From: Chrysomallon squamiferum
Lineage: Eukaryota > Animalia > Mollusca
DNA: 64,000 nt
Assembly (NCBI GenBank): GCA_012295275.1
Contig: CM022665.1
Coordinates: 24,614,001 to 24,678,000 of the forward strand
Direction of reading: 5' to 3'
This document shows, one piece after another, positions 1 to 64,000 of the stretch (the stretch's first letter is position 1; every line of letters starts with the position of its first letter). The notes under the pieces are model-generated. The model saw only the letters and a list, made by a program, of their open reading frames with translations. It ran no database searches and was not told the origin of the DNA. The position numbers and the translations under genes are program-made.

Positions 1-352
1 ACAAAAATTCAACTTTAAAAAAAAAAATCTTGTAAGCATTTCTTATTTCATGTGGTTAATAAATATTTTATGTAATTTTGATACAATCATAGACAATTTA
101 AGGTGAAACTTTAAATTAATTTATGATACATTTTGCAAAATGTAATACCATTGTGCATCTTGCAGAACAAAGGAATGATTGGCAACCATTTTGAATTTTG
201 ATGTCACCTAACCAGTAAGAGACATTAGAGTTTGGTCTATTATCAGTTTTATTCTATGTGAAAATATTCCATCTGATGACGTGTCATTTTAAAATATGCT
301 AAAGGATGGTTTAAATTAATGCAAAGGGGAATATTAGTGTCATGTTTTGAAT

Positions 353-747
353 GGGATATGGACAAAAGCCCCTGAATCCAAAATTGCATAGGCAGACAAA
401 AGCCTCCAGTAGAAATGTAACAAAGAACAAAAAAAAAAAAAAAAAAAAACTGTGAAAAAACAAGTCAAGTGATTATACTTTAATATAAATTCTCTGTTTA
501 AATTTGATCCTTCATCTTAATTGTGATTATTATCACAGCTATTCTGTAGTAATTGATTACATTGATCAAATGAACAAATTGATAATCATGCCATTATTAT
601 GCTGATTTTGATAAAGATATGTAGTATGTATGGTTTAATAAAATGGTGGTTTGAAAAGTTGCTTTCTTTCTTTTGTGGAATATTGTCCTACTCTACATTT
701 CATCTGGGTGGGGCTTAATTTTTCACTGGGGGTGCTTTTGTCTTACC
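353..747. mobile_element. Probable non-autonomous DNA transposon (MITE)
   Basis: Imperfect inverted ends GGACAAAAGCCCC (~361) and GGGGGTGCTTTTGTCTT (~727-743), an internal subterminal GACAAAAGCC repeat, and an AT-rich non-coding interior. Confidence 0.45.
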
Positions 748-1426
748 TCGCAAATTCATTTAGGGGGGAGCTTTTTTCTATTTTTTGACTTTTTTTGTTT
801 GTTCTACGTTCATTTTCTACACTCTGCTGATTATTTCTCTTTTAAAGAAGGCAAAGCTACACACTGTTTTAGTTGGAAGGCACTGTTAAAACATAACAAT
901 CAGCATATTAACTTCTAATAAATATATAACAAGGAAACAAAACAAATATGTAGGCCTCTATAATATTTCAATGTACTTTTATGCTTATTTTATTTTTTCT
1001 CTCAAATACAAAACAAGAATACAAAGTGGACGCTTACAACAAATTTACCAATATGGAACATTTTTTTTTTTTTTTTTGAAAGATAGAACATGTTCAACTT
1101 CCAAAACGCACAATAATAACAAAAAAAATCAGTTGTTATAATAATAATAAAATATGTGGCACCAATTTCTTTGTTTAAATTAATTTGTGTTGATAAACTT
1201 GTTATCATTTTGTAAAATTAAAACAATTGAAAAATGTTTAAAGTGGTAAAACAGAAAAACAAAACATTTTCTTAAAAACTACAACGTCCCTGAGCGCTTG
1301 TATATTATAATCATTTTCTACTTAAAATTAATTTACAAGTTGCATTAGGTTTTAATATTGTTCTCTTGCAGTTAAAATTGTGGTGCTCAGGGTGGTTCCA
1401 GGATTCGTGGAGATATTATGTAGTTA

Positions 1427-4400
1427 TTATGAGCATACTCCTGAAGGCTCTGGTTTGAAAAGTTCACACAAACCCAGGTCTTTCTGTTCCACTTCATCTG
1501 ATGCTGGCTTTCTATGTTTGTGGTGGAACAAAGGAGGGAGATTTTTGTACTGAATTTCCCTCTGGAACTGCTGTCCAATATTTTTCTGAAAATATTAATA
1601 TTAAATTAACAACAACAACAACAACAACACCAATAATAATAGTATGAAATAAAGTTTATTTTCTAATGAAAAATATAAAAACAGATCAAACAATATTTAT
1701 TTATTTACTGTTTCATTTAATGATGAATTTCAGATGAAACCAAAATGGTTCATAATATCCATAAAAATGGTAAAATATACATTTCTTAAAAAGAAATTAA
1801 TACTAAAATTATGTTCTATACTAGTCCATAATTAAGAATACCTCAAGCCAAAATCAACAAAACATTCCATACACAACACTGTTTGGGATCATGGAGTGTG
1901 TCTGCTTCTTGCAGTTATTTCAATTTTGAGTGGATACATCCACTTAGCACAAGGAAAGGGTTAAGACTCATTCCTTAAAAAAGGTGAGAACATTTTCCTA
2001 ACCTGCATTAATGACAGATCACAACACACTTTAATGATCTTGAAATTCACAAAAACAGAATTTAAATGTTATATTTACCCCAATGATTTCAAAAACCAGC
2101 CGTTTAAAAGAGTCTTTCTTCTTTTTCTCTGCTATCTGCTTCTGCACAATCTTTTCATCAAAAGTCTGAAATTAAAACAGTAGCAAATTAACTCTCAAAA
2201 TATCTGTATTTGTAAAACACAAAAAACAACAAACTAATGTGTGTGTGTGTGTGTTTGAAATGCTTGTTATAAACAACATCTCAAGCTAAATTTCCATTCT
2301 AACATTAGTTATTACATGTCAAACAAATGATTCTATATTAACAGTACAAGACAGGAAGAAATTCATGAGCTACTTTTACTAATTATTAAGCTAAAAATCT
2401 ATTGTAAGGGTCCACTGACAGCACTCAGACAGATTTATTATAAAATGAATTATTTTCAGATCACTGAACAATAACAAAATATCTATTTTTAGCTACTATA
2501 AAAAAACTATTATTTTTCCTTCAATACAAGTCCCCAAAAAACAATTTTTGGGCCAAATAATTGTGACTAAGTTTTTGTTCAGAATGCTTGAAGTTAAAAT
2601 TTCAGTTTTTAGTATTAAAAATATGTCAATAATAAACGCCAGTTTCTCGTATTTTTACCATAATAAAGCTTCAAAAACCTGAGTTAAATACTTACCTCCA
2701 CAGCTTGTTGAGATACTCCAGGCAGTTGTAAAAGGACATTTGAGATTTCAGGAAACAGAGGTCTCTGTGAATAATTAAATTTTATAAAATAAATACAAAC
2801 ATTTTGATAATAATAATAATAGTAACAACAGTAATAATGGTAGCAATTTTAAGACACATAAACACACACATACACACACACACAAGAATGAAACATTTTA
2901 AATTTAAAAAACAGTGACATAAGAAAATGAAACCTCTGTTAACTGAAAAAAAGTATATGTATGTATGTGTATATATTTATAAATAGAAATTTACTAGAAC
3001 AAAATTAGTTGAATTACTACTGGTGGCAATAACAGTAATAATAGAAGTAATAAAAGCTGTTTCAATAATATGTGCAAAAGTAAATGTGATAGTAGTAATA
3101 GTAGTCAAATGTTGCTTGATAATGGTAATAATGATAGTTTCTTGATAATGATAATAGTGATAGTTGCTTGATAATGATAATGGAAATAGTTGCTTGATAA
3201 TGATAATAGTAACAGTTACTTGATATTGCTAATAGTGACAGCAGCTTGATATGGTAGTAATAACAATATTGCTAATAGTGTTAATAATAATGTAATAACA
3301 GAACAGGAAATGATAGAAATAAAAATATGATCAAGATGAGAACTTACCAATACTTCATAGACTTGTAGTCCAAGTGAAAGTAATTGAGCTTGGCAAGATT
3401 CGTGTTGACCATGGACTCGTAATCCAAACAGAACAGAGGAGAAAGCATGTGCTGAAGCTTCACTTGTCATCTTTTTGTCAGCAACAATCTACAGTTAAAT
3501 AAAGTGACTTTTACAATATCCTTCTATAAAATGTTGAATATGTAAGTACACTAATAAGGAAAATGAAAATAATGAAATAAATCCAACTATAAAACAAACC
3601 ATCTAATGTAAAATTAAAATAAATATTATGTAAAATATATTTAAAAAGTACAAAATAAAAAAAATAAAAAGAAAAGAAAATAACTTTTGATCATTCAGTG
3701 ATATGTGCTTAAATGAAGATTGGCTTAACCTGAACAGTTCAAAACTGAATGGCAAGTATCACTAAAAAAAAGTATTTACAAATATTTTAAAATGATTACA
3801 CGAACAATATAAAGTTACTGTAAACAATAAACTTGTTCATTCTAAAAGTATCTGTAAAAATCATTATCATATCTTTTATTTATATGTAACAATTATTTTG
3901 AATTTTATTTTAATATGCCTAAAGTAATGTTAAATTTATTTAACTCTTTTGTCCAGTGAAGCACACAATACCTTAAAACACAGAATAAAACTATAGTAAG
4001 CTTTAAAATGAGATTTAAAAAAGAAATTTATGTCACCTGTTTGAGCAAAGGCAAACACAGACCAGTACACTTGTTACATGTGGCTGTGTCATTCCAAGAC
4101 AGGCTATTGAACACACAAAGGAACACTGATGGAAACAAAGCCTGTTGATGAAATAAAAAATTAAAAAATATGTTTCCTGAAAGCCAGTTAATCAAAATAC
4201 ATTGAAATTAATATTATCAAATACCTAAGTTTCTAATTTGCTTCAGCTACCGTTTTCAAAACATTTCAAACCAGAGTTTGAATAATCTGAATTTAGCCAA
4301 TTTGTTGCTATATATGAGGCAAAATTGTATATGAAATAATATGTTTTGAAATCAGCCATGTGGTGTCCATAGTACTGTCCTAAAATAATATAAAATACTT

Positions 4401-7244
4401 GCACAATTATAACAAGAAGAATAATGACATTACAGAGAATTTATGTACCAATAAGATTAACAAAAACCAACTATAATGATGGTATCATTAACCGACAATA
4501 GTAAACACGTAATACTGATGTTGTAGGTAGAAAAATGATATAACAGTAAGATTAGGAATTAAATATTTATGAATGAAAATAATTCTGGCACACTAACAAT
4601 ACTACAGCAATGATAGTAAATGTGACACCAACAGCAATAATAATTATAATGAAGATATGTAGATGATGATAAAATTTCACTGATATTACTTTAAGATATG
4701 AAACTAATATTATATATGTACAAATAACATTTTTTTTAATAATAATAATAATATTATAACAACAATAATCATAATAATTAGTAATATGAAAATAAAATAA
4801 TAAAACTGGAAAAAAGCTAACAAATGTTACATATATTTGAGACACATTTCTAAGAGTATTACAGAAGTTACATTTCTAACAGATTTACAACAAAAAAAGA
4901 AATATATTTCTTAGAGTGCTCCAAAAAATACATTAGTAAGATCGTAACAAAAATGGAGAGAGAAAAACAATTGGTGCTTACATCAGTTCTCATGCAGAGC
5001 TGTCCGAGTTCACTGAGGTTTTCGCAGTGTTTGTTGGAATTACTGGGTGCAGTCATGCCGTCCTCTTCTGTGTCCATGTCATCAGACATAAGAGACTCTG
5101 TATGTCCACGTCGAGTGAAGCACACAATACCTTAAAACACAGATTTAAACAACTACTGATCAGTTTTATGTACACTTTCAAAACTTCTTCATAGATTTAC
5201 CTTGTCCAGTGAAGCACACAATACCGTAAAACACAGATTTAAACAACTACTGTTCAGTTTTATATACACTTTCAAAACTTCTTCATAGATTTATATAAAT
5301 AGTTAATTCTTTGAACATTTTGTAACAGTATTTTGTCAAATGTTCAAAGAATTAAACATTTGTAAATTTGTTTTTAAATATTTAGATAAATCTCTCAATG
5401 AACGTTTGAAAATGCATTTAAAAATGATAAGTAATTGTTTAAATTTCTATTTTTAATATTAGTACAGCTTGAGAATTCCTTATCCAAAATGCTTCGGACT
5501 GGAATTTTTCAGATTATGAAATATAAAGAGAGAGCCTGACAAAAAATCCAAATCTAAATACAAATACAATTTATATTTTATATAGGATTTACACAGAGAG
5601 CCTGCAGAATTTTTTATATTATAATTTTAATAATTCTGTGCACAAAATAAAGCAAAACAATCAGAAAAGTGTAAGATATCACTATTTCTGTTGCTTAGAA
5701 AAAGTTTCGATTTTGGAGCTTTTTGGATTTCATAAATTCAGATAAGTGGTCCTCAACCTGTGCTAAGATAAATTGTAATCAAATTATAACACTCTCTCTG
5801 ACATACTTAGAAGATCTACATATTCTCTTGTCAGCTGTCTTGTCAACTGGTCCTCTATCACCTCAGATTCCTCTTCATCATTATCTTTTCTGTTAAATAA
5901 AACAACATTTCAATTGAAAACTGTTCAGAATACTTTAAATGATGTCTCTAAAATATTACTTTTTGTAATAATGACATTCAAGAACTGAAATACAATGCTG
6001 CCAGTTATTTTCGCTGATTACCAACAAGAGATTCTGCCAACCTCACTGAACAAGTTGAAGTTGTTAAGCAGCTGGACTTAAACCAGTATTTCAGTACTAG
6101 ATTATGCACAGAACTGATTGGGAAGGTGTAAATTTATTTGATTCTTTTTCTATTTAAAAACCCCCAAAACAAAACCAATAAAAAATGGTTCTTGGATGAA
6201 TGGAAGCACAGACACAGACACAGTCAGTCAGTCACACACACACACAGACACATTTCAGATATGTTCACTGTCTGAATGGATCTTCTAAATGCAGTTTCAC
6301 CGATATAAATTACAGGTCATAAAGAAATAAAACATTATGTATCAGTATGCATTTTTTTTTTTTTTTTGAATTTTGTTGTTGTTGTTGTTGATGACAATTA
6401 TAAGACTATTTTCAACTTCAGTGCTTAAAATGTTTTTTAAAAATCTAATAAAATTAAAAAATGTATTCAATATTTACTTACTCTTCATTTTGTGCTTCAA
6501 TATATGTCTGATTTATCTGCTGCCATCTTGCTCCCAGTCTCTGAAAAACAATATAAAAAATAATAATAATAAAATATCTGTGACATATATTATAAATATT
6601 AATTCACTGCTGGATATATACATATTTATGCACAAACTCACCTGCAACATGTAAGGGCACAGTTTGGTTAAAATGGGAATAACAGCACTAGAGTAACATT
6701 CTTTTGGACAGTTCAGTACAAATGGCTTTGTGAAAACACTTGAAACCAGTTAAGGGGTATGAACAATAAACTGTATGTCTTTTGTTATGTTTATTTAGTA
6801 ATACAACAAACTTGAAACATTTAGTAATAATAATAATAATCATAATAATAATAAGAAGAACAATAGCAGTAACAACAATAACAACAAGAGTAATAATTAC
6901 AAGAAAAACATTAATAATAATTATAGTAATGATAGTAACAAAAACAACTATGATGACAACAATAGTAATAATTATAACAGTAAAACAATAAAACTAATAA
7001 TAACAATAGTAATGATGATGATGACAACAACAACAAAACAAAAGTGGTGGGTGTTGTGATGTAAAGGATATGAATCACAGGTTTAAATCTGTAGTCAGGC
7101 ATGTTTTCTACACAGTTGAAAACTGAGTCCAAAAGACACTGGGCAAGATTTGGTGCTGAATAGAATTCATAACCCAAACACAGACCAGCATTCCCCAGTA
7201 TGTGAAACCTGAAATGAGGAAAACCAAAACAAACAAACAAACAA

Positions 7245-7280
<36 letters not shown>

Positions 7281-8785
7281 ACAGAAAAATAAAATAAAAT
7301 AAAAATTACATAAAATTATACATTTATCTGTGTGAATACTAATCAAGTAAAATATTGGTTAACTATTATTTCTTACTTTTTATCTCTTTAATTATTAATA
7401 ATATATACGGTTGACCCTTGATTTCATGCACCTTGGTTTTCTTGATTTCCTGAAATCCAGAATAAATCTGAACATGACTTATAGGAACTACTAAGTTATT
7501 CTGAGTCCAACTATATGATTACGGCAACCCTATCTCAACCCATTTTCCATCAAGGTGAGAATACATTTTACAACTGCACCCAATACCACCCATAACCTAT
7601 CAAACTTCATGCAAGCTAGCCTACTTTTTCTACTGTACGTTTTTTCTTTACGTATAATGCATGACATCTATTTACCATGTTTTTATGTCTGTATATTTTT
7701 CCTACTTGTTTTGGTAAATTTTAGGGTTAATGTTTACATTCATGACTTCCTGGACTTTTGCATTTTCCAGACCAGTGCTCCCCCTATCAGTTCATGAAAT
7801 CAAGGGTCAACAATACATATATTTTTCATTTCTTTCTTTTATTTAGTAGATACATTTTTAAAATTAAAATTTTAAAATAAAAATATTAAATAAAAGAATG
7901 AACTGAGACTATAATAGTGTAAGAAATTATAAATAGGAAGGAAAATCTAATATTTCAGTCTGAACTTATTTTAACAAACAATTCATCATTTAACCAACAA
8001 ATGCAAATAATGTTGTATAACATTAGAACATATTGTGAGGAAAACAAACATTTCAGTAAAAGTATTGTCCTGTTACACAGAAATATCCTACCCATTTTCC
8101 AATATTGTTGTGAGGAAATTTTGCATTCTTTCCAGTGGACGTTTGCTTTTTGTCGATTCAGTGCTATCATTGGATGGTGCAGGAATCCCTGTAAATGTCA
8201 ATGTGTTGAAAAGTGTGTTAGAAATAATTAACATTAGCATTAAAATACTAGTTTGTTATGATTTCAATATCAAGTATAAAAATGCCAATACATTATATTT
8301 AGAAGTCCACAGGAATTAAGAATTTAAAAGCATTAAACCAGTACAAATAAAGATAATTTAACAGTAAGACTATTATTCAATTTCTGTTATTCACACAATG
8401 CATGAGAATAATTAATTATTTCCTTGGCAACATGCATTAAATTAGAATTTTATGCATATTAAAGAGACTCCAGAAAACTGGTTTACCAAGTCATGAAATA
8501 AATTATTTGTTTTTGACAGAGTAGATTACTTAGAGTTTCTTTTATACATAACATGTTTTATTTTGTAAACAACAATTTAAATAACAAATACAATTTACCT
8601 AGTATAGCATATTTATCACTTTCCTGTAAATCGTATGCTAAAGCAAAATCTGGATGACGTCTGCTCAAATACTCAGGAAGCCACAGCTGGCAAGAGGCTC
8701 TGGAAAAAAATAAATAATAATAATAATAATCATAAAATTAAAATTTCAATTATCCAAAGTTACTGCCATGCATTATATACGAGTG

Positions 8786-8816
<31 letters not shown>

Positions 8817-11800
8817 TGAAAAAACCCACCACCACCACCACCCTCCCAATGCTTATCAATTAATATAAATTGTATTTAAGAGTAACCAATGGTTTGTGAA
8901 TTGAACTGTTATGTTTATAAGATTGTCTTACTTTAGAAGGGCCATTAAATTGTCCAGTAGTTCCCTGATGTGTGATGTAGCTGGAGTTTTTCAAAATAAT
9001 ATTGCCATCAGACAAAGTTCCACTGACAAAGCAACCAGATGCTGCCAACTGAAAAAACAGGAAAATACTCTTTTGAAATTTTCATATGTACACTTTCACA
9101 TAACTAATAAAATAAAAAAAGAATATTAATACATATTACAATCATTATTTTTAATTTAGGATAAATAGATATATAAAGTGGACAAAAATGAAAAAAAAAA
9201 AAAACATAAAAAACCCAAACAATTCTGGCATTTTACAAAGTAAATTAACTTAGATGTCTGTGTTTATTTTGATTCAAGAATGAACTTGTTACTTCTCACA
9301 CTTTTCTGTTAATAGTGAAATATTAATATTCTAAATTTAGGTAAACCTTTTTGTTCTCTATAAGTCATGATCTCCTAATTACATTAGAATGTGCTATATA
9401 TCCATAAAATCAACAGTAATAAAATGTTGTAATATGTCTGTTAGCAGTCATGTAGACTCAAGAATGTACTTGAATTTCTGAAACTGTTCTGACTGAAGTT
9501 TTCTATTGGAGAATTGTATCAGTTTTCTTAATATTCTAAATTTAAGTAACTTTCTTATTCTCCATTTAAATTTTTTTAACACTTAATAAATAATAATGAA
9601 AACATATTTCTTAATCTTGATTATAATCAATAATTCTAAATACACTTTTTCTTTTTCTCCATAACTCATGGTCTTCCAAATGCTATAACTAATTACTTCA
9701 TTATGCATTTATAGATTTTTTGACAATTCAGTTTCATCTGTGCTAGTTTGAATTTCTGAGATTATTCTGCCTTCAAACTTGGGGCTTTTTTTTTATTTCA
9801 TGTTGTTTTTAAATTGAATTGTTATCAATAACTATATTATTCTAAATTTTTATAAACCTCTTTTTTTTTTTTTTTTCCATTACAACATGGCTTTGTACAA
9901 CTAATTAATTTAACATATACTATAGGCATGGCATTTAAAAAAAAAAATTATAAATGTGTTTTTAAAAATCAGTTTAGAACAATTATAAAATGTTGTAATA
10001 TGTCTGTTAGCAGTCATGTAGACTCAAGAATGTACTTGAATTTCTGAAACTGTTCTGACTGATGTTTTCTATTGGAGAATTGTATCAGTTTTCTTAATAT
10101 TCTAAATTTAAGTAACTTTCTTATTCTCCATTTAAAATATTTTTAATAAATAAAAATGAAAATAATTAAAATTATAATCAATAATATTTTTTTTTTCTCC
10201 ATAAATCATAACCTTCCAAATGCTATAACTAATTACTTCATTATGCATTTATAGATTTTTTAACAATTCAGTTTCATCTGTGCTAGCGAACAAATACTGC
10301 AAGTTTCAATTTCTGAGATTATTCTGACTTCAAACTTCAGGATTTTGTTTTATTTCAAGTTGTTTTTAAATTGAATTGTTATCAATAACCATATTATTCT
10401 AAAGTTTATAACTTTTTTTCTTGAATTTTTTTCCATTACAACATGAACATTTTGTATAACCAATTAATTTTTTTTTTTTTTTTTGCAAATGTATTTTTAA
10501 AAATCAGTTTAGAACAATTATAAAATGATGTAATATGTCTGTTAGCAGTCATGTAGACTCAAGAATGTACTTGAATTTCTGAAACTGTTCTGACTGAAGT
10601 TTTCTATTGGAGAATTGTATCAGTTTTCTTAATATTCTAAATTTAAGTAACTTTCTTATTCTCCATTTAGAAATTTTAACAACTAATTAAAAATGAAAAC
10701 ATATTTCTTAATCTTGATTATAATTAATAATTCTAAATATTTTTTTTCTTTTATCACAAAATTCATGCCTTCAAAACATAACTGATTACTTTATTAAACA
10801 TTTGTAATTTTTCTTTTATCTGTACAGTCATATAGACTCATAAATACACCTGAATGTTCTTGAAATTTGTTGGGACTGGGGAGGGTTTTGTTGTTTTTAA
10901 ACTGAATTGTTATCAGTTTAACTGTATTATTCTAAATTTAATAACCTTTTTTTTTTTTTTTTTTTCCATTTAAAATATTTTAACAACTGATTAATTTAAA
11001 ATGAAATATGCACATAGTATTTTTTTATATATAATAAAATCAGTTCTAACAGTAATAAAATTTGTAATATTTCTCAGTCATGTAGACTCAAGAATGCCTT
11101 CCAAATTTCTGAAACTGTTCTGACTGAAGTTTTCTATTGGAGAATTTATAGTTTTTTTAATATTCTAAATTTAAGTAACTTTCTTATTTCCATTTAAAAT
11201 TTTTTAACACTTAATAAATAATAACTTCTGACTGAAGTTTTCTATTGGAGAATTGTATCAGTTTTCTTAATATTCTAAATTTAAGTAACTTTCTTATTCT
11301 CCATTTAAAATTTTTTAACATTTAAGAAATAATAATGAAAACATATTTCTTAATCTTGATTATAATTAATAATTCTAAATACACTTTTTCTTTTTATTTT
11401 TTCCATTACAACATGGCTTTGTACAACTAATTAATTTAACATATACTATAGACATGGCATTTAAAAAAAAAAATTATAAATGTGTTTTTAAAAATCAGTT
11501 TAGAACAATTATAAAATGATGTAATATGTCTGTTAGCAGTCATGTAGACTCAAGAATGTACTTGAATTTCTGAAACTGTTCTGACTGATGTTTTCTATAG
11601 GAGAATTGTATCAGTTATCTTAATATTCTAAATTTAAGTAACTTTCTTATTCTCCACAGAAAATATTTTGACAATCAAGAAGTCAAAATAATAATGTCTC
11701 CTCAAAATAAAAAAATTATTTGTTTTAAAAATGTATTGAATTTTAAATTCTTAAATGCTGTTATTTCGCTGTATATTTAACTGCACACTGTATTGAAAGA

Positions 11801-13255
11801 TTTCGAATGTAACCAGACCTGTTCTACTCATCTTAAGTTACCAAACTGAAATGACATGTAAGACTAAGAGTCCTGTAGCCTTTCAGACTCATTCCTAGCT
11901 GAGAGATAATTCTGCCTGTTGATTTCTACAGAAGTCAATCAGTTATATTCTATAGTTAAATAACCTTCCTATTCTCCAAGAACATATTTTAAGAATCATT
12001 AAATCAAAATATGAAAGTATTTCTTGAAGCTAGTAAAACAAAATACGCTGAAATAAATATTATCAGCCACCATTTTCAGATCACATTTTGAATAAACAAA
12101 TATAATTAATGTGTTGCTATATTTGTTGAGAAATTATATATAAAATAATGCATGTTTTGAAATATTTCATGTAAACTCCACAACAATGCCCACAAGATGA
12201 TATACTGTTCAGATTTTCAGTAGCACATATATAAAAATTAATGTCATACCACTATAATAATTATAAAAAGTAATATTTCTTGAAACAGCCATGTAACTGC
12301 CATAATATATCTTTACAAGATGACAGACTGTTCTGACTGTTTTTATTTTCTGTAAGAGAAGTTTATCTATACCAGACTCTAGTTTTGTATTTAGCAGAGT
12401 GTAACTTTCTAAATAACATATTTTCTATTTTCTCACACTAGGATCATCAGGCCACTTCGATCTCTTTATAACAGCCAAGATCATACTGATGCAGTATGAA
12501 ATCTGGAAGTAATATAAAGAAAAAGAAGAAAAAAATTATAATATTCACATCAGCCTGTTATGGATTTCATATGATTGAGACAAAAGATGTATACAATTTT
12601 AACTGGTAATTTAATAAACAAAAAACATACATACTTTACATTAATTGATGTTCACATGTGAATGATACTGTCATTTCATAGATTTAATATAATCATTAAA
12701 AAAGCTAAAGTTACTGTGATATTTGAAATTAATGTGATTTTAATAAAAGATAAAAAAAAGTATTGTTTTAAATAATAATAATAATAATGGACTTTTATCA
12801 TTTCATAGTATCAAGCATTTGTAATAAGGAGAAAACTTCTTCCAAAGACTTACATATAAATTTAATTATTTTTTGAAATGTTATAAATTATATTTAAAAT
12901 ATGAAAGAAATAATGCCTATGACAATGACAGCAATGCTGATGATGCTGGTGGTGACAAGAATAGTAAACTTACATGAGATCTGTTAATACCACACGTATC
13001 AGCAGAACTGGGCTCCACTGGGGGTTGATCCAGTCCCACATAGGACATGAACATGGCAGAATCACTGAAAGCTCTGAAATAATTAAATCAAGATATTACC
13101 ATATTTGTTATCAGCTCTGTAAACATTATACATAATTTACTAATATACTTTAGCTTAATACTAGTTGCTTTCTATTTTATTTTAACATTATTATTTTTAT
13201 TTTATATTACTACTACTTCTCCCCCTCTTACAACAACAACACCAGCACCAACAAC

Positions 13256-13299
<44 letters not shown>

Positions 13300-13782
13300 T
13301 TTGAAACTCTACATATATGAAAAGAAAACATTTACTGCTACAAAAAGTAGTAATTACTACAAATGGAAAATAACACAATATCAAAAAAATATAATTTTGC
13401 AGTTTATTTTACTGGCTGTTTTAACTAAACTGAAATAAACAATGAAATAATAATAATATTAATAAATAAAAATAATAAATATAAACAATAACAATAAAAA
13501 TCAGATATTTTCTGGGTTTTTTGCTGCAAAAGAAGTAATATGTACTTTGCAAAATATTTACTGTAAAAAAAAAAAAAAAAAAAATGAAAACATCTTACTT
13601 TGTAAAATCATGTGACATCCAAAGTTCTTTCACTGGCTGCAATACTTCTTCAATAAATAAAGACTGTTTTTCAAAGTTATTGAACTTGTTACTAAAAAAA
13701 AACAAAAAAGAATTGGACCAAAATGAAATAAGAAAAATTAAGAAAAATTAAAGGTATCAATTAAAGGTGTTAATAATTATTT

Positions 13783-13813
<31 letters not shown>

Positions 13814-16800
13814 TATTTTTTTAAATTAAAGATGTTTCAAATAAATGAAGAAAAGAAAGAAGAGGAAATAAACTGAAAAAAAAAATGTAAAAACAGAATT
13901 AATGGTGCAACATTCCTTCATAAAATTTAAACCCGATAACAAACAGATTCCAACATAACAACAATGTTATATTTATTTTTTAACAACTGATAACAACCCC
14001 CAAAAAGCCAATTACATTACTGATAATCTACTATCAATGTTTTGCAATAAGACTCATCAAGAAAAAATACACTTTTCTAGTTTACTAACTTCATTACCTA
14101 TTTTGGATCTTTTACATCAGCTTTCCATATTTAGTAAAGCACAGATAATGCCCTTTTATAAGCCTGATGCAGAGAATTGACAAGAACAGTAAACTGGCTA
14201 GTTAATTCACTGCAGAGGACTGATCTTGCAACCTGTTATAAATGAAATGAGCACCCTTAAAGTTGAGATGTACTAACCTGACCAGGATCAAGGCTTCCAT
14301 CAATATGCATTTCTCCATCTGGGAGAGTTGCTGAGGGTCCTTACTCATCTTCTTAATGTTGTTGTACAACAACTCAAACACTGGCTGTTAAAATAAATAA
14401 CAAAAGAAATTAGAAAAAAAAACCCAACAAGATCTGGAATACAACAGAATTTAATAATGACGAGGATGAGGATGATAAAGACAACGATGAGAATACTTTT
14501 TTTTTTCAAAGTTATTTTAGCTAATTATGCCCTGTCAACAATAACTTCAATAATACAGGTAAAATGTTATTATGAATAAAATTGTTTATTCCAGTATTTT
14601 TTATAATTTCAGTTTCTTTTATATAGATATGTAGATGTAGGTCATATTTTGAAATAAAAAGAGTCCATATGATCTTTTAAAAATTATTAAGTATTTAGTT
14701 TCAAAAATAAATTATAATGAAATTATAAAATCACATTTAAGAACCCATAAAACAACCATACTCAATTACTACTTCCTTTTATACATTCTTCTACTGATTA
14801 TGTTAATAATAATAATAATCCACTGAGATTGTAACATGGCCAATATGAAGAAATCCAATTTAATATTATAATGGGATATCACAGTTGTTGATTTTTCCCA
14901 AGTACTTACAAACAACAACTCAGGACTCTGTCTGCAGATTTTGACAAGGATGGAACAAGCATGTTGTCTGACATTTTTCACACCTCTACTTCTTGTACCC
15001 TTGGTCTGCCCTTGCAGGCTGAATACCACAGCTCCAAATATCTAAAATTCACAAGTTTCAATAAAAATGTGCATAATAATTTCTTTAACAATACAATAAA
15101 AAGACTGAAAATTAAAAAACAAACAAACAAACAAACAAATAAACAAATAAATAAACAAATAAAATAAAAACAAACCAAAACAAATAAGAAAATAATAAAA
15201 TAAAGAAACAATCAAAATATTTAATATGTTCAGTTCATTAGCCTCTAAAATTTAATTTTCTGTTCAAATGTACACACCAAAGCCCTAAATGAAAAATATT
15301 TAATATAAAATTAAAGAAAACATTAGCTTTTACTAATAAAGGAATAGAAAAAAATAATAAAATAAAATAAAATTTAATAATAATAATAATAAAAAAATTT
15401 ATAAAATAAAACAAATACAATAAAAAAAAAATTACTTCTAAGTGATACTGTCAAACACAATTTAAAAAAAAAATGAAGGCAACTTAGAACAACTGAAGAG
15501 TTAAAAGCAAGGTGAAGTTTAATAATTATTTTGCCCTCTTAGCCTCCTTGCATGATCACTGATAACACAACAAAGATTAATATAAATAAATAAGTAAATA
15601 CCTTTTCTAATACTTGCACAATCTCACTAGTTTCAGTAAGAAATGGAAAGAATGCAGATACACAGGAGAGCAGACATGACAAAATTAATGGATCCTGAAA
15701 TGATAAAATATTGCTAATGTCAGCAGCACATAGAAAATCATTTTACTTTCATCTGCTATTTGCAAAACAATTGTGTTTTAATGAAACAAAGGTATCTAAA
15801 ATATTTTATTAAAGCAATTTACTTATCACTGCATTTTCTTGGAAAATACAAATAAGCTATCTAATTTTTATGTTAATATAAAATTGTTCTTTCAGTATAT
15901 TGCTTTAAAAAAAAAATAATAAATTAAAAAAAGCATATATTTGGTTTACAACTAAATTTTATTAAAGAAAATACTGTATCATAATTTAGAACATAAATGT
16001 AAATCTCTAATGTTAATAAAATATCTAGTGTAAGGTATAATTCTACAGTTCATACTAAAAAAAAGAACCAAAACAGTTTTTGTACACAACAAACAACTGA
16101 TTTCTTCTTTTTTGGGGGGGAGGGGGGTATCTGCTTTGCATTTAAATTTATTAACAATTAATTAACTTTGGTTAACAGCTATTATGACAGTTTCATTTCT
16201 AACACAACAAGAATGATTTAAGTTTATACCTGTGTTTCATATTTGAGTACATTGTTCAAGAGCTCCATTCCTATGCTGAGATCTGGCTGGCTTTTGTCCG
16301 ACTGCCGAATTCGAGACATAACACACTCCAGAAACACAGTCAGTGCATCCCACTCAAGAAATGATGGAGAATTTGGGTTACAGTTGCCCAACTCATTACC
16401 TTGAAGAATAAAGAATGAATATTGTAACACCAATCAAGTTAGACAGACAGACTGAATGATAGAATGAAACATGTTTGGTTCATGCATGCATGTACACATA
16501 GATATATTTCGGCCACATTCAATACCTGACACTGTGTTATTAATCACACTGTTAAATGAACATTATGTATATAGCTTCAAAGACATATCTTCATAACAAA
16601 GTCAGTCTGCAAGCAAGTCCAGTTTTTATAACTAGCGTATTATCACTTAGCTACAGAATAGAAAAATATTAGATTAGTATAAAAATTCACAGGGTTTCTA
16701 ACTGAAATTCAAAGACAATATTTAGATATTTAACCACTTAAGTATCATTTTGTTCACCTTTCAGAATGTGTGTGTGTGTGTTTGTGTGCATTTCAGTCAC

Positions 16801-19800
16801 ATGTCAAATGAAATCAATTGCTCCAACACCACCCACTGAAACAATGCAACAAACTGTGTGTGCATATGCACACATGTGTGTGTGTAGATAAATAGACAGA
16901 CAGACAGACAGACAGAGCAGTACCTAATAGTATGTAAATTACCTGATCCTGTGTCAATAGGTTTTTCTAGCTGTGACTGCAACCATTCCATTGCCAGGGA
17001 AAATGAAAGTTTTGGGTTAAGAAGTGTGGCCTGGCGTAGTATAGCACAAGTATCAGCCCTGTATCCTGCAAAAGTATGGACAGATAGATAGATATATATA
17101 GATACATTACACACACACACACACACAATTTTAACCCATTAACCCATAATTTTTTCTTGTTCATTTGATTTGAACTGAACATCAGATTCCACAGATTCCA
17201 CAATAACAGATAAAAATAAAAACACAAAAGTATATATTTAGTCATTCTAAAATTCAGTTTTCTCTTGAAACTTTAGAACTTCAAGACAGCTTTAAAACAA
17301 CAACTAAAATTAAAGTAAAATTAAATTTTTGAATGCAATTATAATTTGTAACAAAGTCCATCCTATAACAATATAATATAACCCTAACCCTAATCCTGAC
17401 AATGAAAATTCTTACTGGAATAGAACATGCTAAATTCTTCATCACTGTCAAAATCCATTCGTGCAAATTCACAGCTTGGTGAATTAGTTTGGCTAGGAAA
17501 TCCTACCTGGAGAGATAAAAAAAAAGAAAATGAAATATAGTTCAAAATATTTAAATAAAAAATGTAAGATAGTTGTTCATTTCTGTCAAGCAGTTTGAAA
17601 TCTTTCATAAGTAATATTTGGTTTTTGTAAAATAATTATGAAAATGTTTCTTTTAGAAATCTTTCCTAAACTACTTGTTTAATATGATGTAAAATTATTA
17701 TTTAAAATATCATTAATATATTCATATAGTTTTCTAAGCAAAAATTATTATCAGACATCATTAATATAGTCAGATGTTATTCTGCATAAAAGAAAACTAA
17801 AATAATATCAAACATATAATCTAAGATAAACATAAGCTAACATGCCTGCTGTAGGGTTTTTACTCATGAAAACTAAAATGTTGTCTTGAATATTAAGACA
17901 TACCATAAGGTAAATCATAAGCTAACATACCTTCTGTAGAGTTTTCATTGATGACTGAAGAATCTGTGGCACAAATACTTCCATCACAGGATCATGAGAT
18001 ATCTGCTCATGTCGTAGAAAAGTTACCCACAGAGACTGGGGATAACTGCCTAACATCTATAATAAACAAAGAAAAAGTAAATGCACTACTGGTTATTATA
18101 AACATACAGAGAGAGAAAGATAGTCAAAATAAATGCACTTTTTATTATAGTCACACAGGTATGCAAAATTAATTATATGAGATGTCTTGACCAACAAAAA
18201 CAAGCAGTAAATGCCAGTGTTTGCAAGAAAATGATTTACAATTACAAACCTGACTAGGATGTTTTGTAAAAGCCATCAGAGCTTCAAGGTATTCAGCAAA
18301 ATTCATTGGTTGACTCACATCTTCAGCTGAACCCTGCAAAGAAATATCATTTCTCATTATCTTTATTAAAGATAAAGGCAAAGATTTTACAGCAGCTTTC
18401 TGTATATCTACTGATAAAAAGATTAAAAAAATAATTTACTATAATTTAATGATTTTAAAATTATATTCTATAATCTGTACAAAAACCAGATTTCTTCTTA
18501 TATTATAAGATTAAACATTTTGTGTACTTTTTTTTAAGTGAACTAAAACATTTATGAAAAAAGGTTTTTAAGATATTTCACAGGTAAATGATGGTCTACT
18601 AAATAATCTGAATCAGATAATAATAAATAAATAAATAAAAAAATTCCTTGTAATAAGATAATAAATGGCTTACCCACAATGCACAGAGCTGTTTTCCCAG
18701 TTCTGTAAGCACCTGACACAAGCGTTTCAAGAACAGATACTTTTCTGGCTGCAGAGATTGGACAGCTGTCCTAAATAAACAATAGTAATAGAATAAATAT
18801 AAACATGAAAATCTGCCTAATGACAATTCAAGACATTTTAATATTAATAGTTATTAGGTATGATATTATTTTCGATACAGAAACATACTTTGCTTTTTAG
18901 AAAAAAAAAAACATTTTTATTGTTTGAAATATAACAAGAAATATTACCGAGCAGCATTCAAAATGGTGAACATTGCTTCTTTACTGAAAAGCATCAGTAG
19001 TGGTTTTCTTTCTTCCAATTTACCCTGCAGTGAAAAAAAAAAAAAAAAAAAAAAAAGATAATATTTAATAACACCTTCAACCCAAAGAAAATAACAATTC
19101 TTGGGTTACTGAATGACAACATCATTAAAATAAAAATATAAATAAAATAACTTATAGTAATATTCTTAAAAAAGAAAAAAATACATAATAATGTGCAAAT
19201 AAAAAATGTTCTAAAACTGTTATTATTAATTTTAAAATGGTTTATATAAAATAAATCAAAGGAATATGAAATAAATATCTCAGTATGCTAAAAGAAAAAT
19301 TAAATTATTTTTTAAGTGGATGCTTAAAAGTATGTTATGTTAAATAAACACTAAAAATGGCTTTCCTGGATTTATTTTAGAATATTACAGTCTACATTTA
19401 CCATGAAATGTATGTAAATATTTATTAATTAATGAAGTTATATAAACAGATAATAATTTAGGTATTTTTTGTGTACATGCACTATGTATATATACTGATA
19501 AATACACAAGTGCACCAGAAAAATATTATTCTGTTTAGAAACACTCTACTGGTCTTTTTGTGAGGGGGGGGGTTATTAAAAAGCAAAATAAATCATATCT
19601 TTTAAAACATTAAGATAACCTAAATTATATTAGAGAACAAATATCTTACTTTCCGGCTGACAATGAGTAAAAGACATTCAACAGCATGCAGTTGCAAGTT
19701 GATATCATTTAAAAGCACACACAGAATCTTCAACAGTTGACCATCTTCTTCAATAATGTAATTCATGTGAACCCATTCAACAAATCCAGTAAGGGTGGTC

Positions 19801-22800
19801 AACACAGCCTGGCTCACTAGGCAGGCAGCTTTAGCTGCTATCGCATCACAGTCCAGAACACTTTCACTCTGTAATAAAGAAATGAATGAAATGAATGTTT
19901 AACATTAGTGATAGCATTAACAACATTAAAGATTAATATGTTATTCTGCCTCTTTTTCTTTTGGCTCAGAGGTTTAATAATGATTACAGAATAAAAATCT
20001 GCTCTCATCAATTCATGAGCTATTACGAGAAGTACAAGACTGAAGGATCAATCCTCTTGTGTGTCTTCAGATATACTAACTGTTTCACAGGAAAAATTAT
20101 TAGTATTACAAAAACAGTAGTTATGCTCTTTCTTCTTCGCTATAAAATTGTAATTGTCATTATATTCAAATCTGTTGTGACTGTGAGTAAATGATGTCTG
20201 AATTTATCATCTCACACAAGTAAAAAATACAAATTAGATACATACCAGAGAACGGTATCTTGTGGTGTACAGGTCTAAGACAGTAAGAAAGTACTGGAAT
20301 AGATCAGACATGTGACCTGTGAGAGACTGCAAAACTTCTCTCCTCCTTTGATTGGGGACATTGCAGAAAACAACAATATCTTCAACAAGTCGATGGAACA
20401 CTTTCAAAACAAGTTCTGTTTGGGTTTCCTAAACATCATGGAAAAAACATTTAATCAGTAATACTATGAAAGAAAAATAAAAAGTAAAAAAATAATAAAT
20501 AAATAAATAAAAATTATTATTTATCTACAACTGATGTAATTCAATTAGTCTATGTTGAAATAATGGGGTTTTTTAAATACTTTTTATTATTATTAATATC
20601 CTTATTATAAGCTAAACATTAATAAAGAAATTACCATATATCCTTAACTTTTATTTCTTTGGTACAATTACATTTCATACTTCAAGACAAATGTGTATTA
20701 ATTTTCTGTTCTGGTAATGCAAAAAGTACACAAGAATGTATGATTTGACTAAAACAGAAAAACAGAATGGCTACTGACCCCAATTTGTGATAGTGTGTGA
20801 AGGTCACTTAACAAATTAGGCCAACACTGAGGCCATTCTCTCTTGACCAGTTCTACAACAATCCTGGAAATACCATCTTTGATGTGGAGCTCTTCGTCCA
20901 GTATCCCTTGGGTTCCCTGTATGTTAAAAACAGTTATTATTTTTTCAACAATGAAGGTCTGTTGTAAAGGGGATACATTTCATATAATTATTTTAATGAA
21001 AATGATACAGTTTCTTAAAGGAAATTAAAATGAAAAAGGTTCCATTGTAATTGAAATAAATCAGTCATCCAATGTTTTATTGATATTAAAAAAATACTTT
21101 TTGAAAAGATAATTAAGATAAAAAAAAAATAAAAAAAATTATGTATTGTTTGTACTGTCAGTTATATTTCTAGACAAAACATTAGTTTTTATTCAAACGA
21201 AATAATCAAATTCTTTACAGAATGCACAAGATCAGGTATCATAATTTTACAGTTTATTTAAGAATAAACATGTTAAAACACCTGAATAAAGGTGTATATA
21301 AGTAAAATGTCATTGTGCTGACTTCATTTGTTTGAGTTATATTACATAAGAATTATGCTATGTGGACATCAAATGAACATATAAGTACTTTATTCTAATA
21401 CATGTAAACAATTATGAAGATACAAAATATAAAATACAAACATTATTAATAAGCTGCAAAGAGGAAGTTTTCACTAGATCTTTTTCAATTGGATTTAATG
21501 CATTCCATCTGAACCTGGAAAAAAAAAAATATAAAAAAGTAAATAAAAGCAATAGTAATTTACAATACTAATTCACATATGTATCTAGTTTATCTAAAAT
21601 ACAGGCAATGTAAAGTTAAAGCAAAAAAAAAAAAAATATATATATATTTACCTATGTTAAAATTGTAATTTTCAAAAACAATTTTTTTTTTTTTTTTTTT
21701 ACTGAAAATAGTCTTTTGAAGCAAAAAAGTATCATGCACATTACTCTTGAACAAAGTGTTTAAGAATAAATTAAAACAAGAAAAACAATAGTGCTATCAT
21801 TTTTTACATGAACACTATTCATTTAACAATAATATTTAGAACTGATTAGTATCTGATAAAATATATGGGGAAAATAAATAAAAAACCAATAATAAATACA
21901 GTCATTATTTAAAACATAAAAATAGCCATAAAAATAGATTATGAAAATGAAAGATGAGTTACTAAGTTTCTTTTTATTAATCCTAATTATGTAAGAAATA
22001 AATGAATACTCAGACCAAATACTAATGGTACATTTTGAAAACCATTAATTATCCATTATTTCTTAAAATAAACAAATGATAGGTACATTTTAATTTACAC
22101 AATTACAGACATTGTGAACACTGCTTGCATCCATTATTGCTCATACCATAAATAACTAACCAATTTGTATTCCTGTGATGCAGATAAGGATATTTTTTTA
22201 ATTGTTGCTTTTATACATTTTGTGATCAAGTTAATTATCATTTTACTAGTAGTACTATTAGGTACTACTATTGAGTACTTGAGTGTGATGTACAGACAGC
22301 ACTGCAGCAGGGTTTTAGTTGTTAGGCAGTTTAAGAGGAAACAAAAATTTCTATCAGCATGAAATAAAATTTACTTCCTTCTTTTTTAAATTTTATTATT
22401 ACTTATTAAAATGTTTGAATATACTGATGCACTAGACTAGTTATATATCTTTCTAATGCACAAGATTTGAGATTTTCTTTACATGAAAATGTGAACACAA
22501 ACAACAGTTGCTGCTACTTTGGCATGTGAACTACTTTGGTGTGTGATCAACAACTTAAAGGTTGATCTAAAGCAAAAAAAAATATCAAGGAAATTTCTAT
22601 TAGATAAAAGTGTAATAATGAGAAAGGATAATTATATTCCTTTAACACGAAATGCCACTTTATTGCAGGCAGGTAAACTAATACAACAGATTTGGCCTAG
22701 CTTGATTGGAAATGGATTAAATATTCAGTTATTCATTCCGATGAATGGCCAGCATACTCCAGTTTAAATTGTCTAAATTTCAGCCATTCTATTTTCAAAT

Positions 22801-23920
22801 TTTGAAAAAGATGAGAGAAGTGAACCAAAGAACTTTCCAATCAAAACCTGATTATATCTGTTGGATACAGATGAGAAAGAATGCTGAAGATCATTTTTTT
22901 GTTTTTTTCTAGCAGATGTTCACTCAATTCAGTAATAAAATTATTCAAATTTCTAAACTTTTTAGCTCTTGTTCCTATAAATTATAAATATATAATAAAA
23001 GGAAAACTTGTTTCATTAATGTGGTAAAAAATAATAATAAAAAACCAAGAATAAAATAATAATTAAAATAAGTGTGTAGATCACACCCCAAAGTAGAATT
23101 TGCTCAGTGTAGATCATATGCCAAAGTAGCACCCAATAGCTGTTGCTACCAATATTTCTTAAAATAAAGTACTATTAGATCAAAACACACTGATTGCAAT
23201 AGTATATTAACCGTAACAATCTACGAATCTAACCAAATTTTCAGTGGCTTTTTTATTGTATTATCTGAAATATTATTAACAATTAATGCAAATTAAATTT
23301 GTCCCTACTTTATACAATATTCAATAAGCTGAAGACCAAAATGGCGAAGAATTGGTGTGTATTGTTGTTGTGACAGTTCTAATCCACACTGTAGACAGTA
23401 CGGAGAAGATTCTTTAAAATCTTCACAAATCTACAATGAAAGGAAATAAATACTACATAAAGACAAACTATTTAATATGAATATTAACATTCAAGATCAT
23501 ATAAAGTGTAAATGTAAAGATATATTAATTAACAAATAAAATAATAAATTAAAAAATATATTACCAGGTGTCTGTTATTTATTATTTAAATTACATTAAA
23601 GTATTATTTATATAGTTGTTGACACTGCTGTCATTACAGTAATCACATATATCATAACTTATTTGTTTCAAAACTAATATTTTATCTTTACAAAAATTAT
23701 TTATTGATGAAAGGATTTTCCTTCAGTAAAAACTGTATTTTAAAAGATTTTAAGTAAACGGCAAAGTTTTCAAACATCCCATTTAAAGACTTTTGGCTCT
23801 TTGCCTTAAACAACGCACCTTGTAAGCTTCCTGACGTTCACTCTGCGTAACCATGTCATTCATCACAGTCTCGACGGCTGCTACCAATGTTGGTATAATT
23901 TCATGTATCATCCCTGTCAT
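1427..23920 (-). CDS. XPO5: Exportin-5 (importin-beta family pre-miRNA/dsRNA export receptor), 32 coding exons, ~1198 aa after removing one extra base
   Basis: Exons (- strand): 23920-23819, 23430-23309, 21514-21442, 20916-20779, 20428-20246, 19868-19650, 19024-18948, 18770-18674, 18333-18250, 18056-17931, 17506-17416, 17065-16943, 16399-16230, 15694-15602, 15041-14910, 14384-14278, 13691-13599, 13073-12974, 12502-12437, 9048-8932, 8699-8599, 8188-8092, 7208-7072, 6739-6642, 6540-6482, 5889-5807, 5130-4982, 4141-4037, 3488-3348, 2764-2696, 2165-2079, 1585-1427. They sum to 3598 nt (3n+1). Recognised XPO5 motifs: RHFGLQLIE, VELVKREWPQCWP, YLFLKRLCQVL, EFARMDFDSDEEF, VKNVRQHACSIL, GLRVHGQH, IGQQFQREIQYKNLPPLF. 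Confidence 0.95.
1923..1964 (-). mobile_element. Terminal fragment of a piggyBac-like MITE, same family as 58560-58769
   Basis: Reverse complement TTAACCCTTTCCTTGTGCTAAGTGGATGTATCCACTCAAAA closely matches the left end at 58556 (TTAACCCTTTCTTTGTGATAAGTGGATATTATCCACTCAAAA). Confidence 0.7.
3111..3260. repeat. 26-bp minisatellite, ~6 degenerate copies
   Basis: Unit GTTGCTTGATAATGATAATAGTGATA recurs at about 3111, 3137, 3163, 3189, 3215 and 3241. Confidence 0.8.
5465..5760. mobile_element. Tc1/mariner (pogo/Tigger-type) MITE, Tigger4/Zombi-like
   Basis: TIRs CAGCTTGAGAATTCCTTATC and GATAAGTGGTCCTCAACCTG, with TA on the left and TG on the right. The interior resembles my recollection of the Tigger4 consensus (not database-checked). 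Confidence 0.75.
6740..7071 (-). other. U12-type (minor spliceosome) intron of XPO5 with AT-AA termini
   Basis: 5' site ATATCCTTT at 7071; branch site CCCTTAAC at 6756-6749. Only a junction after ...TTTCAA (6740) keeps the frame (C|GT = Arg, giving PVIRVFTKPF). Confidence 0.85.
7408..7813. mobile_element. Tc1/mariner-type MITE
   Basis: Perfect 19-bp inverted repeat GTTGACCCTTGATTTCATG (7410) / CATGAAATCAAGGGTCAAC (ends 7811). TA dinucleotides at 7406-7407 and 7814-7815 fit a TA target-site duplication. Confidence 0.85.
9270..11990. repeat. Higher-order tandem repeat in the largest XPO5 intron (~460-570 bp period, built from ~100/200-bp subunits)
   Basis: Core CAGTCATGTAGACTCAAGAATG at 9445, 10011, 10546, 11075 and 11537, plus a diverged copy at 10825. 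Submotif ATTCTAAA(TTT) recurs more than 10 times. Confidence 0.9.
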
Positions 23921-23989
23921 GCTTGATAGTACACTGTTAACAAAACAAAATATTTTACGAGCACACTTTCTTATTTTCACCGGCACCTG

Positions 23990-24025
23990 TCGGACCAATC
24001 ATCACAAAAACCGGAAGTAAACTAA
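23990..24025. promoter_or_regulatory. XPO5 / gene A divergent promoter region
   Basis: CCAAT box (~23995) and ETS-type CCGGAAGT (~24011) in a locally CpG-richer segment 75-100 bp upstream of the XPO5 ATG. A + strand donor AG|GTAAAT at 24112 suggests a non-coding first exon of gene A. Confidence 0.55.
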
Positions 24026-24366
24026 AAACTCTTCCTTTTTAACAAAAGATTCAAGACCATAAAATTTACAAGTTGGGGTTTAAGATTTTATTTAATTCAT
24101 TAAATTACAAGGTAAATTTTTTCATCGGATAGAATATAATATTTGATTACGAATGCCCTTTTTATGATGGATATTTTAAAAGCAATTTAAATTTCTGAGA
24201 AACTGTCGTCAGTAAAATAAATAAAAATTTTGTTTATTATTTTTTTTTTTTTTACAATGTTTACAATAATTAACTATTAACAAGTATATTTTACTAGCAG
24301 TTAAGTAAAATCAAACTGTCTGTTTAAATTATTATACAAAACGAAGTTCACTAAATAAACGGGTGA

Positions 24367-24497
<131 letters not shown>

Positions 24498-24600
24498 GTA
24501 TCCAAATTTATGATGATAATCATTTTCATTTTGCAACTTAATATTAGATAATTGCTTACTATTTTCAATGAGGCCTTAAAAAAATAAAAAAAAATAAAAA

Positions 24601-24635
<35 letters not shown>

Positions 24636-24950
24636 TCTGATTATTTTTAAAAGTAGTTTGATTTAAATTGTGTGTAGTACCAAATCTGCACAATCTGAAT
24701 TGCACACAAAATAGAGATCAAAGAAGTTAAAAGTGTTTTCTACCTCTGTCTGTTAATGTTATATGTACAATTAAAAGCACATATAATGAGTTATAATTAC
24801 TATCTTGGTTATCAAATTAATGTTAATGAGAAAATGTCATGTAAAGTCTTCTGCCTGATGACCAGTTTCACCACTGTAAAAAAAAAGGAATAAATATTGT
24901 GTAAAACAAGTTTTATATCTGGTTTTATTTTAATTACTTTAGTCGCTGTT

Positions 24951-25862
24951 ATGCGGAGAAATGAAATACCACCACCTGGATTTTTATTTTTTGGAGAAGA
25001 CAGACAATTGCTATTCAATCAAAGAGGACTAAGACAACCCACTTATTATCATGTTGGCATACATTTTTATAGTTCTATTTATTATTCTCCGATTTATTCT
25101 GAACTAAATATTTTAAATGATATTTATATAATATACATTTAGTGTTCATTAGAGAGAAAAATTCAATTTTGTTTGTTTTCTTTTTGTTTTATAAGAATTG
25201 TATAATTTACTGTTGCTTAATTTTTTAATTTTTTTTTTATTTATAAATAAAGATATTAAAAAAAAAATGGATTTAATTTTTAAGTAGCAAGAAATTCTAC
25301 AGTCTTCACTAATGTAATATTAATCTGCATTTTCTTTCAGATTTTAAATCAAAACAGACAAACTGTGCGGCCATGTCCCGAAAGACAAATAACACAAAGA
25401 TTAGGGCCTTATCCAGTTAATGAACTGCAGAATGCAAGAGATGATCTTATTAACTGCTTGTACTTTACACCAAGTATAAGAGGAACTGCATTCCATCAGG
25501 TCAGGGAACTTGTTGGAATTGTTTCCAACCAGTTTGGTGCATTTCCACCAGTGACAACAGGATGTAATCGTATGACCTATGAGGAACATTCAACATCAGA
25601 GTTACAAACATTACTTCCTTGCCCATTACCACCATCAGACTTTTATAAAAATTATGAGTTAAATGTTAAGAAAAGAGACAGTTTTACTGGGAGAAAGATG
25701 TCAAAACTGAATGCTGAAGTTGGTGAATGTTCAGTAAATACTGATAATGATGATAGTTTAACTCATAGCAATAAAAATAACAAGACAAATATTGACAATA
25801 CTAGAAATGATAACATTTCATTACTGAATGCTGCAAAGAATTATCATTGTAGTTTTCCATAA
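24951..25862 (+). CDS. Gene A: uncharacterised ~207-aa protein with the unnamed 'PYPV' domain
   Basis: Exons 24951-25052 (weak donor GTTGGC, phase 0) and 25341-25862 (acceptor TTCTTTCAG). Domain PCPERQITQRLGPYPVNELQNARDDLINCLYF...VRELVG. AATAAA at ~26224. The first coding exon is less certain than the second. Confidence 0.7.
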
Positions 25863-28800
25863 AGTGGTGAAAATTATAGAAATGATAATGGTGATGATGA
25901 CAGTGATTCAGAAAAAGTATTTTCCTTGTGACAGAAGAGGAAACCAGAATGAACATAACAGATACTTCATCATCTTCTAATTCCTTAACAGACATTAACT
26001 AAATTGAAAAACTATTACCTGTTTGTAATTTTTACAAACAAAATTTTATATTGTTAAACACACACTTGGAGGATTATTTTGTTTCTTGTTATGGCATAAA
26101 TTAAATGCCAGGGTTTGTTTTTCTTAATTTGAATTTTATTTTTATTTTTAACATCCTGTTATCATATATATCTATTTTTTTAAATTCAAATTTCATATAT
26201 TTATATCTTGTCATATTCTGCTGAATAAAAATGTAATTGCCAAAATATCAAGCTTTATTTAGACTTTTAGACTTGCATCAAATATGGATACATTTTATAA
26301 CATGCATTTTCCATTCATGTTTGTGATAAACTCTGATAATCACAAAACAAGAATATAAATATTAGAATAATTTGAGATACATATCTCAAAACACAACATG
26401 TTTGATGTATATTAGATGCTCAAGGAATGATATAAAAATCTTTAATAAAAAATAAATAAATAAAATCACTAAAAATAATATGTGTTTCGATGTTAATGAA
26501 ATTTCCATTGTTTTGAAAATAAAAAATTTTATATTTAAAAGTGAAATAAAATATAGAATTTCTGTTTATATTTTTCACATTGCTGTTACTGAGTATTTAT
26601 TTTGTGATTTTTGTAATATTGATAATCTTTTATGAAGCACATATATAATTTAATGTTTAAAATGTTTTAATAATTATTGTTGAAATAAACTTTGTACTTT
26701 TATTATTATTATTATTATTTTTTTTTTTTACAACAGTCATTATTTTAACTAACCATTAATATAGGAAGTTATTTTAGAGAAATCTTATCTATTAAATATC
26801 AAATAAATATATTAAATTAAGTAAAACGGCCACAGTTAAAAACGATGCAAACATATGACGTCAGATTAAAAAGGAAAACGTTTTAATATGTTTTATAATT
26901 TCCAAATTGTGAAATGAAAATGTTAAAACAAATACAACGTTAAAATTAATACATAAAATATTACATGTACCGAAAATGAAAACCTTGCAAAAATTATAGT
27001 CTAAATATTAAATGTTTGGCAATGTAATTAAAAATATATATATTTCTAGTATATAGTATACCACGGAACAATGGCATTAAAGAAAACACATAAATAATGA
27101 TGCTTTTATAAATGGCTGAAAAAGCGACAAATTGCGCAAAAGAATTTTTGTTTGGCAACTTCATTGATTTATAGACATGAAATAAGTGATCCTCAGGAAA
27201 ACATATACAACGATATTTATACCAGAATTAACCCTGGCCATGTTGCTGGTTGAAAAAAACAAAAACAACAAAAAACAACTGAATAAAATAAAATAAAATA
27301 AAATTGATGTCTACATTAAAATTATAAATATTTACAAATTGTTTTGGACCTATCCCCTTTATCTAAAAAGCACAGTACGATGGTAACATGAAACAACTGG
27401 TATCGGACAAAAAACTAAAATTACCTGAAATCAGTCTCTGACATTGTCGAAATTTGTTCTGTGTACTTGCTCTCAAAATTTTACTAAAAACTTCATGGAC
27501 GTTTAGAAAACAAATACAATACAACATAACCTATAGAGTGCTGATAACGTTTCACCGCAGATCGTGAAAACTAATCAACGCATTTACTGGAACGTCATTT
27601 GCAATGGTTAAAAGAGCAACAGTCATAAACCGACTTATAATGGTACCCGAAATGTAATAGATGTTACCCCCACTAGATTTCTTTTTAAAATGTGTTACAT
27701 AAAAAAGGTATACCAATTAACTGAGAGTATCTACCAAATCTGAATAATGTTTCAGAACATTTTTTTTTTTTTTTTTTTTTTTAAAGCTATTGTTTATACC
27801 GATTTCTTTATACACATCTCCAGAAGTGCAGTGATAAAATAGCAGCATTCATATATTCTGTAACAATATTATTTTATTGTCACACCTTGTTTTGAGCTAT
27901 CACAGGTCGCCGAAAGTAATAAAATAACATTTGGGAAGGATTTTAAAAAAAAAAGTTTTAAAGACTGTTCATTTGTACCATCACAGGTAACACATTTATT
28001 TTCAGTTTAATCGTCTGTTCTTTCTTACAAATTCCAGCAACCTATTTGATGAAACACAACAGATAAAAAAAAAAATAATAATAATAATAAATAAAAAATA
28101 ATAATAATAATTAAATAAATAAATAAATAAATAAAAACGTTATTTTCCTTCTTGTTTCCGCCGGCCTAACGACAATGAAATTTTATTTGCCTGATAACAA
28201 ATCCAGTACGACAAATGAATGTTGTAATCTTTAAAGTTTTACAACAATTATCTTTATCGTTATTACAGGTCTTACGTGATAAATCGTGTGCAACTAATTG
28301 TCTAGTGAGAATGTGCCTATAGGCATTGTTTATGATTAGTGCCACATGTGTTTGGTTGTTGTTTGTTTATTGTTTTTTTACTTATTATTTGTGTTGCTGT
28401 TCTTGTTGGTGTTGTTAAGTTGTTTGTTTGTTTGTCGTTGTTGCAGTTTTTTGTTGTTGTTTTTTTGTGGGATTTTTTTTTTCTACATTTTAAAGTTTTC
28501 CATGCTAACAAAAGATGAGTTAAGATGTGAAATAAATTTATTTTATAGTATATTGTATTGCAAACTTAAATGGAGTAAACCAAGATAAATTAACTGAAAT
28601 AATAAATAAATAAATAAATAAATAAATAAAAACAATATAAAAAATAAAACTAATAAAAATGAAGCACATCAAGGTCTTCAAATCCGTTTACCTTCCATAT
28701 TTCATATCCGTTTTTTGCTTTAACCCACCTCCCATCCATGTCCCCTCACGTGACATACAATGCACGGATCACTGGAAGTTTTAGAAAGCCACGGACATAA

Positions 28801-29179
28801 TTGTGTTGTATGACTTTCCATGTTTTGGATGTTTACGTTATCTGTTGCAACTTTTCGTTAAGTATTTTAGTCATTTTAACAAAGGTATTAACTATATATT
28901 ATATTTTGTAACTACCATAAATACTTTATGTGTGGGTTAAAATGCATGCGTCAAAAAGAATAATAGGAAAGTTTTTTTTTTTCTTTTAATATTATTATAA
29001 ATATTAAAGTTTTAATTGCTCTGAGTATCACAATCATGTGTTGATTTGACATTAAAAAACGAAAAGGAAATGTCAATAAATTAGTATATATTCTTTTTCA
29101 GAAAGCATATGACTGGAAATACCTGTATTTTCAGCATAAAAATCAGTACACCGGTTGAACTCGATACTTAAAACAATAA

Positions 29180-30190
29180 ATGGATCAACGCTTTGATAAT
29201 TATGGTTATCCTAGCCCTCAGCATTTTCATCCTGAATTTTTGAGGTTTCGAGCATTTGATCCACCGACATGTGGATCACGTTTGCCTTTTGGGAACCCTA
29301 CATATTTTGGATGCGAAAGATATGATTTTCCAACACAAGGTCCATTTTTTCCTAATCTCAATGTAGGGCCTGGGCCATGTCGATTCGAACGACCATTTCC
29401 ACCAGTGTGTAACCAGTTTTCACCACCACTGAAAAGATCGGATTATTGGAATTTTCCTTATCCTCAGTTAGACCCACCAATAATTCCTTTAAACAGGCGT
29501 AAATTTCCTACTGTCCGACAACGATATAATAGTAAGTTATACAAGTCGTACTATTTTTATTCTTTTATTTTCCCTTTAAAGATAAACACTAAAGTATTGT
29601 TTCATTATTTAAAACTTAAAGATTAATTTATATGAACTATGCCAAATGTGGGTGCATGTGTTAATAACCAATTTCGCTACATTATGTGCTTGATACGACT
29701 TAATATTTTCTTTATTATGGCGAAAACAATTATCTACATTTTTGTGTATTTAAACAACCAAAAAATGTGCTCGTGACTAGTCTTTGCTGATAATAAAGTT
29801 CGTTTCATTGCATGATGATATCAGATCTTGCAGAAAATGTTTTTAAAAACAAAATTTTGAGGTAGGGTATTAGATGCATCGTTTTGTATTCATAATAGGA
29901 AGGCCTCAAATAAATTTTGATGAATTAGTTTCATTCGTCAATAGATTATTGCATTTTCAGTACCAAAACAGACGTCAGTTCCCGTTTCTTTTAGGATGAG
30001 ATCTCGGTATCATTGTAACACACAAACAAGAATACATAACCGGTTTAGATCCTGTGTAAAAAGACTTGGTGTACGTATATAGCTGGAAATGTATTAAAAT
30101 CAAAATTAATGCATTGCCACCGTTTTATATACAGAAACAGTAATATTTTATAATGTCATTATTAATTTTTTAAATTAAAAAATTGAAACG

Positions 30191-30226
<36 letters not shown>

Positions 30227-31061
30227 GCTACTCTAATTAAAAGCATTTAAGAAAGAAAGGGACGAAAATATAATACTTTAAAACAAATTCTGTAAATAAA
30301 GAAGTATATTTCAGTTTTACTTTGTCCCTAACCTGATTTTTTTTATTCAGAAAATTAAAAATATTCTCCAGATGTTTGAATGTTTCCATGATTAATTTTG
30401 ATATAGTTTTCTTTCGTTCTTGAATATAAATCATGTTCTTATTGTCGTATTTTGCATCCTCTTTATATTCAGTTGCTGGATAGGGAAATTACACATTTCA
30501 AAATAATTAAACACTTGCATTTTTTGTTTAATTTTTGCTAGTTTTTTTAACAATATTTCTGTCTAATACGAAGCGTATTTATCTTTACATGTACACATAT
30601 ACACAAACACTATACTTAGAATACGCATATCCATACAAAAAAGAATATTAAAAGTAAACTTTCTTGAAATGATTATATACTTTATTATTATTATTAATTT
30701 TCAGAACCCCCCAAGGCAAACACTTTCCAAACAAATACTTTTAATTCCTCCAGCTCGCGACGTTAAAGGTAACTGCCCCCCTTACCCGGTGGTGGAGCTG
30801 AATGCAGCACGGAAAAAACTAATAGATGAACTGTACTCGAGCTGTGGGGGAATTCGATTATCGAAGGTTAGACAAGCTGTAGGAGTGGTTACTGATTTTC
30901 CCATAGAAAACGAAAATAAATACAACATGTCCTATGACCAGCAAGCTTCTTTCCTGATGACTGTTCCTTTGCCATCTCCGCCTAAAGATGATTCAAATAC
31001 TGACGTTAAAGATAAACGCTTTGGGACGGACCGTTGTAAGAATTCTGAGTCTAAAAAGTGA
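29180..31061 (+). CDS. Gene B: uncharacterised ~272-aa protein, Pro/aromatic-rich N-terminus plus 'PYPV' domain
   Basis: Exons 29180-29531 (donor GTAAGT, phase 1), 29961-30070 (open frame, donor GTACGT, restores phase 0) and 30705-31061. Domain PPARDVKGNCPPYPVVELNAARKKLIDELY...VRQAVG. AATAAA at ~31183. Confidence 0.75.
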
Positions 31062-33114
31062 TTTTTAAAGACAGTTGTTGTTGATTTATTAAAGAATCGT
31101 GTGCACTTTTTTGTGCAGTTAATATTTAAAATAGAATGGATATCATTTTAAATCGCTTTCAGCATTAAGAATTAATTTTAATAATAAAAGAACAGCAGCA
31201 ATAAAAGGAATAAAATGTTACAGAATTTTTTTTTTTTTTTTAACAAAATTAAAAATAATAAAATAAAATAAATAATTAAATACGTATTACAAAAATGGTT
31301 GCATTAATAAAAATAATAATAAAAGAATACTTAAAAAATAGCTTTTTTGATATATGTTTAAATGTCCTAAATATATCTTACATATTATTTTGTTTGATGG
31401 GACGATATTTATTAACTATAGATTCGATCGTGAGTGTGCATGGAAACTGACATTTTTCTTCTTTTCCTGGCGCTGTTTCATTTTATTTAAAAGAAACAAC
31501 ACCGATTACAGTTTAAAACAGTTTCGTATTATTTAGTCTTCCCTAAAATAAAGTATCACTGCATCAAAATAAATAAATAAATAAATAATTCATCAAAATC
31601 ATCAATTTAATTAATAAAATAACAAAAATAAAAACAAAGCAAAGAATTTCCCCAAAACACTAAGCTGTATACCTTAATAATTTGATATAAACCGTTCTGT
31701 TGCAATTGTGATAATAAAAGACAGACGATAAATATTTGGCCCTGAAAACCGTAAAAATTGAAATGATAGTAAGATAATTTTATTTTTCGACAGAATTATG
31801 ACTTGATGTTGAGGAAAAAAACGGTAGCTGATTTCCTCGTTATCTCTGTGGTCTTTAACTAATAAAATTGTATTTTTAAATCCTTCATTAACAAAAACAG
31901 TTCCTCCTTTGGTGTTAGGGAATTGAAAGGAACGGGCCATAATCCTGATTTATAATATCAACAATCAAATTTTATAATTTACAAAAGTATACAAAATTAT
32001 TTTCTTAATTTTTATATGCAGAAATAACTTAATAAATCATTTTATGCCGTTTAATTTAGAGTTTCCTAGAGGACATTAAAATTACGGATAATTATATATA
32101 AAAATTAGTTATGATGCTGAACTGCTGAATAGTTAACAGCTAGGTCCATATTTAACAAATATTTCTGTAATTGTGTTAGAACTAATTAAAAGGGCTAATC
32201 AGTAATAAAATACACCGCCAATGTCAGTAATTATAATAAAACGTTGGTATTAGTCACAGAATAACTTGGCTGTTAATTTTTTCTTGCACATTAAACAGAA
32301 AAGAAAGGCCAAATATATGATGACCCTGCCATTGCAGAAGCTTCGATCAATGACGCGTTGCTCTGACACACCTAATCTTTTATATAAAGAATTCGTTGAC
32401 ATAGCAGTGTTTAAGCACTGCACTGCGATCTAAAGAAATGTAAACGAAACATGGAAATCGCACATTCTCAAACACCGTATTCTTTCACCATTAAGATTTA
32501 TAAGTAAATTAAAAGTCTTATTTTCGTAACAAAGTATATCATAGTATGGCATAAAATATAATATTTGAATGCCGTCATTTTACCATTCCATATCCAGTCA
32601 TTAAGTCACTGCGTACATTGCTAACTATATAACTGTGTGTGGGTTTTTTTCGTGGTTTTTTTTTTTTGTTTGTTTGTTTTTCTCGTTTTTATCTATTTCT
32701 TCGTATCACCAAAGTTACACTTTTAGGTGCAAGTAACAGATTCTTTGTTGCTACGGTGAACAAAAGAATCCCATGATTGTCAAGAAAATTAATACTATTA
32801 ATAATAGTCTGTATTTTACTGTAAGATAACACTACAGTTATTCGTTTCTTACTTTAATAAATAGGAAAGCTTTTGCAAACAATGCGACACTACTTCATTA
32901 TTTTTAAATTATGACTCTTGTTTCTTTAGTTTAAAACCTATCTAATAAAATATCCATTTGATTTTTTTCATACTGTTTCAATTTTATATGCACAATGTCA
33001 TACGTAGTGAAAAATATTGTAATTTTGTTCAGTTCCGGAGGAAGTAAAACCTGGAACATGAAGAAAAGATCACTTTTTTATTTGATCATTATTGAGAAAA
33101 CTTATTAAAGTCTA

Positions 33115-33152
<38 letters not shown>

Positions 33153-34929
33153 TATTTATATCGCATTATAAAATATTAAACAGTACTGGTATTTGATGTA
33201 ATGGAAGAATGTACGAAAATAAGAAAAACTAAGCATAGACCATTCAAATGCAACCGTTCCGCTTTCTTTGCGGTATAAACGAGGTAGTTAATTAAACGTT
33301 AAAGAACAGTCAACAGAGCATTGGAACACGTTGGTAAATGTTATGTATCGGGACGGGTGTAAGAATTCGGATTTTTTTTTAAAATGAATTAACCAGTAAG
33401 TTTCATATTAGTGCAGTACATCTACCTCAGTTGTTGTTGTTGGGTGTGTGTTTTTTTTCATCCTATAAATTGTAGTACAGAACTATATAACTATCATCTG
33501 TCAATAATTGGAATAATTCAATAAACTTTTTAAAAATTAATTATTTTTATTTCAAATTTTTATAATATGGGTTTTAACGTACCTTGACCAATCTTAGAAT
33601 CTCACAATCCATGAAGTGGTTTCTCGAATCACATAGTAATCGGGTAACTGAACTTCAGTGAATACTTGCATGGCAGAAAACATGCATAACTATGTACATT
33701 TTAGGGGACAGGCGATGCTGCATTCAACTTCAAGTGAAGAGCTGTGAATATTGCAGCAAACACGAATACAACGGATACTATTCCATCGTTGTCATGGAGG
33801 CTATAGTCTAAATGGCAGCTGATTTAATTTATAATCATGCTGTTTAACACACAGGAGCGGTTTAAAACGTTGATTTTTATTTATTTACCATATTGTTATT
33901 TTTATTTTTAAATGTAACAATACACAGCAATCTTTAATTATAAATGATTAAAGCATGAATTTTATCAACAAAATGTTATTAATTTTATGATCCACATGGT
34001 ATAAACTGCTTGAATTATTACTAAAAATATAACTGTATTTACTTTAGATTCAACAGATGACTGCAGGAACATTGCTAGTTTTGCCAGTTGCAGAATGATT
34101 ACAAAAAACAAGTAGGGGTCCAAGTATGAATGTTAATAATCTAGTATGTATATTTCAATTAATTTTGCATATAAAGAAATATATTGTTTATTTCAGTCTT
34201 TTTATTGATTAAGTGGCATCTTACAGAAAGTGTATCTTTAATTATTTTTTGTAGTTTTATAAATTTCTCTGTGACTATAGGAAAGCAGGCTGTATTATTG
34301 TTATACTACTTTAGATCCATTTATTCCTAACTATTAGGAATAGTTATTCACAGTCCAGGAGAAACATTCAGTATTGTTACTAATTCAGTAAGGAAGAAAA
34401 TTAAAATGTTAGGTGTGAAAAACCATTTCTAAATTAACTCTTTAGTGTTCTTTTGAACATGAGAAAAAATAGCATAAATACATTGTTTATTCTTCCAAGT
34501 TATGTTCTTGGTTTCTGTAATAGTCTTAATGAAATATAACAATAAAAGGGTAAAGTTAAAGATACAAGACTGAGAAAGCCGCCAAGTTTATGTGCAGGGC
34601 AGATCTGTTTGCTGTAAAGGTTTTTCGAACAGTAGAAAAATACAGCTGTCAGTCTGCCATGTATGGGATGAAGTCACTACTCCAGCAGTAATGATGACAT
34701 CTGAATTTTTGTTTTTAGTGTTAAGAATGTCCTAAAGTACAGTGTATAAAGAATCATATTGCTGTAGATACTTTAAAAAAAAGAAAAAAAGGTTACATTT
34801 CATTATTGTAATCATAAGTGTTATTCTGCATTAATATATTGGTCTTTCATCCCCAAAGCAAAATTTTTGTAACTGCTAAAACCTGTATATATATATATAT
34901 ATATATTTTTTTTTTTTAAGAATCTAAGA

Positions 34930-36087
34930 ATGAGGCCTCCTCCATCTCGAGACGTTGATGGATCTTTTTCACCATATCCTGTGCAGGACTTAAAGATGGC
35001 AAGGAATATACTAATTAATGAATTATATTTTTCACCTGGAGGAGGCAGAACTGTTCATCGTGTTAGAGAAGTGACAGGAATTTTGCCAAACAGACATGGC
35101 ATATACATCGGGAATCAAATGTTTCCAGATGTTTCAAATTACAGTGACCAGTCTACATCATTAATTTCTATGTCCGTTCCCAGTAACAACTTGGCATTGG
35201 AAAATAATCATGCTTCTAGTCCCAAAACCTCAGATTTTAAGGGATTTCAGGGTGATGTACAAACTGACACACACAGGTTTTTAAAGAAAACAAGAAAGAT
35301 ATCTAAATCAGTTGAAGGAATGGATAAAAGCGAAGCAAATAATACTCTAAGTCACGATGTTGTGGAATATGAAACTAATCAAAACATTCCAATAACTGTT
35401 AAAGCTTACAAATGTGATTTCTGCAATTATATTTCTAAAAATCAAATAGCTGTTAAAGATCATTTAATTAACAAGCTTCATTATTCAGCCAGCACCTATG
35501 ACTGTCTATTAACCAAAGATAAACTAAAACCATGCTCTGTTTGTAGAGAGATGTCTCTTGTTAATGAAGCAGCCTCTTTTTCATCAGTCATTGCTGTGTG
35601 TTCTTATTGCCTAAGCATCTTTAAAAACATTCATTCATGTGCTAGACACAGCACCAAAGTACATGGAAAAGGTATTTACTCCTTGGCTGATGTAAGAAAA
35701 ACTCAGAAGATAACTGTCACAAAATACGATAATTGTGCAGTGTGCAAAAGTTGTTCAACACCAAAACAAATGGTTACTCATCTGAAACAACATGATATGC
35801 AGTACCATTCATATGAACATCCTCACTCAACCGATATTGTGTTATGCATTTGCCCCAAGTGTAGATTTACAACATGCAGTATTACCAGATGTAGAATTCA
35901 CATTCTGTCACATCTTATATGTTTGGAAAATAAAACAATGGAATTTAGACTCTTGTTTATTGAAAAGCCATCTTCTGAATATCAATTACTACTATCCAAA
36001 AACTACAAAAAGTCTAAAGTGAGGAAAAGAAGAAAAAAGGCTAAACAACCCCCCCACCAAAAGAAATTAAAAACTGTTAAACATTAG
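34930..36087 (+). CDS. Gene C: 385-aa protein, 'PYPV' domain plus ~4 dispersed C2H2-type zinc fingers and a basic NLS-like tail
   Basis: Uninterrupted ORF after the acceptor at 34920. Domain PPSRDVDGSFSPYPVQDLKMARNILINELY...VREVTG. Fingers CDFC...HLINKLH, CSYC...HSTKVH, CAVC...HLKQH, CPKC...HILSH. Tail KKSKVRKRRKK. AATAAA at ~36105. Confidence 0.85.
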   Translation: MRPPPSRDVDGSFSPYPVQDLKMARNILINELYFSPGGGRTVHRVREVTGILPNRHGIYIGNQMFPDVSNYSDQSTSLISMSVPSNNLALENNHASSPKTSDFKGFQGDVQTDTHRFLKKTRKISKSVEGMDKSEANNTLSHDVVEYETNQNIPITVKAYKCDFCNYISKNQIAVKDHLINKLHYSASTYDCLLTKDKLKPCSVCREMSLVNEAASFSSVIAVCSYCLSIFKNIHSCARHSTKVHGKGIYSLADVRKTQKITVTKYDNCAVCKSCSTPKQMVTHLKQHDMQYHSYEHPHSTDIVLCICPKCRFTTCSITRCRIHILSHLICLENKTMEFRLLFIEKPSSEYQLLLSKNYKKSKVRKRRKKAKQPPHQKKLKTVKH

Positions 36088-36618
36088 AATTAAACGATTT
36101 GTGGAATAAAAAGTTATTCTTTATCAGTTCTTGTTTGTTATTATTACCTACAAATCTTGAATTTAAGAAAATAATTTTATTGATTCATATACTTTTATGT
36201 TGCTGCCATAATGGTTGGTATACTAAACATGATTTAACATTATTAACTGTTTGTGATTTCCAGATAGACCTCAAGCTGGTTCAGACAATCAGCATAATTC
36301 TGTGACTTTCTGAGCCTAATTTATAATTTGGGACATGTATATTAATATACTATCATTGAAATACAAAATGAAAAATTACATTTTTACTTGTTGGAAGATG
36401 TTTCCACTGGATGCAATGTCGGTCTCTATCCATTTAACTGAAGGATGTAAGTTTGAACTGTATAAAATGTAATACTTTAACAAAAATGATTAAATGCAGA
36501 GAACAAAAACAGTTATGTTCAAGAATTAAAGCAAGAAAGAAAAACCCCCAGTAATTTATCATTTTAATGATTCATGATAATTAATCCATTTCTGGAAAAT
36601 TTTGGGGCATTTGCCTGA

Positions 36619-39600
36619 TCACTTGGATGATTCACAATTATCTGACACATGCTGATCAGTTTCCTCTCCAATGTACTGAGAAATATGTTCAACAATTGAT
36701 GAAACAGAACTGTTTTCCAATAAGCCATTTCTCACTGCTTCCAACAGTTGAGGAATAAAAATATCAGAAAAAACATCCAGTGAATTTGGTATAAAATCAT
36801 CCATGTTGATTCTGAAAAGAAAAACAAATATTTTTAAAACATACCCAGTATAAATATATTCATGTACATAACTTGTTGCACATCCAAAATTTAAAACAGT
36901 TGATAATTATCAAATGCTTTGATGTAACGTTAATACTATTCAAGCCTTATGAGTTTAAACTACTTAAAATTATAAAAATTCAAAGTCAGCAATTTTAAAA
37001 ATCTGAAAACCGTATCTTGTAATAATTTATAAAGTAATAATTATCAATTTATTAAGTAAAAGAAATTATTTTTAAAGTAATTTAAAGGCAAACTTACTCT
37101 TCGTCTTTCTCTACTGATATACGAGTCATGACACACGTGCCACAATGCAGCAGTGAGAATTCCAGCCTTTCTTTGATAATCTGGAATTTCAGTATCTGGG
37201 ATTCGTATTTTGTGTTTTTTATTACTGAACCTATTTATGGGAAAAAAAACTGTTGGAGTTACTCAAACTTCATTACCATTTTAAAATTAATTATTATGCA
37301 TTTTCACATTATTATTAAAAGATCGTTGGCAAAAATTGTATTAAATAATTTTCTATCACATAATTCTTATTAAACCTGTATTAACAAATTAACATAACAG
37401 CTGCAGGACCTGGGCTAGCACAGTAAAAACAATTACAATTTACAACTGTTAGGTAAAAATTTTAACCTCATTTTCTTCATTTCCCACCAAAGGATTTCCA
37501 CACATTTAAACCTAAATTGTTCCATTATGAAGATTTAATTATTTTGAAAATAAAAATGATTATATTACCTGCCTCAATCATCTCTTCTAGTTCCCTGAAC
37601 CATTTTGATAAAAAACCTGTCTTTCTTCTGTTTTCTGGAAATAAATCAATCAAGAATATATTCCATTTTCAGATTTTGGTAATTAAAATACTTTCTGCAA
37701 TATTTCAGAATGGAAAGATTCTTTAAATTTAATAACCAATATTTTGAAAAGTATTTTATTACTGTAAAATGACATCATGATATAAAGAAAAAAATTGAAA
37801 TAAAAGCAAAAACACATTTAATTTTTTTTTAAAGCATACTAACTCAGATTATAACTTTTGCCAAAAATCTCAAAATTCGGGGAGCCATAACTCCCACACC
37901 ACTGGTTTGACTGGACTAAAATTTCAGATTTGGTGCTGTGGGATCCCTGTCAACAAGTACATAAACGGTCGGGTACATGAGACGGTCGGGTTTAAATTTT
38001 CATTTTTTTGGGGTGATTTGACATGGAATGACCCCATATTTTTATTTTCCTTACCACCTTTTATAGCTGACAGCATCAAGTCTGCTTCACGTGTCATGTT
38101 CTTAAACTTAATCTGTTCTTCCAGTTCCAGTGATTTAATTTTCTGACGATGTATTTCAGATGCTAGAGGCAATACTTTATAATAACTAAAAAAGTGAGAA
38201 ACAAATGTTTAGTAAGTTTTTTTTTCTATAACCACCATAATTAAATTCTTGAGTCACATAATATTTTATAGCATGTACATTTACGATTTATGCAAATAAT
38301 AGATTTTAATGTACATTTTGAAATTACATTCCTGCAGAAAATTATGCTAATTACTTTAACCGATTAAGGTCGAATTATGTTTATTAGTAGAGGGTAAAAA
38401 AAAAATTTACATAAAGGAACATTATTCAGCACAAACATCTTTTTTGTTTCTCTGTCCATTTTCTCAGTAACTGTTGCCGTATCATTTTGGACAATTTCTT
38501 CCAAAAGCTGTTTCTTCCTTGACATCAGTTTATGTTTAATGTGTTGAAGTTGGGAAATTTCCATTTTAACCTGAAAAAATAGAAAACTATTTTAATTATG
38601 AAATTGTTATTTTTATATCTTCTAGCCAAATGTTTAGTTTTAAAAACATTTATAAATGAGGATAAAAGGTATTTAAGGCCAAATGAAGCAAGGTTAGTCT
38701 AGCTGCTTGACAATAACTAAACAATAGGTAATTTTATAAATTTATTTACTGAATAACAGTGGCCATAAACAACTGTATTGACACCTGCAGGAACTGTAAA
38801 GAACCGTGTAAATTTGTGGGGTTTTTTTTGGTACCATCAGCTTTATTTCTGTAGCAGACTTCCTATCATGACCTATGTAATAACCTTTCTCACCTATTTG
38901 CAAAGAGAAAATGAAACTTAAGTTAATGAAATCCATTCATAATCTTTGTTCTGATAAGCCTTTTAAAAGCTGATAAAATACTGTTTTCTGAATGTATATT
39001 ACATTTTGTTTTACTTTTCTTTTAAATAAAGACTGTTGTATTTTGGAGTAATGAAAAAAGATCAGGCAAATTTTTATTAATGTGCAGAAATGTTTGAAGA
39101 TTAGCTTTAACAGGTTACTTGTTAAGCGGTAAAAAATGACATTGCTCTTTGTGGTACTTGCTAGTTTTGATAAAGTTTGTTTCAAAGTGTAAAATAAATA
39201 AATAGTTTCATTTGTTATTACAATATAATATATTATTAACAAGTATTATTAGTTTTTGGTGCACCCATTTTTCTTGAAGAAAAATAATGATACAATCAAA
39301 ATATGAACTATATATATATATATATATATATACATATGACCCATTCTCAAAAGGTGAGCCTTTTTGTGTGACACAAAGGCATTATTTTGAAAATTATTTT
39401 TAATAAATTTAAGAACTAGAAGATAGTCCGAGACCATTTGTTGATGGTAAAGGTCATTACCCAAAACAAGCTTGATATGATCAGATGTGACTGATGACAC
39501 GAAAACAAGTCAAACAAAATGCTATAATAATAACAACTGGAACAGGTTGCTAAATGTGCATTAACTTATTAAGATAGGCTACTTTAAACATCTGAATAAA

Positions 39601-41743
39601 TGTTCTTTTATCGTTTAAATGTCAGTAACATTGAATCAGGGTCCTATGTTTTATGTTAAGTGTAACCTTGAAAGGAACTACAAAACAAAAATTTTTACTT
39701 GACACAAATACAGTTTATTTCATGGTAAGTTAAAAAAAAAAAAGAAATTCATAAAACATTTGATAATACATTAAAATATTCTTGTCATCAACACATCTGT
39801 GTACATTATTATACATTTTTCATATTTATATTTTATTTTAAAAACAAGGAACTAGACATAATATGACAAACGTAACACAGTACTAGAAATTTATTGTTTC
39901 ACTGTGATAATTGAAGTGATAAAATTATATGAAAAGCCAAACAAAAATTAGACTTTCACTGCTGCAGATGTCAAATGGCTGAATGTTCCTGTGATGCATC
40001 TTGCAAAAAACTTTCCAGTTTCTAGCAGGATAAATTACATTAGTCACACATTTTGAAACTTCCACTGCAGCAAATAACTGCCACAACACCCTGAATGTGT
40101 TGCTGTGAATGCAGGAAAATGTTTCCTGGTACAAAGTCATCTTTATCCCAGCTGTAGAAATATCATTTGAAAATTCATGACTAATTGTAGCCAGTGAGCT
40201 GATTGACTTCTGGTCTAATCCCTAGTTTCTAGGTGTGATATTTCTCTTCACCTGATGATATCTCCATGACCAGTCTGCAGTGCATCTTGATGTGATGATC
40301 CTCCTTTCCGTAAAAGAGAACACTGAGAATTTTTGGGCTAAAATTGCCATTGTTTTACACTTCTGACATGAAAGAAACTGGAGGGGCCATCTTCAAGGTA
40401 TAGATCAACTGCTGTTGTGTAAGTCCTCTCTGAACATCTTCGACAGTCACTGTCTCAGCTTTCAAAGGAAATCTGCTTTCAGATTTGACCTCTTTTCACA
40501 AACTCAGAAGCTTCTCGAATGTCAAACAGCTGCTCAGCTTGAAATGAAGTTTCAGCTGACTGGTTCTTTTTTTTTTTGCATTTTGCACTGAAGTGGTGTC
40601 TTGTGAGAGGACCCTTTCAGTACACAGTTCAGTGCACTTGGTCATGGATGCAGTTTTTTCAATTTTGTTGCCGACCACATCGGTTATTTTGTTTTTGCAT
40701 CAACCATTATTATGCAGCAGTGTTGTAGTCCCTAAATGCAATAAAAACTTTTATAATAATATCACTGAAAAATGTGGTTGGATGTGGTAGAATGCTTGGT
40801 TGTGGTTTTTTCAGTTCAATGACAAAAATAATAAATTGCTTAACATGTCTTTATTTTGCCTTTGTTGTCACTAAACTGAAGCAGACTACTTTCTAGTCAT
40901 ATGATACTGCAACAATCTTGATTGGCACTTCATAGTATTTAACAAGTTTTTTCAGGATTTGATTTTGCTCGCATGTGATCAAGTGGCAAACATTTATCGA
41001 CAGAAATACAAAAAAAAGTTCACTAAGGCAAGATAAATGTCTAAATATTTAAACTAAACAATGCAAACATCATATTATTAATGAAAGACAACACATTAAT
41101 GAACTTGTTACAGTAATTTATTAAAACATTTTTAACTAAATTGTGATTTGCAGAATTTGTTTTCACGATCAAGTGCCAAATTTAAGAAAAAAATGAAAAA
41201 ATAAAAATATCACTTCATTTTCATGGAAAGAACTACCAAAGTGTTACCAATCCATAAATCAATTTTGTTTTGCATAGCATTTATTATTTAACAGCAGAGG
41301 TGCATTTTGAAAACTGTTTGAATGTTGTTGTTTGCATCACGTTTTCACATGAAATTTTCTTACACTTTTCAGTTCATTCGCTCAAATAAACCTTTTTTCT
41401 TCTTTCTTTTAAATGTTACAAACAGTGAAACACCTTGTTGTTATATGTAATTTTTGTTACTGCATCATTCCAATTTGCATATTCTACTCGGTGAAAAAAA
41501 AAAAGTAGGTCACTTAAGATTAAACATGGTAAAGCAGGAACCATCAGTACAAAGCAGGAACCATCAGTACAATTCAGCTTTTGAGTATGGGTCATTTTTA
41601 TATATATATACATAACTAAAACTGAGAAATCACTTTACTTTGGATTTATTTACCTTTTCGTTTTCTCGGTCTCTGAGAGTCTGAATCGTGTGATTTTTGT
41701 TATTGATTCTGCACATCTGAATTTCACTTTTCCATTCCACCAT
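36619..41743 (-). CDS. Gene D: uncharacterised ~253-aa protein, N-terminal coiled coil plus C-terminal alpha/beta region
   Basis: Phase-consistent GT-AG exons 41743-41654, 38570-38411, 38174-38055, 37634-37569, 37230-37098, 36811-36619 (762 nt, open frame). Exon 1 is the least certain. Confidence 0.7.
37845..38036. mobile_element. DNA transposon end fragment in a gene D intron
   Basis: GC/CpG-richer island with duplicated ACGGTCGGGT, ending in GGGTGATTTGACATGGAATGACCC (TIR-like). No partner end found. Confidence 0.35.
39930..40730 (-). mobile_element. Decayed DNA-transposon coding remnant, possibly Academ-like transposase
   Basis: GC-richer block with stops in all frames. Frameshifted pieces read ...PK...RL/GHG/IS... 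and SWDKDDF.../QETFS...VLWQ, recalling the 'RLGHxISY' and 'WDNxDFxEET' motifs of large invertebrate transposases. Confidence 0.4.
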
Positions 41744-41879
41744 TATTAAGGATAAACCGTATACCGTAGCTCCAAGTATTCTGCTCTTTAGAAACTGTAT
41801 GGCCCTTCCCAATACTAATTTAGACAATGTTCCAATATGCTTATTTTTATCAGCCGCTGAGAGGGGTAAAACTTCTAGC

Positions 41880-42050
41880 ACGCTTGTTTAATCAACCTAA
41901 TTGCTCCGGAAACAACTTAAACAGGATGTTCCGGACGAATAAATACGCATGCTCTTCCTAAAAGAACTACTTCCTATAATAAACATATTTTCAGAGGAAA
42001 AAAAAAAATAAAAAAAAAATTAAATTAAATTTAAAAATAAAAATACAGGA
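41880..42050. promoter_or_regulatory. Bidirectional promoter between gene D and DRAP1
   Basis: Start codons ~307 bp apart and divergent. ETS-like CCGGAA (~41907) and TTCCGG (~41929), NRF1-like ACGCATGC (~41945), local CpG enrichment. Confidence 0.6.
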
Positions 42051-45000
42051 ATGCCAAGTAAAAAGAAAAAGTATAATTCTAGATTTCCACCGGTAATTTA
42101 TTTTCTTTATATTTAAAATATTTATATTTAATTCTGACAGGTTATCGATGATTTTAAAATATTAAAATGTCTATTATTTTAGGCACGAATAAAGAAAATT
42201 ATGCAAACTGATGAAGAAGTTGGAAAAGTTGCAGCGGCTGTTCCAGTGATAATTTGTATCCTTTTGTCGAGTCACCTAAATGACACAGTGAACAATCTTT
42301 CCCCTTATTTAAAACCAGATTAACAAGGCACAGGTAATCAAGAAACCAGTGTTCTGGCTGTTAACGGAAAATGGCTTCAACACAGGCACATTATTATTAT
42401 ATTTATAATCACATGATCAGTGTGAACAATTAATATTGTATCGTAATGAGTATACTACATTAGCCAATCAGTAAAAACAATAAACTCCTTTTCAACATGA
42501 ATGATGAAAATATAAAAAATTATAAAAGCACATTCTGTTAAGTAGATTTAGATATTACTTATATTACTCATTAATGTGCTGTTAATTCAGAAGAAATTAA
42601 ATCATATTTTTTTATTCTTAAAAAAAATAATAAAAATAAAAATTAATAGTCTTTCCTAAAAAAAAAACCCTGAATTTATAGTACATATAAAATTGGAAAC
42701 CAAATTATTTGGAAAAATTCAGTAAAATAATGTATGATGTGTGTAAAAATGAAGAAAATAGTAAAGAAAATATTTTAATCTTTCATTCTGTTTCACTTAT
42801 GTTAGTATATTATAGATTCAAACTCCCATTTAACTAGAATTATATGTTTTAATTAATGCTTTTTAAAATGAAACAAAACAGTAAGATTCAGTTGCATATA
42901 TAACAGAGTAAACCAGGTTATTAACATATGCTGTTTATCCATTTCTTCAGTGGTTCATTCTAATTTCATCTATGTTCGAATGAAAGTTTTCAAATGCCAC
43001 AGTTACAGATTAAGTATTGAATACAGATGTTACTAATTTTAGGAAAAGATTGAAAAGTAACTGAATAGGAGATATCTTGTTTATTTACACTATTAGACAG
43101 TCATAATTTGAAACATCTGTTACACTAAATGTTTCATCCTTAACCTGTTTCAAGCTAGAGCACTTGAAATGTTCATTCAGTCTCTTATTTTGAAATCTAG
43201 TGAGACAACTACAGCCAGAAATGCCAAAACGCTTACTCCCTCGCATATGTAGGTGTTGACAGTTTTGTTTTATGTCTGATTGATAAAATTTAAAAACAGT
43301 TTTGTACAGCTGTGCAAAAAAAAAAAAAAAAAATGAAATCAATTTTTTTAATCATTTTACCCCAATTAAATTTAATAACTGCAATATTTTATTTCATTAA
43401 ATCAAGTTTATATCAATAAAGTTTTGGAATATTTCAAAGGTTTACATTAATTACCATTTCAAATAAACAACTTAAAATGCTTATATATGTGTATGAAATC
43501 CATCTTTACTTATTTACTATTACTGTTACCTTATTTTTTTCACATGTTAAAATAACTGTTGTATTAACATATGTTTTATTGATAGATTTAACAAAAATTT
43601 GATTATTTATTTTGAAGAAAACAGACAATTCATGCTGAGAAAAACTTTGATTTTCTACATGATCTTGTATCAAACATTCCTGACCACCAGCAAGAAGATG
43701 ACTCTGTTAATGCTGGTGAACCAAAAAAATGTAAAATTGGCAGGTATGTTTATTATCTCCTTGAAATATCACATGAAATGTAATAACTAGAGGCGTAATG
43801 GTAAGATTATATTTTTATTTGTTTGTTGACAAATCCAGTTTGGACCTATGTTGAACACTGTTTATGATACATCAAGAATTTTATAATACTAGAATATGCT
43901 TTGCTTCAGTGAAAATGAACCAATCATTTGATCTGATATGATAGTAATTCTCTTTGATACATCTATTGGCCTAGCTGGACTTTGAGTTACATGAAAATGT
44001 GTTCAGTAGTTTTTAGGCATTTATTTATTCACTGTTATTTGACTTTGAGCTTAAAATAATCATGTAAAGACATTATAACACTAAAGTAATGCCTTAAATA
44101 AAATATTGCCTGTAATAAATATTGCCTTAGAAATGTGCAAATCTATTTTAATTGTTTTTATTATAATTTAGTATACTTGAAATATTTCTTATCTAAAACC
44201 TAAGAATTATACACACACATGTGCATATATAAATACATATATCCATTAACACACCCCCATATCATATAGTTACATATATATATATTTTCTTTTTTCCAAT
44301 TTTTTTAAATTACTGATTTATGAAAATATTTTTGAAAGATACCATCCATAAAGAAAATTTTGTGTACATTGTGTGATAAAATTTATATATGCTGTATTTT
44401 ATAGACCTAGGAAACAGCATGAGGCTGGTTGTTCAAGAAAAATAAAAGACAGAAAAGTATCATCAGATAGTTCGGAAGTTAATGTAAGTTTTTTTTGTGT
44501 CTTTTCTGTCGAATAGTTTTTCTTAATTTTCGTTCTACTTTCTTTTTCTTTTCTTTTTTCCTTTTGTCCTTTCTTTTGGACATAAGGTATGTTATACATC
44601 ATTTTTTTTACATACATTTAGCATGGTGAAGCATTTATTATTTAAACATTTTATATTATCTCACTAAGTTTTTACTTCCTTACCACCATTTAATAATCTG
44701 GGTATAATTAATTTATCAGGATAGCATCAGAATGTAACACTAGCATTTTTTTATATTTTTAATTAGGATGATGAAGAGACAGAAACTGATGAAGATCAAG
44801 ATCAGTATGAAAGTGAGGATGCTAGACCTGCTCCTACAACAGGTACCATTCCAACAGGAGCCCTCCCAGCCGGAGCCATGCCAACAGCAACAGCATCCAC
44901 AGGAACAATGTCAGCAGCAATATCTGTAACTGGTGTACGCACTGCCTGTAATTCTCATGATATGAATCCTTCCACTCAGCATCCTCTGCCTTTGTCCCAC

Positions 45001-45808
45001 CTACAAGGATTGCAACAGCAGCAGCCACATCCAACATCATTTAGCAGGTATTTCTCGTCTTACCCTAGAATGTTTAGCTTTATTTATTTTATGCTAAGTA
45101 ATATATATGTGTATATTTTTTAATTTTAAATGTTATGTTTAAATTAAATATAATTTGCATTACCATGATAATTATTTTTCACATAGAAGTTGGGTTTTTT
45201 TAATTATGCTGCTGTATGATTTTTAAGTGTATGTCATTTGTTATGAATCTATCAGATTGAAATTTGTCATTGGAGCTTTTGATATCATGTACATTTTACA
45301 AAGATGAAAAATGTTTAGTTTTGTACACTATAACCAATGAGTATATGTATTAAAATGATGCATTTAATTGTCATAAATATAAAATCTTTAGAATATTTCA
45401 AGGAAAAAAATATATTGACTGGGAAACTTTTCTGTTATTTTGGTAAATTCACTGTTTGAAAATATTGGAGTGATATCAATATATTTATTATTTTGACATT
45501 TCTGTAAAAATAAGCCATCAGTGTCGTGCAGACACATTTATTCATTTTGTCATGTATGTTTGATAAAGCTGTTTTAACATCTTTATTGCAGTGTACCTCC
45601 ATTCCAGAATCCTATTCCTGGGATGTCCCAAGCTGCACCTTTTTATCCAATGCCAGCGATGGGTGGAATGCCATCATCACTCCTGCCAGCAATGCCACGA
45701 ATGTCTTGGACTTCTCAGTTTGCATCATCAAAGTCTGACACAGCTAATCATTCTCATTCATGGAAAGCTGATCATGGATTGAAGCAAGATGATGATTACG
45801 ATGCATAA
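42051..45808 (+). CDS. DRAP1: Dr1-associated corepressor (NC2 alpha, histone-fold), ~303 aa
   Basis: Exons 42051-42092, 42183-42255, 43155-43248, 43618-43743, 44405-44483, 44767-45047, 45592-45808. Translation begins [45 protein letters not shown], includes [13 protein letters not shown]...FDFLHDLV, then an acidic/Pro-rich tail ending DDDYDA. Confidence 0.96.
42256..43154 (+). other. U12-type GT-AG intron (DRAP1 intron 2)
   Basis: 5' site GTATCCTTT at 42256; branch site TCCTTAAC at 43137-43144, 10 nt before the 3' end (AG at 43153-43154); no polypyrimidine tract. Confidence 0.92.
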
Positions 45809-47894
45809 CATTTTGTACCAGCCGGCTCAGAAAATTGTTTTATTACTAAAAATATTGATTTGCAGACAGATTTGTGTTTTGCAAGAGTTTGAATTTTAAA
45901 CTACATTGGTTTTAAGAAATAGATGGGGTTTTGTTGTTATTGTTGTTTTATGCCTTGTGTGTAATGCTCAGTGCATTTCAAGTATGGTTATGCTTGTGGG
46001 TGGGGTTGACTAATTCGTTATGTGAAGAACTGTTCAGTAATTAATTCTGTTAATGAACAGTCTTGTTTTGCCTCTTTTTTTATATCACGTTTAATACCAA
46101 GAATGCTTCCATTTTGCTCAAGTTTAACTGTTATCTTTGAATGCTGTTCTGCCTGATGTTTAATATTTTTATTTTCCTCACCTGTACATCAGTCATGTTT
46201 GAGGTACTTATACTTGAATCACAGTGAGAGTGGAAATGTTAGAATTATTCTTAGAGTTTGATTATTACCCATTCTTATATCAGTTTATTTCTGATATTTT
46301 TTTCTTGTTGTTAGTTCTCTAGGCCATTTTGTACTACATTAATTGGGTATTGAGGATGGGGAAAGAGTTTCTTTTCACAAAATACCTACTTGATAAATGT
46401 TATTCACTTTGATTTTTCAGAATATATGTTAGCGTGATTTCTGCATGTAAATTGGTAATGAAATGTTATTGGATATTGGCTTTTCATGTCTGCAGGAGTA
46501 TATAGGTTAAAGATTTTGACTTGATGTCAAATAATGAATAGCAACAACCTCTGGTCATTTGTTAAAGGTAAGGGATTACAGTTATACTGTGACATTGCCA
46601 AATCATAGCAAATTAATGTTGGAATGTTATTTTAAGTATATATTTTTTGATTAACAACATTTTAATTAACACAGATGTTATTTATCGTTAAATTGATTAT
46701 TTTACATAACAAAAATGTAATAGTCACCAAGACTTTTGACTGCTTTACAGCTGTCAGTGGTAAGCTCTCATTCTAAACAGAGTGTCATTCCTTTAATAAA
46801 ATGCATTTTACAAAACTGAAAAACTGATCAGTGATGGGTCCTATGTTTTTTTAAATTTAAAATATTTCACATACATGTAATACAATTACTTTATTAAAAG
46901 TTAATAAAGTAAATTAGTTAATTTTTATTATTTTCAGCAAGAAACACACTAAGTTAACAAATTTTGCACAAAATTCCATCCAAAAATAGATTGTCCTGCA
47001 AAATCTGTATTCTGTTAATAGGATAGTCACCTATTTGGAATGAGATTCTGTCCATTATTGGATTTAACAGCTACCATATCCTGTAAATCTAATCTGATGT
47101 TGTTAAAGAACTCAAATGGACAGGAGACTTCTAATGTTGTAAAGATTTGAGTGTATAGCTTATTGGCAAAGAAAATGAAAATTAGTTCTCTTATAGTTTA
47201 CTTCAAACTGTTTTTTCTTTGTATGTAAATGTGAACTTATACAAAGCAGTGATTAGTGGTATGTATCAAGGTCACATAAGTACATTTGTTGATTTATTGT
47301 TTATCATATTGATGACCAAAAATTTTGATACCCTAGAATAGAGATAGAAAAGAAAAGACAGTAGGAATGCCAGTTTGATAGGTAATTTGTGATAACCTTT
47401 GTTGTGGAGAAACTGAAATGTTTGTGAAATTATTTGTCATCAGAACAGAAACTAATATTTCAGTAACTTTCTAACACATTTGGAAATAATTGTATTTCTT
47501 AAAACAATGGTTGGGTTGGGAAAACAATTTAAGAAATAAATAATAATAAATTTAAATGTTTGTCAGGATGAAAAGACAATGATTTTAGACATTTTATTTT
47601 GTTTTAGAAGAATATGGTAGTATTAATCTATCATATTGAAATTTATTGTTGGACATTTTGATGTCATGTAAAAAAAGTTGAAAAGCAATATTTTTGTACA
47701 TTGTGTAAGTATTAAACTTTGTTGATGTTGAATACAGTTTGTTATTTTTTTCACTGACTCAGTAAACTTGTTATTATTGTTATTAATATTTTATTGATGC
47801 AAATGAATATCTAAATAATCTGTATATATCAGTACTTAAAAAATAATTATTAATATTTTTATTTTGTTTTATTTTTTTGAAATATAAAAACCAA

Positions 47895-48400
47895 CAATAA
47901 GTAGTCATATCTTGCTTAGAGGCAATGACTGCATCATTGTTGAATGGTAAAGAAAAAGAAAAAAGAAAAAAAAAGGAATACAAAAGGTGTATTATTGTAT
48001 TACATTACATTACAATCATGCTTTATTAATAGCACAGACTAATAACAAAACAATTATTTTAAATTATACAAAACATACTTTGGCTGGTATATTAATACCA
48101 TATAATGCTTATAAATAATATTGATGTTTTTTTTGTTTGTTTTTTTAAATATAAGGACCAACTTTGGTAATAATAATGTATGACAATAAGTAGTCATATC
48201 TTGCTTACAGGCAATGACTGCATCATTGTTCAATGATTATAAAAAAAAGAAGAAAAAAAAAGGAATACATTACATTATGTTATAATCATGCTCTATTATT
48301 AGCACAGACTGGGTCCAGTAACAAAACAATTATTTTAAATTATACAAAACATACTTTGGCTGGTATATTAGCACCATATAATTCTTATAAATAATACTAT
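47895..48400. repeat. Tandem duplication, ~289-bp period
   Basis: CAATAAGTAGTCATATCTTGCTTA(G/C)AGGCAATGACTGCATCATTGTT... at ~47895 and ~48184, continuing through CATACTTTGGCTGGTATATTA in both copies. Confidence 0.85.
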
Positions 48401-50173
48401 ATATGTGTATGATATATATATATATATATATATAAAACAAGATAAAGCTAAATGTGAGGCGATACATTTAAGATTGGTGCTCTTTCTCTGTTATATCCAG
48501 CTAATATATATCTTAAAAGCAAAAGTACATTTAAAATTCAAACCTAATTATTTTCTTTGTGCAATTCTGGTGATCATGATGCTGTTCAGTTAATCAACCC
48601 CACCCTCTTGAACATGTAAGCAAGCATATTATTCAGTCTGTGCATGGTAGAACAAAGTTAGTCTACAATTCCTTTGATGTCACTAGAGAACCTCAGAGAA
48701 AACTATAGATGCACAAACCATTTTACACCAGTTGTGTGGCACTAGGTAGATAGTGAAACAGACAATATAGAGAATTAATGCTTAAACCAAACTTGTCTTA
48801 GGTCATCAAGTTAGCACCGAGTTACAGTCCATCCTAAATAAAACGGAAGAAAAAACACAAAATAGGATATGCTTGTTTTGTTATCACCTCCTACACTGTA
48901 TTTAGATATTACAGACTAATAACAACAACAACAACAACAATAATAATAAAACCATATATTTATGCTGTGATGGTATCTAATAAACTAGGTACGAATTAAA
49001 ACTATAAACAAAATCACTTTAATTTCATCATTTCATTTTGGATTTAAGGTTTCTAAACTTTATTTAACTGTTATTCCACACACCCCAGAAGAACTGAATG
49101 AATGAATGAAAAAAATTAACGTGCTAATCAGAGCTAGCTGTTGTGAAACACGTTAGAAGAACAGAAGAACTGAAGAATCGTTTCTCTTATACAAAGCCCG
49201 TGTGCTCAAAAGTCGAAGTTCTTATCGATTTCCTAACTGGTGGGTCAATACTCTTGGGTACAGTTATCTCCCTTATACTACCGAAAGTAACACACGGAAG
49301 AAATTGGGGAAAGTCAAAGTCCGATGATTTTCATTCTACTTCCAGTTTCTTTTGCGTAACATGGTAAGACCTTTTACTGTTTACGTTTTATATTGAAATC
49401 AGTAAAGGTAATTCATTTCAATTCAGATTCCAAGAAAGGAAGTTCCAATAACGTTTTTCACAGTAACTCAGCAGAGGCTGAAAAAAGGTCAGTGTCAGAT
49501 GAAAAAATCACAAAGTCTGTGACTCAGAAAATTGAGAAATCTCATCGATTAACGACTGCATCATTCCTTGTTATATGTAATAATATTGATTAATGCTGAA
49601 GATAATAATAACATAACTGAACATGTATGACACCAAACAGCACAGAGCTAAGTGGAACTTCAGACTATTTGAATTAAATTTTGAATAATAATAATAATAA
49701 TCCTTAAAATTACAAATGATTAAAATATTATGATATTAATATAGCATTATAACTGCTAAATTTGTCATTTTTATTTATTTATTAGTTATTATTATTGACT
49801 GACTCATTGCTTGATTGACTGGTTCTTTGATTGGTTTATCATTGGATATTTAGTTTGTCTGTGGCTCTGTGACCAGTTACGGTGAATAATCTAGATTTAT
49901 ATGTGGATAGAGAGAAATGGTCTGTGATGATCATAAAAAATGTGTTTAATTTCATTTATATTTAATTTCTGTGGATTTGCAATAATAAATTTATATCATT
50001 GTTTGGACTTTCTGTGTACCTACCTAAAGAAAAAAAAGAAAAACAAGTTGAATAAATAAATTATTGTTATTTTGCTGTTCATTTGCTGTTATTAATACAA
50101 CATTTTGTTTTTACTTTTGTGATTATTTAATTTTTAAATTGTTTTTAGCTATTTAACCAAGTATACTAATCAG

Positions 50174-52098
50174 ATGTATATCATCAAGGGGTATCTTGGT
50201 ATGACTGATAAAGACAAAGGTGAGAATGGAGCCAATTACAATGGATATGATGTGGACAGTCCATCTAATCACGGTAGATCAATAGATGATCTAATAAGAC
50301 TAGTTCAGGTAATAATATAAACAATACTTTACTGTGTACATTATTTATATTACATTCCATACACAATCTACATATGCAGTTAATTTCGCTATTCATTAGA
50401 CACATACACAGGATTTTGTAAAATATATTTAATTTTTGTTTTGTACAATTCAAGAATTGGAAATTTTATGGTTGAAACAATTTATTATTATTTTTCATTT
50501 CTTTCTTTCTTATTATTATTTTGTCATGGTTATTTATTTGGTTGACATTTCAAATGAATATTCATTCAAATTAAATTTTAATGTTTAATTTGCAACTGAT
50601 CTGTTTTCTGTGTTTCCTGTGTTTTGCATATTGAATTTCTGTGTTGCATTTTAGAGGCAGAGATCAAATTTCAGAAATTTGCCTGGCATGGTTCAGCAAC
50701 TTCAAGAAAATAATGAGCTTCAGATAGAATTAATAAACAAACTTGTACAAGAGCGTAAGAGAACTGGCTCTTCAGAACAAAAAGCTGTCTGAGGAAAAGA
50801 TCATGCTCACACGAAAGATGGAGAAACAATCAAAAGAAACGAATGATCTTAGAACTGAAGTATTGAATCTGAAGAGACAAATAAATACCCTCCAGTTTAA
50901 CATACCATCTCCACAGAGTGACTGGAAACAATCTACTAGCATTATGAGCTATCACACCTCTCCTAGGAAGCAAAGAATTTTTGAATTACCGAAGAAAAAA
51001 CCACAAGGTAATGTTTATTTATGTTGTGAAAACATAATAAGAATTAACCTAATGTGTTAAGTCAGTGGTTTTCAAACTGGAGTTTAAGGAACCCAAGGAG
51101 TACATAAGAAAACTTGTAAGGGATTAGAGGTTTGTAAAAACACTGAAATTTTAAAATCTCCTGAAGCTTTTCTGCAGCATTTTTACATTTTTGTATTATG
51201 TAAATTTAATTTTTTTAAATTTATTTATTTATTTCTTTATTTTTGTTATTTAAGTTAGTGTTATTAGTGTTAATATACTTTTCTTATAATAAAATCAATA
51301 CTGTTTTATTTTTTTGCAGTCCGGGTTTATTTCTTTAGTCCACAAAGGGACCAGGTTCCACCAATTATGGACATCACTAGCCGGCTGACAGAGGCACTCT
51401 CACAGCAAGATGTTGTCCTAGTGACTGAGACAATTACAGAAACTCCTGTCCCAGACGATGCCCGACCTGCCATTTTACTGTGTATAAATGTGTCTAGGAT
51501 TGGAACAGATGTTACAAATGCACTAAAAGATATGAAAGGTAATGACGTAGTTAAAGTTGATATTTGATCAAATATTTATTTATAAGTTAGAGGATTTTTT
51601 TTCTGAATTTTTTCAGGCTATTTTTGAAACTGAAATAGTGATATATATATATAGAACTGAACAGGGTCAGATTCAACTATTAGCTAAAAATGCTGTTACT
51701 TTGGGCTTCTTTGGGCCTCACTGAATTACATTTCAATTACCATTCTCAAAAATCAGTTTTAGAAAGCATAAAATTCTATTGAAAATTAGTGATAAATAAA
51801 TAAATAGATAAATAGAAAATAGAAATTGTTATTATATATATAATAACATAAAAATAATGTTATCTATCTTTCAGCTGATTACAATGTAGCTGTAGTAGTT
51901 CTGCATCACAAGGACATTCATGTCCTACCTAAGCTGTCCAGTGTAAAGAGCTTGACTGGCCGAGAATTCCAGAATCTTGGAGCCATTGTTGACATGGCTT
52001 TCTGGAAAGAAAAGGGTCTGCACCAGTGTGATATGAACCAGCAAGCCATCCAGAAGTTGTGTGAATTTCTCAAGATGTTTGTACTGCCAGGAAAATAA
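50174..52098 (+). CDS. Gene E: coiled coil plus C-terminal TIR/flavodoxin-like alpha/beta domain; frame disrupted in the coiled-coil exon
   Basis: Exons ~50149-50273, 50655-51007, 51320-51538, 51875-52098. The last two are clean and phase-consistent (VYFFSP...AILLCINVSRIGTDVTNALKD...VAVVVLHHKD...IVDMAFWKEKGLHQCDMNQQA). Exon 50655-51007 needs one or two +1 shifts. A probable 5' exon ends at 49363. Confidence 0.7.
51063..51145. mobile_element. Short hAT-like (Charlie-type) MITE remnant
   Basis: Begins CAGTGGTTTTCAAACT and ends AAAAACACTG. No clear 8-bp target-site duplication. Confidence 0.4.
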
Positions 52099-52218
52099 AA
52101 TATTATACTACTGTGGTGATAAATGTATTGATGTTTATGTTTCTATTTGTGCCATTATAATATGTCATGGGGTGTCAGGAAAGAAAAACAACTACAAGAA
52201 AACATGATATTTAATATA

Positions 52219-52249
<31 letters not shown>

Positions 52250-55200
52250 TTAAAATGGCTTTCATTATTTGTTTCAAAATATATCATGTTTGTACTGCAA
52301 CAGTAATGGTACATATGAAATATTGTTTATTTTATGTTCTGTGTTGTCTAAACATATTTTTGAGCTTTATTGTTACTACTACTACTACTGTTGCTATTAC
52401 TACTTTTATGCATGTTGTTAAATTGGTTTCTCTAGTATTTAGCGACAGACACTTGCTCACATAGTGATGATGCAACAAAATGGGTGATCAACAAACTTGA
52501 TTTCCATTTACGTGAAATACACAAAGTAACAGATAATTTGTTGTGTTAGTGTTTTGTTGTAACAAATGTCAGCAGTTGTAATGCTAATCATTACCATCTT
52601 TTAATTAAATGAAAATATGTATGTTGAAATTATATTTATATAGTTTTTGACAAAGTCTGTTTTTATTTGGATTCTATAACAATTCTTCATATGGACAAAT
52701 TTCTTTAATGTATGCTTATTATAATTTATATTCAATTCTTTTATTTATTGCCTGTCAAGACCATTTGAAAAAGCACATAATACTGACAGATTTACATGTT
52801 TGTATTTTTTGTGTGTTGTATGTGTGTGTGTGCGTGTGTGTCTGTGTAGGACTGCTAAATTTATTGATCAATAGCACTAAATCTCAGAGCTAGTATTTTT
52901 GTCTTCCGTACATTTAAAATAAATAAATCACAAAAAAATACACTAATATGAAGAACTTTATTTTATAGTTATGCCTACTGGGAAGAATAATTTTACTGTA
53001 AAAAAATATTAAATTATTTACTAATTTTTGTTGTTATTTTTATTGTATTATTACTTTTTGTCTGAAGTAGCAATAACTTACTGTTAATTAGTGTCAAAAC
53101 AATATTAAACAGGCATCATGCTCAAACATATTATATTAATATCTGTTGAGATTTTTTTCACATGTTAAGTACCTGTAATGTACTGTGATAATATATGTAG
53201 ATATTTTTCATATAATTATGCAGATTTTATAAATTAGATATATTGTATTCATCAGGTTTATCACCAATTTTATGTTGTCACGATGCCTGTTTTTTCTTGT
53301 TTTTCCATTGTTTTTCCATTAATTGAAGTGCAAGCAAATTGTCCATCCCATGTTTTCAGTTTTTGTGTGATAAGTGCTTGAGATATTAGAAATGTTTCAA
53401 TTATGCTATAAAAAACATTACCAGCTGGTGATAACTGTGCTATACATTTTTGTATATCAGAAGGCTTAATTTTCAGTTTCAGATGTATTTTGCTATATTG
53501 AGACTAAAAACATTAGCAATTCTGAGCTACAGCAATGCATTTTATAATGAAGCTGCTTTCATTGATTTAATAGTTATACTTTAAATTTTGTACTGTTTAA
53601 GTAAAAGGGCTTTTTGTTTTGGTTTATGCTTAAATGTGAAAAATCCAGCTTGGGTTTTTTAAATTGTCTTATTGATATTTATCAATAAGACAAATAGTTT
53701 TGTTTGTATTTGTTATTATTATTTTAAATTTATTTTATTATTATTTTTTAGTCATAATAATAAAAATATATAATATTTTGGATGACAACAAAACAAAATA
53801 TTCTCCAAAACCCTATATTAAGATAATTATGATACTGTCAGGTTTTGAATTTGGTTCAAATCTAGTAACACATCAGGATTTCAGCATTGAATAATCTGCA
53901 TTTGTCTTCCGCGTATGTTCTTTTTAGCAAGACCATAAAATTAATTCCGGATTTTTTAAAATTTGCTATATCTTTGTAGTAAGATTATATTACATTTTTT
54001 TTTCTAAATGTCATGAGTGTAAAACGAGATTATATGATTCAAGGTTTATAAAGTTAAAACAATCTGTTTTCTTCCAAAGTTTTAAAATTATTTATTTAAT
54101 ATTCACTTGTTTTCATTATTTAAATGCTGCAACTTCATGCTTTGCTATTTTTGAATTAACAAAGATCGTTGCCAGTAATTATTGTTGAAGATGAATGCTT
54201 ATCATAAACAAGGAGTATTCTTAAGTGATTTAAACTCAGTACATACACAAATGAAAATTATGACCTAAAATAATGTATTTGTACATTCTTTTTTCTACAA
54301 TAAAATATTACGATTTCTTCTTTTTTTTTTTTTTAAATCAGTATTTAAGATATTTGTTATTCAGTGTTATTAGTGTTACTATAATTAAAAATAGTAAAAA
54401 GAGTAATTTTTTTTTTAATTGTAATTAACCTTGTTTTTAAAAATTATTTTATTAAAATTGTATCTTATAATTTTATAGTTTATTTTATTAACATTTCATC
54501 TTGCCATTATATAGTTTATATTGTAATAGCTTTTTGATTAAAATTGTATTTGTATGTATTAAAACTCATTTGTTACACATTTATAAACTGAACAGTGCTT
54601 ATTTAATTTTAAGACTTCTGTTGCAATGTACATTAAATTGTATCAGTGTCAGTATCATAAAAACCTTTTTGTTAAAGTAACTTTTGTTAGACAAAAGATT
54701 GTTTTAACTGGAACATGCGTTTCCTTGTAAATAAACTATTGATAATTATTTATTGTTGTATTTTAAATTCATTACAAAGTAGTATGAACACCCTTTATCT
54801 TAATCCTTTGAAGAATGACGGTTATAAAGTAAACTTGTCACCATGGTCCCAATGAATTATTTCTCTCAAACATTTCTGGACATCTTGTTTTATTTAATTA
54901 AAATTTATTTATCCACAGTAGACACAAAATAACAACAGAACAGATAACTGAAACTTCTAGGAAAGCTTTTAACATCTTTATTAACTTTTAACTCCAAAAT
55001 GAGTTCACATAGATGAAAACCCAATCAAAACATTCCAAATTGTGCGATGTGACACCATAGCTCATGCAATGATCTATAAGGCAGGCTCTTTTGAAAATAG
55101 ACTTTTTCAGATATATAAAAAAAAAAAAAAAAAAAAAAAAATTTGTTCAGTTAAAACCAATAATAAAAAGCAAAGAAAAAATATATTAATGGAAAAGTAA

Positions 55201-57875
55201 TTGATGCAAATGGAAATATATAAGAAAAAAGCTGAAATTGATATTCATTCCTCCTTTATGTCAATATATTAAATTCTAAAAAAGGTAATAATAATTAAAA
55301 AAAGAAATTAAATATAAAGATTTCTTATCTTAAGCCAAGCAATGCATGTAAAAAGAACAGATTTTTTTAAAACAGTGTAAAATGCATTGGTGATGACATA
55401 TCCATATTTATAAGTTTCTATTCTTTGGTAACATTACTGGCTTGACATTGTTATTTATTTAATTTTGTAAATACTGCAAAGAGATAATCAAAATGATAGT
55501 ATTAAAAAATAGCACTGATCAAAAATAAATACAATGAATCAAGTTTTAAAGCCAACTGAAATGAACATTCTGCACCAAACTTAAATATATTCAACAAAGA
55601 AAAATTCCAATAAATACAAACTTAATAAGTACATCAGGTATGTTGTATTATAATTAAAACGATATAATTGATAAAATTATCAAAGTATCAAGTAACTTCT
55701 TATAGCACTGCATGTGAGCAAAATATATCACATATATGCACTGAAAGTGAAGTTAAATATTAAAAAGGGAATTAACAATATAAACGTACACTACTATATT
55801 ATGTAAAACAAAATTTGGTAAGAAATGTAACAAATGAACAATAATTTGATATCTGCACATTGTAATTTAATTACTAGTATCTTAAGTTACACAGTTGCTA
55901 TACTATTTATCTAAAATGTAGTTTTTATTCAGTTTTCTTTTTTAGTTTTTTTTTTTTCTGAGTAAATTCTGATAACATGAATCTTTTTTTTTTTTTTTTT
56001 TTCTTTTTCTCCCACATACAGAAAGATTGTACATGTTCTTTTCAGCTTTGGTAACACTGAAGAATTTAACACGAAACATCAACTAGATACTGTAAGCATA
56101 TTTCAAAAAGGATATACATCTTAGTTAAAACTGACAATATTCTTTTTTTATTTAGTATACATCCAAAAACATAAAATTGTACAAAATTATCTGCATTAGC
56201 TTTATATAATTTCATGTTCTAAGTAATAATATAACTATAGTGGGAAAAATATATATATATATATGTATGTATGTATGTATGTTGGGAAGGTAACTTCTTT
56301 TGCAGACAAGAGTTTTTACATGAAATCTTATACAAAAACAATCACAGTTTTTAGGAACTGTTTAATTCCTGACATAAACTGTCATCACTTAAATCTTAAA
56401 ACAGATCTTTGCCCGAATTGTTGATTAAACCTTTATACGAGTTTTAGCGTGTATGACACTACCATACACTACATACTACCACATACTACTTAATATCAAC
56501 TTCTAAATAACATCAATTAATAACTATTGTATAAACAATTATCACGATCCTATATAACTATTACACTCAACACTAATCAAATGCTGAAATAATAAAAATC
56601 TCAAGGTAATCAAAAAAGAAACAAAACTACAAACATTAAATATGAGGATAAAGGCAGTCACTTCAGTCATCAATTTTTTTTTTTAATAACTTTTGAATTC
56701 TGTCCCCTCACAAATCTAAAGTTTTTCTCAAAAATGAATTACTCTATCAAGAAAGATTTGGTAACCAACAGTCAATAAAAAACAACAATAATGAAGGCAT
56801 ATTTTCCAATTAATTAAGCGTTGTGAATATAATTAAAAAGTATATCTTCCAAAAGTGAAAACCTTGACAATAATGTGGATGAGGTAATTTGATGATTCTT
56901 ACTAGTCATGGAGTCTTGCAAAACATTAGGACTAGATAGTGTAAAAACAATACCATTAATCTGACTGGAGACAAGGTGAAAAATTCGGCATATCTTTAAA
57001 TCCACTGAAATGATTATTTTATTAACTATTCAGTAAACTTTAAAGTGTCAGTCACTGTCTGGTTACACTGTGTAATGTAAGGTCTTTTACATTACCAACT
57101 ATGAAAGCACTGACCAAACTCAATATACACTTTTTTTTCAATACTAACATTTTATCAATTTAAATAAATGAAAAGCGAATAATTTAAAAATAGCAAACAA
57201 GTGTTCCTGGAATAAATAAAAAAGCAAATAATATAAAAACAGCAAACAAGTGTTCCAGGAATAAATAATTAACAAGTATGAACAAAGTCTCATTATATAT
57301 TAAATTAATTTATAAATACTAATATCTTATTATCTATTGATTTAGAGCAAACTGAAAAGTTTGATTAGAATGTTTCTGTATCAAGAAAATATATTTTGTT
57401 ACCTGAAATGAAATGATTGAAAATTAAAGCCAGTGGATGGTTCTTTTCATTCACTTTTATTCAATGAACACCTCTATATTTATAATAATAATTAGGAAAA
57501 AAAGAGAAGTATTTGTCAGAAAAATTAAAAAACAATGGCAAGACAACAATCCTCACAATAATTTCATCATGTCTCTGCCAGAAAATAAACAATTCAAAAC
57601 AAATATCAACACGTCCAAACATCTAAATACCATTAACATGAAAGAAGAACGCAACAAGCTGCAGAATGCCAGGATGTTTTGGAACCACAATCCCAACATC
57701 TACATTAATGAATTAGCTTTCAAGCAAAATAGTTGAATGGCAATATCATTTTTAAAGTTACTTTGTGCTCATTCAGATTGTTTCTAGAACTGTTAGCAGT
57801 GAATATCACCTCTGAGAAAGTTAAAGGATATGCAAATTTATTTGACAAGCTTAATCCTATTTAATGTCCAGAAGC

Positions 57876-60800
57876 TTATTGTTTGACATTAACATCTGGT
57901 AGAACAGGTTCATGTGGTGCTGGCAGTTTGTTCTCATTTGGCTTTACATTCCAAATATCTCTGGCATAGTCAGAAATGGTCCGGTCGCTGGAAAATTTTC
58001 CACATGTGGCAATGTTTATTGCACACTTTTTCAACCATTCCATTCGGTTCTGAGGGAAAAGAAAGATGTGAAATATTTAAATTCTATGCAGTTATTTCTC
58101 AGGACATCTAATCATAAGAGTTTGCTGTTGAAAATAAAATAAAAATAGTAATAATGGACACTGAATAAGAGAAATGTAAAAGTCTCCGTAATATTTACCA
58201 TGTAAAGTTTGCTAACTTCCTCCTGACTTTTTATGTAGGCTTCATAGTCAGCTAGAAGACGGAATCTAAAAGAAAAACATTAAGATATAACATTGTTATT
58301 ATTTTATTACAAAAAATAAAAATAAAAATATTTTAAATAAAAATATCAAGAATGTTAGGTAACCAACCTGTCATCATGAACAAGGCTATCAAAAATTTGT
58401 CTGAACAGGGTTGGTTCTTCTGGAGAGAAGTATCCACCATTGATCTGGTCAAGGACTTGCTTCAGTTCTGGATTCTTCTCATAATAGGCTTTGGCATGGT
58501 ATCTATGAAACAAATAGTCTATCATTTTTATTTCTTCCTATTTAAAAACAGTTTCTTAACCCTTTCTTTGTGATAAGTGGATATTATCCACTCAAAATTT
58601 TGACTGTGGAAAATGGATTTACCCAATGGCCTTAAAAGAACTTGTTATGCTGTGAGACACAAACAGCCCCAGAGACTCTCTAATATCGTGTTCCCATCTA
58701 TGGTGCAGCAGCTAAACCACTGGTCTTGTTGTTTTGCCAGGAACAGTTTTTAATTAATACGTGAAAGGGTTAATAACCTCTGCAACAAAACCTCTTTTAA
58801 ATTTACAGGTGTTTGTAATGTTCAGTGGGACTGATGAATCAAAAACCTACTGACAAATATGCTTAGGATATGCAGTCATTTGCTCTTCAAAAAAACATGT
58901 ATAATGAAACTAAAAAATTATTAGAGTACATTGATTCTAAAAGAACTATTTATATTTTTAATTAAGAAATATCCAAACCCTCTTTTGTTGAGTGCATTCA
59001 CATCGTCAACTGTCATTCCAAAAATGAAGATATTGTCACGTCCCATTTCTTCCATCATCTCAACATTGGCTCCATCCAGAGTTCCAATAGTCAGTGCACC
59101 ATTGGCCTAAATGAGTTTTAAAACAATACTTTCTAAACTTTTAAAATAATACTTTCTAAACTGAATAATTAAATAAATAAAAAGATATTACATTTTGAAA
59201 AACAGAAACCATGTATTAGTTATACTGTTCTAACTTATCTTCTTTCAAAATAAAAACAATCTAATCTCACAATATAGATAATTTCATTGATTAATAAATC
59301 TCATTTTAATACAATACAAATCAGCCAATGCAACTGAAAATGTATGATTCAATTTACAAAACATCTTCTGTGCTGTTACTGTTGTTAATATCAAATGCTA
59401 TTCTCTGATGCAATAATTTGAGGTCCATGAATGTTTTAGAATTTAACTAAAATTGCTATTATATGATAAACTGGAGACAACAATCCTGACAAAAAATTCA
59501 CAAATAAACAAAACAAAATTTTTTCAGATTCAGATCTATTTGCTGGAGATGTAGAAAAAACATACCATGAATTTCATATTTCCTGTGCCAGATGCTTCTG
59601 TTCCAGCCAATGATATCTGTTCACTGAGGTCAGCAGCAGGAATGATCTTTTCTGCCAGGGTCACCCTGTAATTTTCTAAGAAAATCAACTTCAGACGATT
59701 TCCGACAATGGGATCATTGTTGATCACTCGGCCAACACTGTTGATCAGTTTGATTATTAGTTTGGCCATATGGTACCCTGGTGCAGCCTGTAAGAATAAT
59801 CTGGTGCATTATCTGTGAGCCATGTTATTAGTTAACATTTTTCTTGATATGACCAATATTTATGCTTATGTTGTATATGACAGAAGAAACTGAAGTTTCT
59901 TGTCCTTTTTTCTATTGATACTGAGTTTTTTCAACTGTTTGCAAAACAGCTAAGTTTAGGATTCAATTCCATGGACTTGTGCCAATAAATTCTCAACCTG
60001 CACTGCCATTTGTCACTTTTAAAATATAATATTTTCATTTCAGTCATCACACTATAGTGTAATCTGAATTACTTTAAAACACTTATATTTTCTGGAGAAA
60101 CAAATAAAAAAAATAAAACAAAAAATATTTAATATACCACTGGTAGCCCGTGAAAATGTTTTACTTGAACAATAAATATTTTAAATATACAATAATAATA
60201 AGAAGGCCAGTACCATTTTTGACAAAGGTTGTGTCTCTGTGTTTATCCATTGTTTACAAAAAGTAAATTACCTTGCCTCCAATCATGACAGTTCTTGGTA
60301 CAAAGTTCATATTTGGATTTTTCTTCAGTCGGTTGTAGATGGTTATCACATGTAAAACATTCAGAAGCTGACGTTTATATTCATGGATCCTCTTCACTTG
60401 CATGTCATACATGGATGATGCATTGACTTCGATATTGTAATTCTTCTTAAGGTAAGCAGCCAGTTTCTGCTTGTTCTCATCTTTAACTCGACCAAGCTGT
60501 TCCAAGAATGACTTCTGATTTGCATGCTGTTTCAGTTTCTGCATCTCATGGAGATTAACAACCCAACCATCTCCAATTTTCTACGAGTTGCAAAAACAAT
60601 TAAATCAGTTAAAATATTCATGAAATAGCAACAAAAAATAAGTAAAAATATATTCATGTTATTTTCAGCTTCTATTTTCTGCTTCAGTCTCAAGGGCAGT
60701 TTTTAATATTTCAGTTAGCAACAACCTTTTATCACAGTTATTTAGATATTATTTGAAACTATATATATTTGTACATATAATTTACAAAATACAATTAAAT

Positions 60801-63800
60801 TTACATTGGAAAAAACCCCAATAATATGGATGAAATAAAATGGAGCAGTACCTCAGCAATAATATCAGCAAGACCAGGATTACACAACAGAAGCCATCGT
60901 CGAGGAGTGATCCCATTAGTTTTGTTCTGAAATCGGTTGGGGAACATTTCAGAAAAATCCCTGAAACTGCAAAAATATAAAAACCATAATGTAAGAGCTT
61001 TTCACTTAAAAATACACATTTAGCAGGAAACATTTTCCATTTCTGTCTTTCATCTTTTTAAAATCTGCAATTAATTCTGAATCTAGCAATGAAAACCAAT
61101 AAGAATATATTTTTTATTTCAACTTTGATAAATAGAAACTGCAAGCATAAGTTTTTAGGTATTCAAAAGATTAAAGATGAATTACTTTTTGAAAGTGAAA
61201 GATAAAATGTGCTGATTATCATCCTTTGGTAACCAGATGGCATCACAGTAAAATTCTGAACCAGTTTTATATTAAAATGCTAAGGAATATAGATGTTTAA
61301 TACAAAATTCTTACGTCTCATTTCTGATAATTTCAGAATGGATTGCAGCCACACCATTGACAGCATGAGATCCAACTATTGACAGATGTGCCATGTTGAT
61401 TCTTTTTTCTCCAATCTCTTCAACCAGAGACATTCTCCCAAGTCTGGCCATATCACCCGGCCATTTTCTTTTCACTTCCTAGTAAGAAAAAAAAAAGTAG
61501 TAGCAGAAAAAAAATGTTCTGTCAGATAAATATTTATTTTTAGTTTCAATGAAATAACTTTAGTCAAATTATTATTATTTTTTCTCTCCAATGGCTCCTG
61601 AATTAAATTCAAACACTACATTGATTCAGTTTTAATTATCTTTTAATGGTTATTAAGTTTTCAAAACTAAAGATGTCAAACTATAATTATAAAAATATTA
61701 TAAAAGACTGAAGATAAAATATGTTTGTGAAAACTAAAATATAAAAACAGTGAATTAAAAAAAACAATTAACTTATAGGAAACATACAACAAAAAAAAAA
61801 AAAAAACAAGAATCACAACACCTCTTGAAATTAGTAACACTTCAAAACATTTGATAGCTGTAACTGTTTTATATAATAAATAATGATGTTGTACCTCCAG
61901 AAAGTGATGATTTATTTCATAGATGATCTCCAAATGTCTTGGTAGCAGTTTTTCCAGCAAGGAAACTGGCCAACGCTCAAGAGCTTCTGGAAGAACAGTG
62001 TGGTTTGTGTACGCACAAGTTCTTACAGTCAGATCAAATGCCTGGAGGAAAAACCCAAACATATATACAAAAGATTTATTATTTCAAACTACTATTAGTA
62101 AACAAATTTGTTTTTGATTTTTGATTTTCTCTTATGCAGTTATAATGTGTAACAAATTAAAACTTTCGTTTTAGTTCAAACAACATTTAATTCACTTTAA
62201 TGTACAAATACATTTTCCATGTTTCTGAAGACCTCTTTTATTTGGAAGTTCTTATTTGTTTTAGTGTCACATCTGTTATTAGCTGTGACCCACAAGTACC
62301 CATAAATATCAGAAACTAATTGCCTTTATCCTTCTTTATCGGCATATTATGTTATACATTTTATTTTTAAAAAGTTTATTATGGGAAACAAACCAAGCCT
62401 TGTTGTATCTACAAAAGGTTTATCTGCACAGATTAACAATTAATCTGAGGCTTTCTCAGCTGTGGTAAATATTTTAACCATGCTGTGACTAAACAAGTAT
62501 ATGACAAGACACTAAATATGATATATATGCAGTTTACCTTTTTCCAAGGAATATGCTCAATATCCAGAAATATTCTCATGAGTTCTGGGATGGCAAGAGA
62601 TGGGTGGGTATCATTCAGCTGAATTGCAACCTTCACAGAAAATAAGTAATATTACTAACAAAAATTTGAAGAGAAAAAAGAATCAGGCATAATGAACTAA
62701 TTTGTTTTAACATCCATCTCTTTCTAACTGATGTATCTTTTCTCTTAGTTACAGAAATTTCATGTACTGCCTGCATTCCTTAAGACAGTAATTGAAAAAT
62801 ATTGAAAAAAAAATAAAAGAGAAAAAGTTCAAAGTCAGAACAGATGTAAACATACCTTTTCTGGAAAGGCATCAAATGTCTTTCTAACAGGTTCACGAGA
62901 TCCAAATTTGGATGACTTGTATCTGCGAATAATGTCTTGTAAAGTTGCAGCTACAAGGAAATACTCCTGTTTTAATCGCAGTTCCTTGCCTTCAAAAAAC
63001 TGGAAATAAATAAAATATAAAAAATTTCAACATTATGGAAAATAAAAGATAAAAAGTAAAATCCATTTTCCAAGAATGTTTCAATATTAAAAAACAAAAC
63101 CAGTCTGAAGTTTCATTTTTAATGTGATGCATATGAATTCTTATGTACATATGAAAGATTTGATACTAGAAAATTCATTCAGACTTATAAGGACTGAGAA
63201 CGCATGACTTCTTATCATTATTTCATTTTAATAAATGAATCACAATTCCTTAGGAATGTATTTTAAATGATACATAAAAAACAACTTGCATTGTCATTTG
63301 GATAAAGGACTCTTGAAATGTTTTCAGCAATATTACGATCACAAACTGCTTGAATGTATTCTCCACTGTTGACTGAAATAAATGATAATACAATAGAAAA
63401 AACATATAAATAAGCATTTAAAATGGATGTAAACTTTCTAAAACTATCTGAATTGTTTTTTGAATTTTTGTCTCATCTGTGTGTGTGCGTGCGTGCGTGC
63501 ATATGTGTTTTTACTGCTTTACTCACAAAACTGTAGATTAAAGCTGTTGGGGGCTTTTGCAGACCACAGTCGCAAAGTGTTCACAGTATTGTTTCCAAAA
63601 CCTGGCACAGGACTGTCAAATGGCATAGCATAGATTATCTATGATACAAAATGAAAATAGAAAAAAAACCCATCAATAATGCTGGAATAGCATTGTTTAT
63701 AATTTATAATCAACAAAAGCTGTTTACTGCCCACTTCTGTCACTGAAAAAGAATGTAAGCTCTTCACATTTTCACCATTCAGAAATCATAAATAAATCAT

Positions 63801-64000
63801 AAGGTCATTTTTCTCTCTGTGGCTCAAGTTGAAACAAGTTACACAACTCAAAATATTTAAATCCGTAACTAATCACACATTCAGAAAAACTGAATGTGTT
63901 TAACAGTAAAAATTATTACCTGGGTATCAACCCAAGCTGACCCTTTGTCTGTCTTTTGCACTCTGCCATAAAAGTTAATTGGCAACATGAATTCTGGTCG
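57876..64000 (-). CDS. PYG: Glycogen phosphorylase, 5'-truncated by the window edge (last 14 exons)
   Basis: Approximate exons: >64000-63920, 63638-63527, 63372-63290, 62999-62856, 62630-62538, 62041-61895, 61478-61315, 60966-60852, 60580-60272, 59787-59566, 59106-58979, 58502-58368, 58265-58198, 58048-57876. Motifs [73 protein letters not shown] site [18 protein letters not shown]. Confidence 0.97.
58560..58769. mobile_element. piggyBac-like MITE in a PYG intron
   Basis: TTAA|CCCTTTC ... GAAAGGG|TTAA, with TTAA at 58556-58559 and 58770-58773. Confidence 0.8.
63000..63289 (-). other. GC-AG intron in glycogen phosphorylase
   Basis: Exon ends ...YPNDN (AAT) followed by GCAAGT. The next exon begins FFEGKELR after TTTCCAG, and no GT keeps the frame at this conserved junction. 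Confidence 0.88.

What the first reader, a model, noticed from the sequence alone, without database searches (positions are those of the whole stretch)
24951..36087. Three tandem genes share an unnamed ~85-aa domain, one with zinc fingers and two without: candidate new ZF-associated domain system
Seen: the three products align as A PCPERQITQRLGPYPVNELQNARDDLINCLYF-x10-QVRELVGI...MTYEEHSTSELQTLLPCPLPP; B PPARDVKGNCPPYPVVELNAARKKLIDELYS-x8-KVRQAVGV...MSYDQQASFLMTVPLPSPP; C PPSRDVDGSFSPYPVQDLKMARNILINELYF-x9-RVREVTGI...SNYSDQSTSLISMSVP. The consensus P-x-R-x7-8-PYPV-x-[ED]L-x2-AR-x2-LI-x2-LY...VR[EQ]-x2-G is kept although the DNA is highly diverged, which points to purifying selection. C adds ~4 C2H2 fingers and an NLS-like tail, B adds a Pro/aromatic disordered arm, and A is nearly domain-only. 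Established: KRAB, SCAN, ZAD and BTB are N-terminal effector or dimerisation domains of C2H2 proteins, and finger-less versions exist (e.g. SCAND1, KRAB-only proteins). Inference: this may be a lineage-specific equivalent, with C targeting nucleic acid and A/B acting as adaptors or dominant-negative partners. I do not recognise the domain.
Basis: partly seen in the sequence, partly recalled or inferred. Interest (0 to 1): 0.85.

Follow-up and report, generated by a model that had tools for sequence, protein, structure and literature searches.

The report
Unnamed snail zinc-finger partner domain
Three neighbouring genes of what is likely a marine snail share an unnamed, well-conserved 85-residue protein domain that abalone also carries on a zinc-finger protein; the two finger-less genes likely arose as partial copies, and the domain likely works as a protein-docking module through which they would tune the finger-bearing protein.

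Summary
Observation confirmed. Three + strand last exons (A, B, C) encode one ~85-aa domain (32-40% identity, far above shuffles). Gigantopelta aegis has RefSeq orthologues of all three, upstream exons included; Haliotis has only the finger-bearing C type among the hits. No Pfam, NCBIfam, PDB-sequence or fold match names the domain; 1.84 billion representatives gave 5 hits. The domain is more conserved than the fingers (68% vs 50% to G. aegis; 39% vs 26% to H. rubra). The KRAB/SCAN/ZAD analogy holds only in architecture: C is single-copy in what was found, its four C2H2 fingers are spaced 39, 23-27 and 14-19 residues apart with no TGEKP linker, domain and fingers share one exon, and RefSeq files B and C as isoforms of one gene. 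Best reading: an old gastropod nuclear protein with a docking domain and a protein- or RNA-binding finger block, plus two lineage-specific finger-less copies acting as competitors or adaptors. Binding is untested. A real undescribed domain, narrow in range, function inferred.

The parts
24015..24111 (+). Gene A exon 1, non-coding; start approximate
   Evidence: Loose ends of 49-95 nt in 3 of 4 runs match 24080-24109; donor AG|GTAAAT; CCGGAAG motif at 24011
24943..25052 (+). Gene A exon 2; ATG at 24951, 34 codons
   Evidence: Covered by contigs in 4 of 4 runs; 50% identical over 24 aa to the N terminus of G. aegis XP_041353184.1
25341..26305 (+). Gene A last exon; CDS ends 25862; longest contig ends 26305
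   Evidence: Joint 25052 to 25341, GT..AG, in 4 of 4 runs
25365..25634 (+). Shared domain, copy A
   Evidence: 52% identical over 89 aa to P0005
27425..27500 (-). Upstream exon of an exportin-5-like transcript (runs on beyond 27500); would put gene A antisense inside its first intron
   Evidence: One 4006-nt contig in 1 of 4 runs, loose end matching 23904-23933; GT and AG at the two ends; exportin-5 match E 0.0035 for one exon
29180..29531 (+). Gene B coding exon 1: Pro/aromatic-rich arm
   Evidence: Donor A|GTAAGT; 36% identical over 128 columns to P0009
29961..30070 (+). Gene B coding exon 2: basic segment (not mentioned in the finding)
   Evidence: Keeps the frame, AG and GT ends; 41% over 34 aa to P0009; Arg+Lys 23%
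30705..31061 (+). Gene B last coding exon; domain copy B at 30747-30983
   Evidence: whole model 44% over 260 columns to P0009, E 5e-63
34921..36087 (+). Gene C coding exon; ATG at 34930; 385 aa
   Evidence: Acceptor TTAAG|AATC; 41% over 428 columns to G. aegis P0001
34930..35184 (+). Shared domain, copy C: extended Pro-rich segment, then predicted helices 18-34, 38-49, 60-64, 71-80
   Evidence: AlphaFold2 with 15 sequences, mean pLDDT 69.9, 78-88 over residues 1-40
35413..35913 (+). Four widely spaced C2H2 fingers, likely two copies of a two-finger module
   Evidence: halves align with hhalign probability 88%, E 2.8e-6
36010..36045 (+). Basic NLS-like stretch
   Evidence: 9 of 12 residues Lys/Arg; 6-10 of 12 in the six relatives

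Best explanation
The three genes encode one conserved, unnamed ~85-aa domain that likely acts as a protein-docking module: in C it would tie a block of four spaced C2H2 fingers (likely protein- or RNA-binding) to a conserved nuclear partner, and the finger-less A and B, likely partial tandem copies of C, would compete for or relay that partner. Shown: the domain, its conservation, the gene models, orthologues, splicing of A, finger spacing. Inferred: C is the ancestral form; the domain exon was duplicated twice with its phase-0 acceptor before the split from Gigantopelta aegis, lost the fingers and gained new upstream coding exons; nuclear location; the docking role. Untested: any binding, the partner, and whether A or B affect C.
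For: Domain is the most conserved part of C: 68% vs 50% (fingers) vs 31% (linker) to G. aegis; 39% vs 26% vs 13% to H. rubra, so it had a function before A and B appear. Seven positions are invariant in 12 of 12 rows (P15 Y16 L21 A24 R25 L28 G50). The domain is small, predicted helical, with no conserved Cys/His set, and a low-identity linker of 68-137 residues separates it from the fingers. C-type proteins occur in two Haliotis species and two unnamed Logan records, finger-less forms only in G. aegis and unnamed ENA records. All three copies start at a phase-0 acceptor 17-25 residues before the PYP motif. A and B keep open frames and orthologous upstream exons; A is spliced in 4 of 4 runs. 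The fingers are not clustered (gaps 39 in 7 of 7, 23-27, 14-19); PMC12774644 (section read) sets clustered at 10 or fewer residues and links single fingers with added strands to protein interaction. Their best Pfam matches are zf-C2H2_2 (passes cut-off in 2 Haliotis proteins), zf-met and zf-C2H2_jaz. A SIM-like stretch (motif recalled) lies before the fingers in 5 of 7.
Against: No binding evidence of any kind. No fold match gives a function. The domain tree is mostly unresolved (6 of 9 inner branches open, A not recovered as one group), so the order of duplications is not shown. Absence of A/B types in Haliotis rests on searches that can miss diverged copies: P0012 scores only 6.7 bits on the domain HMM. 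No relic of fingers is left behind A or B. The SIM-like stretch is missing from the window's own C. Invariant Arg residues and a helix pair would fit nucleic-acid binding as well. Co-expression of A, B and C in one tissue was not shown.
Confidence: 0.42

Rival explanations
1. SCAN/SCAND1-like system: the domain self-associates, C is a dimeric nucleic-acid-binding regulator, and A and B heterodimerise with C as adaptors or dominant negatives.
For: Same architecture: N-terminal helical domain, linker, C2H2 fingers, basic tail, plus finger-less tandem paralogues. SCAN and ZAD genes form small clusters and dimerise (PMC5509000 passages); SCAND1 hetero-oligomerises with MZF1 (PMC9777339 abstract). 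Helix 1-2 residues are conserved across A, B and C.
Against: Fingers are not a clustered array; no family expansion; SCAN and ZAD mostly homodimerise and only close copies heterodimerise (PMC7913770 listing), while A, B and C are only 32-40% identical.
Confidence: 0.25
2. The domain itself binds nucleic acid through its helix pair, so A and B are autonomous RNA- or DNA-binding proteins and not regulators of C.
For: Invariant R25 (12/12) and R46 (11/12, K in the twelfth) on the two main predicted helices; B adds a basic exon and a Pro/aromatic arm, both kept in G. aegis.
Against: No match to HTH or RNA-binding families by sequence; G. aegis and ENA A-type tails are acidic (D+E 23-25%, K+R 0%).
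Confidence: 0.15
3. The domain is a fast-diverging piece of a widespread metazoan protein, or a domesticated transposon/Gag piece as SCAN is, whose relatives fall below detection.
For: P0012 keeps only the core motif (6.7 bits) and was missed by the exhaustive domain search. SCAN derives from Gag.
Against: No transposase or Gag family at E up to 1; no relative in viral or metagenome contigs (0 of 86 and 0 of 593 pattern matches); no fold match among viral models; low copy number.
Confidence: 0.15
4. A and B are decaying duplicates with no function.
Against: Open frames with saturated synonymous sites; orthologues with the same upstream exons in G. aegis; A spliced in 4 of 4 runs.
Confidence: 0.03

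Closest known systems
SCAN-C2H2 proteins with SCAND1
   Same: Helical N-terminal domain of similar size on C2H2 proteins, small tandem clusters, a finger-less member (PMC5509000 passages; PMC9777339 abstract).
   Different: No sequence match; vertebrate family of tens of genes with clustered fingers, against one finger-bearing gene with spaced fingers here; dimerisation untested here.
ZAD-C2H2 proteins
   Same: 71-97 aa N-terminal domain, lineage-restricted, clustered genes.
   Different: ZAD has two invariant Cys pairs; this domain has no conserved Cys. No expansion.
KRAB-ZNF and FiNZ-ZNF
   Same: Lineage-restricted N-terminal domain with no similarity to known domains (FiNZ; PMC10547256 passages).
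   Different: There the domain has its own exon upstream of a finger-array exon and families run to hundreds; FiNZ is 28 aa and acidic. Here domain and fingers share one exon and are conserved, not fast-evolving.
Spaced C2H2 proteins of the zf-C2H2_2 (PF12756), zf-met and zf-C2H2_jaz types
   Same: Fingers 1 and (in Haliotis) 3 have H-x5-H spacing; two Haliotis proteins pass the PF12756 cut-off (29.9 and 27.8 bits against 26.9).
   Different: The window's C passes no cut-off; an invariant 39-residue gap and an extra invariant Cys in fingers 2 and 4 match no named family found here.
Gigantopelta aegis LOC121371386 (isoforms X1-X3) and LOC121371390; Haliotis rubra LOC124276125
   Same: Orthologues of C and B, of A, and of C.
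   Different: All are named 'uncharacterized protein'; no domain is annotated on the shared region.

Membership tests
C2H2 zinc-finger protein (gene C) | C-x2-C ... H-x3-5-H motifs with conserved ligands | tested here: met
   Four motifs in 7 of 7 C-type proteins; 14 of 16 ligand columns invariant in alignment A8
Tandem-array DNA-binding C2H2 factor | Clustered fingers, 10 or fewer residues apart, TGEKP-type linkers (linker motif recalled) | tested here: not met
   Gaps 39, 23-27, 14-19; 0 TGEKP-like linkers in 7 of 7; threshold from PMC12774644
SCAN-C2H2 | Sequence match to the SCAN family | tested here: not met
   No SCAN hit at E up to 1 in 12 of 12 members or at E up to 10 for the 3 domain copies
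SCAN-C2H2 | Five-helix capsid-like fold | tested here: inconclusive
   Model has four helices, half of it under pLDDT 70; best Z 3.2 among 48161 chains
SCAN-C2H2 | Homo- or heterodimerisation through the domain | not tested
   No complex prediction was obtained; needs bench work
ZAD-C2H2 | Two invariant Cys pairs binding zinc | tested here: not met
   No column of the domain has Cys as its commonest residue (12 rows)
KRAB-ZNF / FiNZ-ZNF | Effector domain on its own exon upstream of the finger exon | tested here: not met
   Domain and fingers lie in one open exon, 34921-36087
KRAB-ZNF / FiNZ-ZNF | Large, fast-evolving family | tested here: not met
   5 hits in 1.84 billion representatives; 6 of 3110 candidates; the window's own genome is not held, so copies elsewhere in it were not counted
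KRAB-ZNF | Corepressor (TRIM28) recruitment | not testable with these tools
   Needs interaction assays
BTB-ZF | Sequence match to BTB/POZ | tested here: not met
   No BTB hit
Transposon- or virus-derived protein | Match to transposase, Gag or viral proteins | tested here: inconclusive
   No hit; eukaryotic repeat libraries were not available

The most novel reading that the evidence does not exclude
An undescribed self-associating domain, possibly with a new small fold, defines an independently evolved gastropod counterpart of the SCAN/SCAND1 system: one ancient finger-bearing protein controlled by two dedicated finger-less partners, one of them (B) made from the same transcription unit as C.
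Probability: 0.2. Interest if true: 0.68.

Novelty: new variant of a known kind. Interest (0 to 1): 0.45.

Why it matters
Zinc-finger-associated domains are described for vertebrates (KRAB, SCAN, FiNZ) and arthropods (ZAD); my searches found none described for molluscs. This is a definable new domain family with orthologues in abalone, where tissue and bench work are feasible. It is also a clean case of new genes made by partial duplication of one exon. Limits: narrow known range, no expansion, no function, so the impact is on mollusc gene evolution and domain catalogues unless an interaction is shown.

Tried and rejected
Pfam, NCBIfam and PDB sequence searches: nothing for the domain. TAL-repeat rows (E 0.004-0.5) are sums over many repeats, each with E above 600: rejected. 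DUF728 on B (E 0.03-0.06, 14-15 bits against a cut-off of 29.3): rejected. Fold searches of the domain model: Foldseek PDB and viral no match at E up to 0.001; VIA-align best Z 3.2, none at 5 or more; this shows neither a new fold nor a different one. The full-length C model (pLDDT 40.9) and its searches are uninformative. ESM Atlas: generic C2H2 clusters for P0001 (120-144 of 256 features in the top rows) and nothing at 0.9 for the domain. No relative in JGI metagenome or IMG/VR contigs. Earlier findings: none. Papers: no hit for LOC121371386 or Haliotis with LOC124276125; LOC121371390 was not searched; supplements were not searched and could list these genes in expression tables. No genome is held, so copy number outside the window is unknown.
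Full report
1. Setting. The window is an AT-rich (23-34% GC) spliced eukaryotic region; no genome is held. The nearest named relatives of all three proteins are from the snail Gigantopelta aegis, so the source is likely a related gastropod (inference). Neighbours are an exportin-5-like gene on the minus strand (one exon matches human exportin-5 at E 0.0035) and a glycogen phosphorylase gene.

2. Observation. Three + strand exons (25341-25862, 30705-31061, 34921-36087) encode the quoted peptides. They find each other at E 1e-8 to 1e-14 and score 107-154 against shuffle maxima of 46-61 (500 shuffles each). There is no fourth copy in the window (3 of 2052 segments). Synonymous sites are saturated (pS 0.70-0.75) and pN/pS is 0.61-0.69; this points to constraint but is biased by aligning on protein.

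3. Gene models. A: exon 1 about 24015-24111, exon 2 24943-25052, last exon from 25341; 207 aa. Contigs of 4 of 4 RNA runs (one study) carry the 25052-25341 GT..AG joint, with almost no depth in the introns, and 3 of 4 continue upstream into 24080-24109. B: three coding exons, 272 aa, canonical ends, 44% identical over 260 columns to G. aegis P0009 with each upstream exon matching on its own. C: one coding exon, 385 aa, 41% to P0001. RefSeq names P0001 (C type) isoform X1 and P0009/P0007 (B type) isoforms X2/X3 of one gene, LOC121371386, and the A orthologue LOC121371390. B and C may therefore share an exon; I could not see the G. aegis DNA.

4. Range. A profile of the three window domains, run over all 1,835,955,588 representatives, gave 5 hits at E up to 0.001: P0002, P0004, P0005, P0006, P0007. 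Word-indexed searches gave 1 of 1193, 2 of 2553 and 6 of 3110 candidates; new in the last were Haliotis asinina P0010 and two unnamed Logan proteins. C-type proteins: G. aegis, unnamed ENA records, two Haliotis species, two Logan records. Finger-less types: G. aegis (A and B) and unnamed ENA records (A). The most distant protein, P0012, keeps only the core motif (6.7 bits on an HMM built without it), so more distant copies can be invisible.

5. The domain. In 12 rows (two near-duplicates and one truncated isoform left out) seven positions are invariant and five more are kept in 11. It is more conserved than the fingers: 53/78 against 102/202 to G. aegis, 32/82 against 51/198 to H. rubra. AlphaFold2 with 15 sequences gives an ordered extended segment and two helices (pLDDT 78-88 for residues 1-40), then two weaker helices. 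No family, solved sequence or fold names it. The tree groups the two B copies (100/99) and the Haliotis-like trio (99/100); the rest is unresolved.

6. The fingers. All 7 C-type proteins have four C2H2 motifs; the gap between fingers 1 and 2 is 39 residues in all 7, the others 23-27 and 14-19; none has a TGEKP-like linker. The block looks like two copies of a two-finger module (probability 88%), with an extra invariant Cys in fingers 2 and 4. PMC12774644 (abstract and one results section read) associates unclustered fingers with added strands with protein interaction more than DNA binding. Weak Pfam matches point to zf-C2H2_2, zf-met and zf-C2H2_jaz. A basic tail is present in all.

7. Mechanism. 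Shown: items 2-6. Inferred: C is ancestral, since it alone is found in Haliotis; its coding exon was partly duplicated twice with its phase-0 acceptor (17-25 residues before PYP in all three); A and B then gained their own N-terminal exons. A small, non-catalytic-looking, highly conserved module joined to the fingers by a variable linker is most simply a docking domain. Finger-less copies would then compete for the same partner or bring it elsewhere (0.42). Self-association as in SCAN/SCAND1 (0.25), direct nucleic-acid binding by the domain (0.15) and a hidden older or mobile origin (0.15, not exclusive of the others) remain open. No complex prediction was obtained.

8. Comparison. It resembles SCAN/SCAND1, ZAD and KRAB/FiNZ systems in layout (PMC5509000 passages; PMC9777339 abstract; PMC10547256 passages) but fails their sequence, exon, cysteine, finger-clustering and family-size features. 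PMC12513265 (passages) on cephalopod C2H2 expansions names no associated domain in the passages shown. Searches for two of the gene ids found no paper; topic searches (listings only) showed no description of this domain. The library lacks most subscription journals and supplements were not searched.

9. Verdict. A real, undescribed domain of narrow known range, with a conserved finger-bearing gene and two finger-less copies. New variant of a known kind; interest 0.45.

Noticed in passing
window 23933-27500, minus strand: One 4006-nt RNA contig in 1 of 4 runs joins an exon at 27425 and above to the exportin-5-like start exon (acceptor at 23933, ATG near 23920), so gene A would lie wholly antisense inside the first intron of that transcript; A's own start lies about 80 bases from that acceptor.
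   Followed up: partly
window 25052-25053: A uses an unusual donor, CAT|GTTGGC, yet it is spliced in 4 of 4 runs.
   Followed up: yes
P0001, P0002, P0006, P0010, P0011 linker before finger 1: A SIM-like stretch (motif recalled) in 5 of 7 C-type proteins, absent from the window's own C and from P0012.
   Followed up: partly
P0007: G. aegis isoform X3 of the B orthologue ends inside the domain, after the first helix and a half: a possible truncated splice form.
   Followed up: no
window 36600-39000, minus strand: A spliced gene converging on C, ending about 530 bases from C's stop; four ORF pieces had no Pfam match at E up to 0.1.
   Followed up: partly
window 42100-45810, plus strand: Exons that read like the histone-fold repressor DRAP1/NC2-alpha (recognised from memory, not tested).
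   Followed up: no
window 60254-62083, minus strand: Glycogen phosphorylase exons (Pfam PF00343, E 1.7e-37 and 6.8e-21).
   Followed up: yes
window 25018, 25416, 25928: Single-base differences between RNA contigs and the window in gene A, each in 1-2 of 4 runs; most likely alleles.
   Followed up: no
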